Shown here in pieces: positions 1 to 64,000 of a stretch of DNA of 64,000 bases. Numbering within the stretch: the first letter of the stretch is position 1; the number at the start of each line of letters is the position of its first letter. The notes beneath the pieces were generated by a model. The model had not been told where the DNA came from, did no database searches, and saw only the letters and a program-made list of their open reading frames with translations. This stretch comes from an uncultured Alphaproteobacteria bacterium (GTDB lineage: Bacteria; Pseudomonadota; Alphaproteobacteria; Micropepsales; Micropepsaceae): NCBI GenBank assembly GCA_963766355.1, contig CAVXZV010000006.1, positions 7,096 to 71,095 on the forward strand. Direction: 5' to 3'. A program made the position numbers and the translations under genes.

Positions 1-504
1 GTGCGTCCAATACACTACCTTGCCCTCGCAATGATCCTTCGAGAAGAGGTTGAGCTTTGCGTTCGCGAAGTCGAAGTCGAGATCAAAATTGGCGAGGAAA
101 TCCGGCGCCAATAGACCGTCCACGCCCGGTGGTAAGAAACCGGCCGGCACAAGTGGATAATCCAGCTTGCGGGCCTTCATTCTTCCCAGCGAGAAGTCGC
201 TGACCGACACATAATGCCTGATCCGGATGCCTCCATAGATGGTCAACCATGCTGAGCGAGGATCGATCAACTCCTGTTGGAGGCCCAGCTCTGCCGCTTT
301 GGTTTCGGTGAGCATCGTCATGTAGGCCCCCGTATCAACAATCATGGTAAGCGGATGATCTCCGATTGCCGCCGGCACCGTGACGTGGGAAAAATCCGTA
401 CTCATATCAAGAGCAGCGACGCGCAAGAGCTGGCATTTCTCCTCCGCCGCAGCGGGACTGAAGAGCAAGCTCAATGCCAACGCGATAATGGCGGCCTTGC
501 GCAT
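1..504 (-). CDS. Secreted retropepsin-like aspartyl protease, 3' end outside window
   Basis: Manual translation (absent from ORF track): MRKAAIIALALSLLFSPAAAEEKC...LTMIVDTGAYMTML...VDGLLAPDFLANFDLDFD. Signal peptide, DTGA catalytic motif, GAGGAGG RBS at 511-517. Confidence 0.8.
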   Translation of the reverse strand, partial: MRKAAIIALALSLLFSPAAAEEKCQLLRVAALDMSTDFSHVTVPAAIGDHPLTMIVDTGAYMTMLTETKAAELGLQQELIDPRSAWLTIYGGIRIRHYVSVSDFSLGRMKARKLDYPLVPAGFLPPGVDGLLAPDFLANFDLDFDFANAKLNLFSKDHCEGKVVYWTH

Positions 505-515
505 CACATTCCTCC

Positions 516-1343
516 TCAAGGCACGCGTTTGAGTTCCTCGTGTGCCGCCGAATACTCCACAAAGTTATGCGGACATTCTTGTTCCGCTTGCTGAAGCAGC
601 GATTTCGCGGATGGGTCCTTGGCGATAAGCCGCCATTCTCCGATGTAGAAATCGGCCTCGCATTTCTGGTGGGTCGGGACATCGCCCTCGCCGCGCGCGG
701 CCTTGCGGTAGACCTCGTCGGCCGTCGCCTTGCCGCGAAAATAATCCAGCAGCGGGGCCGGCCAGTCGTCCAGATCGAGATCGGACACTTTCTTCCCGAA
801 ATCAGCGAGATCCAGCGTTCCCGCACGCCCCGCGGAGATGGCGAACCAAACGAGAGCGTAGCCGTTCTTCGGCGGCAGAGTGACAGCCCGCGCATAATCG
901 TCGGCGGCCTGCGCGAATTGAGCGTGATACCAATAAAAACTTCCGCGCGACCTGTAAGCGCCTGCCGTCGGCGCGATCTCGATGACCTTGTTCAGGTCGG
1001 CCAGGACCGCGTCGTTCTTGTTCAAACACGCATTCGCAGTTGCGTGCGCGTAATATGCCTGCAGGAAATTTGGCCGCGCCTTCAGCACTGCATCGAGATC
1101 AGCGAGTGCCGACGCACATTGTTGTTTTTGCAGATAGGCCGACGCGCGACCAAAATAAGCGTCCGGGACATAGGCCGCCGCGAGGTCGCCCGCATTGAGC
1201 GCGCTGGTGAACTCGGAGATTGCAAGGTCGCTATTGTTGGCGCGGCTTGCTTCCATGCCGCGCATGAAATCGTCATAGGCGGCGGCCTGCGCAGAACCCG
1301 CACATACGGCAAGACCAAAAGCAGCCGTCAAAACCCGGTTCAC
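516..1343 (-). CDS. NlpI-like TPR protein
   Basis: Signal peptide, TPR repeats, C-terminal DWPAPLLDYF...CEADFYIGEW...CPHNFVEY typical of the NlpI family. Confidence 0.75.
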   Translation of the reverse strand: MNRVLTAAFGLAVCAGSAQAAAYDDFMRGMEASRANNSDLAISEFTSALNAGDLAAAYVPDAYFGRASAYLQKQQCASALADLDAVLKARPNFLQAYYAHATANACLNKNDAVLADLNKVIEIAPTAGAYRSRGSFYWYHAQFAQAADDYARAVTLPPKNGYALVWFAISAGRAGTLDLADFGKKVSDLDLDDWPAPLLDYFRGKATADEVYRKAARGEGDVPTHQKCEADFYIGEWRLIAKDPSAKSLLQQAEQECPHNFVEYSAAHEELKRVP

Positions 1344-1798
1344 GTTTTCCCCCCACGGTTGAAATCATAAGAGGCTGCCGCACCCGTGGCAATGCTGGCT
1401 CGCGGGGTTTCAAACGGCTTTAAGCTGTGACAACAGCGCGCGGATTGTATCTAAGAATCGGCGCCAGCCAGCGCTCCACTTCCACCAGCGTCCATTCTCC
1501 GTCCGAGACCCATCATAATGCCGCAACCCAAGTTGGGTGTGGCCTTTTTGAATGGCCAGTTTTGGCGGCGCAGCCATTCTGACGTTGGGGCTTTGCGTCC
1601 GTTATCGCACCATGTCCTGCCGTTGCGGCCGAGCATTGATGATCCCAAGCGTCAATCTTGGACGTGACCGTTCCCCAGCCTCGCTACGAGGCAATTGGTT
1701 GGTGTGGTCAAAAACGTAAGTCTGTCCGCGTTAGCAACATCCCCTTACCGGGAGACGGTGGGGCGTGAACTCAGGTGATGCTCGAAGCGCCCAAAACG

Positions 1799-1841
1799 AA
1801 AAAGGGAGCCGGTGCCAAAAGCGTCACCTGAGCTCCCTTTT
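1799..1841. terminator. Probable bidirectional intrinsic terminator downstream of carD
   Basis: AAAAGGGAGC...GCTCCCTTTT stem with A/T tracts on both sides. Confidence 0.6.
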
Positions 1842-1894
1842 CCAATGTCCCCCGGAAACTTTCCGGGCCGTTTCACGTTCTATAACCGAAAAAG

Positions 1895-2455
1895 TTACGC
1901 AGCCTTCTTTAGCAGCATGCCTTCGACACGCTTGACCGCGGTCGGCTCGTCGGTCTTTTCCACCGCGGCGACTTCGCGCGCCATGCGGGCGAGGGCCGCT
2001 TCATATAGCTGCCGCTCGGAATAGGATTGTTCCGGCTGGCCGCTGGCGCGGTGCAGGTCGCGCACCACCTCGGCGATCGACACCAGATCGCCCGAATTGA
2101 TCTTCGCTTCGTATTCCTGCGCCCGGCGCGACCACATGGTCCGCTTGATGCGCGCACGGCCTTTCAGCGTGTTGAGCGCCGTCGCCACCGTATCGGGCGA
2201 GGAGAGCTTGCGCATGCCCACAGCCTTGGCCTTCAAGGTGGGGACGCGCAGGGTCATCTTGTCCTTATCGAAGGTGATGACGAACAATTCCAGCTTGGTG
2301 CCCGCCACTTCTTGTTCTTCGATGCGCATGATTCTGCCCACGCCATGGGTGGGGTACACGACATGGTCGTTGGCCTTGAATTCGAGTTTCTTATTGGAGT
2401 TCGCCGGGACTTTCTTAATCGCCACCGGTGGTAGAGGAGTCTTTGCCGTTGTCAT
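1895..2455 (-). CDS. carD: CarD family transcriptional regulator
   Basis: FKANDHVVYPTHGVGRI...WSRRAQEYEAKINSGD...SYSERQLYEAA; start placed at MTTAKT. Confidence 0.93.
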   Translation of the reverse strand: MTTAKTPLPPVAIKKVPANSNKKLEFKANDHVVYPTHGVGRIMRIEEQEVAGTKLELFVITFDKDKMTLRVPTLKAKAVGMRKLSSPDTVATALNTLKGRARIKRTMWSRRAQEYEAKINSGDLVSIAEVVRDLHRASGQPEQSYSERQLYEAALARMAREVAAVEKTDEPTAVKRVEGMLLKKAA

Positions 2456-2764
2456 TCCGATCCATTTCCGCTTCGCGCACTCGAACCAGCACCTCCCGGT
2501 TGGGGGCACCGCCTTATTTCGCACTGCAACAGAATGCGACGCCTCCGGATTTCTCATTAACCCGGGTGGGGGAGCGCCTTTCGAGTAATTTCAGAACAAA
2601 TCCAAGGTATCACAGAAATGACGAAAATGGAAGGCCGGAATCGTCAAACCTTTGAATTTCCGAAACTTATTGCGAAACCTAAGGGAATTAATGGATTGTT
2701 GCCAAAGCGGTAGGCACGCCGAACCAGGCGGCAAGCCGCCATGCCGATGCCAAAAACGCTCATT

Positions 2765-3103
2765 CTACTCGCCGGAACCGGGTTTATCGGAGAAGTACTT
2801 CTCGTACTTGCCATTTTCCCCTTGGTACTTTTCGGCATCGGCCGGAGCGGTGCCCTTTTGCGTGATGTTCGGCCATTTCTTGGCAAAATCGGCATTCAGG
2901 GTCAGCCACTGCTCCAGGCCCGATTCCGTGTCGGCCTTGATGGCTTCCGGCGGGCATTCCGGCTCGCAAACGCCGCAATCGATGCACTCGTCCGGGTGGA
3001 TGACGAGCATGTTTTCGCCTTCGTAGAAGCAGTCCACCGGGCAGACTTCCACGCAATCCATGAATTTGCATTTGATACAGGCGTCGGTAACGACGTAGGT
3101 CAT
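2765..3103 (-). CDS. fdxA: Ferredoxin (7Fe/8Fe FdxA type)
   Basis: [29 protein letters not shown]...[12 protein letters not shown]. Confidence 0.95.
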
Positions 3104-3170
3104 TCTCTACTCCGGACGTAGTCTTATGAGTGTCCATTAAGGCGCTGGCGCCGCAGGATCAAGCGAAGCC

Positions 3171-3449
3171 TTACGCGGGAGGGGCGTCTGCGACGATTTC
3201 ATAAAGCGATTGTGCTTGCTGCGCCGTTCCGCGGCGCTTGGCTGCGGCGACGACACGCACCGCAACGATTTCCCTTAAGCGGGGTAAGGTTATCACATCG
3301 CCGAGCTTGACCTCGCGGCCCGGCTTTTCGGCCCGGTGTCCGTTGACGCGGAGCAGCCCGGATTCGCAAGCCTGCCTGGCCAGCTCGCGCGAGCGGTAGA
3401 AACGGGCACACCACAACCACTTGTCGAGACGGATACGCTCTTCGGTCAT
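3171..3449 (-). CDS. RNA-binding S4 domain protein (Hsp15-like)
   Basis: RIRLDKWLWCARFYRSR...VKLGDVITL; ATGA overlap with the helicase stop. Confidence 0.88.
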   Translation of the reverse strand: MTEERIRLDKWLWCARFYRSRELARQACESGLLRVNGHRAEKPGREVKLGDVITLPRLREIVAVRVVAAAKRRGTAQQAQSLYEIVADAPPA

Positions 3450-6007
3450 TTCCCTCCGATCAGGCCAGCAAGTCCGGCAAACGGCGAATCCTTCACCACG
3501 GCCGGCTGAGGTTCTCGCTGTTGAGGTTTGCGCCACTGATGTTCGCGTTTGTCGTGCGCGCGTCGCCACACCGAATGTGCGGTCTCGCCGGCAACCTCGG
3601 TTCTATGCCAACCAAGGGCCGTCAGCACTTCGGTCAATTCGTCATTGCTTGAGCCAAGCAGCGAAACCAATTTGGGCGTCAGCGCTTCGGCCGTTAGGCC
3701 TTCGATGATCCCTTTCTCCAGGACATCTTCGAGCCGCTCCAGCATGTCGAGGCGGATAGCGCGCCCGGCGATCGCGCGGAATCCCGCGGCCGCTAGAAAT
3801 CCGTCCGGCGCATTCGCATCGTTGACGAACGAGGTCAGCCCGGCGCGCGGCAAAGCCGGCACTTGCTCCAATTTTGTCCATACGCCCCACAACAAGGCGA
3901 GCAGCGATGCCGCATCGGGCCGCAACAATTTTGTCAGATAGATGGAGCGCCGGCCGAACCACACGCCATAAGGCCTCAAGGCGCGGATCAGCATTCGCCG
4001 GTCGCTGGGCAGGGCGAGGCGCGATGTCTCTAGAGAGCCGAAATTCTCGAGAAGTTGATGAGCAATACCGCGTGCCATTGCCGGTAACGCGTCGGCCGTT
4101 CCGGCTTTTGCTTCGACGCCAGCCTGCAGCGCAAGCAACGGTTCGAGTTTCGCCGCGATACGCGCCGTAACCCATTCCTCCAAGCGGCGCTGCACCCCGG
4201 CACGCGGTTCGCCTTTTAGATTCTCGTCAGCCAACAGCGCGACAGTGGGTGCGAGAGGCGATGAGCCGGCTATCAGCTTTGCCACGATGGCGCCGTCCCA
4301 CCAGATCCGCCCATGCTCGGTCAGCGTGATCTCATTTTCCGGCGCATTCGTCAGCCGTCCGGCCCGCGCGAAGAATTCGCCTTCCAGGCCTTTTATGGCT
4401 GCTGCCCGCAAGGCGCGTTCGTGAATGCCCGCTGCGCTTTCCGCTTGGGTGAAGCGAAAGCCGTCCAACTTGCCGATGATCTCGCCGCCGATCGCCACGC
4501 CGCCGGAATCGTCGAGCACGATCGCGGCATCGTCATCGCGCAGATGGCGCATCAGCACCGAAGTGCGCCGGTCGATAAAGCGCTGCGTCAACCGCTCATG
4601 CAGCGCATCAGACAGCCGGTCTTCGACGGCACGCGTTTGTTCCTGCCAATGCGCGCTGTCTTTGACCCAGCCCGGCCGATGCGCTGCGTATGTCCAGGTG
4701 CGCACCTGCGCCAGGCGGCCGGAGAGTGTGGCGACATCGCCTTCCACAATATCGAGCCGGGCGATTTGCCTTGCCAGCCAATCCTCCGGCAAAACGCCGT
4801 CCTCATCGGTCAGATGGAAGAAGATCGTCCGCACCAGGCGTACATGTTCGTCGCTGCTGAGCTTGTGGAAGTCCGGCAATTGGCACGCTTCCCATAAGAG
4901 TTTCACTCGGCCGGACGAGGTAATGCGGTCGCGAACTTCTTCCTGCTCGGCGAGGAGGCGCAGCGCGATCACATCGCTGGCGGGGCGCGCTTTCACCAAG
5001 CCGCGCGCCGGCGGCGGTTCGTCCAGACTGGCGATCAGCATATCGACGGAATGAAACGCCAGCGCCGAATTGCGCCATTGCAGCACGCGCACGGAATCGT
5101 AGCGATGACCTTCCACGCGCGCGACGGTTTCCTCGTCGAGCCCTTCGGCATCGCAGGTCACGCCGAATGTTCCGTCGTTCATATGTCGGCCGGCGCGCCC
5201 GGCAATCTGTCCGATCTCTTCGGGCTTCAAGGGGCGCGTGCCGAAGCCGTCGAATTTCTCCAGCGCGGAGAACGCGACGTGATCGACGCTCATATTGATG
5301 CCCATGCCGATGGCGTCCGTCGCCACCAGGAAGTCCACATCGCCGGACTGATAGAGTGCGACCTGCGCGTTGCGGGTGCGCGGGGAGAGCGCGCCCAGCA
5401 CCACCGCTGCGCCGCCGCGCTGCGTGCGGATCAGATCCGCGATGCCATAGACGTCCTCCGTCGAGAACCCGACCACGGCGGAGCGCCGCGGCAGACGCGT
5501 CAGCTTCTTCGATCCCGTATAAGCGAGGTCGGAAAACCGGGCCCGCGACATGAAATAGGTGTGCGGGGTAAAGCGCTGCAGGGCGCCGCGCATCGTGTCG
5601 GCACCGAGGAATACGGTTTCCTCTTCGCCGCGCGCATGCAGCAAGCGGTCGGTGAAGACATGGCCGCGTTCGGGATCGGCGCAAAGTTGGATTTCGTCGA
5701 CCGCCAGGAACGCCGTGCCGAGATCCACGGGCATCGCTTCCACCGTGCAGACGAAATACTTCGCCCCGGGCGGAACAATCTTTTCTTCGCCGGTGATGAG
5801 AGCGGCGAGGGGCGCGCCTTTCAGACGTACGACCTTGTCGTAAACCTCACGCGCCAGAAGCCGCAGCGGCAGGCCGATCATGCCGGATTTGTGGGCCAGC
5901 ATCCGGTCGATGGCGAAATGGGTCTTGCCGGTGTTGGTGGGCCCCAAAACGGCCGTAACGCGGCCCCCCAAAGGTGCCTTATCGTGCTGGTAGCGTTTCG
6001 GGATCAT
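3446..6007 (-). CDS. SUV3/MgpS-like helicase
   Basis: Walker A GPTNTGKT, DEIQ, ATDAIGMG, QIAGRAGR motifs; conserved helicase-S4-fdxA-carD order. Confidence 0.9.
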   Translation of the reverse strand: MIPKRYQHDKAPLGGRVTAVLGPTNTGKTHFAIDRMLAHKSGMIGLPLRLLAREVYDKVVRLKGAPLAALITGEEKIVPPGAKYFVCTVEAMPVDLGTAFLAVDEIQLCADPERGHVFTDRLLHARGEEETVFLGADTMRGALQRFTPHTYFMSRARFSDLAYTGSKKLTRLPRRSAVVGFSTEDVYGIADLIRTQRGGAAVVLGALSPRTRNAQVALYQSGDVDFLVATDAIGMGINMSVDHVAFSALEKFDGFGTRPLKPEEIGQIAGRAGRHMNDGTFGVTCDAEGLDEETVARVEGHRYDSVRVLQWRNSALAFHSVDMLIASLDEPPPARGLVKARPASDVIALRLLAEQEEVRDRITSSGRVKLLWEACQLPDFHKLSSDEHVRLVRTIFFHLTDEDGVLPEDWLARQIARLDIVEGDVATLSGRLAQVRTWTYAAHRPGWVKDSAHWQEQTRAVEDRLSDALHERLTQRFIDRRTSVLMRHLRDDDAAIVLDDSGGVAIGGEIIGKLDGFRFTQAESAAGIHERALRAAAIKGLEGEFFARAGRLTNAPENEITLTEHGRIWWDGAIVAKLIAGSSPLAPTVALLADENLKGEPRAGVQRRLEEWVTARIAAKLEPLLALQAGVEAKAGTADALPAMARGIAHQLLENFGSLETSRLALPSDRRMLIRALRPYGVWFGRRSIYLTKLLRPDAASLLALLWGVWTKLEQVPALPRAGLTSFVNDANAPDGFLAAAGFRAIAGRAIRLDMLERLEDVLEKGIIEGLTAEALTPKLVSLLGSSNDELTEVLTALGWHRTEVAGETAHSVWRRAHDKREHQWRKPQQREPQPAVVKDSPFAGLAGLIGGK

Positions 6008-6353
6008 CGCCCTGCAACATCGGTATTTTTACGCCGAAGTACAAGCAAAAGGCCTACGGGCGAGCGCGTCGCATTCCGAAAAATCCACAATAAGAACGAT
6101 GTGCGAACGAACGCCGTCCGAATCGCTAACCGACTCAATATCAGCCTTTGTTCTCATACTATAGGGGGTTTGTCAAGACTCGGACGGCACAAGTACTTGT
6201 GGATAGGCCGAACCATGGAGTCTCGCCGACTTATCCACGGAAACCTCCGTATGCTGAGCAACGTGACGTTTTCCCGACGGAATTTTGACAGCGGTAAAAC
6301 GCCCTTTGACCCTCTTTGAGCCGTGCGATACTCCCCCCGCTCCGGAGAAAACA

Positions 6354-8492
6354 ATGGCTGACAAGATACCCAAGGCCTGGGCGGCCCTCGCCGCGAAGGA
6401 ACTCAAAGACCGCCCGGTGGAAAGTCTTGTTTGGCCCGCGCCGGAAGGCTTCGCCATCAAGCCGCTCTACACCGCCGCCGATCTGGAAGGTATCGAGGCG
6501 GCGGATTCGCTGCCCGGGCTGTCCCCGTTTATGCGCGGCGTGCGCGCCACCATGTACACCGGGCGGCCTTGGACCATTCGTCAATATGCGGGTTTCTCCA
6601 CGGCTGAAGAGTCGAACGCCTTTTACCGCAAGAACCTCGCCGCCGGGCAGATGGGGCTCTCCGTCGCCTTCGATTTGCCCACCCATCGCGGCTATGACAG
6701 CGATCATCCGCGCGTCGGAGGCGATGTCGGCAAGGCAGGCGTCGCCATCGATTCCGTCGAAGACATGAAGATCCTGTTCGCCGGCATCCCGCTCGACAAA
6801 ATGAGCGTGTCGATGACCATGAACGGCGCGGTCATTCCGATCATGGCGAATTTCATCGTGGCGGCGGAGGAGCAGGGCGTTGCGCTGAACAAACTCTCCG
6901 GCACTATTCAGAACGACATTCTCAAAGAATTTATGGTGCGCAATACCTACATTTATCCGCCCGCACCCAGTATGCGCATCGTCGCCGATATCATCGAATA
7001 TTCGGCGCAAAATATGCCGAAATTCAATTCGATCTCGATCAGCGGCTATCATATGCACGAAGCCGGTGCGACGGCCGTGCAAGAGCTCGCGTTCACGCTG
7101 GCCGACGGCATCGAATATGTCCGCACGGCGCTGAACAAGGGCCTGGAAGTCGACGCCTTCGCGCCGCGGCTGTCATTCTTCTTCGGCATCGGCATGAACT
7201 TCTTCATGGAGATCGCCAAGTTGCGTGCGGCGCGGTTATTATGGGCGCAGATTATGACGGGTTTCGGCGCCAAGAAGCCCGAGAGCTTGATGCTGCGCAC
7301 CCATTGTCAGACCTCCGGCGTGTCGCTGACCGAGCAGGATCCCTACAACAACATCGTGCGCACGGCCTATGAGGCGCTGGCGGCAGTGCTCGGCGGCACG
7401 CAATCGCTGCACACCAATTCTTTCGACGAAGCCATCGCGCTGCCGACCGAATTCTCCGCCCGCATCGCCCGCAACACCCAGCTCATTCTGCAAAACGAAA
7501 CACTGGTGACCAAAACCGTCGATCCGCTTGGCGGTTCTTATTATGTCGAGGCATTGACTCATTCGCTCGCCGTTCACGCCAAGAAGATCATCGACGAAGT
7601 AGAAGCAATGGGCGGCATGACGAAAGCGGTAGAAGCGGGCACGCCCAAGCTCGCCATCGAAGAATCGGCGGCCCGCCGCCAAGCCCGCATCGACAAAGGC
7701 GAAGACGTGATCGTCGGCGTCAACCGCTATGAACTGGACAATGCCGATGCGGTCGAGACTCGCGATATCGACAATGCGGCGGTGCGCGATTCCCAGATTG
7801 CCCGTCTGAAGGACGTCAAAGCCAAACGCGATCCTGCCAAAGTCGAAGCCGCTCTAACGGCCTTGCGCAAAGGGGCGGCCGGCAACGCCAACCTGCTCAC
7901 ACTGGCGGTCGAGGCCGCTCGGGTCCGCGCCACCGTCGGCGAAATCTCCGACGCCATCGAGAAAGTGCATCTGCGCCATCGCGCCGTCACTCGCACGATC
8001 TCCGGCGTTTACGGCGGAGCCTTCGAAGGGGACAACGAGTTTGCCGCGTTGAAGGGCGAGGTCGAAGCCTTCACCAAATCGTCCGGCAAACCACCGCGCA
8101 TTCTCGTCGCCAAAATGGGCCAAGACGGCCACGACCGCGGCTCCAAAGTCATTGCCAGCGCCTTTGCCGATATCGGTTTCAAAGTGGACATCGGCGAATT
8201 GTTTTTGACGCCCGAAGAAGTCGCCAAAGAAGCAGTGGCCGCTTGCGTGCATGTGGTGGGCATTTCCAGCCTCGCGGCAGGCCACAAGACTCTGGTGCCC
8301 GAATTGATCGCGGCGCTAAAAAAGGAAAAAGCGGATACGCTTGTGGTTGTCGGCGGAGTCATCCCGCCGCAAGATTACGCCTTCTTGAAGAAGGCGGGTG
8401 TCGCGGCCATCTTCGGTCCCGGCACCAATATTCCGGATGCCGCACGGAACGTGCTGAACTTGGTGCCGGACCAAGGATTGAGGCTTACTTGA
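6354..8492 (+). CDS. scpA: Methylmalonyl-CoA mutase
   Basis: [29 protein letters not shown]12-binding QDGHDRG. Confidence 0.95.
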
Positions 8493-9485
8493 GTCCCTTC
8501 ATGAACGCGTTCATTTCGCGGATAACATCCGCTTCGTTCGAGAGCCACACGATATGGTTCGCGTAGGGCAGGCGTACGACGCGCGCCGTGGGGACGCCGG
8601 CTTGGAAAGCGTTCGACTGCTGGGTCATAAAGGCGAGGTCTTGCTCGGCATTGGCTTTCGCCTCGGGCTTGGGATCGCGCGGACGAATCGTGCGGCACTG
8701 CGAAGATGGCGAGTACCGGCGCGTTGATTGTGGTGTATTTCCGCACGCCGAAAACAATGGCGCTGGCGATAGCCGTCTCGGGCGTTGCCGGTGGTTGTTG
8801 CGCGCCGGGTGGCATGGGGGGAGCAGCCTGAATCTCCGCAAGCTCCTTTTCGAGATCACTCCGAATAAGTTCCAGATCGCCCGATTGCAGAAGATCTTCG
8901 ATTGGCGCTGAGCATCGGCGGGACTTTCCATGTAATTCCAATGATCGAGTCGGCGGCGCAAATCATTGAGGTCGACGATCATGTTACCATGAGCACGATC
9001 GTAGAATGCGTAACCGCCGGCCGCTTCCAAATAGATTAGCCCGTCACCTTCTCGGGATGTCGGCTTCCGATGGAACTCAGTTCCTTGCCCGCAAAAGAGT
9101 GGCCTGCCACGACCGGCCGGTCTAGTTTCAGCGCGGCGATCACGGCGAGAACATCATCGCCCAGCCGGTCCGCGGCATAGTTCTCCTCGGTAGGTAGCGG
9201 CTTGCTCGATCTTGCCATAGCCGCGCCGGGTTATGCCGTAGACGTGATGATCTGGCCGTGAATTTCGGTGCGAGGCTGTCGAAGTCGTGCGCCGTATGGC
9301 CAAAGCCCGCCAGAAACACCAGCGCACGGCCGTTGCCGCCCCAGTCGAGCACTTCTAGCTCTACGTCTGTCGACCGCTATGAATTGCACTTTGTGCGGCG
9401 AGGTGTCGGGCGCGATCGGTGTCCGTGCCTGGCAGAGTTGAGCAGCAAACAACAAACAGCAAAAGAACATCAGAACGCGCTTCAT
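8485..9485 (-). pseudogene. Secreted alpha/beta hydrolase split by several frameshifts
   Basis: Successive frames give signal peptide, [35 protein letters not shown] nucleophile elbow and PYANHIVWLSNEADV. Confidence 0.75.
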
Positions 9486-9654
9486 GGCGTTGCCCCATCT
9501 GACTGCCGACTGGTTCCATGCGCGCGCAAATCCGAGCAAAAATAAGGCGAGACGGCTTCAAATCGGCGACGCGCAAGCTGAGCTGACAAAAACTTCTTGA
9601 AACAAATCTGCACAAAGGCCAAACACCGGGCGCAATTTCTCGGCGGAGTATGGC

Positions 9655-10533
9655 ATGACGCGCGTTTTGGTTATCGGTCCCGGTGCCATCGGCTGCACCG
9701 TCGGCGCGGCGCTGATCGAAGCCGGTCACGATGTGATCTTTTGTGCTCGGCAATCCTTCGCGCGCGTTTCGGTGCAGAAGGCGGGCGAGGCTGCAAAGAT
9801 ATTTCCGGCTCGCGTAACCACGTCGGAGAAAGATCTTGCCTCCGCCGATTGGGTTCTGCTTTGCGTTAAGGCGCATCAGGTGCCGTCTGCCGCGGGATGG
9901 CTCGGCGCCGCTATCGGCCCGCATACCAAGCTTGCCGTGCTGCAGAACGGCGTCGAACATCGCGAGCGCGTCGAGCCTTATCTGCCGCCAGGCACTCCTA
10001 TCGTGCCGGTTGTCGTGGAGCTTCCGGTTTCGCGCCAAGCGGCGGGCGAAGTCGTCTGGCGCAGGATCGCGTTGCTCACGGTTTCGGACGATGCGGCCGG
10101 AAAAGAATTCTGCAGCTTGTTCGCGGGCTCATTCATCCGTGCCGAGACATCGGACGATCTTATCACGGTCGCTTGGAAAAAACTTTGTCTCAACGCACCG
10201 GGCGGGGCGATCCTTTCGCTGACGGGTCAGCCGATGCGCGTGTTCCACAAGCCAGGCATTGCCGATGTCGCACGCTCCATCTTGGCGGAGTGTGTCGCGG
10301 TCGGCCGCGCCGAAGGAGCGAAGTTGGACGAGGGCCTGATCGAGCCGCAGATCGCATTCTTCCTGAGGGCGGGACCGGACGAAGGCAATTCGATGTATGT
10401 CGATCGCATGGCGGGTCGCGAAATGGAATGGGACGCGCGCAATGCGGTGATCGTCCGCAAAGGCGCGCGCCATGGCATCCCCACGCCGGTCAGCGCGGCG
10501 CTGGTGCCGCTGTTGGCGGCGCTGACGTCTTAG
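9655..10533 (+). CDS. panE: Ketopantoate reductase family oxidoreductase
   Basis: VIGPGAIG Rossmann motif, LCVKA, LQNGVEH, WKKLCLN, SMYVDR. Confidence 0.8.
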   Translation: MTRVLVIGPGAIGCTVGAALIEAGHDVIFCARQSFARVSVQKAGEAAKIFPARVTTSEKDLASADWVLLCVKAHQVPSAAGWLGAAIGPHTKLAVLQNGVEHRERVEPYLPPGTPIVPVVVELPVSRQAAGEVVWRRIALLTVSDDAAGKEFCSLFAGSFIRAETSDDLITVAWKKLCLNAPGGAILSLTGQPMRVFHKPGIADVARSILAECVAVGRAEGAKLDEGLIEPQIAFFLRAGPDEGNSMYVDRMAGREMEWDARNAVIVRKGARHGIPTPVSAALVPLLAALTS

Positions 10534-10661
10534 TTTCCGATATTCGCGCCAGACCGGGGTTCGGTCCAGGAAGGCGACACCCCACGCCGGTCAGCGCGAC
10601 GCAGATGTCGTTCAAATGCGTACTTGGTGAAGCCGTATCGATCGTGCCGTAGGATCTCAGC

Positions 10662-11516
10662 TCACCCGCCCGATTTCGGCGTCACGCCGTCGATCTTGAG
10701 CCCGGTGGCAAGCACGGCAATCTCGCCATATTGCGATTCCGCCCAGACGCGCAGCGGCACGACAAATTTGCGCCCCGCAATCGCGCTGGGGAAAATTGCC
10801 ACTCTGGCGAAGATATCGGGGAAATTTGCGTCTTTCAGAACGCGCGGCTTGTAGCCGGAGAGTTGCGTATATTTGATCGCGCACAAAAGTCCGGGGCCTT
10901 GGTAAAGGCCGTTGTCCATCTTGATGGTAATGTCTTTGACCTTCGTCAGCTGGATATTGTAGCGGCGGCGGCCGTCATAGACGGGTGCCAATACGTTGCA
11001 CGGACTGTTTGCGTCGGCGCCGACGCCAGACGCGATATAGATCACCGCACTCAGCGGATCGAAGGTCGATTTCTTCTCTTCCGGTTTTACCTCGTATCCG
11101 GTCAGCGGATAGGTCGGATTGGCGTAGAGCCGCACCGGCGTGCCGTTTTCAAAAGTCAGCGACACTTCTTGCTTTTTGTCGGCGTGCCCGGTGTAAAAGG
11201 AATCGTACAGCGTCGGTTGCAGCACGTGATCCGACCAAGTGCCGTTGGATGTCGCCTGAATTTCGGATTGCCAGAAAACGTTGACCACGCCGCTGGTCAC
11301 CAAATTCGAAACCACGTGATATTTACCGTCGATGAACTTCGCATCCATATCGACTTTGCCCAGCGTGATGCCGCCGGCATAAATCGTCATCGCCAAGTTG
11401 AGCGACGAGGAGGGGCCACCGGCTTGTTCGGCGCCCGCGCCGCCGGCGGCGAGTGCGGCATTGTTAACAGGCGCGGCGAACAGGCAGAAGCCAAGGACGA
11501 GGGAACGGAATTTCAT
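10662..11516 (-). CDS. DUF3108 family secreted protein
   Basis: Signal peptide; DPLSAV and VYDGRRRYNI motifs. Confidence 0.7.
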   Translation of the reverse strand: MKFRSLVLGFCLFAAPVNNAALAAGGAGAEQAGGPSSSLNLAMTIYAGGITLGKVDMDAKFIDGKYHVVSNLVTSGVVNVFWQSEIQATSNGTWSDHVLQPTLYDSFYTGHADKKQEVSLTFENGTPVRLYANPTYPLTGYEVKPEEKKSTFDPLSAVIYIASGVGADANSPCNVLAPVYDGRRRYNIQLTKVKDITIKMDNGLYQGPGLLCAIKYTQLSGYKPRVLKDANFPDIFARVAIFPSAIAGRKFVVPLRVWAESQYGEIAVLATGLKIDGVTPKSGG

Positions 11517-11918
11517 CGTGAGATCTCGTTTGGTTGAAGCACGCTAGAGCTAGCATGCTGCGCTGCGTGGTCCAATTATGCTGTCGAACGCCGCGAGCGG
11601 CGACGTTATGCCGGTGGGAAAGTTAATTCGCGCGAGAAAGGCAGTGTCAAGTTGGCGTTTGACAGGGGGCGTGGCCGATTTTCATTGCGCTTCAAGAATG
11701 ATTACAAGCCGGAAACATTCTTAAATCTACGAAGGGCTAGCGCGACAGCCTCGCAAACAGGAGACAGCATGGCGCACGCTCTCAGCCGGGCATGGCGGAC
11801 CCGATGGGAAAGAAGGTCACGCCGGGGGCGTCACGCTATTGACGCACTCTATGCTTGACCCGCCGGGCCGCCCCCCTTATGTAGCCGCCTCTGCCCAAAG
11901 TATCTCAAGAGAACGCCC

Positions 11919-12209
11919 ATGGCTCGCCGCTGCGAATTGACCGGAAAAGGCCTGTTGGTTGGTAATAATGTCAGCCACGCCAACAACAAAACCAAGCGGA
12001 TCTACCGCCCCAACCTGCAGGTGATTTCGCTCGCCAGCGAAGCCCTTGGCCACTCTTACAAGCTGAAAATCAGCATGAACGCCTTGCGGACGGTAGACCG
12101 CACCGGCGGGTTGGACGCCTTCCTGCTCAAGGCCAAGGACGGTGTCTTGTCGCCGAAGGCCCTGCGGCTGAAGCGCCAGATCGCGAAAAAGGTTGCGGTT
12201 GCAGCCTAG
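11919..12209 (+). CDS. rpmB: 50S ribosomal protein L28
   Basis: [10 protein letters not shown]...[13 protein letters not shown]...PNLQ. Confidence 0.97.
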
Positions 12210-12399
12210 CGGATAGCGTTACCGCGCTATTTACCAAGTCTCGTCAGCCTTTCAGGCATGGCGCCTGCATCTATATTCCCGTAATGTATCAAAACGCGCC
12301 AGGTCGTCGTCGTGCGACGGGCGCATATGGGGTGGTGTGGTGCGGGCGTTCCAAAATGGCGGAGTAGCCGGTGGCCGGCGTGATCGCGTAGGCCTTCGG

Positions 12400-13119
12400 A
12401 TGTCGGCGGGGTCGGTTGAAGACGGTCCCTATCGGTTGCGCAGTGCGAGCGACGCGGCATGGAGCGGGGGAACCGCTTATGGCCATCGCGAGACTTTCGG
12501 CCAAAAGCTAGGAGCGGCCGTGACGGCGGTCCTGCGCATGATTCTACCGGTATTGTCGCTTTTGGCGGCTTTCGTGGGCCTTTACCTCTACCGCGACACG
12601 CCCGTGCCTCTGTTCCTCGATGGCACAGGCGCGCCCTGGTTGACGGGTGGTCACCTTCTGGTCGGCGTCGGCTTTTTCTGCATCCATCTCACCAACCGGC
12701 GCTACGGACCGGCTTATGCTTTTGCGCAGGTCGTGATCGCTTCGGCGTCAGTGGTTGGCTTTGTCATCTTCGCCTCGCGCGACCTGCAGGGCTTTGTACC
12801 GCAGGACACAGTGCCCGCGCTGCGCGAAGCGCTGAGTTTCGGAGCCGCGTTCTTCCTCGCAAGCTTGGTTTCCATCGTCATCTTCGATGGTACGCGCGGA
12901 GCGAGCTGGTGGACGGCGCCGTTCTTCGGCTTTCTTAGCGGCGCGATCTTCTTCGCCGGGATTTTCTACCCTGCGGCTCACGCCGGTATTGAATCGTCCT
13001 GGCTCAATCACGCCTTGGTTTATGCCGGCGTGCTGGCGGGCGAGGGCATCTTGCTTTTGATCCCTTATTGGATGCTGCGCCGCGCGGTGCAGCCGCTGTC
13101 GGGCTTCGGCGGGTACTGA
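12400..13119 (+). CDS. VUT/YhhQ-like membrane transporter (start uncertain; ORF open from 12337)
   Basis: Multi-TM protein with LTNRRYGPAYA; rpmB-adjacent position as in other alphaproteobacteria. Confidence 0.6.
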   Translation: MSAGSVEDGPYRLRSASDAAWSGGTAYGHRETFGQKLGAAVTAVLRMILPVLSLLAAFVGLYLYRDTPVPLFLDGTGAPWLTGGHLLVGVGFFCIHLTNRRYGPAYAFAQVVIASASVVGFVIFASRDLQGFVPQDTVPALREALSFGAAFFLASLVSIVIFDGTRGASWWTAPFFGFLSGAIFFAGIFYPAAHAGIESSWLNHALVYAGVLAGEGILLLIPYWMLRRAVQPLSGFGGY

Positions 13120-13123
13120 TTCA

Positions 13124-15023
13124 TTAGCGACGACCCGCGCGTCGGCGGCCGCGGCGTGTCCCACGTCCGCGGTCTTCGCGCTTCTCCGCGAACAGGCCGA
13201 TCAATTGATCGGTCATCGCGCCGCCCAGCTGTTCGGCATCCACAATAGTGACCGCTTTGCTGTAATGGCGCGTCACGTCGTGCCCGATGCCGATCGCGCT
13301 CAGCTCGACATTCGATTTTTGCTCGATATCTTCGATCACCTTGCGGAAATGGCGTTCGAGATAATTCCCGGTGTTTACCGACAGGGTCGAATCGTCGACC
13401 GGTGCGCCATCGGAGATCACCATCAATATCTTGCGCTGTTCGGGGCGGCCGGCGAGGCGGTTATGCGCCCACATCAGCGCTTCGCCGTCGATGTTTTCCT
13501 TGAGCAGTCCTTCGCGCATCATCAGGCCGAGATTTTTGCGCGCGCGCCGCCACGGTTCGTCGGCGTTCTTGTAAACCACATGGCGCAAATCGTTGAGCCG
13601 TCCGGGATGAGGCGGCTTGCCGTCGGCGATCCATTTCTCGCGGCTCTGACCGCCTTTCCAGGCGCGCGTGGTGAAACCGAGGATTTCCACCTTGACGCCG
13701 CAACGCTCAAGCGTGCGCGCCAGAATGTCGGCACACATGGCCGCCACCATGATCGGCCTGCCGCGCATCGATCCGGAATTGTCGAGCAGCAGCGTCACCA
13801 CCGTGTCGCGGAAGATCATATCCTTCTCTTGCTTGAACGACAGGGGATACATCGGATCGATGACGATGCGCGTCAGCCGCGCGGAGTCGAGCAATCCCTC
13901 TTCCAGATCGAAATCCCAAGAGCGGTTCTGTTGCGCTTGCAGCAAGCGCTGCAACTTGTTCGCCAGGCGCGCCACGACGCTCTGCATCGCCTGCAATTGT
14001 TGGTCGAGGAAATTGCGCAAGCGCGAGAGCTCTTCGGGATCGCATAGCTCGCCGGCCTCGATAATCTCGTCGAATTGCGCGGTGTAGATTTTGTAGCCCC
14101 ATTCGTCCTGGTTGGAGAACGGCAGGTCCGGCCGCCAGGGTTTGACGCCGTCGTCGCTGTCCTGGCTGTCCGACATTTCGTCGTTGTCGTCCGCGCCCAT
14201 CTGGGCCGCGTCTTGTTCGCCTTCTTCGCCCTCGGCTTGTTGCAGATCGGCGTCTTCGGACGAAGCTTCGCCGCGGGCGTCTTGTTCTTCGCCGCCTTCC
14301 TGGCCCTCCGGCTTTTCGTCGCTTTGCTCGCCATTGTCATCGGATTCGAGAATCGCTATCGCTTTCTTCGCCAAAATCGAGGTCTTTCAGCACCGTGCGC
14401 GTCAGCTTGGCGAAGGCCTTTTGGTCGCGCAGCACAGAAGACAGCTTGTCGAGATCTTTTCCGGCGCGCTTTTCGACAAAGCTGCGCCATAGATCGACCG
14501 CCGCGCGCACACAATCCGGCGGACGTTCGCCCGTCAGCTTTTCGCGCACCATAAGACCGAGCGCATCGGCGAGCGGCACATCCGCTTTGTCGCGCGCCTT
14601 GGCCATGCCGCGCGCGGCATATCTGGATTCCAGGCTGGCGGCGAGATTCTGGGACATGCCCTTCATCGCCAAAGCTCCGATGGCCTCCACGCGTGCTTGT
14701 TCGGCGGCTTCGAACAACGTGGCGGCTTCGGGCGAAGCAGGGCGAAGTTGGCGATGAACCTTATCGTCGTGATACGCCAGCTTTAGTGCCTGTGCGTCTC
14801 CGGATCCTCGAATGACGGCCAATTCGTTGGCAGAAACGGAACGAGAGGGAGCCGGCAATTGCGCTCTTCTTGGGCCGCTAACAAAGAACTGGGTAACCGC
14901 CGCCCACCAACTGCGCGGTTCGGTGACAAACGTGACCTCGAGTTCGGGCTCGCCCGCAATGGCGCGCAGCGCTCCGCTCACCGCGCGCTTCATGTTTTCG
15001 TTGGAGGAGTTGTCGGGGTTCAT
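13124..15023 (-). pseudogene. cobT: Cobaltochelatase CobT with one frameshift near 14350
   Basis: N-terminal ORF 14337-15023 and C-terminal VWA ORF ([22 protein letters not shown]) join by removing one base in an acidic linker. May be a sequencing error. Confidence 0.85.
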
Positions 15024-15031
15024 TTTGTTTT

Positions 15032-15158
15032 ACCTCCCCTTTGTGGGGAGGTCGACACACGCAGCGAAGCGCAGTGTGTCGGGTGGGGGGCGTTCCCATC
15101 CGAAAATTTGCCCCCCACCCGGAGCGCTGTGCGCTCCGGCCTCCCCACAAGGGGGAGG
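15032..15158. repeat. REP-like inverted hairpin doublet between cobS and cobT
   Basis: ACCTCCCC-tttgt-GGGGAGGT, internal stem, GGGTGGGGGG ... CCCCCCACCC, stem, CCTCCCC-acaag-GGGGAGG. Confidence 0.8.
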
Positions 15159-15178
15159 CAATGGAAGGGCAATCGACA

Positions 15179-16171
15179 TCACGCCACCAGCACCTTCGCT
15201 GCGCTTTCCGGCAATTCTTCGCCAAAAGCGCGCTGATAGAACTCCGCCACCGTGGCGCGTTCCAGCTCGTCGCATTTGTTGAGGAAGGTAAGCCGGAAGG
15301 CGAAACCGACATCGCCGAAAATATCGGCGTTCTCCGCCCAGGTGATCACGGTGCGCGGGCTCATCACCGTGGACAGATCGCCGTTGATGAAAGCATTGCG
15401 CGTCATATCCGCGACGCGAACCATGGCCGAAACTTCTTTCTTTTTCTCGGGCGAAGCATAGGTCGGTACTTTCGCCACCACGATCTCCACTTCGCTGTCG
15501 TGCGAGAGATAGTTCAGCGTCGCCACGATGCTCCAGCGGTCCATCTGGCCCTGGTTGATTTGCTGGGTGCCGTGATAGAGGCCCGTCGTGTCGCCGAGCC
15601 CGATCGTGTTGGTCGTGGAAAACAGACGAAAGGCGGGATGGGGACGTATCACGCGGTTCTGGTCGAGCAGGGTCAGCTTGCCTTGCACTTCGAGCACGCG
15701 CTAAATCACGAACATCACATCCGGCCGGCCCGCGTCGTATTCGTCGAACACCAGCGCCACGGGATGTTGCAACGCCCACGGCAATAGTCCTTCGCGGAAC
15801 TCCGTAATCTGCTGGCCGTCTTTCAGCACGATGGCGTCTTTGCCGACCAGGTCGATGCGGCTGATATGGCTGTCCAGATTGATACGCACGCAAGGCCAGT
15901 TCAGACGCGCGGCCACCTGTTCGATATGCGTCGATTTTCCGGTGCCGTGATAGCCCTGGATCATGACGCGGCGGTTGTGCGAGAAGCCCGCCAAAATCGC
16001 CAACGTCGTGTCGCGGTCGAAACGGTAGGCCTTGTCGAGATCCGGTACATATTCATTCGACTTGGAGAAGGCCGCGGCCTTCATCTTGGAGTCGATTCCG
16101 AATGTGGACTTCACGTCGATTTGCGTATCGGGCTTCAACGATGCATCGAGGCCCTGTGGATCAGTGGTCAT
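15179..16171 (-). pseudogene. cobS: Cobaltochelatase CobS (AAA+) with in-frame TAG at 15701-15703
   Basis: GYHGTGKST Walker A and FDEYDAGRPDVMFVI*RVLEV; the frame continues after the stop, at a position that is normally Gln. Confidence 0.88.
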
Positions 16172-16232
16172 TGAATTATGGTCCGGCTAAAATTTGCGGC
16201 CGCCGCGACAGAGGAGGGCGCTTGGAGCCCTC

Positions 16233-16832
16233 TTAGGTCATCCCTGAGGCGCGTAACACGCCGTAGGCTTTGATAACCTGCTTAAGACGCTCTTCTGCGC
16301 CCCGATCGCCGCCGTTCGCGTCGGGGTGAAACCGCTTCACGAGTTCCTTATACCGCGCCTTGATTTCGATCAAGCTGGCCGAGCTTTCGAGATTTAATAT
16401 ATCGAAAGCTTGACGCTGGAGCGGCGTCAGAAAACGCACCGGACGGTGCGGTGCCGGTGTGTCTTCCGGCTCTGCAAATACCGCATAGCCGTCCTCGACA
16501 TGATAGTTACCGGCCGTGCGCGGACCGCCCGCGGCGCGCTTTCCCAGCGGCCAAGTCGGGCGGTGACCGATGATTGCCTCGTTGCGGAAGCGCTCGATCT
16601 CGCGCTCGCTCATGCCGGCGAAATAGTCCCATTTTTCGTTGTGTTCGCGGGCATGGGCCAAGCAAAGCCACATATGCGTCGAGAGGTTGTCGCGGCTTTT
16701 GGGAACTTTGAAGGCGCCTTCGCCCTGGCAACCGGCAATGGCGCACTCGCGCGGCTTGGCTACGGGCTTGGTTCGAGCCGTGTCTGGTTTGATCCGAATG
16801 TCGTGCCCGAAGCGCGGGCTGTATTTCGCCAT
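16233..16832 (-). CDS. DnaJ-domain protein (C-terminal J domain)
   Basis: CLAHAREHNEKWDYF; LVKRFHPDANGGD. Confidence 0.85.
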   Translation of the reverse strand: MAKYSPRFGHDIRIKPDTARTKPVAKPRECAIAGCQGEGAFKVPKSRDNLSTHMWLCLAHAREHNEKWDYFAGMSEREIERFRNEAIIGHRPTWPLGKRAAGGPRTAGNYHVEDGYAVFAEPEDTPAPHRPVRFLTPLQRQAFDILNLESSASLIEIKARYKELVKRFHPDANGGDRGAEERLKQVIKAYGVLRASGMT

Positions 16833-16914
16833 GAGTGGATTATGGGAATGATCTATGAAAAAACAAGAAAACGAAAAGCTTGACAGACGGGCACTCGGGC
16901 GCGACGGCTTTGTC

Positions 16915-17223
16915 ATGACAATGACCGACACTATTCGTGACAAACTGAGCGCCGCGTTTTCGCCCACCCTGCTGGAGGTACAAGACGATAGTGCGCGCCA
17001 TGAAGGCCATTCCGGCAACCGCCATGGCGGCGAAACCCACTTTAGCGTGCGGATCGTCTCGCCGCTCTTCGTAGGACTTTCGCGGGTCGAGCGCCAGCGC
17101 CGCGTTTATGCCGCATTGGCGGACGAATTGAAGGTCCAAATCCACGCATTGGCACTAACGACCTTGGCCCCGGGGGAGTGTCGCTTGCGATCATATGTCC
17201 GGCCTTTTTTTGTGCGGTGTTGA
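16915..17223 (+). CDS. bolA: BolA family protein
   Basis: DDSARHEGHSG...GETHFSVRIVS...RVERQRRVYAAL...IHAL. Confidence 0.88.
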   Translation: MTMTDTIRDKLSAAFSPTLLEVQDDSARHEGHSGNRHGGETHFSVRIVSPLFVGLSRVERQRRVYAALADELKVQIHALALTTLAPGECRLRSYVRPFFVRC

Positions 17224-17539
17224 CCTTGTTCCCGGGCAGCGGCTGCTTGCGCCAACAGCGCGGACCAAGCGTGGCAAGCGGCCTCTGGCGTTGAGTTGCT
17301 GGAGGCAACGTAAGCGCCCACACCGATCCGCTTCGCCGAGTCTTCGCCGGCACGGGTGATCGCTCGACCCGCCAGAGCTTTAGCGGCGGCGAGTGCGTTC
17401 GCGTCCATACGCTGTCGCTAGGGACCTCACGCCATCGACCTCCCCGGGTTGGCGAGGTGAAAAACGCAATCGTGAATTATCCCTCCTCGCGCCGGGACGA
17501 AAGAGGTTATCGAGAGACATTTCCGCGTCGCGGACAGAA

Positions 17540-17610
17540 TACATTCCCGGTCTTCACCTGGACTCCCCTTTCCTCGTGCTCGCTGCGCTCGCACTCGGCC
17601 GGGGATGACA
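17540..17610. repeat. Second REP-like palindrome family (CATTCCCGG...CCGGGGATG type)
   Basis: Imperfect inverted repeats with an inner stem just downstream of the HlyC/CorC gene. Confidence 0.45.
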
Positions 17611-17617
17611 ATCCGAA

Positions 17618-18919
17618 TTAACTGGATTGCATCTTCACTTTCTCCGCAACGCTCTGCGGCGGCACAACGCGCAACACGGTGATCTGATTGCGCTGGCGGC
17701 GCAGTATTTCGAATTTGTAACCATAGAACGCAAAACGCTGTCCGGCATCGGGAATGGCGCGCGCTTCATGGATGACCAGCCCGGCAAGCGTTGTCGCTTC
17801 ATCGTCCGGCAAATTCCAATCGAGTTCTCGGTTGAGATCGCGGATCGGCGTCGCGCCTTCGATGATCAACGATCCGTCGGGCTGCGGACGGATTCCGCTC
17901 TTCGCCTTGGGCGCGTGCTCGTCGGGAATGCGGCCGAAAATCTCGTCGACGATATCTTCTCGCGTCACCAATCCCAGGATGACGCCGTATTCGTCGACGA
18001 CAAAGGCAAAGTGCGAGTGCCGTTCGCGGAACGCCGCGAGCAATTCCTCCAATGCCATGGTTTCGGGAACGAACCAGGGCGGGGTGACCAACGCTGGGAT
18101 GTCGATTTCTTCGACAGCACCACGACTTTTCAGAACGGCGCGCACGATGTGGCGCGTATACAGCACACCGACGATATTCTCGGGCTCGTCGCGCCATACC
18201 GGAACGCGGGCGTGATGCGTGGCCATTACCGCTTCGATGATGTGTTCGGGAGGCTGATCGATGGCGACCGTCATCATGTTCTTGCGATGGATCATGACCT
18301 GGCCGACGGTCAATTCGGTGAGGTCGAGCACGCCGCTGATCATGTCGCGGTGTTCGCGTTCCACGGAGCCTTCTTCATGGTGCAGATCGACGGTGCCGCG
18401 GATTTCGTCATGCGCCTCGTCGGGTGGCGGGGCGTCCTCCTCGCGGACGCCGAACAGCCATAAAATGCGCCAGACGAAAAACTGCACCGAGCCTACAATG
18501 GGCCCCAAAATAGCCTCGACGCTCCTCACGGCTCCCGCTACCGCCAGGGCGAAACGATCCGTGCGCGCAATGGCAAGCGTCTTGGGGAGCACTTCGGCGA
18601 AAACCAGGATCAGCAGCGTCATCAATATCGTCACAACGGCGACCGCGCGGTGTCCCAGCCGGTCCGCCAAGACGGAGGTGGCGAGCGAAGACGCCAGGAT
18701 GTTGACGAAGGTGTTGCCGAGCAGCAGGGCACCGATCAATCGCTGACGATTGGCCATCAGCCGGTTGACGTTCGCGGCGGCGCGCGAACCGTCTTTTTCC
18801 AGCTGATGCATCTTGCCGCGCGAAACCGCGGTTAGCGCCGTTTCGGAACCGGCGAAAAACGCTCCCGCGATCATCAAAATGACGATCCCGCCGAGCGTAA
18901 AGAGCAATGTCGTATCCAT
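17618..18919 (-). CDS. HlyC/CorC (CNNM-CBS) family transporter
   Basis: FFAGSETALT, FAEVLPKT, CBS pair, VVDEYG, CorC C-terminal domain. Confidence 0.92.
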   Translation of the reverse strand: MDTTLLFTLGGIVILMIAGAFFAGSETALTAVSRGKMHQLEKDGSRAAANVNRLMANRQRLIGALLLGNTFVNILASSLATSVLADRLGHRAVAVVTILMTLLILVFAEVLPKTLAIARTDRFALAVAGAVRSVEAILGPIVGSVQFFVWRILWLFGVREEDAPPPDEAHDEIRGTVDLHHEEGSVEREHRDMISGVLDLTELTVGQVMIHRKNMMTVAIDQPPEHIIEAVMATHHARVPVWRDEPENIVGVLYTRHIVRAVLKSRGAVEEIDIPALVTPPWFVPETMALEELLAAFRERHSHFAFVVDEYGVILGLVTREDIVDEIFGRIPDEHAPKAKSGIRPQPDGSLIIEGATPIRDLNRELDWNLPDDEATTLAGLVIHEARAIPDAGQRFAFYGYKFEILRRQRNQITVLRVVPPQSVAEKVKMQSS

Positions 18920-19038
18920 GGCAGTCCTCGAAGCAGTGGCGGAGTATAGCGCAACGGCCGGCTCAAACGGCGATTTTGCCGCGCCGCGATATCCCGGGAG
19001 CCGGTTATAATCGGGCTAGGTGGTATTTGGGGGGCGTC

Positions 19039-19713
19039 ATGAAATATCTCTTCGCTTTGCTATTGCTGCTATCGGCTCCGGCATTCGCGCAATCGCCACC
19101 CGCCACAACCTTCGGATCGGATTGCCCCTATCCGGACGCCGCGGCGAAAGTTGGTCAAGGTGGCTACACACTTCTGAAGTTCGACGTGGCCCCAGACGGC
19201 AGCCTACGCAACGTGGTCGTGACGCACAGCAGCGGATATCCCGAACTGGATCAAGCTGCGCTTCGCTGCGTCGGCGCCTGGCGCGTCGCTGATTCACCTC
19301 TATGGAAAACTGATTCACCCCTATGGAACAGGTGGATGGAATCGCACATGGTAACAATCCGCTGGAGGACATCAGCTTCCGCAACCAGTCCTTCGGTCGG
19401 GCAGGCTTTCAGTGTCTCTATCGGCAGGCCCCACGTTTGCAGTTCGGAGTACTACCCGGAAATATCGCGCCGTCTTGGGGAAGAGGGCACAACCACCGTG
19501 ACCTTCCGGATCACGACGGAGGGAACAGTGAAGGACCCGCGAATACTGACCTCGAGCGGAAGTGATCGCCTCGATCAAGCAGCGCTCGCATGCGTCGCGA
19601 CTTGGCGCTACGAGCCCGCCCTCAAAGAAGGAATCCCGATCGAAGTACCGTGGAAAGCTGAAGTGGTATGGAAGGCTCCTGCACCAACTACGCCGCCAGA
19701 AACAAATCCCTAA
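19039..19713 (+). CDS. Secreted protein with two TonB C-terminal domains
   Basis: Signal peptide, then two YP...G...V..SSG...LDQAAL units. Confidence 0.75.
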   Translation: MKYLFALLLLLSAPAFAQSPPATTFGSDCPYPDAAAKVGQGGYTLLKFDVAPDGSLRNVVVTHSSGYPELDQAALRCVGAWRVADSPLWKTDSPLWNRWMESHMVTIRWRTSASATSPSVGQAFSVSIGRPHVCSSEYYPEISRRLGEEGTTTVTFRITTEGTVKDPRILTSSGSDRLDQAALACVATWRYEPALKEGIPIEVPWKAEVVWKAPAPTTPPETNP

Positions 19714-20785
19714 CCGCCTCCATCGGCACATCGTTCGTGACGAATGCCTGGCCGATGCCGCGCAGCAGGATGAAGTTCAGCTTGCCAGCCTTGAACTTCT
19801 TGTCGTGCGCCATGTGATCCAGGAGCACGGCGACATTTGGCCTTGACCCGGAAATATCAGAGATTTCAGTGGGAAGGCCGACGGTCTTCAGATGTCGCGT
19901 GAAGCGCTCCGCATCTTGGCCGTTGCACAGTCCCAGCCGAACGGAAAGCCGGAACGCCAATACCATCCCCACGGCCACGCCTTCGCCGTGCAGCAGCCGC
20001 GCCGAGAACCCGGTTGCCGCTTCCAGTGCGTGGCCGAAAGTGTGCCCAAGATTGAGCAGCGCGCGTTCGCCCGCCTCGCGCTCGTCGCGCGCCACGATGC
20101 CGGCTTTCATGCGGCAGGCATGCGCCACGGCATGCACCGTCGCCGCCGCGTCGCCCGCCAGCGCCTTGGCGCCGTTCGCTTCCAGCCATTCGAAGAAAGT
20201 CCTATCGCCGAGCGCACCGTATTTCACCGTCTCGGCATAGCCCGCCAGCAGCTCGCGCCGGGGCAGGGTGGACAGCACGGCCGTGTCCGCCAGCACGATT
20301 TTCGGTTGATGGAACACGCCGACCAGGTTTTTGCCCTCCACGGTGTTGATCGCCGTTTTTCCGCCTACGGACGAATTGACTTGCGCCAATAGCGTGGTGG
20401 GCACTTGTGCGAAATCGATGCCTCGCTTGAGCACGCCCGCGGCGAACCCCGTCAGATCGCCGATCACGCCGCCGCCGAAGGCGACGACAAGTCCGCCACG
20501 ATCGATGCCTTGCGCCAGCAATTCGGAGCACAGCCTTTCCAGGCCGCGAAAGCTTTTCGTGCCTTCACCGGCATCCATGACGATGGGGCGCGCATCGATA
20601 CCGGCGGCGATCAGAGAGGTGACGAAAACCGGAAGGTGCAGCTTGGCGACGTTTGTGTCGGTAACCACGGGAACTGGACCCCGAGCCAGTGGCAACAGCA
20701 ACTTACCCGCATCTGCAACTAAGCCCGGCCCGACATGAATGTCGTAGCTGCGATTGCCAAGCGAAACGGTGATGCATTCGTTCAT
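19688..20785 (-). CDS. aroB: 3-dehydroquinate synthase
   Basis: GGGVIGDLTGFAA, VPTTLLAQVNSSVGGKT, LNLGHTFGHALE. Confidence 0.95.
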   Translation of the reverse strand: MNECITVSLGNRSYDIHVGPGLVADAGKLLLPLARGPVPVVTDTNVAKLHLPVFVTSLIAAGIDARPIVMDAGEGTKSFRGLERLCSELLAQGIDRGGLVVAFGGGVIGDLTGFAAGVLKRGIDFAQVPTTLLAQVNSSVGGKTAINTVEGKNLVGVFHQPKIVLADTAVLSTLPRRELLAGYAETVKYGALGDRTFFEWLEANGAKALAGDAAATVHAVAHACRMKAGIVARDEREAGERALLNLGHTFGHALEAATGFSARLLHGEGVAVGMVLAFRLSVRLGLCNGQDAERFTRHLKTVGLPTEISDISGSRPNVAVLLDHMAHDKKFKAGKLNFILLRGIGQAFVTNDVPMEAVRDLFLAA

Positions 20786-21318
20786 TCGTTCCCCCAAATG
20801 CCCCGTTTCGTCAGCAAATCGACAATACTTTCGACTGCTTCGGCGTGCGGGCCGTGTTCGCTGTCGATGGAAATGTCGGCTTCGGCGTAAATAGGCGAGC
20901 GTTCCGCGAGCAGCCGCTCCAGAATCTCGCGCGGATCGCCGGCATTGAGAAGCGGCCGGTCGTCTTTGCGTTGCACGCGCGACAACAGGACCTCCAAGGG
21001 CGCCCGGATCCACACCGAAACCGCTTTTTCTTTCATATGGGCGCGGGTCTGCGGATCGATAAAGGCCCCACCGCCCGTCGCCAACACATGCGGTGGTTCC
21101 TGCAAAAGACGGCCGATCACCTTGCGTTCGCCGTCGCGGAACGCGGCCTCGCCGTAATGTTCGAATATTTCCGAGATCGAGCAGCCCGCCGCGGCCTCGA
21201 TTTCGGCATCGGCGTCCCGGAACGGCACGTCCAGACGCACGGCCAATCGGCGGCCGACCGAACTTTTGCCCGCCCCCATCATGCCGACCAATGCTATTGT
21301 GCGCGTCAAACGGGTCAT
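20782..21318 (-). CDS. aroK: Shikimate kinase
   Basis: GMMGAGKSSVG P-loop, FRDGE, LATGGGAF, RPLL. Confidence 0.95.
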   Translation of the reverse strand: MTRLTRTIALVGMMGAGKSSVGRRLAVRLDVPFRDADAEIEAAAGCSISEIFEHYGEAAFRDGERKVIGRLLQEPPHVLATGGGAFIDPQTRAHMKEKAVSVWIRAPLEVLLSRVQRKDDRPLLNAGDPREILERLLAERSPIYAEADISIDSEHGPHAEAVESIVDLLTKRGIWGNE

Positions 21319-21409
21319 CGCCCATCGCTTACAACGCCTAGCCAATTGTCGCCAGCGGGACTTGTATCGGGGTCGCAAAATCCGTGAAAAAGACACACAG
21401 AGGTCTTAA

Positions 21410-21580
21410 ATGCGTAACTTGGCAAGGTCCGAGGGTGTTGGCTGGGGCGGTAGAATCGCGATCGGCGCCGGCGCGCTTCTGATTCTGGCTGCCATCGGAT
21501 TGGCAATTTATGGCGGCACGGTCCATCCGGTGCAGCATGCGGTAGAGCAGGTAATTCCCAATGACCGTTTTTCGCGTTAG
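21410..21580 (+). CDS. Small single-TM protein (56 aa)
   Basis: Manual translation MRNLARSEGVGWGGRIAIGAGALLILAAIGLAIYGGTVHPVQHAVEQVIPNDRFSR; overlaps the next start. Below the ORF-track cutoff. Confidence 0.6.
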   Translation: MRNLARSEGVGWGGRIAIGAGALLILAAIGLAIYGGTVHPVQHAVEQVIPNDRFSR

Positions 21581-23366
21581 TGCGATTTCGCTTTTTATAG
21601 GACTGCTGGCGCCGCTTGCGTGGGCGCAAACGCCGGCACCAAGCGGCGATACTCCGCCCGTCTTGACGGACAGGGACATGCCACCGGTCGCCGACGCGCC
21701 GGACGATCCGGCGCCAGCTCAGCCGCAAGCGGCGCCCATAGCAGCGACTCCGCCGCCCATCGACAAGGCAGTGGTGGTGGATTCACTCGGTGCGAGCGAA
21801 GGCCCGGCCCTTGGTCTGCTCGATTTCGACCAATGGAGGCTTGGGCGAAGGAATTTGGAGCGGAACCAGCCGCTCCGATGCCGAAGAATTGCTGACGCAT
21901 ATTCCGCTGGCCTCCGCCGATCCGGTGCTGCGTTCGTTGGCAAAGCGTTTGGTGCTCACCAAAGCGGATGCGCCGATTGGACCGTCCAAACGCGCCTTCA
22001 CGACGCTGCGCATCGAAAAACTTCTCGATGCCGGGCTGGTCGACGAGGCGGGCACGCTGGCGGCGCAAGCCTCGATTCCAAACGATGCGGATTTCGCCCG
22101 TGTGCAAGCGGACGCACTGCTCATCCGCCAATCGTGCAAGCGATGTTTGCACCGACCGGACAGCCACGCGCCTGACCGCGCCAGAACCGTTCTGGCTGCA
22201 ATTGCGGGCCTATTGCGCGGCCGCCGCGGGAGACACGGCGACCGCCGATCTCACGCGCGCCGTGCTGGAGGCGCAAGGCAATGGCGACAAAGCCTATGAC
22301 GCACTCATCGACGATGTGTTGAACCACAAGGCGATATTGCCCGGGCACATCGCTCATCCCGACCGCGATGCATATCTTCCTGTTGCGCCAGGCCGGTCTG
22401 CCGGTTTCCGGCGATGTGGCGGCGGCGATGGGGACGCCCGCAAATCTTCTGGCGATGCGCGATCTGCGCAATTCCCCGCAGATCCGGATCGAAGCGGCAG
22501 ACCGCATCATCCGGACCGGTGCGGCGAGTGTTGCCGAACTAAAGGCGCTGGCAGAGGCGGGGGATATTCCCGCGGATCGCCTTGCCACGGCGCTGAGCGA
22601 TGCGCCGAATTTGCCGTTCTTCGTCGGCCAAGTTCTGCTCAGGCGTGCCGCGCAGCTCGAAACCCGTCCCGACGCCAAAGCGCAACTCGTATTCACTGCG
22701 CTCCTTCTTGGCGAAAAGGCGAAACTGCTGCCGCTCGCCGCCGGATTGCAGAGCGATATCGCCGCATCGATCAAGCCGCTACTGGCGAAACACGACATGG
22801 CGCCTCTGTTCGCCCGCGCGCTGCTATTGGCCGGCGTGCCGGATACTGCGGAGCGCTGGTTGTCCGATAGGGATGCGATGCAGGGCGCAATCGATCTTAT
22901 CGCTCCCAATCCGGCACACGACGTCAGGGCGCAAGCGATAGTTGCCGCCTATGTGGCCGGGCTCACGGCCAATCCGCCCGCGCCCGATGCGGACGGAGCC
23001 TATAAGGCGCTGCTGCTGGGCCTCGCGGACGTGCTCGGAAAACCTTTGCCGCCGGACGCGAAAGCGCAGGTACCAGCCATCGAAGCGCAGCGTTGGAGCG
23101 GCAAGCGTCCCCAGACGATGCAACGCATCGAAGCGGCGTCGGCCAAGCCGGAGCGCAGGGGCGAAGCGCTGTTGTTGATCCTCCGTGCCGTACAGTCTTC
23201 CGGCCTTCGGGACATGGCGCCGGATGTGACGATCGAGCTGGTGCGTCAACTGCGTGAGATGGATTTGCCCAATGCGGCGCATGGTTTGTCGGATGAAGCG
23301 TTGGCGCTTTATGTCCCGCCGCCGCTGCCCCCTCCGCCGGCACCAGCGCCCGCGCCAGCGCCATGA
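21561..23366 (+). pseudogene. Large secreted hypothetical protein upstream of xerD, about three frameshifts
   Basis: Signal peptide and Pro-rich N-terminus, then coherent segments in ORFs 21790, 21968 and 22368; final frame overlaps the xerD start (ATGA). Confidence 0.65.
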
Positions 23367-24315
23367 AGCGTGCGAAGCCGTCCGGCGATGCGCCGCTGAT
23401 CGAAGCCTTCCTCGATATGATGAGTGCCGAGCGCGGCGCCAGCCTAAACACCCTGTCGGCTTATCGCCGCGATTTGCTCGATTTTCATGGACATTTGGTA
23501 GCAAAAGGCGCGGACGCCAAACACGCCACGCGCGACGCATGTGAAATCCTATCTCGCCCGCTTGTCGTCGGCGGGTATCGCAGGCTCGTCTCAGGCGCGC
23601 CGGCTTTCGGCTCTGCGCCAATTCTTCGGCTTTCTCTATTCCGACGATATCCGCAGCGACAATCCAACCACGGCCGTGGATGCGCCCAAGCGCGGAAGGC
23701 CCCTACCCAAAACGCTGTCGCGTGAAGATTTGGATCTGTTGATCGAGGCGGCCACCAAAGGAGCCGCGAAAAGCGAAGAGGGCGTGCGCCTGCTCTGCAT
23801 CTTGGAGATGCTCTATGCATCGGGTTTGCGCATTTCCGAACTGGCGACGCTACCGCTCGCGGCCGTGCGCAACCTGGACGGCGTACTTCTGGTGAAAGGC
23901 AAGGGCAACAAGGAACGCATGGCGCCGCTCAATCCGCGTGCGCGCGAGGCCATTGCGAATTACTTGGCGGTACGCGAAGTCTTCCTGCCGCGCGGCGAAC
24001 GCCGCCGTCATGCCGAGAAATTCCTATTTCCCTCACGCTCCGCGGAATGCCATCTGACGCGCCGGCGTTGCCATCAATTGCTCAAGGAACTGGCGCAGGA
24101 AGCCGGGACTCGATCCCGACAAGTTGTCGCCGCACATCTTGCGCCATGCCTTTGCCACGCATCTGGTGGAAGGCGGCGCGGATTTGCGCAGCGTGCAGAC
24201 CATGCTCGGCCATGCGGACATCGCCACAACGCAGATCTACACGCATGTCGCCAAAGACCGCCTGGCGGCCACTGTCGCCGCCGCGCATCCGCTGTCGCGG
24301 ACAAGGAAATCCTAA
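23363..24315 (+). pseudogene. xerD: Site-specific tyrosine recombinase XerD, two frameshifts
   Basis: AERGASLNTLSAYRRDL / ARRLSALRQFF, LYASGLRISEL, GKGNKER / [41 protein letters not shown]. Probably intact in vivo. Confidence 0.88.
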
Positions 24316-25323
24316 TTATTCCTTTCTGACCAGGTTCTCCGGTTGTCCTTCCAGGAATGCCGCGATGTTGGCCGCCGTCGTCTCGGCGATGCGGTGAACC
24401 GCTTCGCGCGTGTTGAAGGCACTGTGCGGCGTGATGATCACATTGCGCATCCGCAGCAGCACATGGTTGGCGACCAGATTGCGCAGATCGTGTTCCTTGT
24501 TGAAGATCGAATGGATCAGCCCGGCTTCCTCGCGGATCATCGGTTCGTCGGGCAGCACATCGAGGCCTGCCGCCGCGACTTTGCCGCTGTTGAGCGCCTC
24601 GATCAGCCCGCCGGTTTCGATCAATTCGCCGCGCGCCGTGTTGATGATGATCACACCGTCCTTCATCTTGGCGAAGGTTTTGCTATTCAGCAGATGGCGG
24701 GTTTCCGGCGTGGAGGGGACATGCAGCGAGATGATGTCGGATCGCGCCAGCAATTCGTCGAAGGTCGCGTAGTGAAAACCCATGCCGTGCGCGGTGCGTT
24801 CGTCGGGATAGGCGTCGAACGATACCACCTTCATGCCGAACCCTTTGGCGATTTTGATGACGTGGCGTCCGATATGGCCGGTGCCGACGACGCCCAGGGT
24901 CTTTCCCGCGATATCGAACCCTTGCAGACCGAAGGGCGAAAAATCGCCTCGCTGGGCGCGTTCGATCGCTTCCGGCATGCGATGGCTGATCGACAAGAGC
25001 AGAGCAAAAATATGCTCGGCCACGGTGTTCGAGCCATAGGTCGGGACGTTGGCGACAGCGATGCCGCGGGCTTTGCAGGCGGCAAAGCTGACATGCTCAT
25101 AGCCGGTCGATCGCGTGGCGATCAGCTTTAGGCGCGGAAGTTGTTCGATGACTGCAGCGCCGAGATCGGAATAGATGAACGTCGAAACAATCTCCGCATC
25201 GCCATATTCCTTGGCATTTCCCGGGCGGAGCGGTTCCGCCACGAAGACGATCTCATTGGCGGGCAATAGCGGATCGAATACGCCGCGCTCTCGTTCTTCG
25301 GCCTCAAACACAACGATTTTCAT
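24316..25323 (-). CDS. D-2-hydroxyacid dehydrogenase (D-lactate dehydrogenase-like)
   Basis: TRSTGYEH, GVVGTGHIG, INTARG, LDVLPDEP, ITPHSAF. Confidence 0.88.
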   Translation of the reverse strand: MKIVVFEAEERERGVFDPLLPANEIVFVAEPLRPGNAKEYGDAEIVSTFIYSDLGAAVIEQLPRLKLIATRSTGYEHVSFAACKARGIAVANVPTYGSNTVAEHIFALLLSISHRMPEAIERAQRGDFSPFGLQGFDIAGKTLGVVGTGHIGRHVIKIAKGFGMKVVSFDAYPDERTAHGMGFHYATFDELLARSDIISLHVPSTPETRHLLNSKTFAKMKDGVIIINTARGELIETGGLIEALNSGKVAAAGLDVLPDEPMIREEAGLIHSIFNKEHDLRNLVANHVLLRMRNVIITPHSAFNTREAVHRIAETTAANIAAFLEGQPENLVRKE

Positions 25324-25478
25324 CTTTTTCACCTCTATACAGCTGTACTTACCTTGACCCGACGGTAGCCGCAACGGACGACTGGTCTGCGGTAAGAAGT
25401 ATATTGCATACCACTTTACTGCGGAACGTGACCAAGCGTCAGCGACGGGTTGACGCATGAACGCCACCGCGCCACCGT

Positions 25479-25514
25479 CTAGTGGAGTGGATTTGACATT
25501 CGCTACCCTGCTAG
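25479..25514. repeat. CTAG-bounded short repeat, copy 1
   Basis: CTAGTGGAGTGGATTTGACATTCGCTACCCTGCTAG; near-identical to 26517-26549. Confidence 0.6.
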
Positions 25515-25536
25515 TGTCGCTTTTGGAGAACCGCCG

Positions 25537-26520
25537 GTGAGCTTCACGACCGTTGCGCGCAACGCGCCATTGCGGGCTTATCGCTCCAAACTGTTCGCGC
25601 CGGGCTCGCGTCCCGAATTGTTCGCCAAGGCCGCCGCCGGCGCCGCGGACGTGGTGTGCCTCGATCTCGAAGATGCCGTCGCGCCTACCGACAAGGACAA
25701 AGCGCGCGAGAATATCGTGGCCGCCCTCAACGACATCGATTTCGGCAATCAAACCGTCACCGTGCGCATCAATGGACTAGACACGTCTTGGTGTTATCGC
25801 GATGTCATTGCGCTGGTGGAGCGGGGCGGCGAGCGGCTCGATGCCATCCTGATACCCAAGGTCGGTTGCGCCGCGGATGTCTATGCCATCGACATGTTGG
25901 TGACTCAGGCCTCGCAGGCCGTCGGCCGCAAGAAGCGCATCGGGCTGGAAGCACTGATCGAGACTTCGCTCGGTTTGCAAAATGTCGACGAGATTGCGGG
26001 CTCCTCGCCGCGGCTTGAAAGCCTGCATTTCGGCTCCGCCGATTTTGCCGCTTCGCAGCGCATACGCACCACCAATATCGGCGGCGGAAATTCCGGTTAC
26101 GTCATGCTCACCGACGCTCCGCGCGAGAAGCACTGGAACGATTTGTGGCACTATCCGCTTTTCCGCATGATCACGGCGGCGCGCGCGCACGGGCTGATAC
26201 CGATCGACGGACCGTTCGGGGATTTCTCGGATGCGGAGGGCTTTCGCGCCCAAGCCACGCGCACCGCCATTCTCGGCTGCGAAGGCAAATGGGCAATCCA
26301 TCCCAATCAGGTGGCGCTGGCCAACGACGTTTTCACGCCGCCGCAAAAGGAAGTGGAACGTGCCGCAGCGATTCTTGCGGCCATGAAAGAGGCGCAGAGC
26401 AAAGGCATGGGCGCGGTTTCGCTGAACGGTGTCTTGATCGACGCGGCCTCCGTCCGCCAAGCCGAAGCTATTATGGGTCAGATAAAACGGATTGCAGAAA
26501 AAGGCCCCAGCGCTCGCTAA
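25537..26520 (+). CDS. mcl: Malyl-CoA lyase-type CoA ester lyase (HpcH/CitE family)
   Basis: LDLEDAVAP, VRINGLDT, LIETSLG, IDGPFGDFSDAEGF, EGKWAIHPNQ closely follow alphaproteobacterial Mcl. Confidence 0.8.
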   Translation: MSFTTVARNAPLRAYRSKLFAPGSRPELFAKAAAGAADVVCLDLEDAVAPTDKDKARENIVAALNDIDFGNQTVTVRINGLDTSWCYRDVIALVERGGERLDAILIPKVGCAADVYAIDMLVTQASQAVGRKKRIGLEALIETSLGLQNVDEIAGSSPRLESLHFGSADFAASQRIRTTNIGGGNSGYVMLTDAPREKHWNDLWHYPLFRMITAARAHGLIPIDGPFGDFSDAEGFRAQATRTAILGCEGKWAIHPNQVALANDVFTPPQKEVERAAAILAAMKEAQSKGMGAVSLNGVLIDAASVRQAEAIMGQIKRIAEKGPSAR

Positions 26521-26575
26521 TGGAGTGATTTGACATTCGCTACGCTGCTTGGCGCGAACACCGAAAGCGAATGTT
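26517..26575. repeat. CTAG-type short repeat, copy 2, with internal inverted repeat
   Basis: CTAATGGAGTGATTTGACATTCGCT...AGCGAATGT (9-bp stem). Confidence 0.6.
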
Positions 26576-26733
26576 GGAAGCGGATAGCCGCGGGAATTTT
26601 CACGGCCCACGCCGGTACACCGCCTTCCCATTCGGGACAAGCTCGGCTATAACTCAGACAAAATTAGAATGAATTGCGTTTGGGCGTTCGCGCAGCCTTT
26701 GCGGCCCCGGACCGGCTCGTTACGGGGAGTGTT

Positions 26734-28284
26734 ATGGCCGAACTGACGAAACGCGATATCCTTACCGCGCCGCTGTTGGCGGCGTTCGCGGCGCCACTGA
26801 TTGGTGAACCTGCACGGGCCAATCCCAAATCTGCAAAAGGCCCGGCAATCGCACGCGGGCGATTTGCACCGACGCCGGCCTCGCTCAAGACCTATCAAAC
26901 TCCGGAATGGTTTCGCGATGCCAAGTTCGGCATATGGGCGCATTGGGGGCCGCAGGCGGTGCCACGGGCCGGCGATTGGTATGCCCGCAACATGTATATC
27001 TGGGGCCATCCCCAATACGAGCATCACGTGAAAAACTACGGTCACCCGTCCAAGACCGGCTACAAAGATATCATCCCGCTCTGGAAAGCCGAGAAGTTCG
27101 ATCCGGACGCGCTGATGGCGCGCTATGTCAAAGCCGGGGCGAAATACTTCGTCAGCATGGGCGTTCACCACGACAATTTCGATCTGTGGAATTCGAAACA
27201 TCATCGCTGGAATGCCGTGGCCATGGGTCCCAAGCGCGACATCGTCGGCAGCTTCCGGCGCGCGGCACGAAACCAAGGATTGCGCTTTGGCGTTTCCGAA
27301 CATCTGGGGCCGAGCTATGCGTGGTTCTGCACCAGTCATCTCTACGACCAAGTCTGGCCGATGGGTGGCATCGCCTTTGACGGCGCCGATCCCGAATTCG
27401 CCGATCTCTATCACCCCGCGCATAACGAGCCATTCCGTTGGGGCGCATCTTGGTATGCGAAAAACCCAAATTGGCACAAAAAGTGGTTCTATCGGATCAA
27501 GGATCTGGTCGATCAACATCAACCGGATTTGCTTTACACCGACGGGGGCATTCCCTTTGGTATTGTCGGCCGCAGTCTGCTGGCGCATTTCTACAACAGC
27601 AACATAGCCGTGCATGGCGGCAAACTCGAAGCCGTATACACCTCCAAGAATCTGGGTACCGGCGAGTTCTACAAAGAAGCCGGCGTGGCCGATGTCGAAC
27701 GCGGCGTGATGGAGGGCATCGAGCCTTTACCGTGGCAGACCGACACCTCGATCGGCGATTGGTTTTACAGCGAAGGGTACAAATACAAAACCGCGACGGA
27801 AACCGTGCATCTGTTGTGCGACATCGTCAGCAAGAACGGCAACATGCTGCTCAATGTCGTGCTCTACCCGGAAGGCGATCTGCCGCCGGAATCGCAGCAA
27901 TTCTTAGACCAGATGGCAGCGTGGATGGCGGTGAACGGCGAAGCCATTCATGGCACGCGGCCCTGGCACAGCTATGGCGAGGGACCGACAGTGGCTGCGG
28001 CAGGCGCCTTTAAGGAAACGGCCAATTACACCGCTCAGGATATTCGCTTCACGACCAAGCCGGGCGTGCTGTATGCGATTACGCTCGGCACGCCAACAGG
28101 GCAGGTGCGTATCGCCTCGCTCGGCACGAAGCAGCCGGGCCCGGTGATCGCTGCGGTACAGGTTCTGGGGCAGGACGCGTCGCCGCAATGGCGCCAACAG
28201 GCCGACGAGCTATTGATCGATGTGCCGGATCGTTTGCCGACTGCGCACGCCACCGCATTCAAGATTACATTCAATCGAGGATAA
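26734..28284 (+). CDS. Alpha-L-fucosidase (GH29), copy 1
   Basis: PEWFRDAKFGIWAHWG, GAKYFVSMGVHHDNFDLWNS, IVSKNGNMLLNV, VNGEAIHGTRPW. Confidence 0.88.
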   Translation: MAELTKRDILTAPLLAAFAAPLIGEPARANPKSAKGPAIARGRFAPTPASLKTYQTPEWFRDAKFGIWAHWGPQAVPRAGDWYARNMYIWGHPQYEHHVKNYGHPSKTGYKDIIPLWKAEKFDPDALMARYVKAGAKYFVSMGVHHDNFDLWNSKHHRWNAVAMGPKRDIVGSFRRAARNQGLRFGVSEHLGPSYAWFCTSHLYDQVWPMGGIAFDGADPEFADLYHPAHNEPFRWGASWYAKNPNWHKKWFYRIKDLVDQHQPDLLYTDGGIPFGIVGRSLLAHFYNSNIAVHGGKLEAVYTSKNLGTGEFYKEAGVADVERGVMEGIEPLPWQTDTSIGDWFYSEGYKYKTATETVHLLCDIVSKNGNMLLNVVLYPEGDLPPESQQFLDQMAAWMAVNGEAIHGTRPWHSYGEGPTVAAAGAFKETANYTAQDIRFTTKPGVLYAITLGTPTGQVRIASLGTKQPGPVIAAVQVLGQDASPQWRQQADELLIDVPDRLPTAHATAFKITFNRG

Positions 28285-28285
28285 C

Positions 28286-29839
28286 ATGGCCGAACTGACA
28301 AAACGCGAAATTCTCGGTGCGCCAATACTCGCCGCGCTTGCGGCCCCTTTGCTCGCCGAATCGGCACAAGCCGCTTCCAAGACGACCGCCGTTCCACCTA
28401 TCGCCAGAGGGCCGTTCGCGCCGACCCCGGCCTCGCTTAAGACCTACCAAACGCCGGAATGGTTTCGCGATGCCAAATTCGGCATTTGGGCCTGTTGGGG
28501 GCCGCAGGCTGTGCCGCGCGCCGGCGATTGGTACGCACGCAACATGTATATTTGGGGTCATCCGCAATACGAGCATCATGTGAAGCACTACGGTCATCCA
28601 TCCAAGACGGGCTACAAGGACATTATCCCGCTGTGGAAGGCCGAGCGCTTCGATCCGGAAGCATTGATGGCGCTCTATGCCAAAGCCGGGGCGAAGTACT
28701 TCGTTAGCATGGGCGTTCATCATGACAATTTCGATTTGTGGAATTCCAAGCACCATCGCTGGAATGCCGTGGAGATGGGCCCCAAGCGCGACATCGTCGG
28801 TAGCTTCGGGCGCGCCGCAAGAAATCAGGGACTGCGCTTCGGCGTTTCCGAACATCTGGGGCCCAGCTATTCCTGGTTCTGTACCAGCCACGAATACGAT
28901 CGGGTCTGGCCGATGGGCGGCGTGGCTTACGACGGCGCCGATCCGAAATATGCCGACCTCTATCATCCGGCACATAACGAGCCGTTCCGCTGGCACCGTT
29001 CTTGGTATGCAAAAAATCCGCAATGGCATAAGCAGTGGTTCGCGCGGATCAAAGACTTGGTCGATCAGCATCGGCCGGATTTGCTCTATACGGATGGCGG
29101 CCTCCCATTTGAGGCCGTGGGCCGCAGTTTGCTGGCGCATTTCTACAACAGCAACATGGCCGCGCATGGCGGCAAGCTCGAAGCCGTCTACAACATGAAG
29201 GACCTGGGCACTGGTGAGTTCTATAAGGAAGGCTGTGTGGAAGACGTCGAACGTGGCGTGATGCCCGGTATTCAGTCCTTGCCCTGGCAGACCGACACCT
29301 CGGTCGGCGATTGGTATTACAGCGACGGCTTCCAATACAAGACCACGTCGGAAGTCGTCTATATGCTGAGCGACATTGTCAGCAAGAACGGCAATTTGCT
29401 GCTCAATGTCGTGCTCTACCCGGAAGGCGATCTGCCGCCGGAATCGCAGCAATTCTTGGACGAGATGGCAGCGTGGATGGCGGTGAACGGCGAAGCCATT
29501 CATGGCACGCGGCCCTGGCACAGCTATGGCGAGGGACCGACCGTGGCTGCGGCAGGCGCCTTTAAGGAAACGGCCAATTACACCGCTCAGGATATTCGCT
29601 TCACGACCAAGCCGGGCGTGCTGTATGCGATTACGCTCGGCACGCCAACAGGGCAGGTGCGTATCGCTTCTCTCGGGACATCGTCGCCGCAGGCGAACCC
29701 GGCAATCAAGTCGGTGCAAATCCTCGGGCAAGACGCTCCCTTGCGGTGGCGCCAACAATCCGATGCGTTAGTGGTCGATGTGCCGGCGCAGTTGCCGACG
29801 GCCCATGCCAGCGCGTTCAAGATCGCGTTGACCATTTAG
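28286..29839 (+). CDS. Alpha-L-fucosidase (GH29), copy 2
   Basis: Tandem paralogue with the same motifs. Confidence 0.88.
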   Translation: MAELTKREILGAPILAALAAPLLAESAQAASKTTAVPPIARGPFAPTPASLKTYQTPEWFRDAKFGIWACWGPQAVPRAGDWYARNMYIWGHPQYEHHVKHYGHPSKTGYKDIIPLWKAERFDPEALMALYAKAGAKYFVSMGVHHDNFDLWNSKHHRWNAVEMGPKRDIVGSFGRAARNQGLRFGVSEHLGPSYSWFCTSHEYDRVWPMGGVAYDGADPKYADLYHPAHNEPFRWHRSWYAKNPQWHKQWFARIKDLVDQHRPDLLYTDGGLPFEAVGRSLLAHFYNSNMAAHGGKLEAVYNMKDLGTGEFYKEGCVEDVERGVMPGIQSLPWQTDTSVGDWYYSDGFQYKTTSEVVYMLSDIVSKNGNLLLNVVLYPEGDLPPESQQFLDEMAAWMAVNGEAIHGTRPWHSYGEGPTVAAAGAFKETANYTAQDIRFTTKPGVLYAITLGTPTGQVRIASLGTSSPQANPAIKSVQILGQDAPLRWRQQSDALVVDVPAQLPTAHASAFKIALTI

Positions 29840-29865
29840 TTCGCTGTTATCGAGGACGTTCGGAT

Positions 29866-32724
29866 TCATTTGCCATCTGGAGGCTTCGCATACTTCTGCG
29901 GCATGGCGACGAGCTTCCACGCCCTATCGTCCAGCAAATAGGTTTGCGCCGCGCGTTGCACATCCGCGGCGGTGACTTTCTGCAAATCGGACAGATTGGT
30001 ACGTATCCCGTCCAGTCGCCGCGGATCGATTTGGGCCTCCTGGAGATAGACAAGCCAATAGAGGTTGTTTTGCTGTGCGTTCTGAAGATCGTGAACCAGC
30101 GGACCGCGCGCTCTTTCCAGTTCCTCGGCGGACACTTCTTTGCTCTTCAAATCGGAAACCGTCTTTTCCACGGCGGCATAGAAATCGGCGATTTGGGGCG
30201 TCGGAACGTTGGCAAACACGCGAAGTATGCCCCAGCCCGAGGTCGCGATGGAATTGGCTGTTTGCGTTTGGGGCGTGTAGGTCATGCCTTGATTGGTGCG
30301 CAATTCGTCGAACAGCCGCTGGGCCAAGATTTTTTCCAGCACAAGCTGCGTGCGGACCGCCGGCAGATCGGGAAACGTGCTGGTCGTGTGCCATGCGATC
30401 GACGCGACGGATTGATCGCCGGGACCTTGATAGTAAAGAACGATTGGGTCTTTCTGCGCGCTTTGCAGCCGCTCGTCTCCCACGCTGGGGGTCGTCTGGA
30501 CGTGCCGCTTGGGAAGCGCGGCGAGCGTCGTTTGCAGCCCCTTGACGGCATCCTCGACGGAAATGTCGCCGACCACGATGACTTCAATGTGGCCGTCCTT
30601 CAGCGCGTCTTGCAGCAGCGCTTTCACATCGTCGAGGTGCGTCGCGCCAACATCCTCGGCCGCCGGAGGATCCCAGCGATGGTCCCTGTTATGCGCGATC
30701 CACCAGAAATCGAGTCCAAACACACCGTCGGCCGTGGCGTGTATTTGCGGAAGAGCAGTCTTTAGGTCGGATTGTATCTTTTCGAACGCTTCGGGCCGCC
30801 ATGCCGGATCGGTGAGAAACGCCGTCGCGAACTGGAGCTCCGTTTGATAATCCGCAGGCCGCGTCGCGCCTCTAATCTCGTAGGCTGTGTCTGTCACATT
30901 GAAACTGACATTCGATTCTTTTCCGGCCAGGGCCCGCCGCACATCCGTCGGAGAAATCCGGCCTAGGCCGCCGACCATGAACGAATTGCCCAAGGCCCAA
31001 CTCGGCGACGGGCGGTTCTTCGTCCAAACCATCCGACCGGCGCCAAAGCGGATGGAAATGAACACCTGGCCGGCCAAGAATTTGGTCGGCTTGATCGTTG
31101 CACGCACACCGTTGGCAAATGTCACGAAGGTCACACCCAGATCGTCGATCGTCTTCTGGGAGGCCACTTTGCCGTCCGGACCGAAAGAGGTGTACGGCCA
31201 AACGGGAACCGGGGACGCTTGCGCAACCGGCGCACTCTGCTGCGTCTGCGCAAAAATTGCCGCCACATCCTTTTCGGCACCCTCGATCGGTGTCGGGCTG
31301 GAAATAAACACAAATGGATCGCCGGCCAGCAGCGTGTGCAAAACGGCCGTGATCTGTTCCGCAGTGAGATTCTTCACAGAGGATTCGAACAACGCCAAAC
31401 CATCTTCGGGGGAATCGATGACGTCATTTCTGTCCACGGCCCCCAGATAGGCCGAGGCCAAGCCGGGGCTGCGAAGTGTGTGGGAAGCGACGACGAAGGA
31501 CTGATAGCTCGTTCGCCAATTGCTGACGGCCCGGTCCACTTCTTCTTGTGCGACGCCGCTGTGCAGAATATCGGCGTAAGTGTCATGCGCGGCGCGCAAG
31601 GCCTCCAGCGCCTGTCCCGGCCTGTACGCCACCGTCAATGCGGCAACATCCGCGAGGGTGTTGTACTGAACGTATGAGGCACCGGCGTGATCGAAAGGAG
31701 GCTTCGCGGACAAGACCAGTTTTTCCAGCCGTTGATTGAGAACCGCAAAGGCGATCGATCGGATAATACTGCGCTGCGTCTTTGCAACGGAGTCGGACGC
31801 GTTATCGTCGGGCATCACCCAACTCATGGTCGCCGTAGTGCTTGTGGCAGGCTCGGTGAAGACGGTTGTGTGCAAGCCCGTGCCGAAGGCGACGGTGTAG
31901 GCCGGTGGCTTGACGGCCGGGGCGGCGGCTTTCCAGTCGGAGAAATGTGCCTTGATCTTGGCTTCGACGGCTTGCGGATCGATGTCGCCGACGATTGCCA
32001 GCACGGCCAGCTCCGGCCGGTAGTAAGCGCTGTAGAAATTGCGTATCAGGGGAGCCTGCACCTCCTTGACGGTGGCGACTTTGCCGATCGGCAACATCGC
32101 ATCCGCGATCCGAGCCCCGAAAATCTCGGCCATATAGACTTTATAAGCGTGGCGGCCGGCGACGTCGCCCTGACGCTCCTCCGCAAGCACGACGGAGCGT
32201 TCCGAATCCAGCGCTTTTTGATCGAGCGACAGATTGCCGGCGATTTCGCGCGTCAACATCAGGCCTTTGTCGAGTGCCGCGTCGTCATTGACGGGGATGT
32301 CGAACATGAAAACCGTGTTGTCTGGAAGGGTGAAGGCGTTGGTATCGGATCCCGGCGAAGCACCCAGGCTTTGCAGCGTCTTGGAGACATCGCCGTCCGC
32401 CACATTCTTCGAACCGCGAAATGCCATGTGCTCCAAGAAATGGGCGATACCTTCTTCGTCATCCGTTTCGTCGAGCGAACCGGCAGCGATGCGCAAGCGC
32501 AGCGCAACTTGATGAGCCGGCATGGTGTTTTTCTTGATCAGATAGCGCATGCCGTTTGGCAACACGCCGAAGATGATCGTGGGGTCGGCCGGGATATCGC
32601 TATGCGCTTGCGGCCAGCTTGGAAGTGGGGGAGCGGGGGGCGCCTTTTTGCTGAGAGCACTGGTGGATGACCCAACAACGAGCACGCAGGCGAGCAACGC
32701 CGCCCAACCGAACCGGCCTCTCAT
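29866..32724 (-). CDS. Secreted M16 zinc peptidase (PqqL-like)
   Basis: GIAHFLEHMAFRGS (HxxEH), TNAFT, ERSVVLAE; four-domain length. Confidence 0.9.
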   Translation of the reverse strand: MRGRFGWAALLACVLVVGSSTSALSKKAPPAPPLPSWPQAHSDIPADPTIIFGVLPNGMRYLIKKNTMPAHQVALRLRIAAGSLDETDDEEGIAHFLEHMAFRGSKNVADGDVSKTLQSLGASPGSDTNAFTLPDNTVFMFDIPVNDDAALDKGLMLTREIAGNLSLDQKALDSERSVVLAEERQGDVAGRHAYKVYMAEIFGARIADAMLPIGKVATVKEVQAPLIRNFYSAYYRPELAVLAIVGDIDPQAVEAKIKAHFSDWKAAAPAVKPPAYTVAFGTGLHTTVFTEPATSTTATMSWVMPDDNASDSVAKTQRSIIRSIAFAVLNQRLEKLVLSAKPPFDHAGASYVQYNTLADVAALTVAYRPGQALEALRAAHDTYADILHSGVAQEEVDRAVSNWRTSYQSFVVASHTLRSPGLASAYLGAVDRNDVIDSPEDGLALFESSVKNLTAEQITAVLHTLLAGDPFVFISSPTPIEGAEKDVAAIFAQTQQSAPVAQASPVPVWPYTSFGPDGKVASQKTIDDLGVTFVTFANGVRATIKPTKFLAGQVFISIRFGAGRMVWTKNRPSPSWALGNSFMVGGLGRISPTDVRRALAGKESNVSFNVTDTAYEIRGATRPADYQTELQFATAFLTDPAWRPEAFEKIQSDLKTALPQIHATADGVFGLDFWWIAHNRDHRWDPPAAEDVGATHLDDVKALLQDALKDGHIEVIVVGDISVEDAVKGLQTTLAALPKRHVQTTPSVGDERLQSAQKDPIVLYYQGPGDQSVASIAWHTTSTFPDLPAVRTQLVLEKILAQRLFDELRTNQGMTYTPQTQTANSIATSGWGILRVFANVPTPQIADFYAAVEKTVSDLKSKEVSAEELERARGPLVHDLQNAQQNNLYWLVYLQEAQIDPRRLDGIRTNLSDLQKVTAADVQRAAQTYLLDDRAWKLVAMPQKYAKPPDGK

Positions 32725-32836
32725 TTTATTCCCCTACCTTTTAACCCGTGCCGCCATCATAGCCGCTGACACGTCAGAAACACAACTTTTTGGAGAGTGG
32801 CGAATTCATACCGCGACTTGGAATTGATTTGATGCT

Positions 32837-33826
32837 CTAATCCGCCGTTTCCTGACGCGCGCTCGCGCGATACGCGGCGGCATGGCGTTGGGCGATCACG
32901 GCGCAGACCATCAATTGCATCTGATGGAACAGCATCAACGGTACGATCATCGGCCCCAGCAATGCTGGGGGAAACAACACCCCGGCCATCGGCACGCCGG
33001 AGGCCAAACTCTTTTTCGAACCGCAAAACACGATGGCGATTTCATCTTCGCGCGACATGCCGAGGCGCCGCGATATCCAAGTCGTGGTCACTAGCGCCAG
33101 CGCCAGGATCAGTGCGTCCAGACCCAGCGTCCAGCCCAGATCGAGCGCGGAATAGCGGTGCCACAATCCTTCGATCACCGCCGCGCTGAACGCGGTGTAA
33201 ACCACCAGCAGAATGGCGCTACGGTCGACCCGTCCCACAATCGTTTTGTGGCGCTCCAAAAAACCGCGCGTAATGGGCCGTGACAGATGGCCGAGAATGA
33301 ACGGCAAGAGCAATTGCAGCGCAATGGCCTCGACGGAATTCAGCGAAATCCCGCCATGCATCCCGCGCAGCAGAAACAATCCGGTCAGCAGCGGCGTGAC
33401 GAAAATTCCCAGCAGGTTCGACGCCGAAGCGCTGCACACTGCGGCGGGCACATTGCCATGCGCAATCGAAGTGAAGGCGATGGAAGATTGCACGGTCGAT
33501 GGCAACAAGCAGAGGAACAGAATGCCGTCGGCGATCACCGGATTGAGCCAGCCGTGACTGACCGCGCGCAGCACCAATCCCATGGCGGGAAACAGAATAA
33601 AGGTCGCGGCCAGCACCAGCGCATGAATGCGCCAGGCGCCCAGTCCCGCCAGGATCGCTTCGCCCGACAGCTTGGCGCCGTGCAGGAAGAAGAGCAGGGC
33701 GATGGCCGCATCGGTGATCCAAGCCATGATCTGCGCGAACTCGCCCGAGCAGGGCAGCACGCTCGCCAGCGCCACCGTCGCCACCAGGGCGAGGATGAAG
33801 GGATCGATCTTCAGCAGCTTCAGCAT
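32837..33826 (-). CDS. Bile acid:sodium symporter family (YfeH-like)
   Basis: LFFLHGAKLS, LPSTVQSSIAFTSIAHGNVPAAVCSAS, FCGSKKSLASGVPMA. Confidence 0.9.
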   Translation of the reverse strand: MLKLLKIDPFILALVATVALASVLPCSGEFAQIMAWITDAAIALLFFLHGAKLSGEAILAGLGAWRIHALVLAATFILFPAMGLVLRAVSHGWLNPVIADGILFLCLLPSTVQSSIAFTSIAHGNVPAAVCSASASNLLGIFVTPLLTGLFLLRGMHGGISLNSVEAIALQLLLPFILGHLSRPITRGFLERHKTIVGRVDRSAILLVVYTAFSAAVIEGLWHRYSALDLGWTLGLDALILALALVTTTWISRRLGMSREDEIAIVFCGSKKSLASGVPMAGVLFPPALLGPMIVPLMLFHQMQLMVCAVIAQRHAAAYRASARQETAD

Positions 33827-33849
33827 CTAAATTGGTGTCGGAGTAGAAT

Positions 33850-34555
33850 TCATTGGCGCTTATTGCGCTTGGCATTGGGCCGCCGGCCTTTTGGCAGCGG
33901 CGCCACACGGCGCTTGGCGGCTTTGGCGATTTGCCGCTGGAAATCCTTATCGCCCAGCGCCCAGCCGCCATTGGTGGCGGCGCGCAGATCGTCGACGAAC
34001 GTCTCGTCGAGTTTGCGGCGGCACAATGCGCGATATGCCTTCTGCCGTTCGGCAATGCTGCGGCCCAGCCGGCGGAATAGCGGATGATCGCTGACTAGCG
34101 CGTCGGGCTTGCCCAAGGCATGGGCCGGATAGCTCGACCAGCGATAATCGCGCGGATGATCCACCAACCCGGCGCGCACGGGATTGAGTTCGATATAACG
34201 GCAACAGCCAAGAAAATATTCATCGCTGTCGATAGGGCGCGGCCCGGTAGCGCCCCTCCCACAAGGTTCCCGTCCACCCCTTTTCAAAGTTGACATAGCG
34301 CACATAGCGCCGGCCCAGCGATTGCATTAGGCGGGGCAGGCTGTCCTTCTTTTCCGGCGTCGCCAGAATATGAACATGGTCGGGCATCAGCACGTAAGAG
34401 TGAACGGCACAGCCATAGTCCTCCGCGGCCTCGGCGAGCCAGGCTCGATAGCGCAGGTAATTCTCATCCTCGAAGAAAATGTCCTGCCGATCGCTGCCGC
34501 GCTGGATCACATGCAGCAGCCGATCGGCGACGAAGTAGCGTCCCAAACGCGCCAT
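33850..34555 (-). mobile_element. REP-associated tyrosine transposase (RAYT, Y1 HUH), frameshift near 34240
   Basis: HVIQRG, YVLMPDHVHILATP, LWEGRYRA / CRYIELNPVRAGLV...WSSY. Confidence 0.85.
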
Positions 34556-34594
34556 ATGCCTTCTCATCGCAGGATTGCGGACATAGAATAGGCC

Positions 34595-35032
34595 ATGGCG
34601 CAAATAAAATCTACTCTGACCCTGATTGTTCCGTTTATCGCAACTCTCGGCTATCTGCTACTATTTGCGCATTTGGCAATTTCCTTTTCCTATTGGGATT
34701 ATTTGACTTCAATTGGTCTTGGAGATGTTACTTCAAAGATATTGGGGGCATATGCGATCGGCAGTTTACTGATGATGTTTGGGGCGGGTCTGCGCTTTTT
34801 CCGCCGCGACGCGGATGTACAATTTTCCACATTGTGCCTGATTCTGAGCATACCCTTTCTTTGGTACCGCTTGGCGCCCGAGCTCTTCCAATCCTTGACA
34901 GGCGGTTATTGGGCCGCGCCTGGAAAATACATGACGCCCGAACCGTTGGCGGGTGCCGACCTTGCTGTGATCTTCAGTTATGTGGTCACCAGTACCCTGC
35001 GCGGGCGCCAACGGTGCTCAGCCAAGGAATGA
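34595..35032 (+). CDS. Hypothetical multi-TM membrane protein
   Basis: AT-richer ORF with hydrophobic segments; N-terminus (KSTLT) encoded by the repeat motif. Confidence 0.6.
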   Translation: MAQIKSTLTLIVPFIATLGYLLLFAHLAISFSYWDYLTSIGLGDVTSKILGAYAIGSLLMMFGAGLRFFRRDADVQFSTLCLILSIPFLWYRLAPELFQSLTGGYWAAPGKYMTPEPLAGADLAVIFSYVVTSTLRGRQRCSAKE

Positions 35033-35126
35033 GGTATACCGTGACTGTCGCGACCTAAAATCTCATCCGCGCGGAATTCGGCTGAAGGAACGTGGTCGGA
35101 GTGGATTTAACTCCAGGAGGCGTACG

Positions 35127-35834
35127 ATGTATTTGAGAATTGCGCGCGCGTTACTCCTATTTCTTGCGATGTCGGGTAGCAGCGCCGCCGGTGTCGGCCT
35201 CCACGACCTGCCGGATAAGACGCTTTCGGATTTGATGGGAAGGGCGGGGCTGCGAAGCGCTTGGCGTGTAGAGCAGTATTGGTTTCGAAACGAATGGCGC
35301 GTGTATGCATACGCCGCTCCTCGCCAATCGACTTCGGACTTCTGTAGCACCGAGAGAACAAGTCTTTTCATAAGACAACGGGAAAACCAGAAGTTGGATA
35401 TATACCGCGTAGAAAAGAACCTTGTCGTGCTGCGTGGATTTTGTGCCGATAACTATACCGAGCAGGAGTTTGATGCCGGTACCGTGCCAGGACATTTAAC
35501 CGAGGTCGAGCTTATAAAATTTATCCACATGATTACGTCGCTAATCAATACGGGCGCAATCGGCAAGTCGGGAATATCGGTTGCGTTCAATTGCCCTGGC
35601 ACATCCGTTCCATCGGATTGCGCGGACGCAAGACAAGCTACGCGTAAACTGAAACTTGAAGAGCTATTTTCTATCGATGCAAGCCATCCGGATTCGGTCG
35701 CGTTTAATTTTGCTGTGAAGATGCCAGGCAGGATGCCACGCGCTGAGGCATTGGTTTTTGACTTTCCCCGGCTGCAGGAAAAAAACGCTACGGTGAAAAT
35801 CTCTCTCGAAGATGTTATAGATGTCGCACGATAA
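35127..35834 (+). CDS. Hypothetical secreted protein
   Basis: AGGAGG RBS, signal peptide MYLRIARALLLFLAMSGSSAAG, lower GC. Confidence 0.65.
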   Translation: MYLRIARALLLFLAMSGSSAAGVGLHDLPDKTLSDLMGRAGLRSAWRVEQYWFRNEWRVYAYAAPRQSTSDFCSTERTSLFIRQRENQKLDIYRVEKNLVVLRGFCADNYTEQEFDAGTVPGHLTEVELIKFIHMITSLINTGAIGKSGISVAFNCPGTSVPSDCADARQATRKLKLEELFSIDASHPDSVAFNFAVKMPGRMPRAEALVFDFPRLQEKNATVKISLEDVIDVAR

Positions 35835-35853
35835 ACGGTGCGACACAGATTGT

Positions 35854-35933
35854 TGCCGCGCTGGATCTCGGCCGATCGGCGACGAAGGTGCGTCCCAGAC
35901 GCGCCTTCTCATCGCAGGGTTGCGGAGGTAGAA
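35854..35933 (-). pseudogene. Relic of a RAYT 5' end and upstream region
   Basis: Aligns with 34495-34588 (CCGATCGGCGACGAAG, CGTCCCARACGCGCC, TTCTCATCGCAGGRTTGCGGA). Confidence 0.7.
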
Positions 35934-36005
35934 GCGGGGTTATTGGCGGGGTTATTGGGGTTAGAGTGGATTTAGTCCATCCATAAAGACGATAATAGGC
36001 GTGCG

Positions 36006-36239
36006 ATGGCAGGTGACGAAGGAGGAGCGGGCCACAAAACCCAACCGTCAAAATCCCACCATCTCAAACTCTGGCGGGATATTCTAAGGCACCCTGGTTT
36101 GCAGTGGGCGCTTCTACTTTTGATCCTGTTCTTGATCGCTCTGTTTGCCGCTTACGAATCTCGTCACCCGGGTATCTGCTCGGGTCCGTCGCGTCCTCGT
36201 TGGTGCGATCACAGAGCGGGGCGAGGCGGCTTCCGTTAG
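36006..36239 (+). CDS. Possible small TM protein
   Basis: One hydrophobic segment; weak RBS. Confidence 0.3.
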   Translation: MAGDEGGAGHKTQPSKSHHLKLWRDILRHPGLQWALLLLILFLIALFAAYESRHPGICSGPSRPRWCDHRAGRGGFR

Positions 36240-36591
36240 ATCGAGTAACTGTGGGGGCTTTTTGACGGCGCGCGATCGGCCGGCAATCCGTTGGTCTATC
36301 GCCGCAGGCCGCCCTAAAGTTCCTGTATCGACGGTCAGATGATCGAACGGAACCTTCCTTATGCGGATTTAAGGACCATGAGGGTGCGGTAAAGCGCCTT
36401 GGCAAGCTCAGGTGAAATCTGCGGAATATTAAGTAACTGCTTGAATATCCAAGGATAATATCTATATCGGTGCCGCTTCTGCCCGGCCCCGCTCGCGCCC
36501 TTTACCTCAGATTGACACGGCTGAGCGACATTGCCACTTTCCCGGCCCTTTTCGGGCAGAGTGTAATCGCCGCCGCCCCAACCGAGACGCC

Positions 36592-37551
36592 ATGCACGCC
36601 TATCTCGATTTCGAACGTCCCATCGCCGAACTCGAAGGCAAAATCGTCGAGCTGCGCCAGCTTGCGGCGCAGGACCCGGCGATGCAGATCGATTCCGATG
36701 TCGCGCGCTTGCAAGCCAAAGCGGATCAGCTGGTCAAGGACACCTATGCCAAGCTGACGCCTTGGCAAAAAGTGCAAGTGGCGCGCCATCCCGGCCGGCC
36801 GCATTTCGCCGACTACGCCTCCTCGCTGTTCGACGAATTCACGCCGCTGGCAGGCGACCGCCTCTATGGCGAAGACGAAGCGGTGATCGCAGCGCTGGCA
36901 CGCTTCCGCGGCCGCGCCGTGGCCGTGATCGGTCACGAGAAGGGCAACGACACCAAATCGCGCCTTCAGCACAATTTCGGCATGGCCCATCCCGAAGGCT
37001 ATCGCAAAGCGCAGCAAATCTTCGCGCTGGCGGAGCGTTTTGGCCTGCCTGTGATTTCGCTGGTCGATACCTCCGGGGCGTTCAGCGGCGTCGCCGCCGA
37101 AGAGCGCGGGCAGGCGGAAGCCATCGCGCGGTCGACCCAAGCCGGTCTCGATCTGCGCGTGCCGTTTGTCGCCACCATTATCGGCGAAGGCGGTTCCGGC
37201 GGCGCGCTGGCGCTATCCACTGCCAACCGCATCTACATGCTGGAGAACTCGGTCTATTCGGTGATTTCGCCGGAGGGTTGCGCCTCCATCCTCTGGCGCA
37301 AGCCCGAGAAGACACAGGACGCCGCCGCGGCGCTGCGCATGACGGCGCAAGATCTTCTCGGCTTGGGCGTCATCGATGCCATTATTCCCGAGCCGGTGGG
37401 CGGCGCCCATCGCAGCCCCGAGGAGACCATCACGGCCGTAGGCGAAACCATCGCCCGCGCCTTGGCCGAGCTTTCGGGCCTGTCTCCCGACGACTTGCGT
37501 TCCCAGCGCCGCCAAAAATTCCTCGCCATGGGCCGCGATCTCACGAAATAA
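36592..37551 (+). CDS. accA: Acetyl-CoA carboxylase carboxyltransferase alpha
   Basis: [59 protein letters not shown]. Confidence 0.96.
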
Positions 37552-37595
37552 CGCCGCAACGTTGCCATACCCGGCGAGCAGCTGACCGCTTTCTG

Positions 37596-37718
37596 CCCCC
37601 GCTTCGCGGGGGAAGTGCCCACCGAAGCCTTGGCTGAGGTGGGCGAAGGGGGTATGCACCGTCCTTGCCCCCTCCGCTTCGCTCGCAAGTGCTCGCTCAG
37701 CACCTCCCCCGCTGCGCG
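37596..37718. repeat. REP-like hairpin cluster interrupted by IS4 (continues at 39012-39027)
   Basis: CCCCCGC-ttc-GCGGGGG and CACCTCCCCCGCTGCGCG ending at the IS end. Confidence 0.65.
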
Positions 37719-39011
37719 CAGGGGTGTCCGGGGAACAATTCACTGTGACGCGGGAGCATGCCCGGCCAAATCTGCACGAAGCAGCTACTTTCTGGTTGTC
37801 AAAACTCAGCAAGTAGGAAGGCCGAGCATGCGCTACAGCGATAACATTTTTGGTCGTCTTCTCAAACCGGTCTCGCGCCGGCAGTTCGACGCAAGCGTGG
37901 TGCGGCACGAAGCCGATGCCTATGACAAGGAGTTTCGGAGCTGGAACCACATGGTCTTGTTGATCTTTGCCCAGCTTAGCGGGGTAAGTGGTCTGCGTGA
38001 CCTTGAAGCGGTGTGGAATGCCAATTCCAATCACCACTATCACCTCGGTGCCGGCAAGATTGCGCGCTCGACCGTCTCCGACGCCAATGCGCGGCGTCCT
38101 GTGGCGGTGTTCGGCGAGACGTTTTCCCGGCTTTCGAGCCTTGCCGACCGCGTGGTACGGCGCGAAGGCGAGGCGATGCTTCGGCTGATTGATTCCACGC
38201 CTGTCCCGCTGAGTGCGGCTATCGATTGGGTGAAGTCGAACGGACGCATTAAAGGGCTGAAGCTTCATGTCGTCTACGATCCGGTGTCCGACACCCCGAC
38301 CCATATCGAGATCACCGACGCCAACATCAACGACGTAACCATCGGCGAACGGTTTCCAATCCAGCCCGGTTTTATGCACGTCTTCGACAAAGCCTATTGC
38401 AAATACCCTTGGTGGACAGCAATTCATGAGGCTTCCGCGACGTTCGTGACCCGCCAGAAGATATCTTCGAAGTTCCGCGCGATTTCCAAGCGCAAGCCCA
38501 GAAGATGCAATGGCGACGGCTTCAAGATCATCGACGAAGCCGAGGTCAAGTTCGTCTCCAAGGGCAATTCCAAGCTCGCGATCCCGCTGCGGCGCATCCG
38601 CCTGCGCCGTGATGATGGCCCAAAGATCACACTCATAACCAACGACATGGAGCGTTCCGCCGTCGAGATCGCGAGCTTCTACAAAAAGCGCTGGCAGATC
38701 GAGCTTCTGTTCCGCTGGATCAAGCAACACCTCGACATCACGACCTTCCTCGGCCGCAACCAGAATGCCATCCGATTGCAGATCGTTGCCGCAATGATCG
38801 CTTATCTGCTTCTGCGCCTCGCTGCCCGCGAAAATCTCGTCAAAATCCCCATCATCCGTTTGGCCGGCCTCATCGCGGATCGTCTCTTCCTGCGCATGCC
38901 AATCGCAAAAATCGATAAACCGCCAGACGTACACCCCTCCAAACCCAAGCCGGCATACTCCCTTGACCAGCTGGAGTTCGACTATGCTTGAATTTTCCCC
39001 GGACAGCCCTG
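37719..39011 (+). mobile_element. IS4-family insertion sequence, copy 1 (1293 bp), flanks not duplicated
   Basis: Terminal IRs CAGGGGTGTCCGGGGAA / TTCCCCGGACAGCCCTG; nearly identical to 47550-48842. Confidence 0.9.
37828..38991 (+). CDS. IS4-family DDE transposase
   Basis: LIDSTPV, VFDKAY, YKKRWQIELLFRWIKQHL (YREK signature). Confidence 0.92.
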   Translation: MRYSDNIFGRLLKPVSRRQFDASVVRHEADAYDKEFRSWNHMVLLIFAQLSGVSGLRDLEAVWNANSNHHYHLGAGKIARSTVSDANARRPVAVFGETFSRLSSLADRVVRREGEAMLRLIDSTPVPLSAAIDWVKSNGRIKGLKLHVVYDPVSDTPTHIEITDANINDVTIGERFPIQPGFMHVFDKAYCKYPWWTAIHEASATFVTRQKISSKFRAISKRKPRRCNGDGFKIIDEAEVKFVSKGNSKLAIPLRRIRLRRDDGPKITLITNDMERSAVEIASFYKKRWQIELLFRWIKQHLDITTFLGRNQNAIRLQIVAAMIAYLLLRLAARENLVKIPIIRLAGLIADRLFLRMPIAKIDKPPDVHPSKPKPAYSLDQLEFDYA

Positions 39012-39215
39012 CCGTAAACGGGGGAGGAAAAGCTCGCTTCCGCCTTCGCTCGAGCTACGGCGGACAATGCATTTCGACTGACCCGCCGAAGCCTTGGCGT
39101 AGGCGGGCGACCGGGAATGACAGTGCGTGTTTTCGGCAAAGGCGGTTAAAAATTTCACGCTCTATGCGTCTCTCTTCCGCCTCTATCCCTACGCATCGAA
39201 GCCCTTTGCGGACAA

Positions 39216-40106
39216 TCAGCTTTGCGAGGGGCGGCGCAGCGCAAAGCTCACGATGACGATCGCAAGCAAAGGCGCGATGACAAGTACGCTGCCTTCAGGA
39301 CCAACGGTGCCTCCCGTCAGCCAATCGGGGCCCTGACTCGTTGGATGAAAGATGGCTCCGGGCAGAGCCGGCGTTCCGCTGTCGGATACGCCGAAGACAA
39401 AGCTTTCCGCGTAGTCCCATCCGGCGTGGATTCCGATTGCCAGCCACAACGAGCCGGTTTTCAAAAAGGAATACGCAAACACGATACCAAACAGTCCTGT
39501 TGCCGCTGCGCCCATATAACTCTCGCTGGGGCCGTTGCCGAGATGAGCGGCGCCAAACATGAGGCCCAAGAGAATAGCTGCCGGCCAGAAAGATAACGCC
39601 CGCGACAGGGACACCTGCGCATAACCGCGAAACATAGTCTCCTCACCGACGGCGACCGCCAGAAAAAGTGCCGCGTATGATGCCGCGTAAGAGCCGGTCG
39701 ATGTCAGGTCGATGGTCGGATTGCCGAACGTGAAAACGCCTAGCAATTTCAATCCCACAAGCAGGACGGCCAGAAATGCAAGTCCGCAGACAATACCGAT
39801 CAAAAAATTGCGAATGCGATTCCGGCCGCCAAAGCCAAATTCGACAAAAGGTCTGCCCGTGGCTATCGCCATGATGAGCGTGGCCGCGAGTGCACTGATC
39901 ACCAACATCGCTTCGCCGATCTGCGCAGTGACCTCAGGCGATTTGTATCCGGGGAAGAAATAGGGAATCGCAAACACACAGCCGGCGCAAATTCCGGCAA
40001 CCAGCAGCGCAAACGCCGCGAACAGCAAAAGCGCGAAGCCGCGCTTTTTCCAGCTATCGGCCTGTTTGAAGGTATCCCAGTCGCTGGCGTCCACGACGTC
40101 TTCCAT
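39216..40106 (-). CDS. CPBP (CAAX/Abi) intramembrane protease
   Basis: GEETMFRGY, FGAAH, LWLAIGIHAGWD, GGTVGPEGS. Confidence 0.88.
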   Translation of the reverse strand: MEDVVDASDWDTFKQADSWKKRGFALLLFAAFALLVAGICAGCVFAIPYFFPGYKSPEVTAQIGEAMLVISALAATLIMAIATGRPFVEFGFGGRNRIRNFLIGIVCGLAFLAVLLVGLKLLGVFTFGNPTIDLTSTGSYAASYAALFLAVAVGEETMFRGYAQVSLSRALSFWPAAILLGLMFGAAHLGNGPSESYMGAAATGLFGIVFAYSFLKTGSLWLAIGIHAGWDYAESFVFGVSDSGTPALPGAIFHPTSQGPDWLTGGTVGPEGSVLVIAPLLAIVIVSFALRRPSQS

Positions 40107-40286
40107 CGCGAGAGCTTAGCGGTTATCGCACGTTCCGCAACGTGAGGTGCGCTTCCTGGGACCTCGAGCAATCACAAAGCTGTGTTTGTATCGAGCCGTG
40201 CCAAATGTAACGCGTTCCAAATGCTGTCCGCGACTCAAGAGGGGATTTCGAAGACGGGTATTCGCGGTGTGGCGGCGCCAGCCGCT

Positions 40287-40370
40287 GTCCTTATCGCCGT
40301 GGACGGCGATCCGCTGACGGACATCACAATGCTCGAACGTTCGTGATGACGGGGACGTCGTTTACAAGAC
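40287..40370 (+). pseudogene. Short relic resembling an amidohydrolase C-terminus
   Basis: LIAVDGDPLTDITMLER...VM..VVYK. Confidence 0.4.
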
Positions 40371-40551
40371 CGGCGGACAAATCGTCGGACGGTGATTTGC
40401 GGGCGCGCCCACGGGCGGAACTTCACCTATTGCCGCCTTTGGCGAAGAACCGCGCAAACCCGAACCCAAAAACGAGGAGAAAATCAAAACCGATAAACCG
40501 TCAAACAAATTGCAGCCTGAACCGGCGCAAAGAGCAGCAGCCTTCAGCCGA

Positions 40552-41496
40552 TTACGCTCTCTGGATGTACTGTTTAAGGTTTTTTCGGATCCGGTCTTCG
40601 ATCGAAAGCCCATTTGGCACGGCTTCAACTGTTTCGCCGGTGAGGCGCTGAAAAAGGATCCCGTACCGCGCACTGATTTCATCCATCAGTTCTTGCGGTG
40701 GGCTTGGAAGTTCGGCAGCTGCGTAGGGGTCGCAATGTTCGACGTACCAAAGTCGAAGCGATTCTTTGTCGAACGCGTCAGGCTCCATATTCTTTTCCAG
40801 TCGTTCTTCATATGACGAAGCCTCCCAATATCGGGAAGAATCCGATGTATGAATCTCGTCAATCAAACGCAGTTTTCCGTCGGCATCGATTCCAAATTCG
40901 TACTTCGTGTCGGCCAGAATTATCCCTTTGGCGATGCATTCTTCCTGACCGCGCGCAAACAACTTTCGTGAAATGGATTCGATGTCGTCCATCAAATCCG
41001 CATTCACAAGCCCTAAGCCGATCGCTTCGGTCGTGCTGATCGTTTTGTCGTGCGCGCTATCTTTTGTCGATGGCGTGAAAATTGGTCTACTGAATTTTTC
41101 ATTCTTTCGCATTCCATCGGGAAGTTGAAAGGTGCCAAAATCGCGACGCCCGTCTTTGTAATGTCGCCAAATGGAAGTCGCCGTCGAGCCGGTCAGATAA
41201 CCGCGCATAACGGCTTCAATTGCAATCGGGGTGCATGCCCGTGCAACCGTGACGTTGGGGTCTGGCACCGCCAATACATGATTGGCAACGATATCGTTCG
41301 TCGCTGCGAACCAATATGCGCTTAATCTGTTCAAAACCTGTCCCTTGCCCGGGACGTGGGCAACCACGCGATCGAAAACCGAATGACGATCGGTCGCAAC
41401 CAAGATGACACGATCATCGGTCCTGTAGACGTCTCTGACTTTTCCTTGCGACCTCGTCCCAATATTGAGGTTGGTGGCTTCGAGAACAGGCTTCAT
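40552..41496 (-). CDS. purC: SAICAR synthetase, long type
   Basis: GKVRDVY, ATDRHSVFD, GKGQVLN, FTPSTK, ILADTKYEFG, LIDEIHTSDSSRYW. Confidence 0.88.
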   Translation of the reverse strand: MKPVLEATNLNIGTRSQGKVRDVYRTDDRVILVATDRHSVFDRVVAHVPGKGQVLNRLSAYWFAATNDIVANHVLAVPDPNVTVARACTPIAIEAVMRGYLTGSTATSIWRHYKDGRRDFGTFQLPDGMRKNEKFSRPIFTPSTKDSAHDKTISTTEAIGLGLVNADLMDDIESISRKLFARGQEECIAKGIILADTKYEFGIDADGKLRLIDEIHTSDSSRYWEASSYEERLEKNMEPDAFDKESLRLWYVEHCDPYAAAELPSPPQELMDEISARYGILFQRLTGETVEAVPNGLSIEDRIRKNLKQYIQRA

Positions 41497-41724
41497 CGGT
41501 CGCTCCAGAATCTGCAATTCCAGGGTACAAACTCAGACGTTGTTACGCCTCGCGCATATCAGCCACGCCATTGATCGTCGCTGTCGCAGGAGAGCGATGA
41601 TCGACATCACGATGTGACCCACCCGGGCCAGTGTCAATCCGGCCTTTTGCCCATTCGCGACGGAGTGGTGCTTGGTGGAACTCGACGGACTCGAGCCGCG
41701 CAGAAAGAGAACGAGGCGGCGGAC

Positions 41725-44454
41725 TTACACTAGCGCTCCGTGGCAGTGTTTGAACTTTCGTCCCGAACCGCAGGGGCAGGGCGCGTTGCGTTGTACTTTG
41801 CCCCAGGTCGCCGGATTGTTGGGGTCGACCGGTAAATCGCGCGGCCGCGACAAGATGGGCTGACCGGGGCGATTGTTCGAACCGGGCTGCATCTCGTCCT
41901 CGCCGGTAAGCGGATCGATTTTGGTCTCTTGCATTTGCAGCCGGGGCGGCACCGGCAGAGGTTCCGGCTCTTCCTCCTTGATGTGTATATGCATCAATTG
42001 TCGAACGACATCGAAGCGCATCTTGCTGAGCAGGTTTTCGAACAACTCGAACGATTCACTCTTGTATTCGTTGAGCGGATCGCGCTGGCCATAGCCGCGC
42101 AGACCGACATATTGCCGAAGATGGTCGAGATGGACGATGTGCTCGCGCCAGTCGTGATCGAGCGTTTGGAGCAGGATCGCCTTTTCCGCGTATCGCATAA
42201 TCTCGGGACCGAAATTTGCGGCGCGTTCGGCGGCGCGGCTTTCGACCAGCTTGCCGATACGTTCGCGCACTTCTTCGTCCGCGATGCCTTCTTCATGCGT
42301 CCAATCGACGATCGGAAGGTCGAGGTCGAAGATCTTGTAAATCTCGTCCTTCAATCCCTTAGCGTCCCACTGTTCCGCATAGGCTTTGGGCGGAATGTGT
42401 TGGGCGACGAGTTCGTCGACCACGTCGGCGCGGTAATCGGCGATATGGTCGCTGACATCGTCGGCCGACATGATTTCCTTGCGCCGCTCGAAAATCACTT
42501 TGCGCTGGTCGTTTAGCACGTTGTCGTATTTCAGGATGTTCTTGCGGATTTCGAAGTTGCGGGCTTCGACTTTCTGCTGCGCTTTCTCCAGCGCTTTGTT
42601 GACCCAGGGATGGGTAATCGCTTCGCCTTTTTCCAGGCCCAGTCTCGTCAGAACGGAATCCATGCGCTCCGAGCCGAAGATGCGCATCAGATCGTCCTGC
42701 AACGACAGGAAGAATTTCGAGGCGCCCGGATCGCCTTGGCGGCCCGAACGGCCGCGCAGCTGGTTGTCGATGCGCCGGCTTTCGTGACGCTCCGTGCCCA
42801 CAATGTAGAGCCCGCCGGCCGCGATGACTTTCTGCTTGTCGGCGGCGACTTCGGCACGAATTTGTGCTGCGCGCCGCGCCAGCTCGTCTTGATCGACGAT
42901 ACCGCCCAGCTCGTTGCGGATGCGCATATCCGCGTTGCCGCCGAGCTGGATGTCCGTACCGCGACCCGCCATGTTGGTGGCGATGGTGATGGTCCCGGAG
43001 ACGCCCGCCTGCGCCACAATGGGCGCTTCCTGCTCGTGGAACCGCGCATTCAGCACGTTGTGCTTGATCTTGCGCTTTTTCAGCAGATCCGAAAGCTGCT
43101 CGGACTTTTCGATCGATGTCGTACCGACCAGCACCGGCTGTCCGCGCTCCTGGCACTCCTCCACCAGCGCGATGATCGCTTCGTTCTTCTCGTCGTAAGT
43201 GCGATAGACCTCGTCGTCGGCGTCGAGGCGCTTGACCGGCAGATTGGTCGGAATCTCGATGACATCGAGTTCATAGATATCCATGAATTCCGCCGCTTCG
43301 GTCATCGCCGTTCCGGTCATGCCCGCCAGCTTGTCGTAAAGCCGGAAATAGTTTTGGAAGGTGATCGAAGCCAGTGTGACGTTCTCCGGCTGGACCGTGA
43401 CGTTCTCCTTCGCTTCCAGGGCCTGATGCAGGCCTTCGGAATAGCGGCGACCTTCCATCATGCGGCCGGTAAATTCGTCGATGATGACGACCTGGTCGTT
43501 CTTGACGATGTAGTCCTTATCTTTGGCGAACAATTTGTGCGCCTTCAGCGCCTGGGTGACGTGATGGACGACAGAGATGTTTTCGATATCGTACAGATCG
43601 CCGGTTTCCAGCAGACCGGCGGTGCGCAAATGTTCCACCATATGCTCGTTGCCGGAATCGGTTAGGCTCACCTGGCGCTGTTTTTCGTCGAGTTCGAAAT
43701 CGTCCTTGCCGAGCAGCGGTATCAGCTTGTCGACCTTGCGATACATTTCCGTCAGGTCTTCGGTCGGGCCCGAAATGATAAGCGGCGTACGCGCTTCGTC
43801 GACCAGAATGGAGTCCACTTCGTCGACGATGGCGTAGGAGTGTTGGCGCTGGGTCATCGTCGCGATCGAATACTTCATATTGTCGCGCAGATAATCGAAG
43901 CCGAATTCGTTGTTGGTGCCGTAGGTAACGTCCGACGCATAAGCTTGGCGACGTTCTTCATCGCTGAGGCCATGCACGATGCAACCGACGCTGAGGCCCA
44001 GAAAGCGATAGATCTGGCCCATCCATTCGGCGTCGCGCTTGGCCAGATAGTCGTTTACGGTGACGACATGCACGCCTTCGCCGGCCAGCGCATTGAGATA
44101 AACCGCCAGAGTGGCGACCAGCGTTTTGCCTTCGCCGGTTTTCATCTCGGCGATGTTGCCGTAATGCAGAACCATTCCGCCGACCAATTGAACGTCGAAA
44201 TGCCGTTGGCCCAGCGTCCGCGTTGCGGCCTCGCGAACGGTGGCAAAAGCTTCCGGCAAGATGTCTTCTAAAGTCGCGCCCTCGGCCAGGCGTTGCTTGA
44301 AGGCGGGCGTCATGGCCGCCAATTCCTCGTCGGTCTTGGCTTTGTACGCCGGCTCGAGTGCATTGATCTCGGCCACGGTGGACCAAAACCGCCTCACTTT
44401 CCGCTCATTGGCGGAGCCGAAGAAACGTTGCGCAATCGCGCCAAAACCCTGCAT
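41725..44454 (-). CDS. secA: Preprotein translocase SecA
   Basis: [51 protein letters not shown]-terminal [13 protein letters not shown]. Confidence 0.98.
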
Positions 44455-44595
44455 AAAATCCTCTGTCCGGCCTAAATCCGCATGGCCGGGACGGGCTCCC
44501 GGCTTTGCGCCGCGCCGGAGAGATAAGAATGGTCCACCCCCTTGTCAAATCAGACGATTCCGGCCAAACCCCGCGGCCAGCCGGGAGACACAATT

Positions 44596-45897
44596 ATGAC
44601 GCAGGCTCGCAAGATGGCGAATGTAAAGCTGGAGGCCATCTGTCACGACGCCCCAAGCAACGCAGCGCCTTTGGTGTCGCCGTTGGCGCCCAAAAATATC
44701 GCAAAACTTCCGCCATTGGCCGGCGTGCAGTTGGCCGCGGGTGAGGCCGGAATTCGCTATAAGAATCGCACGGATGTGATGTTGGCGGTGTTTGCGCCGG
44801 GTACCCAGGCGGCGGGTGTCTTTACCAAGTCCAAGACGGCGTCTGCGCCCGTTTACTGGTGCAAGACCAGCCTGAAAGGCGGACAAGCCCGCGCTTTGGT
44901 GGTCAACAGCGGCAACGCCAACGCCTTTACGGGAAAAGCGGGGTTCGATGGAGCGCGCACGGTCGCACAATCCGCCGCGGCCTATGTCGGCTGCAAGGCG
45001 GTTGAGGTTTTTCTGGCTTCTACCGGGGTCATCGGCGAACCGCTTCCCACCGAAAAAATCACACGCGTGCTCGCAAGTCTGGTGCAACAGACATCCGCTG
45101 CAGGCTGGCGCGCTGCGGCCGAAGCGATCATGACGACCGATACGTACCCTAAGCTTGCAACGGCGTCCGCGACCATCGACGGCAAGAAAGTAACGATCAA
45201 CGGCATCGCCAAAGGCTCCGGCATGATTGCGCCGGACATGGCGACAATGCTGTCTTTCGTTGTCACCGACGCAAACCTGCCGGCTGCGGTTCTTCAAGAA
45301 CTGTTATCCGCCGGCGTAAAACCGTCATTCAATTCCATCACGGTCGATAGCGATACGTCCACAAGCGATACGCTGCTGCTGTTTGCGACAGGCAAAGGCG
45401 CAAAGCATCCGGCGATCGCCAAAGCCAACGACAAACGCCTTGGCGATTTCCGCGCCAAGCTCGATGCCGTGTTGCTCGATCTTGCGCTGCAGGTCGTGCG
45501 CGACGGCGAGGGCGCTCAAAAACTGATCCGCATCGATGTGACCGGCGCCGATTCCGACATCGCCGCCAAACGCATGGCGCTTAGCATCGCCAATTCGCCT
45601 CTGGTGAAAACCGCTATCGCGGGCAACGACGCCAATTGGGGGCGCGTTGTGATGGCCATCGGCAAAGCGGGCGAAAAGGCCGACCGCGACACGTTGTCGA
45701 TCCGCTTCGGCAAAGAGCTGGTTGCGGAAAAAGGCGACCGCGCCGCGAAGTATAACGAGGCCGCAGCCACCAAAGCGGTCTCGGGCCTCGAAGTGGAAAT
45801 CGCCGTCGATCTGGCACTTGGCAAAGGCCGCGCGCGCGTCTGGACCTGCGATTTGACGCACGGCTATATCGACATCAACGGGAGCTATAGAAGCTAA
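44596..45897 (+). CDS. argJ: Bifunctional ornithine acetyltransferase
   Basis: [63 protein letters not shown]. Confidence 0.96.
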
Positions 45898-45904
45898 CGC
45901 TTTC

Positions 45905-46104
45905 GCCCGATCCATTTCGCTTCGCTCAATGGATCGCTCGTACGCGGTCGCTACTCGCCCCCGCGTAGGGGGAGGTTAAGGATAAACCCGCAATCTTTCC
46001 ATGCCCACGTTGGGCGACGAGAAATTTGCGATGGTTTGTTTCACCTCCCCCAACGCGGGGAGGTCGATCCGGCGAAGCGCAGCGACGCCGCATCGGGTGG
46101 GGGG
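45905..46104. repeat. REP-like hairpin doublet
   Basis: CTACTCGCCCCC-gcgta-GGGGGAGG at 45951-45975 and ACCTCCCC...GGGGAGGTCGA-stem-CGGGTGGGGGG at 46042-46104. Confidence 0.75.
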
Positions 46105-46136
46105 AAACACCAAAGGCCACCGCAGAAGATCCCGCT

Positions 46137-46697
46137 CTAGGCAAAATAAGACATAGCCAGCAACACGGCGCCCAAGGCGCCAAAGCTTGTCGCGCCAAGC
46201 CACAGCCATTTGCGGCGCGTGATGATGGCGACCGTGGACATCGCGATTCCGATTTCGAACAGCGTGGCGGCGCCGGTCAGCCAATGATGGCGCTTCTCGT
46301 GCGCTGCGCTTTCGGCAAGAAGATTGTCGCGCTTCTTTTCTTCGCCGATCGCGATCGCTCTGATCTGCGCCTGTTTGCCGACTTCGCCGCGCGCGATCTT
46401 TCGATATTCCGCGCTCTTGGGTCCGGGATTGTCGGCGGCAATTCCGTAGAGATGCTTCTTCAAACTCTCGGCTTGGTATTCGCTCCAGGCATCCGTCGCC
46501 TTGTCCTGCGCGAGGACCGCCTCGCTCGAGGCGCCCAGCGCGCGTCCGCCTTCGACCGTTTCGAGGCTTCCGGCACCGGCTGCCAGCACGGCAAGAACGG
46601 CAACCGTGATGGCGATGCGGGCAATGAAGGGATCGTGCGCGGCGTGTTCCGCGTGCTCGGTATGCTCATGCGCGTCGAGTGCGGGGTCGTGGACCAT
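46137..46697 (-). CDS. DUF4337-like membrane protein
   Basis: His-rich N-terminus, IAITVAVLAVLAA, DAWSEYQAESLKKHL, LFEIGIAMS. Confidence 0.7.
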   Translation of the reverse strand: MVHDPALDAHEHTEHAEHAAHDPFIARIAITVAVLAVLAAGAGSLETVEGGRALGASSEAVLAQDKATDAWSEYQAESLKKHLYGIAADNPGPKSAEYRKIARGEVGKQAQIRAIAIGEEKKRDNLLAESAAHEKRHHWLTGAATLFEIGIAMSTVAIITRRKWLWLGATSFGALGAVLLAMSYFA

Positions 46698-46883
46698 GGT
46701 TTTCCGGCTCCCAATTTGCCCGTTAACGATGCTTCCCGTAACTTCTGCACATCTGATGGCGCCGCTGCAACCGCGACGGCCCAATTCGATTCATGGTTTT
46801 CAAGAGGATAATTCGGGGGGCCTCGCGCTTGCCAATCTCTTAACAGGGCCGTAAGCGACGGGATGCATGATGGAGCGGATCGT

Positions 46884-47285
46884 ATGGCGAAGCTAATCCT
46901 CGTAATCGCTTGTGCCTTGATCGATCCCGACGGGCGCGTGTTGATGGCGCAAAGGCCCGCCGGCAAGAATTTGGCGGGCCTATGGGAATTTCCGGGCGGC
47001 AAGATGGAAGCGGGGGAACGCCCCGAGGATACGCTGATCCGCGAGCTGGGCGAGGAGCTGGGGATCGAGGTGAAAGAGCCATGCCTAGCACCGTTCAGTT
47101 TTGCATCGCACAGTTACGCGGACTTTCATTTGCTCATGCCGCTTTACATTTGCCGCCGATGGGAAGGCACGCCCCAAGCGTTGGAACACACAGCGATCAA
47201 ATGGCTGATGCCCAAGGACATGGCGCAGCTGCCTCTGACGCCAGCGGATATTCCGCTGGTTCCGGTGTTGCGGGACCTCTTGTGA
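46884..47285 (+). CDS. mutT: 8-oxo-dGTP diphosphatase (Nudix)
   Basis: WEFPGGKMEAGERPEDTLIRELGEELG Nudix box. Confidence 0.93.
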   Translation: MAKLILVIACALIDPDGRVLMAQRPAGKNLAGLWEFPGGKMEAGERPEDTLIRELGEELGIEVKEPCLAPFSFASHSYADFHLLMPLYICRRWEGTPQALEHTAIKWLMPKDMAQLPLTPADIPLVPVLRDLL

Positions 47286-47425
47286 AGACATTTATCGGCA
47301 ACGAGCACGGCGCGACGGCGATCGAATATGCCCTGATTGCCGGGATCATATCGATTGTGGCCGTTGCCTCGCTGCAAATCATCGGCACATCGATAGCCAC
47401 AATGCTCGCGGGCGTGCATTTTTAA
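47282..47425 (+). CDS. Flp family type IVb pilin
   Basis: MKTFIGNEHG/ATAIEYALIAGIISI; GTG overlaps the mutT stop. Confidence 0.85.
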   Translation: MKTFIGNEHGATAIEYALIAGIISIVAVASLQIIGTSIATMLAGVHF

Positions 47426-47549
47426 AGCACGATGTTCCGGGTTAGAAACGTCTGCGTTTTGCGCTTTTTCCGATGCATCCCCCCACCCTGACATGCTCGC
47501 TCTCGCTCGCATGTCGCTCGCACGCTGGCGCTACTCGCCCCCGCGTTGG

Positions 47550-48842
47550 CAGGGGTGTCCGGGGAACGATTCACTGTGACGCGGGAGCATGCCCGGCCAA
47601 ATCTGCACGAAGCAGCTACTTTTTGGTTGTCAAGACTTAGCAAGTAGGAAGGCCGAGCATGCGCTACAGCGATAACATTTTTGGTCGTCTTCTCAAACCG
47701 GTCTCGCGCCGGCAGTTCGACGCAAGCGTGGTGCGGCACGAAGCCGATGCCTATGACAAGGAGTTTCGGAGCTGGAACCACATGGTCTTGTTGATCTTTG
47801 CCCAGCTTAGCGGGGTAAGTGGTCTGCGTGACCTTGAAGCGGTGTGGAATGCCAATTCCAATCACCACTATCACCTCGGTGCCGGCAAGATTGCGCGCTC
47901 GACCGTCTCCGACGCCAATGCGCGGCGTCCTGTGGCGGTGTTCGGCGAGACGTTTTCCCGGCTTTCGAGCCTTGCCGACCGCGTGGTACGGCGCGAAGGC
48001 GAGGCGATGCTTCGGCTGATTGATTCCACGCCTGTCCCGCTGAGTGCGGCTATCGATTGGGTGAAGTCGAACGGACGCATTAAAGGGCTGAAGCTTCATG
48101 TCGTCTACGATCCGGTGTCCGACACCCCGACCCATATCGAGATTACCGACGCCAACATCAACGACGTAACCATCGGCGAACGGTTTCCAATCCAGCCCGG
48201 TTTTATGCACGTCTTCGACAAAGCCTATTGCAAATACCCTTGGTGGACAGCAATTCATGAGGCTTCCGCGACGTTCGTGACCCGCCAGAAGATATCTTCG
48301 AAGTTCCGCGCGATTTCCAAGCGCAAGCCCAGAAGATGCAATGGCGACGGCTTCAAGATCATCGACGAAGCCGAGGTCAAGTTCGTCTCCAAGGGCAATT
48401 CCAAGCTCGCGATCCCGCTGCGGCGCATCCGCCTGCGCCGTGATGATGGCCCAAAGATCACACTCATAACCAACGACATGGAGCGTTCCGCCGTCGAGAT
48501 CGCGAGCTTCTACAAAAAGCGCTGGCAGATCGAGCTTCTGTTCCGCTGGATCAAGCAACACCTCGACATCACGACCTTCCTCGGCCGCAACCAGAATGCC
48601 ATCCGATTGCAGATCGTTGCCGCAATGATCGCTTATCTGCTTCTGCGCCTCGCTGCCCGCGAAAATCTCGTCAAAATCCCCATCATCCGTTTGGCCGGCC
48701 TCATCGCGGATCGTCTCTTCCTGCGCATGCCAATCGCAAAAATCGATAAACCGCCAGACGTACACCCCTCCAAACCCAAGCCGGCATACTCCCTTGACCA
48801 GCTGGAGTTCGACTATGCTTGAATTTTCCCCGGACAGCCCTG
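47550..48842 (+). mobile_element. IS4-family insertion sequence, copy 2 (1293 bp), 9-bp TSD CCGCGTTGG
   Basis: Same IRs as copy 1; TSD at 47541-47549 and 48843-48851. Confidence 0.92.
47659..48822 (+). CDS. IS4-family DDE transposase
   Basis: Protein identical to 37828-38991. Confidence 0.92.
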   Translation: MRYSDNIFGRLLKPVSRRQFDASVVRHEADAYDKEFRSWNHMVLLIFAQLSGVSGLRDLEAVWNANSNHHYHLGAGKIARSTVSDANARRPVAVFGETFSRLSSLADRVVRREGEAMLRLIDSTPVPLSAAIDWVKSNGRIKGLKLHVVYDPVSDTPTHIEITDANINDVTIGERFPIQPGFMHVFDKAYCKYPWWTAIHEASATFVTRQKISSKFRAISKRKPRRCNGDGFKIIDEAEVKFVSKGNSKLAIPLRRIRLRRDDGPKITLITNDMERSAVEIASFYKKRWQIELLFRWIKQHLDITTFLGRNQNAIRLQIVAAMIAYLLLRLAARENLVKIPIIRLAGLIADRLFLRMPIAKIDKPPDVHPSKPKPAYSLDQLEFDYA

Positions 48843-49038
48843 CCGCGTTGGGGGAGGGGAAAGATTCTCAATTGTCCCTTTCACCTCCCCCTACGCGGGG
48901 AGGTCGACCTCCGAAGCTGCGCAGCAGCGTAGGAGGGCGGGTGGGGGGCTAGATGTCAGGAAACGGCGCCGACGATTCTACTCCAGAAGTTCTTGCTGTA
49001 GCCTTGGCACCGCGGGCGCTTGCCTTATATTGCAGCGT

Positions 49039-50142
49039 ATGACCGCCAGTAGAATCCACGCCGTTTATCACGTCCGCAGCGATGCAAAATCCATTGCCGC
49101 GCGCGCCGAAGGCATTGCCGTCGAACAAAGCGTCGAGATGCCCGTCAGCGCCATCGACGAACCGTTCGTGCTGAACGAGACGCTGGGAAAAGTCGAAAAC
49201 ATCGCCGATCTGGGCGGCGGACGGTTTGAAGTGCGCATTGGCCTCGCTGCGATTACGACAGGATTTGAGCCCGGCCAGCTGCTCAACATGCTGTTCGGAA
49301 ACAGCTCGATTCAAGATGATGTGACGCTCGTCGACGCACATTTTCCCGAGGAATTCGCCGCCATCTTCGGCGGGCCCAATCATGGCCTTGCTGGATTGCG
49401 GGCGCGGGTCGGCGCCAAAGCGGCACTCACCTGTTCGGCGCTGAAGCCGCAAGGTTCGACATCTGCCGCCTTGGCCAAGATCGCGGGACAAATCGCGGCC
49501 GGCGGGATCGATTACCTCAAGGACGATCACGGGCTTGCCAATCAAAGCTACAGCCCTTTCGCGGAGCGGGTGCCGGCGATCGCCGAGGCCGTGGCAAAGG
49601 CCGCCGCGCGCAGCGGCACGCCGACCCGTTATCTGCCCAGCCTCAACGGCAATCTGGATTCCCTGCGCGAGCAAGTGAGGCTGTGCCGTTCCTGCGGACT
49701 CGATACCGTGTTGATCGCGCCGATGATCGCGGGGCTGGCGCAATTCCACACCCTGGTGAAGGAAAACCCCGACATCGCCTTTGTCGCGCATCCTACCATG
49801 GCGGGTGCGGCGCGGATCATGCCTGCCTTTCTCATGGGCAAGTTGTTCCGCTTGCTCGGTTCGGACGGAACGATCTTCCCCAATTACGGCGGCCGTTTCG
49901 GCTATACGCAAGAAGAATGCCGGCGCCTCGCACGCTTTGCGCTGCAGGATTGGCACGGCGTCAAATCCTGCGTGCCGGTTCCCGCCGGCGGCATGAGTCT
50001 GGAGCGCATCGGCGAAATCCTGGATTTTTATGGCGTCGATGTCATGCTGCTGATCGGCGGCAGCCTTTTGGCGACGCGCGAGCGAATGACGCAAGAAACC
50101 GCCCGCTATGTCGAAGCGGTTCGAGGGTATAAAACCCGATGA
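49039..50142 (+). CDS. rlp: RuBisCO-like protein (form IV), probable methylthioribulose-1-phosphate isomerase
   Basis: CSALKPQG and GGIDYLKDDHGL (KDDH rather than KDDE), PVPAGGM, LLIGGSL; followed by a cupin. Confidence 0.85.
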   Translation: MTASRIHAVYHVRSDAKSIAARAEGIAVEQSVEMPVSAIDEPFVLNETLGKVENIADLGGGRFEVRIGLAAITTGFEPGQLLNMLFGNSSIQDDVTLVDAHFPEEFAAIFGGPNHGLAGLRARVGAKAALTCSALKPQGSTSAALAKIAGQIAAGGIDYLKDDHGLANQSYSPFAERVPAIAEAVAKAAARSGTPTRYLPSLNGNLDSLREQVRLCRSCGLDTVLIAPMIAGLAQFHTLVKENPDIAFVAHPTMAGAARIMPAFLMGKLFRLLGSDGTIFPNYGGRFGYTQEECRRLARFALQDWHGVKSCVPVPAGGMSLERIGEILDFYGVDVMLLIGGSLLATRERMTQETARYVEAVRGYKTR

Positions 50143-50615
50143 GTGCCATGGACAAACCCGAGACAAAAGACACGAACCCGGTGCGCCGGTTCCGCGATTA
50201 TCGCTGGGACGACACCGAGCTGCTGGCCTACAAGGAAGAGGGCAGTGCGCCCTTTAAGGCGATCACCCGTCAAACTCTATTCCGCGATCCGGCCTTGCGG
50301 GCCGAGCTGCGCTATTTCGAAGTCTCGCCGGGCGGTTATTCTACGCTCGAACGTCACGAGCACATGCATGCCGTTCTGATCCTGCGCGGCCGCGGCGAAT
50401 GCCTGATCGGCGCGGAAGTGCGCAAGATCGACACCAACGATCTGGTGACGGTTGCGCCATGGACCTGGCATCAGTTCCGCGCCAATGCCGACGCGCCGCT
50501 GGGCTTTCTCTGTATGGTCAATGTCGAGCGCGACAAACCGGTGCAGCCCAGCGAGGAAGAACGCAAAGCACTGGAGTCCGACCCAAAGATAGCGGCGTTT
50601 TTATGCGGCGACTGA
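50139..50615 (+). CDS. Cupin, probable MTXu-5P methylsulfurylase
   Basis: YFEVSPGGYSTLERHEHMHAV...WHQFRA; ATGA-coupled to the RLP. Confidence 0.75.
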   Translation: MSAMDKPETKDTNPVRRFRDYRWDDTELLAYKEEGSAPFKAITRQTLFRDPALRAELRYFEVSPGGYSTLERHEHMHAVLILRGRGECLIGAEVRKIDTNDLVTVAPWTWHQFRANADAPLGFLCMVNVERDKPVQPSEEERKALESDPKIAAFLCGD

Positions 50616-50627
50616 ATTGTCGAAGTT

Positions 50628-50870
50628 CCCTCGCCCCCGCAAGGGGGAGAGGGTTGGGGTGAGGGGGTGCCGATATCAAGCGCGTGCTTGACGCTCGCGA
50701 GCACCATCCCATCCGCAGCATAGTCGTTCGAAAAGCGCGTCACGCGAAATCCTTGCGCCCGCAGAAACTCTTTACGAGCCGCGTCTTACGCTTCTCGCTC
50801 CACATGAAGCGGAACAGCCAATTCGGCGGGCCCCCTCACCCCGGCCCTCTCCCCCTTGCGGGGGCGAGGG
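50628..50870 (-). mobile_element. Internally deleted DUF559 unit between two inverted hairpins
   Basis: Relic PLHVEREA*DAARKEFLRAQGFRVTRFSNDYAAD...TPSP matches the C-terminus of 62483-62869; hairpins at 50628-50667 and 50832-50870. Confidence 0.75.
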
Positions 50871-51265
50871 TGGCCACTACTCTACTTCCCTAACCTCCGC
50901 AGGGCCGCGAGCGCAGCTCGCGGGTGAGGGGGTAATGTCCGACTTGCGCCGATTGTCGCCGTTTCGACTAACATTCCGGCGCGCTAGGTTGAATGGGTGT
51001 AGATTTAGAGGAGGGGGCAGAAGATGAGATTACCTGTCGGAGCGCTAATCGTCATCGTGTCCATTGCGATGACTCCAGTCACCGCGGATGCAACCAATGT
51101 CAATACGCTCTCTCCTGTTGATCAGGCACAACTGGTAAGCACCGCCGTCAAGCTGAGAGAGGCAATCCTTCATGTTGACCCCAAATCCGTGGTCAGCCTA
51201 ATTAGTTCATCTGACGGTCTCATATGCACCGACACCCAGTACAATAAGGCTCAAGTCCGTAAGTA

Positions 51266-52798
51266 GTCGCCTGTGAAGAACGCGGAACGTGTTGGTACGA
51301 CGGCATTTTGAGGGCTTGAGCAAGTAATCGGTTTTGCAGGGTTTGGCAGGATGGGAACACGAAAGCTTGCAATTTCGAGGAGCATTTTGCGGATTCCGTC
51401 GGGCCTCGATCTATGATTCTTTGAGCGCATCGGGAGGACATCGATGCGGCCAGGCAAACAGGAATGGACGGGCGCTCAGGACATGTTCCGGGCGCGGCTC
51501 GATCAGATCATCAATCTCAAGCACGAGCTTGTCCGTTTGGCGGGCACGATTGATTGGTCGTGGATCGACGCGGAGTTGTCAGGCTGCTTCAGCGACGAAG
51601 GCCGCCCCGGTCTGACCACCCGCTTCATGGTCGGGCTTCTGCTCTTGAAGCACATTTACGGGCTGTCGGACGAAGAGGTCTGCGCACGCTGGGTCTACGA
51701 TCCATACTTTCAATACTTCACCGGCGAGGAGTTCTTCGCCCACGAGTTCCCTCATGAGCGCTCCGGGATGAGCCATTGGCGCAAGCGCATCGGCGGCAAG
51801 CTGGATGTGCTCTTGGCCGAAAGCCTGCGGGTGGCGCATGCGAGCGGCGCCTTGAAGACGAACGATCTGGCGCGGATCACGGTCGATACCACGGTGCAGC
51901 CCAAGAACGTGACGCATCCCACCGACGCCAAGCTGATGCTGACGGCGATCGAAAAGCTCGGCGCCCTGGCCAAGTCGCAGGGGCTGAAGCTCAGGCAATC
52001 CTATGCGCGGCTGGCCAAGCGGGCGGCGCTGATGGCGGGCCGGTACATCCATGCCAAGCAGTTCAAACGCGCCAACCGGGAATTGAGGTTCCTGCGCACC
52101 CGGCTGGGCCGGTTGATCCGCGATGTCCGGCGTAAGATCGAAGGCAACGATAGGCTGCAGGAGTTCTTTGCCGAGCCGCTCGACAAGGCCCTCAAAATCC
52201 GCTGGCAAAATCACAACCAGCGCGGCCGTAAGATTTACTCCTGGCATGCGCCGGAGACCGAGTGCATCGGCAAGGGCAAAGCTCACAAGCCTTATGAGTT
52301 CGGCGTCAAGGTCTCCGTTACCACCACCAACCGCCGCTGCAAGGGCGGCCAGTTCGTCCTCCACGCCAAGGCGCTGCCCGGTAACCCATACGACGGGCAC
52401 ACGCTGGGCGAAGTGATCGAGGAAACGCAGCAACTCACCGGACGCGAGATCGAGCGGGCCTATGTCGACAAAGGCTATCGCGGACACAATGCCCCAAAGC
52501 CACTTCGGGTCTTCACCTCCGGACAGAAGCGCGGCGTCTTCGGCGCCATCAAACGCGAACTTCGGCGCCGCTCGGCCATCGAGCCGGTGATCGGACACAT
52601 GAAGAGCGATGGCCACCTTGGCCGCAATTATCTCAAGGGCCGCCACGGCGATCACACCAACGCCGTGCTCAGCGCCGTCGGCCACAATCTCCGCCTCATA
52701 CTCAGGTGGCTGAGGCTTCTTTTGTATCTGATCCTTGCAGCAATCCGTGATGCCGTCACACCGCTATCACCCCTCAAACAGGCTTCTTAACGGACGAC
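51266..52798 (+). mobile_element. IS5-family insertion sequence (~1533 bp)
   Basis: IRs GTCGCCTGTGAAGAA / TTCTTAACGGACGAC; flanking direct repeat TAAGTA at 51260-51265 and 52799-52804 (end and TSD boundary ambiguous by 2 bp). Confidence 0.88.
51444..52790 (+). CDS. IS5-family transposase (start may be 51483)
   Basis: ITVDTTVQPKNV, GKAHKPYEFGVKV, YVDKGYRG, RRSAIEPVIGHMK. Confidence 0.92.
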   Translation: MRPGKQEWTGAQDMFRARLDQIINLKHELVRLAGTIDWSWIDAELSGCFSDEGRPGLTTRFMVGLLLLKHIYGLSDEEVCARWVYDPYFQYFTGEEFFAHEFPHERSGMSHWRKRIGGKLDVLLAESLRVAHASGALKTNDLARITVDTTVQPKNVTHPTDAKLMLTAIEKLGALAKSQGLKLRQSYARLAKRAALMAGRYIHAKQFKRANRELRFLRTRLGRLIRDVRRKIEGNDRLQEFFAEPLDKALKIRWQNHNQRGRKIYSWHAPETECIGKGKAHKPYEFGVKVSVTTTNRRCKGGQFVLHAKALPGNPYDGHTLGEVIEETQQLTGREIERAYVDKGYRGHNAPKPLRVFTSGQKRGVFGAIKRELRRRSAIEPVIGHMKSDGHLGRNYLKGRHGDHTNAVLSAVGHNLRLILRWLRLLLYLILAAIRDAVTPLSPLKQAS

Positions 52799-53153
52799 TA
52801 AGTATCTCTCGAATGTGAATAGCATCCTGTATCAGGGCCTTTTCAACGCAGCGCGCTTCTCCCGTCGGTGTGGCGCTGGGTATCCGCGAGAAACACCAGC
52901 AACGTCTGAAAAAGCATTCTTTGAAACAACTCCCAACGGCAGCATTGAGATCAAGCTCGTTAGTGGCGCCTATGCCACCGTTAAGTTTGTATCGCCGAAA
53001 GCCGCGTACTACCCCCGAGAGTACACCTTCAAAAAAGAAGGAACGAACTGGACGCTCGTTGAAGGCTTCATCATCGGAAGTTGCACTTGTGGGTAAGTCT
53101 CGACGGCCTACGCTGCACGAGCGTGATCAACCTACTGACGAACGACCGCTCGT

Positions 53154-53242
53154 GGTGCAAGTCAGGCATTACCCCCACCCGAAGCGCTCCGCGCTTCGCT
53201 CGTACGCTGGCGCTGCTCGCCCCCGCAAGGGGAAGGTGAAGG
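53154..53242. repeat. REP-like hairpin unit with 23-bp inverted partner of 50928-50950
   Basis: CCCCCACCC-stem-CTGCTCGCCCCC-gcaa-GGGGAAGG; RC of 53154-53176 matches 50928-50950 at 20/23. Confidence 0.7.
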
Positions 53243-53277
53243 TATGAGTTGGGCACGGTCATTCTGCTTCACATGTT

Positions 53278-54126
53278 CTATCGCGGCTTCGCTTTGTCGC
53301 CGGCATTCATTTCCACGGTTCCCAGCGCTTCCGCTAGCCTTGTCTTCGCACTTCCCGGCATGAGCGGTTTTTGCTGACTTTCATGTGGCGACCAGCCCGT
53401 CAAGTAGACGATATCGAAGGTCGCGCGCAGCCGCCCATCGCCATCCGCGTATTTCGCCGCGTAATGCGCTAATGCGGCTTGAAGCGTCGCGCGCGATAGT
53501 GTTCCGGCACGCCCGACGAGGGCATTGGTTTCGCCTAATAGGCGCAAATCACGGACGAGTGTTTGGAACTGACGATAATGCACCGTGGTGCGTTCCACAT
53601 CGGCCACCGGCAGGGCGAAGCCGGCGCGCTGCAGCAAACTGCCCAACTCGCGCACATCGGCAAACGGCGCCACGCGCGGCGTGATCCCGCCGAGGGTCTC
53701 GACCTCGCCGGTCGCGAAGGCGTCGCGCAACTCCGTCAGAGTTGCGCCGCCGAACAAGGCCGCCACGAACAATCCGTCCGGTTTGAGCGCGCGCCTGATT
53801 TGCAGAAGCGCTCCGGGAAGATCGTTGAGCCCGTGCAACGACAATAGGCTGACCGCCAAATCGAAAGTACCATCTGCAACGCCGAGCTTTTCGCCGCCGT
53901 CGAACGTCGCGATATTCCACTCCGCCGCAGAACCCTGCAGCATCGCGGCCGAGCGTCCATCGACCGCCAGCGCGGAGTGGAACGGCCGGTTCACGGGCGC
54001 AAGGCGGGCTTTTATTCCCTCGACCGCTTCGCGCAGCAGAAAGCGGTCGCCTTCCATGCGCAGAGCGCGGGCGCGACGCATTGCCTGGGTGCGGGGATCG
54101 AATAGCAGAGGAGGGCCGTTCGCCAT
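53278..54126 (-). CDS. SAM-dependent methyltransferase (BioC/NDUFAF5-like)
   Basis: LSLHGLNDLPGAL, LKPDGLF, PRVAPFADVRELGSLLQRAGFALPVAD; divergent from comF. Confidence 0.85.
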   Translation of the reverse strand: MANGPPLLFDPRTQAMRRARALRMEGDRFLLREAVEGIKARLAPVNRPFHSALAVDGRSAAMLQGSAAEWNIATFDGGEKLGVADGTFDLAVSLLSLHGLNDLPGALLQIRRALKPDGLFVAALFGGATLTELRDAFATGEVETLGGITPRVAPFADVRELGSLLQRAGFALPVADVERTTVHYRQFQTLVRDLRLLGETNALVGRAGTLSRATLQAALAHYAAKYADGDGRLRATFDIVYLTGWSPHESQQKPLMPGSAKTRLAEALGTVEMNAGDKAKPR

Positions 54127-54144
54127 TCGACTATATTAGCCGAC

Positions 54145-54909
54145 ATGAGCATGAGGATGGAAAGCCGTTGGAAAAAAGCGGGGCGCAAGGCCCTGAACTT
54201 GATCTTTCCGCCGCTCTGCATCGCTTGCCGTGAGCAAGTATCGGAACCGGGAAGCCTTTGTCCCAATTGCTGGCAGACGCTGCATTTTCTCGACGGGCCC
54301 GTCTGTTCCCAATGCGGATTGCCGTTCGAGTTCGATCCGGGCGGCGAAACGCTGTGCGTTGCCTGCATTGCCCACCCGCCGGCCTTCGATAAGGCGCGGG
54401 CGATCATGCGCTACGATGACGCCAGCAAAAAGCCGATCCTAGCCCTCAAACATGCCGACCGGCTGGACCTGGTTCCCTCATTCGGGCGGTGGCTGGAACG
54501 GTCGGGGCGGGAGCTTCTCGCCGGTTCCGATCTCATTGTTCCCGTGCCGCTGCATCGCTTGCGGCTCTGGATGCGGCGCTACAACCAGTCGGCCGAGCTG
54601 GCGCGCGCGCTGTCGCATATCGGCGCAATTCCGGTGGATTCCTTCGTCCTCAACCGAACCCGTCGGACACCGAGCCAGGGCGAGATGCCGTCGGCGAGTG
54701 CTCGCCGCCGCAACGTCCGCGGCGCCTTTACCGTGCCGGAGCGCTGCAAATCCGTCGTGGAGGGACGCAAAATCCTCTTGATCGACGATGTTATGACCAC
54801 GGGGGCGACCGTCAATGCCTGTGCCAAGGCACTCAAACGGGCGGGAGCGGCAAATGTTTACGTTCTGGCCTTGGCACGCGTTGTCCGACCGCTATCGGAC
54901 ACGATATAA
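54145..54909 (+). CDS. comF: ComF family amidophosphoribosyltransferase-like protein
   Basis: Double zinc ribbon, VPVPLH, RYNQS, LLIDDVMTTGAT. Confidence 0.9.
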   Translation: MSMRMESRWKKAGRKALNLIFPPLCIACREQVSEPGSLCPNCWQTLHFLDGPVCSQCGLPFEFDPGGETLCVACIAHPPAFDKARAIMRYDDASKKPILALKHADRLDLVPSFGRWLERSGRELLAGSDLIVPVPLHRLRLWMRRYNQSAELARALSHIGAIPVDSFVLNRTRRTPSQGEMPSASARRRNVRGAFTVPERCKSVVEGRKILLIDDVMTTGATVNACAKALKRAGAANVYVLALARVVRPLSDTI

Positions 54910-54938
54910 AAATCGTCACATCTGTTGCGTCCATGCCG

Positions 54939-55196
54939 ATGTCCAGAGTTCGCATCTACACGACACCCATCTGCCCATACTGCATGCGGGCAAAGGCTCT
55001 ATTCGCCAAGAAGGGTGTGCCCTTCGACGAGATCGACGTCTACATGGACGGCGATGCGCGCCAGGACATGGAAGCGCAAACCTGCGGCGCCCGCACCGTG
55101 CCGCAAATCTTTATTGGCGAGCGCCATGTCGGCGGTTGCGATGAACTCTATGAGCTGGACCGCGCGGGCGAACTCGACGTCCTGTTGGCGCAATGA
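54939..55196 (+). CDS. grxC: Glutaredoxin 3
   Basis: CPYC, TVPQIFIG, GGCDEL. Confidence 0.93.
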   Translation: MSRVRIYTTPICPYCMRAKALFAKKGVPFDEIDVYMDGDARQDMEAQTCGARTVPQIFIGERHVGGCDELYELDRAGELDVLLAQ

Positions 55197-56014
55197 CGAC
55201 ATTCAAAGCGGCCTGCGTTCAGTTGCGCTCTTCGGACGATGTTGCGGAGAACATCCGCATTGCGTCCGCCTTGATCCGCGAAGCCGCGGCCAAAGGCGCG
55301 CGCTTCATCGCCACACCGGAGAACACCACGCTGATGGCGCCGGATGGGGGCGCCAAGCTGGCGCATAGCCGTAACGAGGACGCCGATCCCGCTTTGCCGG
55401 CGTTTTGCGCGCTGGCAGAAGAATTGGGTGTGTGGCTGTTGATCGGATCGCTGGCGATCAAGGTCAGTGAAAGCAAAACCGCCAATCGATCCTTTCTGAT
55501 CGATCCGAAGGGAGCGATCGGCGCACGCTACAGCAAAATCCATTTGTTCGATGTCGATCTGCCTTCCGGCGAGAAATATCGCGAATCCAATACGGTCGAA
55601 GGCGGAAGTCTCGCGGTGACCGCCGATCTGCCTTGGGGCAAGATCGGTCTCAGCATCTGTTACGATATGCGCTTTCCGCAACTTTATCGCGCGCTGGCGC
55701 AGTCGGGCGCCTTCCTTTTCACGGCGCCGTCCGCGTTCACCGAAACCACCGGCAAAGCGCATTGGCATGTGCTGTTGCGCGCCCGCGCCATCGAGAACGG
55801 CGCCTTCGTCATCGCGCCGGCGCAGGGCGGAGCGCACGCGAACGGGCGCAAGACCTATGGCCACTCGCTGATTGTCGCGCCATGGGGCGAGATATTGGCC
55901 GAGGCCGCAAGCGATCCTTGCGTCATTATGGCGGATATCGATCCGGCGCTATCGGCAGAAGCTAGAGCCCGCATACCGAATCTCCAACACGATCGGCCTT
56001 TCGAACTATCATGA
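55193..56014 (+). CDS. Carbon-nitrogen hydrolase (Nit1/deaminated glutathione amidase-like)
   Basis: TPEN, YSKIHLFDV, SICYDMRFP, LLRARAIEN, TYGHSLIV. Confidence 0.9.
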   Translation: MTTFKAACVQLRSSDDVAENIRIASALIREAAAKGARFIATPENTTLMAPDGGAKLAHSRNEDADPALPAFCALAEELGVWLLIGSLAIKVSESKTANRSFLIDPKGAIGARYSKIHLFDVDLPSGEKYRESNTVEGGSLAVTADLPWGKIGLSICYDMRFPQLYRALAQSGAFLFTAPSAFTETTGKAHWHVLLRARAIENGAFVIAPAQGGAHANGRKTYGHSLIVAPWGEILAEAASDPCVIMADIDPALSAEARARIPNLQHDRPFELS

Positions 56015-56475
56015 GAATTTGCATCGAAAGCCCCGCTTCGCCCGCGGCGCAACTGCTCATGGCCGCGCTCGATGAAGATATCGTGTCCCGCTATCCCGGC
56101 GAGCCGACCAACGGCATCGACGCGGCGCAATTCGAAGCGTCGGGCGGCGTGTTCGTCGTGTGCTACGTCGATGACATCCCCGCCGCTTGCGGTGCGTTTC
56201 GTCCATTCGAAGGGGCTGTCGAGATCAAAAGAATGTTTGTCGCACCTGCGCTGCGCGGCCGCGGGCTGGCGCGCGCCATGCTCGACTTTTTGGAAGCGGA
56301 AGCCATCAAAAAGGGCTATGCGCGTGCGGTTTTGGAGACAGGACGCCAAATGACGGAAGCACTTGGCTTGTATCGCTCGCGCGGCTGGAAGGAGATACCC
56401 GCCTTCGGTCAGTTTGTGGGCGATCCCAAGAGCATCTGTTTCGAGAAATCTCTCGCTCCAGTGGCGAAGGGTTAA
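56011..56475 (+). CDS. GNAT N-acetyltransferase
   Basis: EIKRMFV...RGRGLA, LETG, LYRSRG. Confidence 0.85.
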   Translation: MRICIESPASPAAQLLMAALDEDIVSRYPGEPTNGIDAAQFEASGGVFVVCYVDDIPAACGAFRPFEGAVEIKRMFVAPALRGRGLARAMLDFLEAEAIKKGYARAVLETGRQMTEALGLYRSRGWKEIPAFGQFVGDPKSICFEKSLAPVAKG

Positions 56476-56540
56476 CGGCTTGCGAAGCATAGTCATTCGG
56501 CCCATCATTTGCTGTTGATCCAAAAGGCTGGCGTATCCGC

Positions 56541-56954
56541 GTGATCGTCTACAACCTCAGATGCAAAAACGGCCACGAATTCGAGGGCTGGTTCCAAAGC
56601 GGCGAGGCGTTCGACGTCCAATGCGCGCAGAGAAAACTCCTCTGCCCGATGTGCGATACGCACCAAGTCGAAAAGGCCATCATGGCGCCTGCCGTGGCCG
56701 GGACGAAAAAGAAATCCGCCAAAGACGAATTGACGAAAATGCGCCAATTCGTAACCGGCATGCGCAAATACGTCGAAGAGAATGCCGAGTATGTCGGTCC
56801 GAGCTTTCCCGAAGAGGCGCGCAAAATCCATTATGGCGAAAGCGAAGAGCGTCACATCTATGGCGAGGCGACGCTGAAGGAAGCCAAGGAATTGATCGAG
56901 GAGGGCGTCGACGTCGCGCCCCTTCCGCCCAATTTGGATGAGACGGCGAACTAA
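56541..56954 (+). CDS. DUF1178 family protein
   Basis: CKNGHEFEGWF, CPMC, KAIMAP, EYVG..FPEEARKIHYGE. Confidence 0.88.
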   Translation: MIVYNLRCKNGHEFEGWFQSGEAFDVQCAQRKLLCPMCDTHQVEKAIMAPAVAGTKKKSAKDELTKMRQFVTGMRKYVEENAEYVGPSFPEEARKIHYGESEERHIYGEATLKEAKELIEEGVDVAPLPPNLDETAN

Positions 56955-56961
56955 TTGCCTT

Positions 56962-57007
56962 CCCTCGCCCCCAAAGGGGAGAGGGAGATTCTGATCTATT
57001 TCCCCGC
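56962..57007. repeat. Hairpin plus 12-bp copy of the ubiG 3' tip
   Basis: CCCTCGCCCC-caaa-GGGGAGAGGG followed by CTATTTCCCCGC (minus strand A-G-K-stop). Confidence 0.75.
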
Positions 57008-57341
57008 ATCAGCTATCTTATCTCAGCCCGCACCAAACAAGTTACATGGGGATCCAGGTTTTCGTATCACACGATACGAGACGAAGCGTCGCTGCAAGGT
57101 CAGCCATCGGACGACCGCGGACCTAACCCATTGGGCAGAAACGTGCCACTTGAGGACATTTGTCTGGCAGGCAAACCCTAGCTGTTCCTTAATATTTCTA
57201 TCCGAGCGGTAATTAGGCCGTCAGGTCACATCCCATAGACTGGCGACAGGCTGCCGATTGTATTGTTCCGTTCTCATTAAGACGTGAAGGCTATCGTTAG
57301 AGAATACGTCCGGCCGCCGACGGGGAGGAAATTGCACGAGC

Positions 57342-58622
57342 ATGATATCGGCAGTGAAATCTGTTTCCAGAACGCTCACGAGGCAGAGAATCGCCTTTGC
57401 CGTCATTGCTGGCTTGTTCGTCATTTGGGGGCTTGCCCTTTGGCTGTACAACGCGTTGTTTTTCATGTTCGCCAATTCCTTTGCCTTCGAACCCGTACAG
57501 GTAGCGTGGGCGCTTTCGCTTTACAGCATTGCCTACTGCCTTCTTGCGATTCCGGCCGCCCTGATTCACCGTCGCTTCGGCTACAAACTGGGCTTGCTGT
57601 TCGGCTTCAATGTTTTCGTATTTGGCGCGTTTCTGCTCTATCTCGCCATTATCCAAAACAGTATCGCTTGCTTCCTGGGCGCCATCGTGATGATGGGTTC
57701 TTGCGGGACATTGTTTGACACGTCTTTAAATCCGCTGGCGGTTGAAGCTGGAAGCCCGCAAACGTCCGTGGCGAGGTTGAATCTTGCCCATGTCTTTAAC
57801 GGATTCGGCCTACTCGTCGCTTACTTCGCCGTTATTTGGTTGACCGAAAGAAACTACCACCTGTCCCCAGGGGCGGAGGCGCACTCATCTTTACGTCCAT
57901 ACGTTCTTATCGGTTTGGCAGCCATCCTGCTGGCGTACCTTTTCGAGCAGGTATCGCTTCCTGGCTTTGCCGCCAATCCCACGGAGAGAGCTTCAGACAT
58001 CCGCGGGGAACTCCGCTCTTTGTTTCGCGACAGAAACTTTCTCATCGCCGCCACGTCGTTGTGCGCCTACACAATTGTGCTGACGATTCTCTGGACCTCG
58101 AACTACAATTACCGTGTGCATGAATTGCCGGGACACAGCGTCGGGCTCATTGAAAGAGGGCCCATCTGGTTCGTGATCGGACGGTGCGTTGGGACCGCAT
58201 TCATGCGTTGGATTGATCCAACCCGTCTGCTGCAGTGGACCACCGGCCTGTGCCTGATCGCGATCGCGATAACGGCAGCGGCAGGCGGCATGGTAGGCTG
58301 GGTGTGCCTGCTTTCCGCCAGTCTATTCCTGTCTATCATGTTCCCGACCGTTTTTGGTTCGGCAATCTGCCGACACCGGACTCGCATGAAACTTGCCGCA
58401 GGTGTTTTGGTGGCAGCGGCCGGCTTTGGCAACGCGCTGTCGGCGCTGTTTGTCGCACTGGCATTGCACGCACTGCACATAGACGCTCGAATAGTCATTC
58501 TCCTGGCTTTGCCGTTTCTGGCAATCATCCTGATTTATTCATTGGTGCAGCACTCGGGTCACAAGCGGGCACGCAACACCGAGCAACATGCAGTGACGCA
58601 GGCCAATGAGATTCTCATTTGA
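57342..58622 (+). CDS. MFS transporter, divergent FucP/GluP-like
   Basis: About 12 TM; RFGYKLG, DTSLNPL, RLNLAHVFNGFG, LSIMFPTVF. Confidence 0.78.
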   Translation: MISAVKSVSRTLTRQRIAFAVIAGLFVIWGLALWLYNALFFMFANSFAFEPVQVAWALSLYSIAYCLLAIPAALIHRRFGYKLGLLFGFNVFVFGAFLLYLAIIQNSIACFLGAIVMMGSCGTLFDTSLNPLAVEAGSPQTSVARLNLAHVFNGFGLLVAYFAVIWLTERNYHLSPGAEAHSSLRPYVLIGLAAILLAYLFEQVSLPGFAANPTERASDIRGELRSLFRDRNFLIAATSLCAYTIVLTILWTSNYNYRVHELPGHSVGLIERGPIWFVIGRCVGTAFMRWIDPTRLLQWTTGLCLIAIAITAAAGGMVGWVCLLSASLFLSIMFPTVFGSAICRHRTRMKLAAGVLVAAAGFGNALSALFVALALHALHIDARIVILLALPFLAIILIYSLVQHSGHKRARNTEQHAVTQANEILI

Positions 58623-58714
58623 GTTTGCGGCGCGCCGAGAGCAGGCACTACCGAGTGATCGATTTTGGCCCGAGGCTGCCGTAGCACCCCAACGGGGGCG
58701 AGGGAGAATCTGAT

Positions 58715-58998
58715 TTATTTCCCCGCCACCACCATGTAATTCACATCCGTATCGCCGGACTGTTTCCGCTGCCATGCCAAGGGATCGAAGCTCACGCCTT
58801 GCGCCTTCAGCACATGTAGGCCGGCGTCTTCGAGCAATTCCCGAAGCCGGCGAGGTTCGACAAAGCGGCTCCAGTCATGGGTGCCGCGCGGCAGCCAGCG
58901 CAGCAAATATTCCGCACCGATCTTTGCCAGCGCCAGCGACTTGAGAGTCTTGTTCAACGTTGCGACGAACATCAAGCCGCCGGGCTTGCCCAGCCGCC
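58715..58998 (-). pseudogene. Duplicated ubiG 3' end (284 bp)
   Basis: Aligns with 63079-63362; about 33 mismatches by manual count (~88%), mostly third-position. Confidence 0.9.
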
Positions 58999-59015
58999 AG
59001 TGTGAACGGGGCGGG

Positions 59016-59888
59016 CTAAATGCACTCAAATTGATCCAAAACGCCATCCGGTCGACGGTGCAAGGAACACAAACGCTCGCCGTTCTCAAATTCGACCGTG
59101 TAAATGCTGGACGGATTGTCACTGTAGACGGGGCTTCCGCCATCAGGCGACCAGCCTATGATCGGAAAATACTGGTTGACATAGACCACCGATACGATTT
59201 TTCCCAACGGACGTAGATCGTCTGGTGTCAAAAACGCAAATAGCTGCTTTTCTACATCAACTGGCAGAGGCACTACCGCTGGACTCGACAAAACATAGTG
59301 CGGCTTGGTGTAGGCCTCGGTAACATGCCCATCAGCCATTTCCTCCAACAGACGCCTCAGAAACGCGGATTGCCCGCCAGTGTCCGCAATGTTGTCGGAT
59401 AACACCGGTTTCGTGATCGTCATGGGCGCCCAGTTTTCGTGCAGCCGCCCGTCGCAGACCACGCCGAGATGTCCGAAAATCTCGGTCTTGGATTGCAGGT
59501 GACCGCGGAACGTCCAACGGCAACCCGAAGTGTTCCCCCAAACCACTTTCCAGGAAAGCACGACCAGCCCGCCCGCGTCGAGCGCTGCCCGCGATTCCCG
59601 CTCCGTGGTCTCAAAGCAGTTGAAACTGAATCCGGGCTCCGCAAGTCCTAGGCGGCAGTACATTTCCGGACCCATCATTTTGAAGAAGGCCCCATTCGAC
59701 CACAAAAGCGCCCGGCGCTCGTGCGGAGGAAATCGCCAAATGCCCGGAAGGACATTATTGGCCTCAACCATTACACGTTCAAGATCACCAGATGTAGCGC
59801 TTTCAGCCATGGCTGCCTCGCAGACAGCCATAGCTGAACAGACTACCGACAGCACGGCGGCTGCCGCTGTGTGGAATGCGCGTTTCAT
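59016..59888 (-). CDS. Hypothetical secreted protein
   Basis: Signal peptide MKRAFHTAAAAVLSVVCSAMA; lower GC; Cys-containing; no family recognised. Confidence 0.6.
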   Translation of the reverse strand: MKRAFHTAAAAVLSVVCSAMAVCEAAMAESATSGDLERVMVEANNVLPGIWRFPPHERRALLWSNGAFFKMMGPEMYCRLGLAEPGFSFNCFETTERESRAALDAGGLVVLSWKVVWGNTSGCRWTFRGHLQSKTEIFGHLGVVCDGRLHENWAPMTITKPVLSDNIADTGGQSAFLRRLLEEMADGHVTEAYTKPHYVLSSPAVVPLPVDVEKQLFAFLTPDDLRPLGKIVSVVYVNQYFPIIGWSPDGGSPVYSDNPSSIYTVEFENGERLCSLHRRPDGVLDQFECI

Positions 59889-60149
59889 GGAACCCTCAGT
59901 CACATTTAATGCGTTCAGACGACACATAGCAAGGCGCCGGTATTTGGATGGCCAATGTTGGTGCATTTGTGACGCAACAGGCACTAGTAATTCGGCGCCA
60001 CATCCGAACGCAAAAACGATGTCCGGCTCGAGCTGCGCAAGGAAATCTGCCGGACGCCCTGCGATATGCGCACTTGCGGCCGGGCAGGTGTCAAACCTAG
60101 GCTGGCCCGCCATCGTCTTGTGCCATCTTGGGCGCCAAAGGGGGAAGTC

Positions 60150-61523
60150 GTGAAGAACCAATGCATGCGGATCGTATTTGTTGCGGCGTTGTCGGGTTGT
60201 CTTTTGCCGCCGAACCTTGCAGTCGCTGCCGACCCCGCCTCAACCCAGCGACCTATGCTTGACAATGCGCAGGACCTTTTGCCCTTTTACCTCCCCAATC
60301 CTGCGTATTTGCGCGCGGAGGAGCAGCGGAAAGCAGGGGGGCATGACAACATCGAGGCGGCCGCGGCTTTGCTGTTGAGCAAAGCGTATGACGATCTGAA
60401 ATCCAAGAGCTGGACAGACGCGATATCGAAATGCAAGGAGGCTGGATCGCTTGCCGGTCTCTCGGATTTCGACAAGTTCTTGGTCAACTACTTCCTTGGA
60501 ATCGCCTATTACCGTCTGGGCGACACCGAGAATGCAGCAGCCTCGTACTACGCGGCAGCGCAGTTTTCTGGTGTGCGGGCGGACATGCGCACCACGGCCA
60601 TCCTGAGCGCCGCCCAGCTCGAGAACGACACCAAGCATCCGGACAAAGTCGCCATTCTTGTCAAGATGGCGGACACCGCCGGCATCGCCGACGAGAAAAT
60701 CTACGACCTCGGTGCTATCGCCTATTACGACAGCGGCAACGACGCGGAAGCGAGAACGATGGCCGACAAAGCGATAAGCCAAGCGACGAAATCCGGCCAT
60801 GGAGCGTCGCGCATCGGCTGCCAGATCGCGCTCATGGCGGAAGTTCGCCAAATGGATCTCGCCGCATTAAATCGCACGCTCAAAACAAGGTGCTCACAAT
60901 TCGGCGACAGCAAGGATTGGGGTCATCTGATCGACGTAGGTCTGGGTTCTCTGCGCCAAGGGGCATCTGATGAAGAGTCCGTCGATGTTGCGGCGTTCTA
61001 TATGTACCGGTTGCGCCTCCTCACCGATGCCGAATCCGGCAGCAACGACTATCTGATGGCGGCTGAGGCCGGCATCGACTTCGACACACCTGGCGATACG
61101 TATCTCGCCATCCGAACGGCGCACAAGCGCGGTCTGTTGAACGGCAATGTGCAGGCAAGCGCGATGCTTGCCATAGCGGACGAACAGGCGGCCAAAGATG
61201 GGCGCGCGGTGGCGGAGGCCAGGGCGAAAGACGGCGGTGCGCTGGTAGCGATTGGAGAACGTCAATTCGGTTACGGGCGCTATACGGACGCAATCCGCCT
61301 TGCGCGCGCCGCCTTGTCGAAAGGCGGCGGCAATACCGCTCATGCCCTCATGCTGTTGGGCGCGGCTCAAGTCATGAACGGCGAAAGCACGGCGGGAGCC
61401 GCAACGCTCGCGGGCATCTCCGGCGATCCAGCGATGGCGAAAGCGGCTCACTTGTGGTTGATCTACGCGACACAAACATACGGCCAGTCCGGTCCTTCCG
61501 CGGCAGCGACACCCCATTTGTGA
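60150..61523 (+). CDS. Secreted TPR-like helical protein
   Basis: Signal peptide; YFLGIAYYRLGD and similar TPR-like helices. Confidence 0.7.
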   Translation: MKNQCMRIVFVAALSGCLLPPNLAVAADPASTQRPMLDNAQDLLPFYLPNPAYLRAEEQRKAGGHDNIEAAAALLLSKAYDDLKSKSWTDAISKCKEAGSLAGLSDFDKFLVNYFLGIAYYRLGDTENAAASYYAAAQFSGVRADMRTTAILSAAQLENDTKHPDKVAILVKMADTAGIADEKIYDLGAIAYYDSGNDAEARTMADKAISQATKSGHGASRIGCQIALMAEVRQMDLAALNRTLKTRCSQFGDSKDWGHLIDVGLGSLRQGASDEESVDVAAFYMYRLRLLTDAESGSNDYLMAAEAGIDFDTPGDTYLAIRTAHKRGLLNGNVQASAMLAIADEQAAKDGRAVAEARAKDGGALVAIGERQFGYGRYTDAIRLARAALSKGGGNTAHALMLLGAAQVMNGESTAGAATLAGISGDPAMAKAAHLWLIYATQTYGQSGPSAAATPHL

Positions 61524-61819
61524 AGCTGTCGATCGTCCGTCGTTCCGAGACTTTGTCTTTGACAAGCCCCAAAAGGTCCGCTTCGGCGATCACAGAGGCG
61601 TGCTTTTGAAACATCGGCATGGTCGCCCCCGACAGCGCAACGAGCCCTAAACGGAAGCGGCGCGAATGGCGAGTTCTCGTCCTCTTGCGAAGGAGAACGG
61701 ATTACCGCTTTCGGGCTGACTTTTGCCGCTCGATCGAGGCCCGCCTCGCGCCAAGAGTTGCCGTTCGCGGCGCCGACTTGCTCGTGTATACTTCGTGGTG
61801 TCTGAATAGGTGAATCTCA

Positions 61820-62077
61820 ATGAGTGATTTCCTCTATTGGGCTTCGCTCATCGGTGTGCCGGTCGCCGTTGTGGTGTATGCCAAGTATCGACGCAGGCGG
61901 TTTGTCGCAAAACGAAACGACAGCGTAACAATCCCTGTTGCGAGTTCCGTCTGTGCGTTTACTGGCGACATCGTCGCGCCCGGCTCAGATTCATGTTGTT
62001 GGCCCGCCTGCGACGGCGCTCATGGGTGCGATGGCACTATGGCGCACGGTTGCGACGCCGGACACGGCGGACACTAA
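61820..62077 (+). CDS. Small membrane-anchored protein with Cys/His/Gly-rich tail
   Basis: N-terminal TM followed by KYRRRR, then SCCWPACDGAHGCDGTMAHGCDAGHGGH. Confidence 0.55.
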   Translation: MSDFLYWASLIGVPVAVVVYAKYRRRRFVAKRNDSVTIPVASSVCAFTGDIVAPGSDSCCWPACDGAHGCDGTMAHGCDAGHGGH

Positions 62078-62243
62078 CCAGCGGACGCACATCCCGAAAG
62101 ACGGTTCTGGCGCATCCCATCCGTTGAAACGCTGGGTGGCACCTCCGCTTTTGGACTATATCCTGCCATCGCGGCTGAGTATCGCGGGCCCCAATTGATC
62201 AGCCCGCTTAGAAACTAATTTTCCCGCTCCCTCCGCAGCGATC

Positions 62244-62457
62244 CCCTCTCCCCCGCAGGGGGAGAGGGTTAGGGTGAGGGGGTGCTGATATCGAGTGCGT
62301 TCTTTACGGTCACGAGCACGATGCCGATATCATCCGCGGCATAGTCATTTGGAAAGCGCAATACGCGAAAACCTCGAGCCTTAAGAAATGCATCACGGGC
62401 CGAGTCGTACTCAGCCCGTGCGGCATGAAACGGTCCATCCAATTCCACGATTAGCTT
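62244..62457 (-). pseudogene. 5'-truncated DUF559 copy (63 codons) plus terminal hairpin
   Basis: KLIVELDGPFH...GFRVLRFPNDYAADD...TPSP*, diverged from the full copy. Confidence 0.85.
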
Positions 62458-62482
62458 CCCTCGCCCCCGCAGGGGGAGAGGG

Positions 62483-62869
62483 TTAGGGTGAGGGGGTGCT
62501 GGTATCGAGTGCGTTCTGTACGGTCACGAGCACGATGCCGATATCGTCCGCGGCATAGTCATTTGCAAAGCGCAATACGCGAAACCCGCGAGCCTCTAGA
62601 AATGCATCGCGGGCCGCGTCGTACGCCGACCGGGCAGCATGAAACGGCCCATCCAATTCGACAATCAGCTTGTGTTCGACACACACGAAATCGACGATGT
62701 AGGGGCCGATGAGGAACTGACGTTTGAACTTATATCCGCCGAGTTTGCGATTGCGCACTTCGGACCAGAATAATTTTTCCATCGTAACCGGTTTGTGGCG
62801 CATCTTTCGCGCCCGCGTGCGGTTTTCGGTGAGCGATCTTCGCCCCTTTGCGGTTGTATCGCTGACCAT
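62483..62869 (-). CDS. DUF559 (Vsr-like PD-(D/E)XK) endonuclease
   Basis: MEKLFWSEVRNRKLGGYKFKRQFLIGPYIVDFVCVEHKLIVELDGPFH...RDAFLEARGFRVLRF. Confidence 0.9.
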   Translation of the reverse strand: MVSDTTAKGRRSLTENRTRARKMRHKPVTMEKLFWSEVRNRKLGGYKFKRQFLIGPYIVDFVCVEHKLIVELDGPFHAARSAYDAARDAFLEARGFRVLRFANDYAADDIGIVLVTVQNALDTSTPSP

Positions 62870-62970
62870 CCTCCTCACCCCGGCCCTCTCCCCCCATGGG
62901 GGAGAGGGAGATTATTATTCTACTTCCCTCGCCCCCGCAGGGGGAGAGGGTTAGGGTTAGGGTGAGGGGG
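62870..62970. repeat. Back-to-back GC hairpins upstream of DUF559
   Basis: CCTCACCCCGG-CCCTCTCCCC...GGGGAGAGGG at 62870-62908 and CCCTCGCCCCCGCAGGGGGAGAGGG-TTAGGGTTAGGGTGAGGGGG at 62926-62970. Confidence 0.85.
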
Positions 62971-63047
62971 TGCTGGTATCGAGTGCGTTCTTTACGGTCA
63001 CGAGCACGATGCCGATATCGTCCGCGGCGTAGTCTTTTGCAATACGC
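62951..63047 (-). pseudogene. Second, shorter DUF559 3' relic
   Basis: DYAADDIGIVLVTVKNALDTSTPSP*; 7-nt microhomology deletion (TTGC) at its 5' side. Confidence 0.8.
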
Positions 63048-63078
63048 CACACACGACAGCGGAGAGGGAGACTTCGAT

Positions 63079-63806
63079 CTATTTCCCCGCCACCACCATG
63101 TAATTCACGTCGGTATCGCCGGACAGTTTCCACTGCCACGCCAAGGGATCGAAGCTCACGCCTTGGGTCTTCAGCACATGTAGGCCGGCGTCTTCGAGGA
63201 GCTCGTGAAGTCGGCGTGGTTCGACGAAACGGCTCCAGTCATGGGTGCCGCGCGGCAGCCAGCGCAGCACATATTCGGCGCCGATCTTTGCCAGCGCCAG
63301 TGATTTGAGCGTCTTGTTCAAAGTCGCCACGAACATGAGTCCGCCCGGCTTGGTAAGCCGCCCGCAAGCGCCAAGATAGAAGCGCAGATCGGCGACATGC
63401 TCGACGACTTCCATATTCAGAACCACGTCGAAAGCGCGGCCCTCTTCGGCAAGTGATTCGGCCGAGGTTGCGCGATAATCGACGGCGAGCCCGAGGCGGC
63501 CGCATGGGTAGCCGCTGTTTTGATGTTTTTTTCCGAAGCGTCGGCCCCCAAAACATCGAATCCCAAACGGGCCATCGGCTCGCACAGCAGCCCGCCGCCG
63601 CAGCCGATATCCAAGAGGGAGAGACCTTGGAATGGTTTTAGTCCCTGGCGCCCGAAATGCTTGGCCGCGGTCTCGCGGATAAATCCGAGCCGGATGGGGT
63701 TGAACTTGTGCAGGGGGGCGAATTTGCCGGTCGGGTCCCACCATTCGGCGGCTATAGCCGTGAACTTCGCGACTTCGGCGGGATCGATGGAAGGAGCTTC
63801 GGTCAT
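63079..63806 (-). pseudogene. ubiG: Ubiquinone O-methyltransferase UbiG with one frameshift near 63490 (probably intact in vivo)
   Basis: [37 protein letters not shown] / [29 protein letters not shown]. Confidence 0.9.
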
Positions 63807-63886
63807 GCGTGGTTTTCGCCGTTGAGCAAGGGGCTGGTGCCGTCTATGTATGACCAGGAACGGCAGGCGCGCAAACGGGCGGACCC

Positions 63887-64000
63887 ATGGCGAAGATAGC
63901 GATGAAATTCGGCGGGACTTCGGTGGCCGACCTAGATCGTATCCGCCATGTCGCCGGTCTGGTGGCCAAGGAGGTCGAGCGCGGGCACCAGGTCGCGGTC
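63887..64000 (+). CDS. lysC: Aspartate kinase, 5' end
   Basis: [23 protein letters not shown]; divergent from ubiG. Confidence 0.88.

Follow-up and report, generated by a model that had tools for sequence, protein, structure and literature searches.

The window analysed here, a stretch of 64,000 nucleotides from an uncultured alphaproteobacterium, contains a RAYT-like transposase gene followed by three open reading frames, all of them bounded by copies of one short motif. This arrangement raises the question whether the enzyme captures and shuffles single genes as cassettes, as proposed in an earlier note made from the sequence, or whether such an array can form in another way.

The transposase and its end repeats

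The gene (33850..34555, minus strand) encodes a Y1 HUH transposase of 234 aa when intact. Its N-terminal part in the window matched Pfam Y1_Tnp with E = 6.9e-13, the intact allele with E = 5.8e-14; the protein carries the HUH motif (DHVHIL) and the Tyr helix (RYIELNPVRA), and the PDB yielded distant matches to the structures of ISDra2 TnpA (2XM3) and E. coli TnpA-REP (4ER8). The NCBIfam model REP_Tyr_transpos gave 73.7 bits, below its cut-off of 80, and the IS200-type TnpA model NF033573 only 17.9 bits against a cut-off of 55, which separates the enzyme from IS200/IS605. The ends of the window element are inverted, whereas IS200/IS605 has subterminal, direct hairpins and multiple identical copies; the element is single-copy in its genome, where the transposase paralogues are just 37–44% identical and flanked by different motifs. 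An extension of about 100 aa follows the Y1 core, in which Pfam found no helix-turn-helix (HTH) domain even at E <= 10.

In the window the reading frame is broken by one extra C at 34238, and the earlier note had therefore called for a repaired enzyme. This applies to the window allele only: the extra C is missing from three other assembled contigs (L143, L145, L147), in which the gene is intact, and from three metagenome contig pieces (runs X1 and X2) spanning the site, which are not all independent as at least one is the same contig as L147. The dN/dS value between L145 and L147 was 0.17. Judged from these alignments, the gene is intact in the population and under purifying selection; the idea of a population-wide pseudogene was dropped after alignment to L143 and the other assemblies lacking the extra C.

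The motif, of the type GGGGTCAGAGTrGATTT, flanks the transposase gene in inverted orientation as the earlier note had described, with a degenerate plus-strand copy at 33836-33850 (GTGTCGGAGTAGAATT) and an exact minus-strand copy at 34607-34621; further plus-strand copies, each with one mismatch, recur before ORF2 (35094-35108) and before ORF3 (35959-35973). It forms the core of terminal inverted repeats (TIRs) of about 22–26 bp of the GGGGWSAS class, here GGGGTCAGAGT. The left TIR (33829..33852, plus strand; ctaaattGGTGTCGGAGTAGAATT) is degenerate, starts 3 nt past the start codon of an SBF transporter gene, overlaps the end of the transposase gene and is homologous to the left TIR of the related genome G044 (taaattAGGGTCAGAGTAGATTTAATTGG). 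The right TIR (34604..34632, minus strand) reads GGAACAATCAGGGTCAGAGTAGATTTTAT as reverse complement. The tip GGGGTCAG is present in L145, G044 and relatives and, within 1–2 changes, in three of the four window copies, the left copy having the degenerate tip GGTGTCGG.

With up to three mismatches the window holds five matches where 1.38 are expected, a number reached in 0 of 100 shuffles. The strict pattern occurs five times in the whole 4.54-Mb genome, three times at this locus, and a Poisson estimate for this clustering is about 1e-10; a version based on a position weight matrix (PWM) is partly circular because its seeds include copies from the locus. The PWM scan of the genome returned 16 strong and about 45 weaker matches, compared to 32 in a shuffled genome at the weaker threshold, and the matches cluster on C8 and C12, with inverted doublets. 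The motif had been called barely palindromic and indeed DNA folding gave minimum free energies of 0 to -3 kcal/mol with z-scores of -0.2 to +1.3, that is, no stable fold beyond shuffles. Even with a permissive threshold, Rfam gave no match in 33000-37000, and a full-text literature search with the motif as literal string returned unrelated primers only.

Enrichment beside homologues, which the earlier note had asked to be checked, was pronounced. Across 80 homologous loci from several phyla (750 kb), the exact 10-mer GGGTCAGAST occurs 158 times, where about 3 would be expected. In the 150 bp upstream of the transposase gene 45 copies are in plus and 1 in minus orientation, in the 150 bp downstream 35 are in minus and 4 in plus, and 29 of the 80 loci show the inverted flanking pair by the exact 10-mer, more if mismatches are allowed. 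The association of repeat and enzyme thus extends across phyla, and this distribution identifies the motif as the cognate end repeat of this transposase clade; that its core is unchanged across phyla beside the enzyme argues for continued recognition. The earlier comparison of its GTAG/GTGG with the tetranucleotide of REPs did not hold. Beta- and gammaproteobacterial homologues have GGGGTCAGACTCGA; across the clade GTAG is not conserved, GACTCGA occurring in its stead, and the likeness to GTAG-headed REPs is hence coincidental.

The assignment to a RAYT subgroup was correct in so far as the enzyme is a RAYT-like Y1 HUH protein, but the group is not new: the unit corresponds to the already described TIRYT/TIRtron (Di Nocera, De Gregorio & Rocco 2013, BMC Genomics 14:522, PMC3733652), the TIRs of which are non-hairpin with the consensus GGGGWSAS. 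As there, a RAYT-homologous Y1 HUH gene lies between long terminal inverted repeats instead of REP hairpins, the TIR tip at the window locus fits the consensus, the end of the gene runs into the 3′ TIR in the intact homologues L004 and G044 (in the window only the stop codon does so), the TIRs make up a family of modest size, with single copies, dimers and groups, and several paralogues per genome each have their own TIR type. Three features of the present locus are absent from the published descriptions, namely transposase-deleted units with other genes, arrays alternating with AT-rich single ORFs beside the gene, and strain-level gain or loss of blocks at TIR edges. TIRYT/TIRtron is probably the TnpA-REP subclass 2.1 of Quentin et al. 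2018 (PMC6006769), which has a C-terminal extension with HTH similarity (Bac_DnaA_C, HTH_23 or HTH_28), a feature that Pfam does not detect in the window transposase.

Classical RAYT/REPtrons with REP/REPIN populations, reportedly treated by Nunvar in 2010, by Bertels and Rainey in 2011 and 2017 and by Ton-Hoang in 2012, share with the window locus the enzyme superfamily, the inverted cognate-repeat copies bracketing the gene, the scattering of repeats as singles and inverted doublets, and the presence of one copy of each type per genome. In contrast, the repeats at the window locus have no hairpin and no conserved GTAG head, their copy number is in the tens and not in the hundreds, and close TIRYT homologues exist in phyla far apart from each other, as horizontal spread could produce. 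On our reading, this distribution may resemble Bertels' Group 1. Discussions of RAYT-type enzymes usually treat them as domesticated partners of short repeats, present in single copy; a repeat family that includes gene-carrying, transposase-less units stacked beside the enzyme gene is unlike this picture. To our knowledge, no TIRYT has been studied by biochemical or other experiments.

The genes between the repeats

ORF1 (34595..35032, plus strand) encodes a predicted membrane protein of 145 aa and lies between two TIR units. Its start is 12 nt ahead of the minus-strand motif copy; codons 5–11 are motif-encoded, in agreement with the earlier note, and the first 11 codons derive from the transposase leader plus TIR. 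As had been noticed, ORF1 and ORF2 are richer in AT than the sequence around them: their GC contents are 0.52 and 0.51, those of the transposase gene and of the whole window 0.61 and 0.59. No homologue of ORF1 was found outside its lineage, and among 61 genomes of the genus it occurs in its own genome only. The ORF1 segment is 93% identical to L145, whereas the flanks are about 99% identical, and the two alleles give dN/dS values of 0.44–0.48.

ORF2 (35127..35834, plus strand; 235 aa) takes the position that the transposase body would have within a TIR unit, and its N-terminus is hydrophobic and, judged by eye, signal-peptide-like. Only five relatives, all distant, were found among 1.84 billion representative proteins, and the family alignment shows conserved W, Q and Y and two Cys residues. 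Two homologues, P0003 and P0004 (E = 1.7e-7 and 1.2e-5), are encoded directly 3′ of Rhs/YD-shell proteins; P0003 overlaps the stop codon by 4 nt and P0004 abuts a similar protein. The C-termini of both upstream proteins gave weak, mostly sub-threshold matches to HExxH metallopeptidases. By this position ORF2 is likely an orphan immunity-type protein, and its family of small secreted proteins represents a candidate immunity factor for an Rhs toxin with a weakly metallopeptidase-like C-terminus. The possibility that the ORF2 DNA is a diverged transposase body was rejected, as ORF2 has its own protein family. A paralogue (C12:134807-135511) also adjoins TIR-variant doublets, and a 1.28-kb IS5-family element (DDE_Tnp_1; at least 23 copies in the genome) is inserted beside it. 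Downstream of the genome's sole Rhs-like gene lie small membrane ORFs and a TIRtron whose TIRs are of another type.

ORF3 (36006..36239, plus strand; 77 aa) is doubtful. Its DNA is common to G044 and L145, with the frame broken in both, and it is probably not a gene. No RNA run covering ORF1 or ORF2 was listed. The expectation that the neighbouring ORFs are not conserved housekeeping genes was confirmed, ORF1 having no match and ORF2 distant matches only outside the lineage. Overall, the cargo resembles accessory genes of the envelope or immunity type and not parts of the mechanism.

Comparable segments exist elsewhere. Near the homologues, 33 inter-motif segments are on average 4.7 GC points below their own locus (Wilcoxon p = 2.5e-5), and 18 of them lie between units, in '-+' orientation. 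The alternation of units and ORFs recurs in independent genomes (L016, L009/L004, L011, L145). Of the ORFs searched with Pfam and NCBIfam, namely the three of the window, the AT-rich ones of L004 and most inter-motif ORFs of other loci, the majority have no family; isolated matches to a cytochrome c, a PIN toxin and a zinc-ribbon membrane protein indicate heterogeneous cargo. An Rhs-like gene was found within 6 kb at 1 of the 80 loci by a crude regular-expression test, hence no general enrichment.

Transposase-less units and differences between relatives

The duplicate of about 80 bp of the transposase gene start, which the earlier note had placed after ORF2, is present as a relic of 86 bp (35848..35933, minus strand) comprising the leader and approximately the first 23 codons. 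It forms the inner right part of the ORF2 unit and matches 34489-34588 in three ungapped blocks of 90–91% identity (76% over 100 nt if gaps are included). Relics of this kind are a standard part of transposase-deleted derivative units and not a scar left by shuffling. The array of L145 holds the relic three times, with 92.7%, 78% and 77% identity to the resident gene, a spread that fits independent arrivals or old in-situ duplicates alike. One L145 unit carries a gene in the order TIR(+)6499 - orf326 - relic - TIR(-)7922, and the order TIR(+) - ORF2 - relic is common to the window and L145. By their structure, two units seen in the arrays are therefore transposase-less derivatives that keep the relic and carry a gene in the place of the transposase.

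The ORF2 unit starts with a TIR of the 3′-end type (35086..35111, plus strand; GTGGTCGGAGTGGATTTAAC) and has no right TIR. At the place expected for it lies a tandem partial duplication of the outer TIR half (35934..35957, plus strand; GCGGGGTTATTG twice), one copy of which is missing in L145, followed by the TIR copy before ORF3 (35955..35975, plus strand; TTGGGGTTAGAGTGGATTTAG). Similar partial duplications occur in C8, C23, L004, L010, L018, L019, L026, L032 and L037; their truncation points vary (8–20 nt), and a fixed cleavage point after GGGGTCAG was dropped as a candidate.

Other deletion derivatives exist. Short inverted TIR pairs are present elsewhere in the genome; a 165-bp MITE-like unit (C8:100354-100520) seems, by eye only, to hold the same type of relic, and three MITE-like units of L016 retain the 3′ 116 nt instead of the 5′ relic. 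A 319-aa ORF is enclosed by two TIRs at C8:81834-82890; seven relatives have no syntenic counterpart of this site and are hence uninformative as to an empty site. Of the orf326 homologues elsewhere, one is a neighbour of an unrelated REP-type Y1 gene and another is without TIR; the link to TIRs is hence not consistent.

The array lies in a hypervariable, AT-rich islet between the SBF transporter gene and accA. The strain comparison suggested by the earlier note revealed different blocks between the same flanking genes in the two related genomes G044 and L145, most breakpoints being located at TIR edges. G044 differs from the window at both edges of the TIRtron and at 35958: homology resumes exactly at the left TIR (33829..33852) and at the 5′ edge of the ORF3-side TIR (35958), and on the right-TIR side the breakpoint is a few nt further out (about 34630). 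The outer edge of the right TIR (34627/34628) coincides with the breakpoint in the comparison with L145, as it does in the X1 and X2 metagenome contigs, which show the alternative joint. In G044 an IS3-family element has inserted into the equivalent right TIR and split it, duplicating 3 bp (CTC), and IS3- and IS4-family sequences fill the same interval. Two additional blocks are present in L145, the flanks of which are about 99% identical, and each equals one period from a direct TIR copy to the next. The window lacks a 2.1-kb block between the TIR at 35086..35111 and the following direct TIR copy, which is bounded by 25-bp imperfect direct TIRs; the second indel, orf82 plus a unit, is bounded by 190-bp direct repeats. 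Gene content thus differs between close relatives, whole blocks being gained or lost in register with direct TIR copies and mostly cut at repeat edges. The identity pattern is mosaic, and one breakpoint (about 35158) lies inside ORF2, away from any TIR. A second genomic site occupied by the same unit or cargo block, with clean ends and in other surroundings, was not found.

Origin of the array

We favour, with a probability of about 0.58, a TIRtron accompanied by a tandem pile-up of its non-autonomous derivatives in an accessory islet, combined with recombination between the repeats. The derivatives would keep the TIRs and a short transposase relic after loss of the transposase body, some remaining empty and MITE-like and others being filled by an unrelated, oppositely oriented gene such as ORF2, and individual small ORFs of horizontal origin, for example ORF1, would alternate with them. 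The TIRs would be the sites at which the enzyme cuts and joins DNA, and the derivatives might be mobilised in trans, with local hopping; for the cargo-bearing units, mobility is suggested by their structure only. The array would grow and shrink by recombination between repeated copies of the TIR with or without relic; ordinary homologous recombination could act on the 190-bp repeats, enzyme-mediated recombination or slippage on those of 25 bp. ORF1 and other ORFs outside TIR pairs may simply be target DNA. Of the earlier proposal that the enzyme captures or shuffles cassettes, the cassette-like look and the block differences are real, but active capture finds no counterpart in a block at a second site, and derivative pile-up with repeat recombination explains the data without it.

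The transposase-less ends enclosing a passenger (orf326 of L145, ORF2, the C8 unit with the 319-aa ORF) are also found in mobile insertion cassettes such as MIC231 of Bacillus cereus, and cargo genes located between two non-autonomous units resemble MITE- or IS-flanked composite elements. MICs and composite elements have DDE transposases, target-site duplications and demonstrated trans-mobilisation, whereas the enzyme at the window locus is a HUH Y1 protein, a target duplication is not evident and mobility of the units is putative. With defined ends, an intact allele and natural variants, the locus provides a testable system for the question whether a HUH Y1 enzyme moves passenger genes.

A dedicated cassette system appears unlikely by comparison. 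It would make TIRYT a gene-capture recombinase that nicks DNA at the edges of TIRs and excises and integrates TIR-bounded single-gene modules, notably of immunity type, and the array beside its gene a functional store resembling an integron or the recombinase-associated orphan immunity-gene arrays (rAID) that Ross et al. reportedly described in Bacteroidales in 2019. Similarities are the co-oriented, mostly promoter-less-looking single ORFs, each with a TIR ahead of it, the repeated site beside the gene of a strand-transfer enzyme, and at least one immunity-like cargo gene. The recurrence of unit and ORF alternation in independent genomes, block differences in TIR register between near-identical strains, the position of the ORF2 family behind Rhs toxins with a likewise TIR-flanked paralogue, the small membrane ORFs and other-type TIRtron after the only Rhs-like gene of the genome, and an intact enzyme gene under selection are also in line with such a system. 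However, the interval encodes no IntI/XerD-type tyrosine recombinase, the repeat is not a folded attC, and neither attI (or an attI-like primary site) nor Pc (or another array promoter) was identified at the locus. Moreover, the same cassette was not seen in two contexts, the cargo is heterogeneous, TIR orientation around the ORFs is inconsistent with most ORFs between rather than inside units, one breakpoint is off-TIR, an Rhs-like gene is near just one of the 80 loci and an orf326 homologue elsewhere has no TIR. We regard it as similarly doubtful that TIRYT enzymes in general build or remodel adjacent arrays of TIR modules, moving units with small envelope or immunity genes, as a HUH counterpart of integrons with GGGGTCAG as recombination site.

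Slightly less probable still is that the TIRs and relics are dead and the enzyme has no current part, all present-day variation in this dispensable, AT-rich islet resulting from general homologous recombination among strains together with IS activity and illegitimate deletion. The IS3- and IS4-family sequences in the G044 interval, the IS5-family insertion beside the ORF2 paralogue, the 190-bp direct repeats usable by RecA at the indel of orf82 plus unit, the mosaic identity with its non-TIR breakpoint, the degenerate left TIR and the ORF2 unit lacking a right TIR are all compatible with this explanation. It does not account well for the intact transposase alleles of the population and the purifying selection on them, for two of three breakpoints against G044 and the 34627 joint against L145 lying within a few nt of TIR edges, for 25-bp imperfect direct TIRs that are too short for efficient RecA recombination at the 2.1-kb indel, or for a core motif unchanged across phyla beside the enzyme clade.

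Finally, a regulatory or RNA element between genes (terminator, mRNA stabiliser or translation signal), with a secondary link to the transposase, is very improbable: copies do lie 18–32 nt upstream of the start codons of ORF2 and ORF3 and GGAG-like purine runs are frequent in the extended motif, but it lacks a stable fold and an Rfam match, its copies are found in both orientations relative to genes, and the dominant phylum-wide pattern is the inverted pair around the transposase gene.

A transposase gene between terminal inverted repeats

Four copies of a motif resembling GGGGTCAGAGTrGATTT were located between the gene of an SBF-family transporter (32837-33826, minus strand) and accA (36592-37551): a degenerate one at 33836-33850 (+), and three others at 34607-34621 (-), 35094-35108 (+) and 35959-35973 (+). 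The first two, mutually inverted, bracket a minus-strand Y1_Tnp gene; the motif is thus inverted around the transposase gene and recurs between small ORFs, as the earlier note had claimed. The 4.54-Mb genome contains its strict form at five places, three of which lie in the array locus; this is far above the clustering expected by chance. A DNA folding check of the motif revealed no hairpin.

A homologue scan with one genome per species yielded 561 confirmed relatives, of which the best 80 loci were examined; these span Alpha-, Beta- and Gammaproteobacteria, Nitrospirota, Nitrospinota, a Verrucomicrobiota MAG and others. In the 750 kb of these best 80 loci, the exact 10-mer GGGTCAGAST occurred 158 times versus about 3 times expected, so that the motif is indeed enriched beside the homologues. 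Within 150 bp upstream of the gene it was found in 45 '+' versus 1 '-' orientations, and within 150 bp downstream in 35 '-' versus 4 '+'. The part conserved across homologues is GGGGTCAGA(G/C)T; in most other lineages CTCG stands where the earlier note had pointed out GTAG/GTGG. Same-genus relatives contain homologues of the transposase gene only, each between inverted GGGGTCAGAGT copies, and other Y1 paralogues of the window's genome have their own distinct flank motifs, GGGGACAyAATAC and GGTGACAGGAGTAC.

The unit at the array locus represents a published arrangement, a RAYT-like Y1 HUH transposase (TIRYT) gene with its terminal inverted repeats (TIRs), together a TIRtron; the element class is therefore already known. 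RAYT-like genes with long TIRs instead of REPs were described by Di Nocera et al. 2013 (PMC3733652); many of these TIRs share GGGGWSAS and form modest families with single, dimeric or grouped copies. Quentin et al. 2018 (PMC6006769) regard most TIRYTs as equivalent to TnpA-REP subclass 2.1, which has a C-terminal HTH-like extension. Both the HUH and the Tyr motif are present in the TIRYT protein of the locus, which ends in a tail about 100 aa long; Pfam detected no HTH. It scored just under the cut-off of the NCBIfam model for REP-associated tyrosine transposases (73.7 versus 80 bits), and its score with the IS200 model lies far below.

Strain-level variation of the locus

The window's transposase gene is frameshifted by one extra C at 34238, possibly an assembly error. 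This C is absent from L143, a short-read contig of another sample in which reading continues as ...WEGRYRAAPIDSDEY..., and from contigs of two soil metagenome runs; as at least one run contig is identical with contig L147, these sources are not all independent. The strain occurs in peat and soil samples (runs X1-X3 and the ERZ25039xxx assemblies). The contigs L145 and L147, which hold the same locus, each encode an intact 234-aa transposase with a dN/dS of 0.17 between them. The transposase gene is not dead. The copy of the sister-species genome G044 may really be decaying; it has a -1 frameshift of its own, independent of that of the window and only a few codons from it, and a 74-nt deletion at its 3' end. 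The strain represented by run X2 and L147 has near-identical flanks and a strongly divergent 3' half of the gene (window 33862-34110); the 78 differences in its 2.2-kb contig and a dS of 0.32 versus L145 suggest allelic replacement inside the transposase gene.

In G044, the accA protein is 97% and the flanking DNA about 87% identical to the window. The order there is SBF gene, a 173-aa AT-rich ORF, TIR(+), transposase, TIR(-) interrupted by an IS3-family insertion that is accompanied by a CTC duplication, an IS4-family transposase gene fragment, TIR(+), ORF3 and accA. Three breaks interrupt the homology with the window: one at 33828, where the left TIR has its outer edge, one at about 34630, some 3 nt past the outer edge of the right TIR, and one at 35958, the 5' edge of the TIR ahead of ORF3. 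The IS3-family element (orfA/orfB, ends TGAGCTAGCCCGG..., 3-bp CTC duplication) sits inside the TIR core (reverse complement of L120, the G044 locus, 4750-5990); as an IS target, the TIR resembles REPs. Also observed was an SBF transporter start codon 2 nt from the TIR (window 33821-33831). The N-terminus of this protein is about 8 residues shorter than that of G044 and different (MMAAGPRALTKLLKIDPF versus MLKLLKIDPF), so that a housekeeping-type gene has had its 5' end remodelled by the element junction.

The metagenome contig L145, with flanks 98-99% identical to the window, shows the order SBF gene, TIR(+), transposase, TIR(-), orf82, TIR(+), relic, TIR(-), ORF1, TIR(+), orf326, relic, TIR(-), orf194, TIR(+), ORF2, relic, TIR(+), ORF3 and accA, the relic being a copy of the transposase 5' end. 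Two of its blocks are missing from the window, each corresponding to one period between direct copies of TIR(-) plus relic or of TIR(+), and the L145-type joint was found exactly at 34627 in metagenome contigs. Window and L145 share only 93% identity in the ORF1 segment, versus about 99% in the flanks, and identity changes sharply at about 35158 inside ORF2; not all breakpoints coincide with a TIR.

In the best-supported reading, the TIRtron is live and its own non-autonomous derivatives are piled up in tandem beside it; in some of these a gene would have taken the place of the transposase. This array would lie inside a hypervariable AT-rich islet, with blocks growing and shrinking via recombination between repeated TIR(+relic) copies. 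Because the repeat-enzyme pair is kept phylum-wide and breakpoints fall at TIR edges, we infer that the TIRYT enzyme itself makes the block joints. The observation of the earlier note is confirmed, and motif, array and strain differences are real. The dedicated cassette-capturing RAYT subgroup that it proposed is a less likely reading and stays unproven, since no block turned up in more than one context and orientation follows only loose rules. New here are the gene-carrying array of TIRtron derivatives and the strain-level dynamics of this array, as a variant within a known element class.

Relics and transposase-less units

The duplicated transposase start reported after ORF2 was recovered as an 86-bp relic (35848-35933) repeating the transposase leader and first codons (34489-34588). 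Short inverted TIR pairs, 60-165 bp apart, are present elsewhere in the genome at C12:117020/117156, C8:100354/100506, C8:148857/148941 and C12:136901/136965, and a 1.05-kb pair (C8:81834-82890) encloses a single 319-aa membrane ORF. By eye, the C8:100354 unit appears to contain a 5' relic of the window type. In L016, a locus of another alphaproteobacterial MAG, what three MITE-like units have kept is the final 116 nt of the transposase gene; a relic is thus the usual remnant of internal-deletion derivatives.

A 165-bp MITE family whose TIRs are of the GGGGTCAGAGTGGAAAC type and whose interior is conserved (CAGACAGCGCTCCCTCACAACAGTGTCATCTGGCGGTCGAG...) was observed at C12:117020-117185, C12:118400-118555 and C23:5665-5830, its C12 members flanking a 205-aa ORF with a signal-peptide-like N-terminus. 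These TIRs form a second subfamily, for which no matching transposase gene was found in this genome. In many genomes the outer half of the TIR is partly duplicated in tandem, for example as GCGGGGTTATTG x2 or as GGAATCGGGGTCAG ahead of a full TIR; such duplications occur at window 35934-35957, C8:82870-82905, C23:5800-5870 and L004:495-535, and near the Y1 genes of the homologous loci L010, L018, L019, L026, L032 and L037. End processing or slippage may have left them as footprints; as truncation points vary, no single cut site can be read from them.

ORFs between the repeats, and Rhs-like genes

The start of ORF1 (34595-35032) lies in the transposase leader, and its frame continues through the (-) motif copy, which accordingly encodes part of the ORF1 N-terminus as previously noted. 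The GC contents of ORF1 and ORF2 are 0.52 and 0.51, that of the transposase gene 0.61. ORF1 is confined to the lineage of this genome and its dN/dS of 0.44-0.48 represents mild purifying selection. ORF3, frameshifted in G044 and L145, is probably not a gene. Frameshifts in L145 affect the signal-peptide region of ORF2 (8652-8720) and ORF3 (9523-9760), and in strain X2 an A-run close to the 3' end of ORF2 is longer by an inserted AA (window 35778); these changes may be real decay or long-read homopolymer errors.

Similar alternation of units and small AT-rich ORFs beside the gene was found in L016, L009/L004 and L011. Among the best 80 of 561 loci, 33 non-transposase inter-motif segments of 250-2500 bp were on average 4.7 GC points under their own locus (Wilcoxon p = 2.5e-5), and 18 of the 33 stood in '-+' orientation, i.e. 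between units. Inter-motif ORFs of other loci are heterogeneous, including cytochrome c, a PIN toxin, a zinc-ribbon membrane protein and many orphans.

Among 1.84 billion representative proteins, just five are related to ORF2. Two of them lie directly behind Rhs/YD-shell proteins, an immunity-gene position, and the C-terminal domains of these proteins match HExxH metallopeptidase families weakly, for the most part below threshold. In the family alignment, Trp, Gln, Tyr and two Cys are conserved. These features make ORF2 a probable orphan immunity-type gene. Another of the five relatives is a paralogue from the window's genome (C12:134807-135511), which has a TIR-variant doublet on either side and carries at its 3' end a 1.28-kb IS5-family element (DDE_Tnp_1; 5640-6920 of the C12 locus L128 = C12:135470-136750), of which at least 23 nearly identical copies were observed in the genome.

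By a crude test, an Rhs-like gene stands near just one of the 80 loci of this transposase clade. After the only Rhs-like gene of the window's genome (C19:1638-4364, ...DPTGH motif) come an ORF that may encode a C-terminal toxin and two small membrane ORFs rich in AT. This region (C19:1638-8210) continues with a TIRtron of another TIR type, with GGGGACACTATAC at 6337(+) and 8196(-), whose left TIR is separated from its Y1 gene by an inserted IS30-family transposase gene.

Follow-up and report, generated by a model that had tools for sequence, protein, structure and literature searches.

The window analysed here is a stretch of 64,000 nucleotides from an uncultured Alphaproteobacteria bacterium. 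In its last quarter the gene of a RuBisCO-like protein (RLP) and a cupin gene are followed by an inserted block, and a SAM-dependent methyltransferase gene lies on the other side of this block. In the block, a DUF559 relic is separated by a 15-nt spacer from a second cassette, whose ends are TM variants (the TM repeat is described below). The relic (50628-50870, 243 bp) is made of two inverted arms with the remnant of a DUF559 gene between them, and it begins 12 nt past the cupin stop. The features are as follows.

49030-50142, gene of the RuBisCO-like protein, upstream of the cupin gene
50139-50615, plus strand, cupin gene (PF07883, E = 1.8e-11), left anchor of the site
50616-53277, inserted block of 2,662 nt, from the cupin stop to the methyltransferase stop
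50628-50667, plus strand, left end module of the relic, a type-A-like TM matching the TMECO consensus: pyrimidine arm 50628-50638, loop GCAA, purine arm 50643-50653, spacer TTG, third arm 50657-50667
50668-50830, minus strand, decayed C-terminal remnant of DUF559, keeping codons ~74-131 of the intact protein
50831-50870, minus strand, right end module of the relic, a type-B TM with spacer CCG on the sense strand of the gene: third arm 50831-50841, spacer, pyrimidine arm 50845-50855, loop, purine arm 50860-50870
50871-50885, spacer tggccactactctac of 15 nt between the relic and the next hairpin
50886-50950, plus strand, degenerate form of the TM variant that has a mini-hairpin between its purine arm and its third arm, plus the shared terminal sequence
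53278-54126, minus strand, SAM-dependent methyltransferase gene (Pfam methyltransferase domains), right anchor of the site

Alignment showed that 50886-50950 is the left end of the neighbouring cassette, whose inverted partner lies at about 53154-53245. This cassette (50886-53245) holds an orphan ORF interrupted by an IS5 element (51444-52790), and its ends have the terminus GGGTGRGGGGTAATGYCYGACTTGC in common.

A repeat search showed that the two arms of the relic (50628-50667 and 50831-50870) are 40 nt each, complementary at 38 of 40 positions (95%) and separated by 163 nt. The strand from 50620 to 50880 was folded on its own as a duplex only, and gave a terminal stem of 40 bp and an energy of -83.4 kcal/mol, against -50.6 ± 3.7 for shuffled sequences (z = -8.8; none of 200 was as good). 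Each end has the layout CCCTC(G/T)CCCCC, a loop of 3-4 nt, GGGGGAGAGGG, a 3-nt spacer and GGGTGAGGGGG. This is the layout of the TM/TMECO elements, which we take to be equivalent to the BoxC or PIT elements of E. coli. Holder et al. (2015, NAR; PMC4666352) gave the TM/TMECO consensus as CCCTCNCCC-N3-6-GGGNGAGGG-N3-GGGNGAGGG, a G/C-rich intrastrand triplex motif. Both arms of the relic fit this consensus, and the TMECO sequences in Table 1 of that study are nearly identical to them (PMC4666352). E. coli K-12 has five inverted TM pairs, each consisting of one type A (spacer TTA) and one type B (spacer CCG) (PMC4666352). The spacers are TTG on the left and CCG on the right in the relic, and TTA and CCG in the intact copy described below; in both, type A stands at the 3' side of the gene and type B at its 5' side. 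Judged by these sequences, the ends of the relic are three-armed TM/TMECO (BoxC/PIT) elements and not generic hairpins, and their A+B pairing is the same as that known for E. coli.

On its right side, the relic is followed by a flank that also stands beside the intact copy. TCTACTTCCCT was found at 50881-50891 and again at 62919-62929. The 15-nt spacing together with the ...CTAC-TTCCCT junction recurs at 62909-62929 and on another contig (C4:4398-4418), and TTCCCT at both right flanks opens another hairpin unit, degenerate at 50886-50933 and intact at 62924-62970.

Between the arms, the minus strand translates to ELAVPLHVEREA*DAARKEFLRAQGFRVTRFSNDYAADGMVLASVKHALDIGTPSP. A tblastn search with the intact copy (62483-62878) aligned 58 aa of this remnant at 62% identity (E = 1e-16), interrupted by one stop and a gap of 2 codons. 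The internal stop is a TAA at 50786-50788 (plus-strand coordinates). There is also a 6-nt deletion, ELDG has become ELAV, and nothing is left of the N-terminal half, which holds the catalytic core. The PF04480 match covers the whole domain in the intact copy and only about the last 58 residues in the relic, so that the relic is a fragment of a DUF559 member, without an intact frame or the conserved core (YIVDF ... ELDG). Aligning all units placed its deletion from just past the start codon up to the ELDG motif, a loss of about 68 codons, and the right edge of the deletion is 6 nt from the type-B third arm. The GTG start of the family is still found at 50837-50839 (minus strand) within the right module. 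The frame from this GTG in the third arm reads VRGPAELAVPLHVEREA*, which indicates that the deletion is in frame. At the left end, the change of the spacer from TTA to TTG means that the original stop codon was lost.

An earlier description made from the sequence of the window alone (the sequence-only reading) had proposed an internally deleted DUF559 unit that retains both inverted hairpin ends around a decayed C-terminus of about 150 nt, followed on the right by the same spacer and TCTACTTCCCT as at 62909-62930. Our results agree with the deletion, the retained 40-nt ends, the right-hand spacer, the decay and the internal stop. Two details are corrected: the interior is 163 nt long, and each "hairpin", although indeed one of an inverted pair, is three-armed (a pyrimidine arm, a purine arm and a third purine arm).

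The end arms of the relic are about 95% identical to the consensus, against 69-71% identity for the interior. Compared with the resident copies, identity is 74-75% over about 200 nt including the left arm and 69-71% for the interior alone; divergence from every other copy is 25-31%. Against the two nearest copies (U1 and U2), the Nei-Gojobori method gave a dS of 0.64-0.75 and a dN/dS of 0.30-0.32. These values suggest that most of the divergence of the remnant accrued while it was coding and that it died late. The nearest sequences are the copies of its own genome and the locus L155 in another species (60-67% aa identity), and no nearer intact relative was found among the species representatives scanned. 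No second locus with the breakpoints of the relic was found in the genome, where this form is single-copy.

The reference for an undamaged unit lies 12 kb away in the window.

62456-62910, minus strand, intact unit: type-A TM, DUF559 ORF 62483-62878, type-B TM

Its gene encodes a protein of 131 aa on the minus strand (PF04480, E = 6.8e-37, model positions 3-108 of 109). The expression signals of the gene coincide with the TM arms. The TTA spacer of the type-A TM is, on the other strand, the TAA stop of the gene (62483-62485); the GTG start is within the type-B third arm (62876-62878); and the purine arm GGAGAGGG is Shine-Dalgarno-like and stands 4 nt upstream of the GTG (span 62870-62899).

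Counts of the arm motif GGGMGAGGG-N2-5-GGGTGAGGG were 19 in this genome and between 3 and 41 in TM-positive relatives, with none for the reversed control, and a wider census by regular expressions gave 36 TM loci in this genome. About 14 DUF559 paralogues are present. As the sequence-only reading had anticipated, searching the genome brought up further copies with the same end modules: a cluster at 62244-63075 in the window with one intact and two truncated units, two N-terminal relics on contig C12, a relic on C9, and on C19 a diverged intact DUF559 (52% identical) with a TM at the 5' end only. Contact with DUF559 sequence was seen at about 14 of the 36 TM loci, compared with about 0.05 expected by chance, given that DUF559 sequence with 60-nt margins makes up about 0.15% of the genome. 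All copies within the genome are old (at most 91% alike). The two C12 relics are the only same-breakpoint pair in the genome, and they have their outer flanks in common, which points to segmental duplication rather than transposition. In four independent truncations (U1, U3, the relic U4, and U5/U6), at least one breakpoint lies within 17 nt of a TM arm. This agrees with the small, hairpin-preserving TM-associated deletions reported by Holder et al. (PMC4666352).

Some copies also share their surroundings. The ubiG tails are common to U3, 56962 and C12, and L155, an 87%-identical copy in another species, likewise adjoins ubiG tails. This fits inheritance, or exchange by homologous recombination together with the flanks. 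C9:2400-2560 and C19:70700-70850 have in common the 3' end of an adjacent gene (...catggggcgattag), the TM and the opening codons of a DUF559 gene; here a gene tail, a hairpin and the 5' end of the nuclease gene appear to have been copied together, like the ubiG tails. A solo hairpin in the window (56958-57005) combines a left-type pyrimidine arm (CCCTCGCCCCC) with a right-type purine arm, the right-hand spacer and a ubiG-like tail, and has no third arm. It may be a recombination product of the palindromic ends of a unit, like a solo LTR, or alternatively a hairpin that was never filled.

Other arrangements were seen in the same genome. On C10 (80333-80743), a type-A/type-B TM pair of the same polarity frames a gene of the RraB family (PF06877, E = 9e-16). 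The mini-hairpin TM variant has about 8 copies (contigs C13, C21, C23, C30 and C31). One of them stands at the 5' end of a DUF559 paralogue that is 37% identical to the intact protein (C21:160799-161270), and a second variant follows the stop of this paralogue in the same orientation as the first.

C21:160810-161184, DUF559 paralogue flanked by the TM variant

The site of the relic was compared with its counterparts in related genomes. Scanning metagenome contigs with the cupin protein gave 80 loci, and the 15 with a cupin of at least 76% aa identity were compared. In all 15 (cupin 76-87% aa), a convergent methyltransferase gene comes next and the block is missing. The methyltransferase homologues are 70-87% identical (aa) and lie directly against the cupin stop in the relatives; in 11 of the 15 loci, the distance between the two stop codons is only -7 to +2 nt, so that they abut or overlap. 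The remaining variation includes unrelated, non-TM palindromic inserts of 73-336 nt, which were present in 4 of the 15. Among 40 related species genomes, the RLP-cupin pair was found at about 70% identity, with a different downstream context in G002. By this comparison the site of the relic is an insertion, and this evidence is independent of the ubiG locus, as the sequence-only reading had claimed. It also contradicts an interpretation in which RLP-cupin belongs to the accessory block. The inserted block is composite, so the relic may not have arrived alone.

No target-site duplication was found at the edges of the relic's arms. The one candidate, ATTGTCGAAGTT (50616) against ATTGTCGCCGTT (50952), agrees at 10 of 12 positions. 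This is at chance level, with about 4 such matches expected per 500 bp, and the copy at 50952 lies inside the next cassette. We also considered that a doublet, formed by the right hairpin of the relic and the next hairpin, had inserted into a full gene, and discarded this idea, as no N-terminal DUF559 sequence lies to its right.

Filled and empty junctions were found for other TM pairs in the genus, whose genomes are only about 70-80% identical, so that the junctions are not resolvable to the base. At the yfhM-like|pbpC-like junction, G005 has an intact TM-DUF559-TM unit; in G014 and G001 the two genes overlap by ATGA, and in five further genomes unrelated inserts are present. A gene-less doublet form (TM-A, 23-45 nt, TM-B) also occurs. 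It stands between serS and surE in G005, where G004, G006, G013, G008, G014 and G003 have 0-10 nt or an overlap, and between coaBC and dut in G006, where seven others including the genome studied here have a GTGA overlap. These contrasts suggest that the TM pairs are inserted units. They bear out the claim of the sequence-only reading that hairpin, gene and hairpin move and decay together, in so far as pairs with and without a gene fill junctions that are empty in sister species. Genes other than DUF559 are framed as well, so hairpin-DUF559-hairpin is not the only form of the unit.

For TM pairs within 700 nt in 8 relatives, the third arms faced inward in 45 cases and outward in none. Their spacers mix T-type and C-type in most pairs, not in all. 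Each filled site has a further 10-35 nt of unrelated sequence on the outer side of its TM arms. Beyond the arms, the outer flanks of the filled sites showed no consensus other than A/T-rich extensions of 2-4 nt (aatt-CCCTC ... GAGGG-aatt), and no target duplication was seen at them, an identity of 70-80% giving no fine resolution. TMs of the genus mostly stand alone or have no gene. No U2-like DUF559 was found in the TM-rich genomes G006, G020, G013 and G003, which are incomplete MAGs. The interiors of two doublets in G006 (L025 and L024) open with the 3' end of DUF559. Together, the sizes form a series: about 455 bp for the gene-bearing unit, 243 bp for the relic and about 100 bp for the gene-less doublets. 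The start and stop layout within the arms recurs in several related species of the genus and, beyond it, in further Alpha- and Gammaproteobacteria.

G020 also carries a family of TM-ended units of 178-183 bp with a palindromic, non-DUF559 interior; the interiors are 61-84% alike and the flanks unrelated. Over three species (G020, G006 and G023), TM-ended members of 164-183 bp with the interior cagaagtcagaa ... ttctgacttctg were seen at unrelated loci.

L011, L012, L014, L016 and L020 (G020), L023 (G006), L143 and L145 (G023), loci of the 164-183-bp family

Among other framed genes in the relatives are a SEC-C-like gene (G020, L015) and an unknown ORF of 83 aa (G023, L138).

We propose, with a probability of about 0.72, that the relic is a dead single-gene cassette, consisting of a type-A TM, a minus-strand DUF559 gene (a Vsr-like PD-(D/E)XK nuclease) and a type-B TM, with the following history and membership in a family of TM pairs. 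In such a cassette the end modules would hold the expression signals of the gene, with the type-B purine arm as a Shine-Dalgarno-like sequence and the GTG in the third arm. The ancestor of the relic would have entered the cupin|methyltransferase junction as inserted DNA, the step that the empty sites show. For most of its separate history it was probably a coding gene, judging from the dN/dS of about 0.3 and the dS of about 0.7. One in-frame deletion would then have removed the 68 or so codons; later it would have acquired the internal stop, lost another 6 nt and lost its own stop codon. The relic as it stands is inert, neither coding for anything nor amplified. Deletions starting from or next to a TM arm, as in the four independent relics, fit the published TM-associated instability and would provide a route from the 455-bp gene-bearing unit through a 243-bp form to the gene-less doublets of about 100 bp that are common in the genus. 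For the family as a whole, TM pairs with inward third arms would be an inserted unit that lands at gene junctions and leaves no detectable target duplication.

A different account, which we consider distinctly less probable, treats the DUF559 gene as a passenger. The TMs would then be self-standing, REP-like repeats that are moved or generated by other means and make the DNA unstable, the relic would be the result of a TM-stimulated deletion in a gene caught by accident between two of them, and hairpin-gene-hairpin would be no unit. The abundance of gene-less and solo copies, the TM-rich genomes without a U2-like DUF559, the other genes between TM pairs and the deletion breakpoints that hug the TM arms all favour this account. 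So does the finding of Holder et al. that TMs are tied to local rearrangement, with no mobility genes found near them (PMC4666352). It is opposed by the start codon, ribosome-binding site and stop codon built into the TM arms, a layout that recurs across species, and by a second DUF559 subfamily that is paired with a second TM variant. Furthermore, an intact unit stands as one insert where sister species have a 4-nt gene overlap, and the share of TM loci that touch DUF559 sequence (about 14 of 36) also speaks against a passenger.

The sequence-only reading had gone further and regarded the 243-bp unit as a probable non-autonomous, MITE-like derivative, mobilised after its deletion in trans by the intact DUF559 unit. 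The ends are indeed retained and better preserved than the interior, the intact unit is only 12 kb from the relic, constant-length MITE-like families with TM ends exist in relatives, and the site is an insertion. Our results nevertheless make this improbable. The relic is single-copy, its breakpoints are common to no other locus, it is 25-31% diverged from the resident intact copy, and it sits in a composite 2.66-kb stack. The dN/dS of about 0.3 means that it was coding for most of its divergence and was therefore probably full-length on arrival. Nor did the suggested check for a target duplication bring up anything visible at the relic beyond the chance-level repeat of 10/12. Being single-copy, diverged and free of a target duplication, the relic is best read as having decayed in place.

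That the structure is a functional RNA or a terminator of the RLP-cupin operon, with an incidental similarity to DUF559, is very improbable: its position just past the cupin stop and its very stable fold would suit such a role, but the promoter and terminator scan gave no T-tract terminator and no promoter, the Rfam matches in 50000-64000 were microRNA and snoRNA models only, spurious and far below thresholds, 15 of 15 relatives do without the structure, and the protein homology has an E of 1e-16.

Within the cassette reading, three ways of movement were weighed. The DUF559 nuclease is the obvious candidate for the mover, given the start and stop signals in the arms, the recurrence of this layout across Alpha- and Gammaproteobacteria and the pairing of a second subfamily with a second TM variant. 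The idea of a simple DUF559 transposon is opposed by the missing target duplication, outer termini that are not sharply shared, the TM-rich relatives without a U2-like DUF559 and the TM pairs framing other genes. This counter-evidence leaves it rather unlikely that the nuclease acts on its own TM ends. A trans-acting or host process that moves TM units, with DUF559 as the commonest cargo, has a somewhat better chance, still short of even. Spread by homologous recombination with the flanking gene ends takes the remaining share. Copies that share the 3' tail of a neighbouring gene (ubiG; C9/C19) point to recombination with the flanks rather than transposition.

The cassette can be compared with several known systems. 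Like TM/TMECO elements, it has the same arm sequence and spacing (CCCTCKCCCCC, loop, GGGGGAGAGGG, N3, GGGTGAGGGGG), is intergenic and multi-copy, forms inverted pairs of a TTA-type and a CCG-type, shows small deletions that keep the hairpin, and has no transposase or integrase nearby. Unlike them, the pair here frames a nuclease gene or its remnant and its arms carry the start and stop signals of the gene; Holder et al. reported neither a gene associated with the TMs nor an insertion polymorphism seen as empty sites in other species (PMC4666352). The resemblance to REP/REPIN-RAYT systems (REPtrons) consists in a small gene between inverted hairpin repeats that are also dispersed as gene-less doublets, at gene ends and without target duplication. 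However, the gene here is a Vsr-like nuclease (PF04480), not an HUH Y1 transposase (PF01797), and the TM repeat is three-armed. RAYTs are typically single-copy and vertically kept, whereas the DUF559 gene is multi-copy and often decayed.

As in MITEs, terminal inverted repeats (40 nt) are kept around a 163-nt interior derived from the 3' part of DUF559, the element is small (243 bp), and related gene-less families of constant length occur in relatives. In contrast to MITEs, the relic has no target-site duplication and no transposase and is not amplified; copies at several unrelated loci were found for the TM-ended 180-bp family in G020 and G006, not for the relic. Vsr-like (EDxHD) homing endonuclease genes such as I-Bth0305I are also small, free-standing genes of a Vsr-fold nuclease with inserted and empty sites. 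Their target is conserved, whereas the filled sites here are different, unrelated gene junctions without a common target sequence; the unit also has structured end repeats. Finally, integron cassettes (attC) share the single promoterless genes, the imperfect hairpin boundaries, the head-to-tail stacks and the mixed cargo (here DUF559, RraB and orphan ORFs). They differ by an integrase and attI, neither of which is present here, and by one attC per cassette instead of two inverted hairpins.

TM/BoxC repeats have already been described, with no report of their origin, partner protein or mode of spread, and in the literature searched we found no paper linking DUF559 or YcjD with them. The relic, its intact neighbour and the filled and empty sites together suggest that inward-facing TM pairs are inserted units, that their cargo can be a Vsr-like nuclease gene with start and stop signals that are part of the arms, and that erosion from the arms turns gene-bearing units into gene-less doublets. 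The relic would be an intermediate between nuclease-carrying hairpin cassettes and the gene-less doublets known in bacteria and so far unexplained. Binding or cutting of the TM ends by DUF559 is a hypothesis raised by this layout that could be tested cheaply. Odd peptides rich in Pro, Gly and Ser stand at both ends of many annotated DUF559 proteins, and start and stop signals placed in TM arms would explain such termini. For annotation, the region should be described as a pseudogene in a repeat-bounded insert, not as a gene, an RNA or a terminator.

A bolder extension, which we offer as speculation with the odds well against it, is that the inverted TM doublets of proteobacteria, the five A+B pairs of E. 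coli K-12 among them, arose by erosion of DUF559 cassettes. The protein partner missing so far would be DUF559, recognising the three-armed ends and making or moving them, the relic would be an erosion intermediate caught in the act, and TM pairs would be a hairpin-ended cassette system that also carries other small genes.

Several further observations concern junctions and hairpins in other genomes. At filled sites in the relatives, the outer purine arm gives the displaced downstream gene (dut or surE) a Shine-Dalgarno-like sequence and a new ATG. Palindromic elements of several unrelated kinds have their hot spots at junctions where genes abut tightly (yfhM-like|pbpC-like, cupin|methyltransferase and serS|surE).

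L149 and L150 (G008:C75 and G002:C39), L154 (G000:C2:34200-34850), L055, L057 and L060, loci of the hot-spot junctions

A palindromic element of G002 has the ends ...gggaccgcggac... and frames about 300 nt. In G014 (L137), another DUF559 is framed by a different hairpin, CCCTCCCC-TTGA-GGGAGGG. Plasmids gave only 4 weak DUF559 matches and no sign that they carry the unit. In E. coli K-12 (NC_000913.3, 1351000-1351800; L051), the DUF559 gene ycjD stands where other E. coli phylogroups have the eefRABCD operon (PMC12817139, 2026). It ends within a CCCTCGCTC/GGGAGAGGG hairpin; a duplicate of part of its 3' end comes next, and TMECO #9 of Holder et al. after that.

Follow-up and report, generated by a model that had tools for sequence, protein, structure and literature searches.

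This locus raises the question of how pieces of the 3' end of a housekeeping gene can come to stand, several times and with other genes between them, in the gap between that gene and its neighbour, when no mobility gene is at hand. The window analysed is a 64,000-nucleotide stretch of DNA from an uncultured alphaproteobacterium, and the interval concerned (56955-63362) extends from the conserved DUF1178 gene on the plus strand (56541..56954; Pfam PF06676, E = 4.8e-50), which forms the left border of the slot, into the convergent methyltransferase gene ubiG (63079-63806, minus strand). The interval is a real, only moderately unusual scar pattern in a peat-soil Rhizomicrobium. Full-length ubiG, tail included, is still present beside the orphan copies of its end. 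In the assembly it occupies two reading frames, and the methyltransferase Pfam matches are split across both; the one-base frame break at ~63488 is absent in other strains (contigs of runs X2 and X5 have an extra C at 63488/9), and the orthologue in the sister species G044 is a single intact ORF of 242 aa. A Pfam search confirmed the gene content (DUF1178, MFS, DUF559 and the ubiG methyltransferase) proposed in an earlier, sequence-only reading, as well as its view of the interval as free of integrases: no ORF between 56955 and 63362 contains a recombinase domain, and the nearest PF00589 match (C6:30807-31350), which is split, lies ~33 kb away. Integrase, excisionase, phage and conjugation genes were found neither in the interval nor up to 30 kb from it, and no Y1 transposase or other mobility gene in or adjoining it.

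The repeated element, GAGGGAGA-N4-GATY-TATTTCCCCGC, occurs three times in the interval and never in shuffled sequences. A pattern search with GAGGGAGANNNNGATYTATTTCCCCGC gave exact matches at 56981-57007, 58700-58726 and 63064-63090 and no match in 100 shuffles, thus the threefold ubiG 3' junction described earlier is real. Junction 1 (56986..57007, minus strand; exact pattern match), which gives a BLAST match of 30-32 nt with the other junctions, consists of a 10-nt spacer and a ubiG remnant of 12 nt only (56996-57007). Next to it is a complete REP-type hairpin, H1 (56962..56985; CCCTCGCCCCC-AAA-GGGGAGAGGG, pattern match), and this junction is, as the sequence-only reading had stated for 56980-57007, the one that has kept the whole hairpin; of the two arms the others have only the right one. 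Junction 2 (58687..58714; repeat family D4, pattern match) comprises a truncated hairpin (loop and right arm) and a spacer, and at junction 3 the spacer is attached to the resident ubiG (63068..63806, minus strand). The orphan tails are all in the orientation of ubiG, and each has its own spacer and hairpin after it and unrelated DNA before it.

Short junction copies occur beyond these three as well. One of them, junction 4 (62909..62925, minus strand; a family D4 copy, 73%), consists of a spacer and a possible 9-nt tip (CTACTTCCC), which overlaps the next hairpin; another is at 50871-50890, where TCTACTTCCCT follows a unit as it does at junction 4. Taken alone, junction 4 is weak evidence for an orphan tip. 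Three further junction copies are on another contig (C12:116270, 118342 and 118791).

The hairpin, which had been taken for a ubiG-terminal insertion site, is not specific to ubiG; it forms the inverted termini of a DUF559 unit of ~453 nt. The full unit (62457..62909, minus strand) has 40-nt inverted ends composed of the hairpin and a GGGTGAGGGGG box (inverted repeat I3), and contains a DUF559 gene at 62483-62878 (Pfam E = 6.8e-37; closest structure PDB 3HRL, E = 5e-20). Two partial units, also on the minus strand, adjoin it: a 5'-truncated one (62244..62457; hairpin and the C-terminal 59 codons; family D3, 91% to the full unit; Pfam E = 1.8e-11) and an internally deleted one (62926..63067; family D2, 84%), in which the 3' hairpin, ~31 C-terminal codons and a right-arm remnant of the 5' hairpin are left. 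The hairpin is a REP-like dispersed repeat with 25 strict and 44 loose copies genome-wide, and an inverted doublet of it (I1) is present at 62866-62968. What had been read as a junction is the 5' hairpin of the DUF559 unit, a spacer of 10-11 nt and the end of ubiG. The DUF559 unit stands alone, 5-12 nt past the ubiG stop codon, in three related species (one of them in two records), and DUF559 follows ubiG in four species altogether, the present one (G000) and G044, G152/fen_915 and G083 with orthologues in the same place; most relatives are without it. In this Rhizomicrobium lineage the DUF559 unit directly follows the ubiG stop and takes up the space between ubiG and the convergent DUF1178 gene.

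The longest orphan tail, ubiG' (58715..58998, minus strand), comprises 94 codons and the stop codon, with no internal stop and no indel. In an alignment 58692-58991 and 63056-63355 are 87% identical over 300 nt. In the coding part ubiG' differs from the resident tail at 33 of 284 positions (11.6%; 6/3/24 by codon position), with 22 synonymous and 6 non-synonymous codon differences, in agreement with the ~12%, mostly synonymous divergence reported before. A neutral copy drifting in situ would be expected to show ~25 first- and second-position differences, and 9 were observed (P = 1.7e-4, codon-position test on 284 nt). The changes along the two branches, 5/1/6 by codon position for ubiG' and 1/1/17 for the resident tail, point to relaxed constraint on ubiG'. 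Together these figures indicate that ubiG' evolved mostly as a working gene under purifying selection and then decayed by ~3.5%. In a tree based on the 284 nt ubiG' is the sister of the resident tail (98% bootstrap) and not of an outside lineage, thus both alleles come from one side of the G000/G044 split. The proposal that one of the tails had come from another strain stands as far as evolution as a working gene in another lineage is concerned, and fails as regards a grouping with an outside lineage. Between G000 and G044 the ratio of tail to 5'-part divergence of ubiG, likewise based on 284 nt, is 1.60 (Fisher P = 0.024), a value equally high in 1 of 300 outgroup pairs; such a divergent tail would fit tail swapping.

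The inner end of ubiG' forms an illegitimate joint with the 3' flank of orfA (58984..58998), which falls inside a 15-nt microhomology, GCTTGnnnnnCCGCC, as seen in a three-way comparison with the resident ubiG and the orfA flank of the relative G154. This is the sole joint open to microhomology analysis; the other joints are without donor sequence.

The genes between the tails had been described as cassettes delimited by the junctions, but the edges of the cargo blocks (57162-58574 and 58984-61526) do not match the junctions. The first block (57162..58574, plus strand) carries a sugar-type MFS transporter gene (57342-58622; Pfam MFS_1, fucP-like NCBIfam match below threshold). It has orthologues, 88-89% identical at the nucleotide level, in another context on peat metagenome contigs (L094-L096), and the homology to these ends at 57162 and 58574. 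The second block is a divergent gene pair (59016..61523), orfA on the minus strand (59016-59888) and a TPR protein gene on the plus strand (60066-61523). The pair is 79% identical in nucleotide sequence to one that in G154 has spoVR on one side and an SDR gene on the other, and by this homology the block extends from 58984 to 61526. Pfam and further family searches gave no match for orfA and weak TPR matches only for the TPR gene. A small orphan ORF rich in Cys and His, orf85 (61820..62077, plus strand), was without match in Pfam and NCBIfam searches; its flanks (61665-61752 and 62129-62457) are shared by G044, in which they enclose an ankyrin gene instead. Profile searches of the cargo gave no toxin, immunity or defence matches. 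Judging from orthologues of 79-89% nucleotide identity located elsewhere in the chromosomes of relatives, the cargo is relocated chromosomal DNA.

In ~45 relatives DUF1178 and ubiG lie next to each other in convergent orientation, as the sequence-only reading had stated, and the comparison across relatives that it proposed revealed a variable slot. In most relatives the gap is 3-620 nt long and has unrelated content. The simple arrangement ubiG-[H-DUF559-H]-DUF1178 is present in fen_915/G152 and in G083, and G018 and G158 retain relic REPs. A separate stack occurs in the sister species G044, with entirely different cargo, the ankyrin protein and a 281-aa ORF, and with orphan ubiG tails of 78 and ~6 nt plus mini-tips of ~20 nt. 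The present genome has a second locus, downstream of valS, with three more hairpin-plus-ubiG-tail fragments. The stack there combines DUF559 units and ubiG tail fragments with orphan copies of the 3' flank of valS, an arrangement seen in run X8 too; ubiG fragments of 20-48 nt accompany the 5' side of the unit, and the 3' side ends exactly at the hairpin. Within the species no empty sites or intermediates were found, and all samples covering the region are alike except for one extra DUF559 unit. Excised circles and empty sites, which had been suggested as a check, were not seen in the reads.

In our judgement the balance lies slightly on the side of a sequential displacement of the ubiG 3' end, without an integrase, as the origin of the stack. 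Incoming DNA from diverged relatives would have carried ubiG with its own tail and whatever lay downstream; it would have recombined homologously within ubiG, and its far end would have been joined illegitimately inside or just past the tail of the recipient's ubiG. With each such event the previous tail would be left as a stub (12, 284 and perhaps 9 nt) and moved, with its former downstream context, towards DUF1178, the newest block would adjoin ubiG, and an integrase would be unnecessary. Formally, Campbell-type insertion of a circle would come to the same result, as would a tandem duplication whose interior was later replaced. The repeats with their variable lengths, the microhomology joint, the selection history of ubiG', the other stack in G044 and the stability across samples are established; in which order the events took place, which donors were involved, how their DNA entered and whether hairpins or DUF559 helped to start the breaks is inferred. 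The idea of sequential cargo addition at the ubiG end can thus be kept with regard to the stacking, the orphan tails and the probable order, and must be given up with regard to the hairpin as the site; the nuclease-assisted capture proposed with it was not supported. Several observations speak against displacement: the ubiG fragments at valS need an additional hairpin-mediated exchange, neither a donor genome with an intact ubiG'-like ubiG nor intermediates within the species were found, only one illegitimate joint was analysed for microhomology, and ubiG' groups with the resident tail (98%, 284 nt). Moreover, regions shared with G044 (~57047-57103 and 61665-61752) fall in different proposed layers; the former may be a mere REP remnant.

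That the 284-nt copy is an assembly artefact, a mis-joined allele of a co-occurring strain, is hardly credible. The genome was assembled from a metagenome and the samples hold multiple strains, but Logan contigs from six soil and peat runs (two, one of them probably of the source sample, belong to a single soil study and the other four to separate peat studies) cross the joints between the tip, the MFS block and ubiG' and between ubiG' and orfA, with 0-3 mismatches there. Independent contigs run past the ends of ubiG' into unique flanks (X2, 56976-58895 and 58872-62278; X6, 58596-58988; X8, 58947-59097), and X5 and X7 match 58560-58800 with 0 mismatches, which rules against the mis-assembly named as an alternative in the sequence-only reading. 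A purely local history, in which tandem duplications and deletions between palindromic hairpins took place in one lineage and the cargo arrived by unrelated events, agrees with the head-to-tail partial DUF559 units, with hairpins that are mutually direct repeats in both orientations, with the sister position of ubiG' and with the short tips, which are not datable. It is nevertheless improbable: the first- and second-position differences in ubiG' are far fewer than a copy drifting in place should have, its 94 codons are without stop or indel, and its inner breakpoint is away from any hairpin. Somewhat less probable again are decayed tandem islands, whose integrases would have targeted the ubiG 3' end, brought a replacement tail in attP and later been lost. 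In favour of such islands, the 3' end of the target gene is directly repeated on either side of cargo and one copy has diverged mainly at synonymous sites. Against them, the repeat length is different in each event (12, 284, 9, 78 and 6 nt), the genes carried are ones that relatives have as ordinary parts of their chromosomes, ubiG' ends on its inner side in a microhomology joint rather than an att core, copies exist at valS as well, and integrase, excisionase, phage and conjugation genes are lacking out to 30 kb.

An active DUF559/REP element is possible, if unlikely. The nuclease would cut at or near its cognate hairpins and a homing-like or one-ended-copy mechanism would follow, in which repair would copy the unit precisely from its 3' hairpin and overrun the 5' hairpin variably into ubiG; unit-plus-tail modules would spread, and cargo would be trapped at the breaks. 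A C-rich hairpin just upstream of 12 of the 13 DUF559 paralogues in the genome, in most cases with a matching downstream hairpin, speaks for such an element; the hairpin sequence varies among the paralogues, and these hairpins are members of dispersed repeat families. The truncated and internally deleted unit copies and the asymmetric ends of the units at valS point the same way, as does a difference of one unit beside DUF1178 between near-identical strains: loose contig ends in X2 and X5 carry the hairpin and the DUF559 3' end and, on the opposite side, ~94 nt of the DUF559 5' region, thus at least part of an extra unit lies between DUF1178 and H1. DUF559 has also been grouped with Vsr and the homing endonuclease I-Bth0305I (3r3p; PMC3424549). 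However, one DUF559 protein that has been characterised works in repair as a Vsr-like nuclease (PMC12907096), none of the DUF559 units showed a target-site duplication or a clean empty site, and the cargo joints are explicable without a nuclease. Across species the divergence of the ubiG-adjacent DUF559 is biased to third codon positions (22/14/61), which shows conservation under purifying selection and makes it look like a long-resident gene. Rather doubtful is the wider claim that DUF559 nucleases and their cognate C-rich hairpins constitute an undescribed class of repeat-associated nuclease element, a PD-(D/E)xK counterpart of RAYT/REP. If it were true, breaks at the hairpins would lead to one-ended copying, in which neighbouring gene ends accompany the unit, and to the capture of foreign genes where housekeeping genes end, and integrase-free cassette stacks would be a programmed outcome, not accidental scars.

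It remains to compare the displacement stack with known systems. The elements e14 and phage 21 integrate at icd by an integrase and restore the 3' end of the target gene by a tail borne in attP. The duplicated target 3' end, with one copy of mostly synonymous divergence, is common to these islands and the ubiG locus; unlike them, the latter has no integrase, no phage or ICE cargo and no fixed repeat length. A 27-nt junction is shared, but a fixed att core is not found, the ubiG repeats being 12, 284, ~9, 78 and ~6 nt long, which speaks against an integrase-type island. An integron or CALIN array is not indicated either: there is no integrase, the cargo blocks are multi-gene and in both orientations, and the hairpins, as judged by eye against attC, are 24-26-nt perfect GC palindromes without GTTRRRY cores. 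REPs and REPINs are dispersed GC-rich palindromes occurring in inverted doublets, and RAYT is a Y1 transposase gene flanked by its own type of repeat. Palindromes of this kind, dispersed and in inverted doublets, are found here too, as is a protein gene between repeats of its own type, but the flanked gene encodes a PD-(D/E)xK DUF559 nuclease and not a Y1 transposase; none of the 6 Y1_Tnp matches in the genome has the hairpin or the GGGTGAGGGGG box within 1.5 kb, which speaks against a REP/REPIN-RAYT system. With free-standing Vsr-like homing endonucleases (I-Bth0305I, 3r3p) the locus shares a small intergenic gene for a nuclease of the fold used by homing enzymes, its patchy presence across species at one site, and co-copied flanking sequence. 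It differs in that no empty-site target was found, the DUF559 gene is under purifying selection and appears to be a long-term resident, and the DUF559 protein studied in most detail acts as a nuclease in repair (PMC12907096).

Like the minimal mobile elements of Neisseria (PMC3082526, PMC1538595), the slot holds alternative cargo between the same conserved pair of genes in different relatives and has no mobility genes of its own. Those elements are exchanged by clean homologous replacement through two flanks, whereas here the old content is kept and stacked and gene ends are duplicated, which argues against clean cassette replacement at this locus. A close parallel is offered by the rhs, CDI and T6SS effector-immunity arrays (PMC5361080, PMC3240628), in which displaced 3' ends of a gene, with their old downstream genes, stand behind the complete copy. 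For the strings of orphaned 3' regions in rhs/T6SS loci homology-facilitated illegitimate recombination was proposed (PMC5361080). In these arrays, as at ubiG, there is no integrase, the conserved part of the gene has been proposed as the anchor and the far joint as illegitimate, and the newest module adjoins the gene. Three of the features expected of this class are present: a full gene followed by orphan 3' fragments of the same orientation with separate downstream content (in G044 too), a joint within a 15-nt overlap, and, on 284 nt, signs of a formerly functional orphan and a mosaic gene (P = 1.7e-4; ratio 1.60). The anchor in those arrays is a polymorphic toxin and here a housekeeping methyltransferase, the cargo here, a transporter, a TPR pair and orphan ORFs, is arbitrary and lacks an immunity logic that would account for its retention, and the stubs, of 12-284 nt, have a REP-bracketed nuclease unit at every junction.

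The end of ubiG occurs three times in the interval between DUF1178 and ubiG (56955-63362). The junction pattern GAGGGAGA-N4-GATY-TATTTCCCCGC had exactly three matches (56981-57007, 58700-58726 and 63064-63090) and none in shuffled sequences, as the sequence-only reading had proposed; a complete hairpin is kept at the first junction only. The stretch 63056-63355 is repeated at 58692-58991 with 87% identity. The coding part of the orphan ubiG 3' end concerned (ubiG', 58715-58998) differs from the resident tail, the 3' end of ubiG at 63079-63806, at 33 of 284 positions (6, 3 and 24 by codon position). In terms of codons, 22 differ synonymously and 6 non-synonymously, and the copy has neither stops nor indels, thus the description of a diverged, mostly synonymous 284-nt copy was accurate. 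Likewise, the expected convergent arrangement of DUF1178 and ubiG was seen in about 45 relatives, in which the gap measures 3-620 nt and contains unrelated small ORFs or other repeats.

The source genome is a metagenome-assembled genome of 4.5 Mb and 59% GC, in which the window corresponds to C6:7096-71095. The stretch is present in soil and peat metagenomes, and the nearest ubiG loci are from fen, peat and soil MAGs named as Rhizomicrobium and Micropepsaceae. DUF1178, MFS, DUF559 and the UbiG methyltransferase are all supported by Pfam, and the same search detected no recombinase domain in the interval. No integrase was found within 30 kb of it either, in line with the claim that the stack is integrase-free; the sole integrase-like sequence on that side of the contig is a tyrosine recombinase domain split across two adjacent frames (23712-24255, C6:30807-31350), approximately 33 kb away. 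The cargo genes matched no defence or mobility family, and PADLOC returned no match for any of them or for DUF559. In the assembly the resident ubiG consists of two reading frames (63417-63806 and 63079-63744) with a break near 63488; its orthologue in the sister species, G044, is a single intact ORF of 242 aa. Contigs of two metagenome runs, X2 and X5, have an extra C at 63488/9, and those of a third, X1, do not reach 63488. Either the MAG consensus is wrong here, or ubiG, an essential ubiquinone gene, is truly frameshifted.

The suspicion that ubiG' might be a mis-assembled allele can be dismissed, because Logan contigs of several soil and peat metagenome runs span its joints. The X1 contigs show no differences to the window, and in X2, which represents a close strain, one contig extends over 56976-58895 and a second over 58872-62278. 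Moreover, 58596-58988 is spanned in X6 and 58947-59097 in X8, and exact matches to 58560-58800 are present in X5 and X7. Since independent contigs cross them, the MFS/ubiG' and ubiG'/orfA joints are real in several samples from different studies. A search of the reads for empty sites, circle joints and the donor allele yielded none; candidate joints were traced to copies from the valS locus or to hairpin repeats. The stack looks old and fixed, with one exception. The X2 and X5 strains carry extra DNA between the DUF1178 stop and the complete hairpin at 56962-56985 (window 56950-56976), which opens with a hairpin and a DUF559 3' end, ends with a DUF559 5' region and thus contains at least part of one DUF559 unit; the final 11 nt after DUF1178 are also different in these strains. 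This difference is a strain-level presence/absence of one DUF559 unit, or at least of part of one.

The hairpin itself (CCCTCKCCCC-loop-GGGGMGAGGG), previously taken for a ubiG-specific site, proved to be a dispersed repeat with 25 strict and 44 loose copies in the genome. With the adjoining GGGTGAGGGGG box it makes up the 40-nt inverted ends that enclose the DUF559 gene in a unit of 453 nt (62457-62909); partial units lie on either side, at 62244-62457 and 62926-63067. The junction is composed of the 5' hairpin of this unit, a 10-11-nt spacer and the ubiG stop. A simple state, consisting of the ubiG stop, 5-12 nt, one full unit and DUF1178, exists in the fen_915 MAG (identical to G152) and in another relative, G083; two further relatives, G018 and G158, have a repeat remnant only. 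Among the species with the unit, DUF559 has diverged mainly at third codon positions (22/14/61 by codon position), hence it is a maintained gene. The nearest solved structure to the protein is 3HRL. The family has been grouped with Vsr and a homing endonuclease (PMC3424549), and one member acts as a Vsr-like nuclease in Caulobacter (PMC12907096).

The sequence GCTTGCCCAGCCGCC at 58984-58998 matches both ubiG (GCTTGGTAAGCCGCC) and the 3' flank of orfA in the relative G154 (GCTTGCCCGACCGCC), and the ubiG'/orfA joint is thus a microhomology joint. A tree built from ubiG tails places ubiG' and the resident tail as sisters, apart from G044 (98% ultrafast bootstrap). When polarised with G044, the changes by codon position are 1/1/17 on the resident branch and 5/1/6 on the ubiG' branch (Fisher P = 0.03). 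A copy drifting in place would be expected to show approximately 25 first- and second-position differences versus the 9 seen (P = 1.7e-4), therefore ubiG' belonged to a working ubiG during most of its divergence; it has since decayed by roughly 3.5%. Two alleles separated by about the sister-species distance reside in one genome, which means that at least one was imported, and the earlier proposal of a foreign ubiG tail thus stands in outline. Between the window's genome and G044 the tail/5'-half divergence ratio of ubiG is 1.60 (Fisher P = 0.024), a value reached by 1 of 300 outgroup pairs; this unusual tail divergence is compatible with tail replacement.

The cassette limits given in the sequence-only reading had to be revised, the cargo blocks being 57162-58574 and 58984-61526. 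Their base composition is only slightly AT-richer (0.53-0.59 vs 0.59) and uninformative. Three peat metagenome contigs carry orthologues of the MFS block (57162-58574) with 88-89% identity, in different surroundings that lack hairpins. The divergent orfA-TPR pair (58984-61526) is 79% identical to a pair located between spoVR and an SDR gene in G154 (G154:C15:129000-141000, 4385-7263), where inverted hairpins of another type (ACCTCCCC), both accompanied by a GGGTGGGGG box, enclose it. The spoVR-SDR slot of the window's own genome (C10:95800-102000) is occupied by unrelated genes and a 484-aa ORF, which, judged by its N-terminal sequence only, looks like a putative IS4-family transposase. The presence of orfA-TPR in one genome and of unrelated genes in the other identifies this gap as another variable slot. 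Elsewhere in the window, the 2.7 kb at 50600-53284 bears no resemblance to the 2.6 kb that G044 has in this position; it opens with a DUF559 unit carrying an internal deletion (50628-50870), after which comes TCTACTTCCCT, and includes a 448-aa ORF (51444-52790), which by its appearance we take to be a putative IS5-type transposase. Comparison with G044 at window 50628 and at valS revealed no clean empty sites for DUF559 units, and target-site duplications are unreadable at both places because the entire downstream region differs in G044.

The G044 interval, with flanks about 89% identical, is 3.3 kb long. Its cargo genes are different ones, for an ankyrin protein and a 281-aa ORF, and alongside them are two DUF559 units (one full, one deleted), an orphan ubiG tail of 78 nt that has decayed, mini-tips of about 20 nt and a 6-nt tip. 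Both at the resident gene and at the 78-nt orphan, the spacer and the real tail are separated by these mini-tips (CTACTTCCCCACCACCA...; contig G044:C30, locus positions 11890-11913 and 13488-13510), which repeat the ubiG end in tandem with small deletions. In the window's own genome, three hairpin-spacer-ubiG-tail fragments of approximately 48, 30 and 20 nt lie downstream of valS (C12:116220-118830), with BLAST matches of 37 nt (94.6%, E = 5.5e-9) and 32 nt (90.6%). At this locus there are also three copies of the valS 3' flank with hairpin and, besides a 170-nt repeat, two DUF559 units with internal deletions and two small cargo ORFs; the arrangement is repeated in run X8, and the genes after valS in G044 are unrelated. 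Of 200 genomes of the genus searched for the hairpin-spacer-tip pattern, only the window's genome (4) and G044 (2) have more than one copy. Single matches in other genomes were near chance expectation, and apparent second ubiG tails in more distant species were chance matches or split genes, G044 having the only real one.

Read in the direction of ubiG, the layout of the window's genome is ubiG - spacer - deleted unit / tip - spacer - full unit ... orf85 ... TPR - orfA / ubiG'284 - spacer - half hairpin / ... MFS ... / tip12 - spacer - hairpin - DUF1178, and that of G044 is ubiG - hairpin - cargo / tip6 - spacer - deleted unit / tail78 - spacer - full unit ..., where a slash marks an inferred end point of incoming DNA. 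At each break the incoming DNA would have ended within or just beyond the old ubiG tail, and the stack was probably built by sequential displacement, a process not requiring an integrase. Sequential addition had been suggested from the sequence, and this is right in outline. An alternative reading, one insertion of 4.5 kb relative to G044, depended on 60 nt of similarity at 57047-57103 that may be a REP remnant only, and for this reason we do not rely on it.

Displacement alone does not explain the ubiG tail fragments at valS. Nor does it explain why 12 of the 13 DUF559 paralogues of the genome (e.g. C1:105517-109323, C21:160810-161184, C36:32055-32357 and C13:47778-48125) have a C-rich/G-rich hairpin of their own type just upstream, most with a matching one downstream; the hairpin sequences vary (CCTCCCCC, CCTTCCCCCC, ACCTCCCC, CCCTCTCCCC), each coming from a repeat family with dozens of copies. 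Both observations would fit the idea that the DUF559 nuclease or its hairpins start the breaks, which we consider unlikely, and its strongest form is more doubtful still. A RAYT link found no support, there being no Y1 transposase with these repeats; Rfam gave only spurious, miRNA-like matches on the inverted hairpin doublet, and no paper describing DUF559 as a mobile or repeat-associated unit turned up in the literature searched.

Under sequential displacement, accessory genes can pile up at the terminus of a core metabolic gene with neither integrase nor transposase, leaving a readable record in the form of orphaned gene ends. The pattern is found again in G044 and at valS, in each case next to a DUF559 unit bracketed by hairpins, which raises the question whether the nuclease genes and repeats make these sites prone to recombination. 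DUF559 nuclease genes are very common and uncharacterised. If they or the repeats promote recombination, many alphaproteobacterial 'hypothetical endonuclease plus REP' loci would gain a function; if they play no part, the stack illustrates well how illegitimate recombination shapes the genomes of soil bacteria in nature. Toxin loci have so far supplied most descriptions of such a record of orphan ends; there, the retention of old content is accounted for by immunity genes. The orphan 3' regions at rhs and T6SS loci were attributed to homology-facilitated illegitimate recombination (PMC5361080; PMC3240628), and the layout pattern proposed there is the same as in the stacks of the two genomes compared here.

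Follow-up and report, generated by a model that had tools for sequence, protein, structure and literature searches.

The intact DUF559 nuclease gene in the window (the whole stretch of 64,000 nucleotides that was analysed) is framed by two oppositely oriented hairpin and G-tail units which, judged from their sequence, are the published BoxC/PIT/TM intrastrand-triplex repeat almost base for base. The pairing of DUF559 genes with such units is general and crosses phyla. Taken as a whole, the analysis suggests that the DUF559 nuclease may be the missing protein partner of the BoxC triplex repeat. We tentatively read the arrangement as a cassette consisting of a triplex-motif unit, a DUF559 nuclease gene and an inverted triplex-motif unit, in which nuclease and repeat would be partners, and consider the chances of this reading to be somewhat short of even.

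BoxC/PIT/TM repeats, known since the 1990s, are found in hundreds of bacterial genomes and have been associated with instability of the genome; their description reportedly goes back to work by Bergler in 1992, Bachellier in 1999 and Hoyne in 2000. We know of no origin, partner or function for these repeats, and DUF559 is a very large protein family which, to our knowledge, has no known role. E. coli carries both a DUF559 gene (ycjD) and BoxC copies. The original prediction for this locus was of an undescribed mobile or homing unit. Hallmarks of a selfish or mobile unit were indeed found (cross-phylum distribution, gene-less derivatives, insertion and decay polymorphisms relative to a sister genome, and copies within or fused to other genes), whereas the hairpin with its tail had already been published.

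Organization of the DUF559 block

The features of the block and of two related loci in the window are given below, where TM denotes a BoxC-type unit and G021 is a sister genome.

15032..15159, no strand: TM doublet lacking a gene, with a 24-nt spacer (hairpin, second hairpin and G-run on one side; C-run, second hairpin and hairpin on the other)
50628..50870, minus strand: another cassette of the block's family, shortened by an internal deletion; both TM ends and a decayed 3' part of DUF559 remain (74% to the full cassette)
62244..62282, plus strand: BoxC-type TM unit that ends partial copy B (hairpin at 62244-62268, TTA linker, mirror G-run at 62272-62282)
62269..62457, minus strand: partial copy B, the last 189 nt of a DUF559 gene (Pfam positions 57-108, E 2e-11)
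62458..62496, plus strand: 3' TM unit of the intact cassette (mirror match, inverted repeats)
62483..62869, minus strand: intact DUF559 / Vsr-like PD-(D/E)XK nuclease gene (PF04480, 3HRL, fold, dN/dS)
62870..62908, minus strand: 5' TM unit of the intact cassette (complement of the G-run at 62870-62881, hairpin at 62884-62908; inverted pairs I2 and I3)
62909..62925, no strand: 17-nt spacer between cassettes, homologous to the ubiG-stop/cassette junction of G021
62926..62970, plus strand: TM unit that ends partial copy A (hairpin at 62926-62950, linker in which TTAGGG is doubled, G-run at 62960-62970)
62951..63060 (about), minus strand: partial copy A, an internally deleted DUF559 remnant (repeats D1 and D4; G021 counterpart E1)
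63061..63078, no strand: remnant arm GGAGAGGGAG of the copy A 5' hairpin and 8-nt junction to the ubiG stop

The intact open reading frame runs from an ATG at 62869-62867, with GGAGG immediately 5' of it, to a TAA at 62485-62483 and encodes a protein of 128 amino acids. This protein matches PF04480 with 126 bits (cut-off 20.6; E 7e-37) over profile positions 3-108 of 109, and matches the sequence of PDB 3HRL with an E value of 5e-20. The fold of an AF2 model (pLDDT 78) matches those of 3HRL and I-Bth0305I (3R3P), the latter with a Foldseek E value of 2e-4 and a TM-score of 0.76 on the target, while 1VSR is matched only weakly (E 0.17). Residues D60, E71, D73 and H77, which from family knowledge we take to be those of the active site, are unchanged in nine DUF559 paralogs. 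With a dN/dS of 0.26 relative to its ortholog in G021, the gene is under purifying selection.

As had been predicted, the block lacks a transposase, integrase or reverse transcriptase, none of which was detected among the ORFs of 59-64 kb in an ORF and Pfam scan. Pfam matches in the block region comprised DUF559 and MTES_1575 only, with no HUH Y1 (IS200/IS605-like) transposase, and no methylase gene was present among the scanned ORFs of 59-64 kb. No intron or intein context surrounds the gene, which is free-standing between ubiG and an unrelated ORF, and PADLOC did not place the locus in a defence system.

The hairpin CCCTC[TG]CCCCC-loop-GGGGGAGAGGG occurs at 62244-62268, 62458-62482, 62884-62908 and 62926-62950, and the G-tail GGGTGAGGGGG occurs at 62272-62282, 62486-62496 and 62960-62970. 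Since the G-tail at 62486-62496 is matched by its complement at 62870-62881, the intact gene is bracketed by inverted units, in agreement with the original prediction; the inverted arms (I3) are 40 nt long and 80% complementary. The G-run mirrors the purine arm of the hairpin at 11 of 11 positions in all four units of the block. In the 3' unit of the intact cassette, the TTA linker serves as the DUF559 stop codon, and the complement of the G-run codes for the C-terminal ..TPSP. The block unit CCCTCGCCCCC-GCA-GGGGGAGAGGG-TTA-GGGTGAGGGGG is near-identical to E. coli TMECO CCCTCGCCCCTCTGGGGAGAGGGTTAGGGTGAGGGG (TMECO rows 22-23, PMC4666352), and triplex folding in vitro has been shown for the E. 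coli sequence only (PMC4666352). Each end unit consists of a pyrimidine/purine hairpin and, after it, a G-run mirroring the purine arm; as single-stranded DNA it could fold into a purine-motif intrastrand triplex with G*G:C, A*A:T or T*A:T triads. RNA is reported not to form such triplexes (PMC4666352), and the selected structure is therefore likely to be one of DNA. An RNA element or riboswitch was rejected on this ground and because no Rfam family scored above threshold, the sub-threshold hits being miRNA-like matches to the long palindrome at 62870-62967.

Partial copies and assembly of the array

Two diverged copies of only the 3' end of the gene had been thought to flank it. This description fits copy B, which is joined as described at the GGGAAG end of the preceding hairpin (GGGAAG/CT, compared with CACAAGCT in the full gene), but copy A, with about 85 nt of the DUF559 3' end and a short internal GTGTGTG block, also retains a remnant of the 5' hairpin arm at 63061-63070. 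The same ubiG-stop-type junction occurs with fuller hairpins at 56962-57007 and 58690-58740. The G021 counterpart of copy A (E1) retains both ends (hairpin, G-run and ATGAT) and, given this and the 5' arm, copy A is an internal deletion. The 214-nt units at 62244-62457 and 62458-62671 are 91% identical. Copy B is missing from G021, is an outgroup to the pair formed by the window gene and its G021 ortholog (89.4% versus 93%), and has about 7 synonymous and 3 non-synonymous changes on its own branch (p about 0.004 against neutrality). Its outgroup position and synonymous-biased branch indicate that copy B is the remnant of an older, once-functional third cassette, and they rule out a recent simple tandem duplication. 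Three old, diverged cassettes are stacked in the block, one of them intact and two shortened by deletions whose ends lie at or within hairpins.

The tandem partial copies could in principle be an assembly artefact, a concern already raised with the original prediction, or a meaningless recent slip duplication, given that the assembly is metagenomic and the 214-nt units are direct repeats. We give this explanation almost no credence. Every array junction is tiled without differences by short unitigs obtained from 3-4 runs of a single soil-metagenome study (X1, 62258-62484; X3, 62388-62501; X2, 62513-62957; X3, 62954-63259), none of which covers the whole array and whose runs may include the assembly's own source. 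The copies moreover differ by 9-15%, copy B lies outside the ortholog pair, and G021 has its own independent counterpart of copy A. As far as short unitigs allow, an assembly artefact is rejected.

Cassettes and gene-less derivatives across the genome

There are 15 DUF559 matches in this genome, and the paralogs are 35-51% identical to the window protein and fall into at least six clades. The hairpin-gene-hairpin layout is visible by eye at nearly all of these loci. Flank-to-flank inverted repeats exceeded all 200 shuffles in 9 of 13 loci (z 6-26), and displaced controls were at background except for one (score 47), which lies beside C1:105502. A one-sided G-run mirroring the purine arm accompanies 174 of 208 pyrimidine/purine (Y/R) hairpins genome-wide, compared with 0.5% in a control 300 nt away. 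The two members of the mirror pairs co-vary, as in GGGGGAGG>GGAGGGGG (41), GGGGGGAG>GAGGGGGG (6), GGGGGAAG>GAAGGGGG (8) and GGGGGAGAGGG>GGGTGAGGGGG (15). The reversed-pattern control for GGGAGAGGGN{1,9}GGGTGAGGG had no match in 121 genomes versus 21 matches in this genome. Several repeat families carry an extra variable hairpin between the stem and the G-run, and for each family observed in this genome there is a DUF559 gene flanked by units of that kind.

The genome also holds 36 gene-less doublets; solo units are abundant as well, and 84 oriented units have no detected partner. The spacers of the doublets are 10-33 nt long and occupy the exact place where cassettes hold the DUF559 gene; in one family the gene-less spacers begin GGATGTTCGAG or GGATGTTGAAAC and the gene begins GGATGTTCAAG. 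The original prediction envisaged copies with a fixed 3' end and variable 5' ends, which is contradicted by the 5' arm of copy A, by the origin of copy B from an older cassette, and by two derivatives on contig C12 that retain the 5' 118 nt together with the last 15 nt (internal deletions). A 3'-end bias of the derivatives was accordingly rejected, as those on contig C1 of this genome also retain the 5' part. There was no sign of a recent burst, the best dispersed doublet pair being 93% identical (median 64%), and no clear pattern related gene integrity to the number of gene-less copies per family.

Comparison with the sister genome, which like the other genomes compared is a metagenome-assembled draft, points at the sequence level to independent insertions and to the decay in situ of a cassette. 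At C1:105389-105480 this genome retains hairpins and ATGCGGAC.CG where G021 has a whole cassette. In one intergenic region, a G021-specific cassette and a doublet specific to this genome lie about 30 nt apart. The orthologous intergenic region of G021 lacks the doublet at 15032-15159, and a 238-nt unit pair of this genome is likewise missing from G021. Neither a target-site duplication nor a target motif appeared consistently at the three insertion polymorphisms examined, where the possible duplications (CTA..CTA at 45897/46136; ATTGC..ATTGC in G021) are short and ambiguous, and no target-site duplication was seen at a doublet on contig C10 of this genome.

Gene and repeat in other genomes

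Pairing was observed at 13 of 19 DUF559 loci from Alpha- and Gammaproteobacteria, Patescibacteria and others. An even sample of 40 DUF559 loci from 30 other alphaproteobacterial families had a correctly oriented unit upstream in 30, downstream in 29 and on either side in 36, with a background of 9 units in 96 kb elsewhere in those loci. The resulting excess of about 50-fold at the flanks (P about 1e-46) bears out the enrichment of flanking hairpins anticipated for DUF559 genes elsewhere. Inverted-repeat scores of at least 35 occurred in 27 of 39 loci versus 0 of 78 displaced controls. DUF559 was present in 15 of 20 genomes with at least 4 motif copies, compared with a base rate of 31 of 121 (odds ratio 16, p 4e-7). 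Motif copies and DUF559 are associated at the level of whole genomes, but five sampled genomes contain 4-42 motif copies and no DUF559 even at E<=0.01, including one (G064) that is 100% complete and has 42 copies. From these five genomes it follows that the repeats are maintained, and may even spread, where the gene is missing.

Flank type clusters on the DUF559 protein tree (18 changes versus 26.6 when shuffled, with 0 of 200 shuffles as low), and left and right flank types agree within a locus in 29 of 36 cases, both of which indicate that gene and ends travel together. DUF559 proteins of Patescibacteria and Goldiibacteriota are nested among those of Alphaproteobacteria in the tree. Cassettes in other genomes were found in frame inside hsdS and fused to the 3' end of ruvC. 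A literature search returned no publication linking DUF559 to BoxC/PIT/TM repeats.

Proposed mechanism and alternatives

In the proposed mechanism, the folded ends of a cassette and of the gene-less derivatives would be recognised and nicked by the Vsr-like nuclease that the cassette encodes, and nicking would allow both to be copied or moved to new sites with no obvious target duplication. Cassettes would then decay in place through hairpin-anchored internal deletion, giving rise to gene-less doublets and solo units. Such a partnership would be laid out like that of RAYT and REPIN while its enzyme would be unrelated and its repeat one that forms triplexes. The architecture and its generality, the mirror co-variation, the decay through deletion, the turnover between sister genomes and the selection on the gene are observed; that the nuclease binds or cuts the repeat, and that spread results, we infer. 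A wider claim would make DUF559 proteins the matching enzymes of BoxC/PIT/TM throughout Bacteria, and the cassettes a transposase-free mobile DNA with triplex ends that are nicked by a minimal Vsr-like nuclease, landing between genes or in frame; we regard it as rather unlikely. In published tests PIT elements had no promoter or terminator activity and no effect in vivo (summarised in PMC4666352).

It is conceivable, though improbable, that the gene is a passenger: TM repeats would spread or arise otherwise, and a free-standing homing-type DUF559 would invade the centre of doublets, with the G-run, spacer and C-run as a palindromic target, and later be lost by deletion. The position of the gene exactly at the doublet spacer fits this explanation, as do the homing endonuclease that is its closest characterised fold relative and the repeats in genomes without DUF559, and the deletion remnants are also compatible with a homing cycle of gain and loss. 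Cassettes with their own TM ends are nevertheless found at doublet-free sites (the middle of hsdS, the 3' end of ruvC, and the insertion specific to G021, which lies 30 nt from an unrelated doublet), TM arms, at 40-60 nt, are short for homing by recombination, and the shared travel of gene and ends seen in the flank types argues against it as well.

The purifying selection on the gene would also suit a Vsr-like repair or structure-processing nuclease that is kept by the cell and mobilises nothing, the TM units being unstable non-B DNA that accumulates and rearranges around the gene or serves its expression. A Caulobacter DUF559 protein has been proposed to be Vsr-like (PMC12907096), TM sites are known rearrangement hot spots (PMC4666352), and the G-run provides the GGAGG Shine-Dalgarno sequence. 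Such a host function seems more improbable still in view of the 15 diverged matches from at least six clades in one genome, the patchy cross-phylum distribution, the common pseudogenes and deletion derivatives and the in-frame insertions in unrelated genes. Mirror symmetry indicates a structure of DNA rather than RNA, and a two-sided, orientation-specific bracket enriched about 50-fold would not be expected from general instability. Inversion of the gene segment, whether programmed or RecA-driven, is very improbable. Predicted targets of programmed inversion are enriched in DUF559 (odds ratio 14; PMC9881135), which on this explanation would be because the inverted repeats, here 40-60 nt long, flip the segment. 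Against this, the scan of 59-64 kb revealed no invertase nearby, unitigs at the locus contain no inverted joints, and the gene-less doublets, mirror G-runs and new insertions would be left unexplained.

Relation to known systems

Like the known BoxC/PIT/TM repeat, the units described here are dispersed, often occur as inverted pairs and are tied to local rearrangement. They differ from it in forming several sequence families with the extra variable hairpin, and in bracketing a nuclease gene, whereas the literature treats the repeat as an orphan without a protein partner. Holder et al. (2015) 'never found ... transposases or integrases', and the word endonuclease is absent from their paper (PMC4666352).

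The analogy drawn in the original prediction with RAYT genes between inverted REPs proved apt, as the gene is flanked by inverted dispersed repeats that occur elsewhere as gene-less doublets. Both systems have one small gene between inverted copies of the genome's own dispersed palindromic repeat, many gene-less doublets, matching gene and repeat families and no obvious target duplication. The enzyme is an HUH Y1 transposase in REP/REPIN-RAYT and a PD-(D/E)XK Vsr-like nuclease here, and the repeat is a plain hairpin there and, by its sequence, a putative triplex-type repeat here. RAYT genes are single-copy and vertically inherited, whereas DUF559 genes here are multi-copy, often decayed and horizontally spread, with an activity that is predicted.

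I-Bth0305I and other EDxHD homing endonucleases (PMC3239194; PDB 3R3P) have the Vsr-like catalytic fold and a selfish lifestyle in common with the DUF559 protein. I-Bth0305I, however, is a multidomain enzyme that resides in a group I intron and has one target allele, whereas the protein here is a free single domain of 128 amino acids with structured inverted ends and many unrelated landing sites. The DUF559 protein shares its superfamily and Pfam clan with Vsr of E. coli and with Caulobacter VsrA (CCNA_02930), which carries a DUF559 domain (PMC12907096). Vsr, a repair enzyme that is coupled to a cytosine methylase, is encoded by a single-copy gene, in contrast to the multi-copy, repeat-framed gene described here. 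MITEs and their parent insertion sequences share with the cassettes terminal inverted repeats and short gene-less derivatives of an internally deleted, gene-carrying parent, but the cassettes have neither a transposase of the DDE or another known type nor a clear target-site duplication.

Significance

The proposed link between DUF559 and the triplex repeat lends itself to a direct test that would need one small protein and a few oligonucleotides. If gene and repeat do belong together, an orphan repeat would gain a mechanism and a DUF family would gain a testable activity. It would also constitute a second, independent nuclease/repeat partnership beside RAYT/REPIN, one in which the recognised end would be a non-B DNA triplex.

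Organization of the DUF559 locus

The block at 62244-63070 contains the features below. As in the original prediction, the lone intact DUF559 gene lies between oppositely oriented hairpins and is flanked by two partial copies.

62244, 62458, 62884 and 62926 (starts): four hairpins, CCCTC[TG]CCCCC-loop-GGGGGAGAGGG
62269-62457: partial copy B, DUF559 profile positions 57-108
62483-62869 (-): intact DUF559 ORF, 128 amino acids; ATG at 62869-62867, TAA at 62485-62483
About 62951-63060: partial copy A

The GGGTGAGGGGG block or its complement is found beside all four hairpins, on the side facing a DUF559 coding sequence. No transposase, integrase or reverse transcriptase is encoded among the genes of 59-64 kb, as had also been claimed for the block. 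Short unitigs from three to four soil-metagenome runs of one study cross every junction without differences, and the array therefore shows no obvious sign of being an assembly artefact, although no single long read spans it. At 62945-62970 the duplicated unit linker gives GGGTTAGGGTTAGGGTGAGGGGG, a telomere-like sequence with four G-tracts that also fits the G-quadruplex motif.

The ORF matches nearly the entire Pfam DUF559 profile (E = 7e-37), and the solved structure nearest to its product is Neisseria 3HRL (E = 5e-20). An AlphaFold model of the protein (pLDDT 78) matches 3HRL, the homing endonuclease I-Bth0305I in its catalytic domain (3R3P) and, only weakly, Vsr. The intact cassette (the gene with its inverted repeat units) has an ortholog in G021, a 4.1-Mb sister genome (that of locus L009) which is syntenic with and about 88-92% identical to the window's genome. 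Since dN/dS between the two is 0.26, the DUF559 protein is under selection.

Identity and mirror symmetry of the repeat

The hairpin and tail units of the block are nearly identical to E. coli 'TMECO' units such as CCCTCGCCCCTCTGGGGAGAGGGTTAGGGTGAGGGG, catalogued by Holder et al. 2015 (PMC4666352), and they are the BoxC/PIT/TM triplex repeat (TM unit). A transposase or integrase was never found next to this repeat in that study, from which the word 'endonuclease' is absent. The repeat and the protein family are each already known; their partnership was not found in print. The TTA linker of the downstream TM unit doubles as the intact gene's stop codon, the C-terminal codons (..TPSP) are complementary to the downstream G-run, and GGTGAGGAGG, the G-run on the upstream side, finishes with a GGAGG that directly abuts the ATG.

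A purine-motif triplex requires a third block which mirrors the purine arm. When G-runs were compared with the purine arms of hairpins in the window's genome (36 contigs totalling 4.54 Mb), 174 of 208 pyrimidine/purine hairpins had a mirror block no more than 70 nt away and only on one side, against 0.5% for a control 300 nt away. Arm and G-run co-vary between repeat families, as they do in other genomes (e.g., GGGAGAAGG with GGATGAGGG).

Purine arms and their mirror G-runs in the window's genome
Purine arm; mirror G-run; count
GGGGAGGT; GGGTGGGG; 42
GGGGGAGG; GGAGGGGG; 41
GGGGGAGAGGG; GGGTGAGGGGG; 15
GGGGGAAG; GAAGGGGG; 8
GGGGGGAG; GAGGGGGG; 6

Base pairing does not account for this mirror symmetry. 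Because purine-motif triplexes do not form in RNA (introduction of PMC4666352), the structure under selection is most likely single-stranded DNA.

Association of the gene with the repeat

Nearly all of the 15 DUF559 matches in the window's genome share one layout, which in gene orientation consists of a hairpin, often a second, variable GC hairpin, a G-run, the ATG and gene, a C-run, the second hairpin and a hairpin. The flank-to-flank inverted repeat exceeded all 200 shuffles at 9 of 13 of these loci (z 6 to 26), while windows shifted by 700 nt gave background except for one (score 47) that landed on a neighbouring element. The same bracket occurs in 13 of 19 relatives from named genomes, AT-rich DNA included, among them Rhizomicrobium, Hyphobacterium, Thermomonas, uncultured Gammaproteobacteria and Patescibacteria. 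Alphaproteobacterial genomes were also sampled evenly, one from each family, and DUF559 was present in 31 of these 121. Forty loci were fetched from 30 of the families. Within 260 nt of the gene, 36 of them had a correctly oriented triplex unit on at least one side, 30 having one upstream, 29 downstream and 23 both; the rest of those loci contained 9 units in 96 kb (P about 1e-46). Inverted-repeat scores of at least 35 were reached by 27 of the 39 real loci but by none of the 78 displaced ones. The observation at 62244-63070 is confirmed and proves to be one instance of a very general gene/repeat architecture.

There are at least six sequence families of the repeat, each with at least one DUF559 gene framed by a like unit. 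The 12 full copies of the window's genome are spread over at least six clades on a tree of 60 DUF559 proteins. Flank type clusters on this tree, with 18 changes versus 26.6 for shuffled types, and none of 200 shuffles gave so few. The two flanks of a locus are concordant in type, left with right, in 29 of 36 loci, and sequences from Patescibacteria, Goldiibacteriota and Gammaproteobacteria are nested among those of Alphaproteobacteria. The gene thus moves together with its ends, and does so across phyla.

The window's genome holds at least 46 left/right unit pairs, 36 of which are gene-less doublets of less than 170 nt with a 10-33-nt spacer in the gene's place, and 84 more oriented units without a detected partner. 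Some doublets (C23:140078, C3:213430, C6:157504, C6:163870, C6:127829 and C3:111936, which lie outside the window or partly within it) are enclosed by a larger palindrome with outer arms of about 45 nt, ..CCAGAGCATGATCTTCTGG..GGAATTG.CTGCGCCG.TTTC and GAAAACGGCGCAG.CAATTCC..CCAGAAGATCATGCTCTGG, which adds a second layer to the repeat structure. A head-to-tail array of four right-type units at 173-nt spacing (C12:112876-113416) shows tandem amplification of a half element. At doublet edges, the outward purine arm of the terminal hairpin (GGGGAGGT or GGGGGAGG, then AAA) precedes the ATG of the neighbouring gene, by 8 nt at 15024-15052 and by about 18 nt at C24:97270-97310, and the repeat may supply host genes with a Shine-Dalgarno sequence.

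Gain and decay of cassettes

Decay and insertion can be seen directly where cassettes and doublets differ between the window's genome and G021. A whole cassette on G021 contig C58 corresponds in the window's genome to a hairpin and a second hairpin, then ATGCGGAC.CG, then the distal end of the right hairpin. Another, on G021 contig C46, has no trace in the window's genome, where an unrelated doublet lies about 30 nt off in the same intergenic region. The window has a doublet at 15032-15159 and, at 45897-46136 between convergent genes, a block of 238 nt that comprises a right-type unit, 66 nt and a left-type unit and is flanked by CTA...CTA; both are absent from G021, in which the two convergent genes overlap at CTAG.

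Copy B, also absent from G021, is 89.4% identical to each of the two orthologs of the intact cassette, which are 93% identical to each other. With differences split over three branches, its own branch carries about 7.25 synonymous and 2.75 non-synonymous changes, where neutral decay predicts roughly 1:3 (p about 0.004). By these identities and the synonymous-rich branch, copy B is what is left of an older third cassette, functional for most of its history, and not a recent slip.

The original prediction had the copies share a fixed 3' end and variable 5' ends. The G021 counterpart of copy A, E1, keeps the hairpin, G-run and ATGAT before jumping to the last 143 nt, and is an internal deletion. 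Copy A itself retains one arm of its own 5' hairpin (63061-63070), which belongs to a hairpin/ubiG-stop junction recurring at 56962-57007 and 58690-58740, and two derivatives on contig C12 of the window's genome retain 118 nt of the 5' end together with the final 15 nt. The proposed signature therefore does not characterize the family. What the derivatives share is a deletion ending at or in a hairpin.

In other genomes, cassettes with TM ends also occur within genes or fused to them. One is read in frame midway through HsdS, a type I restriction-modification specificity subunit (603 aa, Methylase_S + DUF559; L048 in genome G026), and another forms an in-frame fusion to RuvC at the ruvC 3' end (L069 in G029).

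The hairpin beside ubiG seems to be a point at which insertion or recombination recurs. The junction of TM hairpin, 12 nt, and the ubiG stop and last codons is present three times in the window (56962-57007, 58690-58998 and 63061-63380, with ubiG parts once of 12 nt, once of about 300 nt and once full) and bounds kb-sized blocks; G021 contig C30 (L030, L009) has several ubiG-end fragments of other sizes beside TM hairpins. The ubiG gene at 63079-63806 is split into two frames by a C/G run 1 nt shorter than in the intact G021 ortholog (GCCGCCTC-GGGCTC against GCCGCGTCGGGGCTC, about 63490), which reflects either a real pseudogene or an assembly consensus error. An IS4-like element of 1.3 kb (47517-48843; 387-aa transposase ORF, ends CAGGGGTGTCCGGGGAA, 9-bp duplication CCGCGTTGG) is inserted in a TM hairpin loop, and an IS with similar ends (CAGGGC...CCCCTG) likewise occupies the hairpin loop of another cassette (L077, G021 C46, about 755-1975). 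The IS4-like element seems to target TM hairpin loops.

Role of the nuclease

The motif GGGAGAGGGN{1,9}GGGTGAGGG occurs in 28 of the 121 sampled genomes and its reversed control in none. DUF559 is present in 15 of 20 genomes with at least four copies versus 16 of 101 others (odds ratio 16, p 4e-7). Several results nevertheless argue against the nuclease as mobiliser. The remaining five repeat-rich genomes have no DUF559 match even at E<=0.01. Among them is G064, complete, alphaproteobacterial and 4.0 Mb in size, which carries GGGAGAGGG..GGGTGAGGG in 42 copies and is a natural test case for persistence of the repeat without the gene. In the window's genome, dispersed doublets are at most 93% identical and paralogous proteins are 35-51% identical to the window's DUF559 protein; a consistent target duplication was not found. 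In print, DUF559 was found only as a Vsr-like family, as a Caulobacter protein with a proposed Vsr-like role (PMC12907096), and in a table row among predicted inversion targets (PMC9881135). A relation in which DUF559 homes to the repeat or is its passenger seems unlikely. Less probable still is a host function.

The layout of the cassette parallels that of RAYT/REPIN, the REP doublets with their transposase. The original prediction of an undescribed mobile unit is partly supported, in that the cassette behaves like mobile, decaying and horizontally spread DNA, although the 5'-truncation signature was wrong. We infer, rather than observe, a role of the nuclease in this mobility. The reading we favour, with somewhat less than even confidence, is that the nuclease may act on its own triplex-forming ends and would thereby drive the spread of the cassette.
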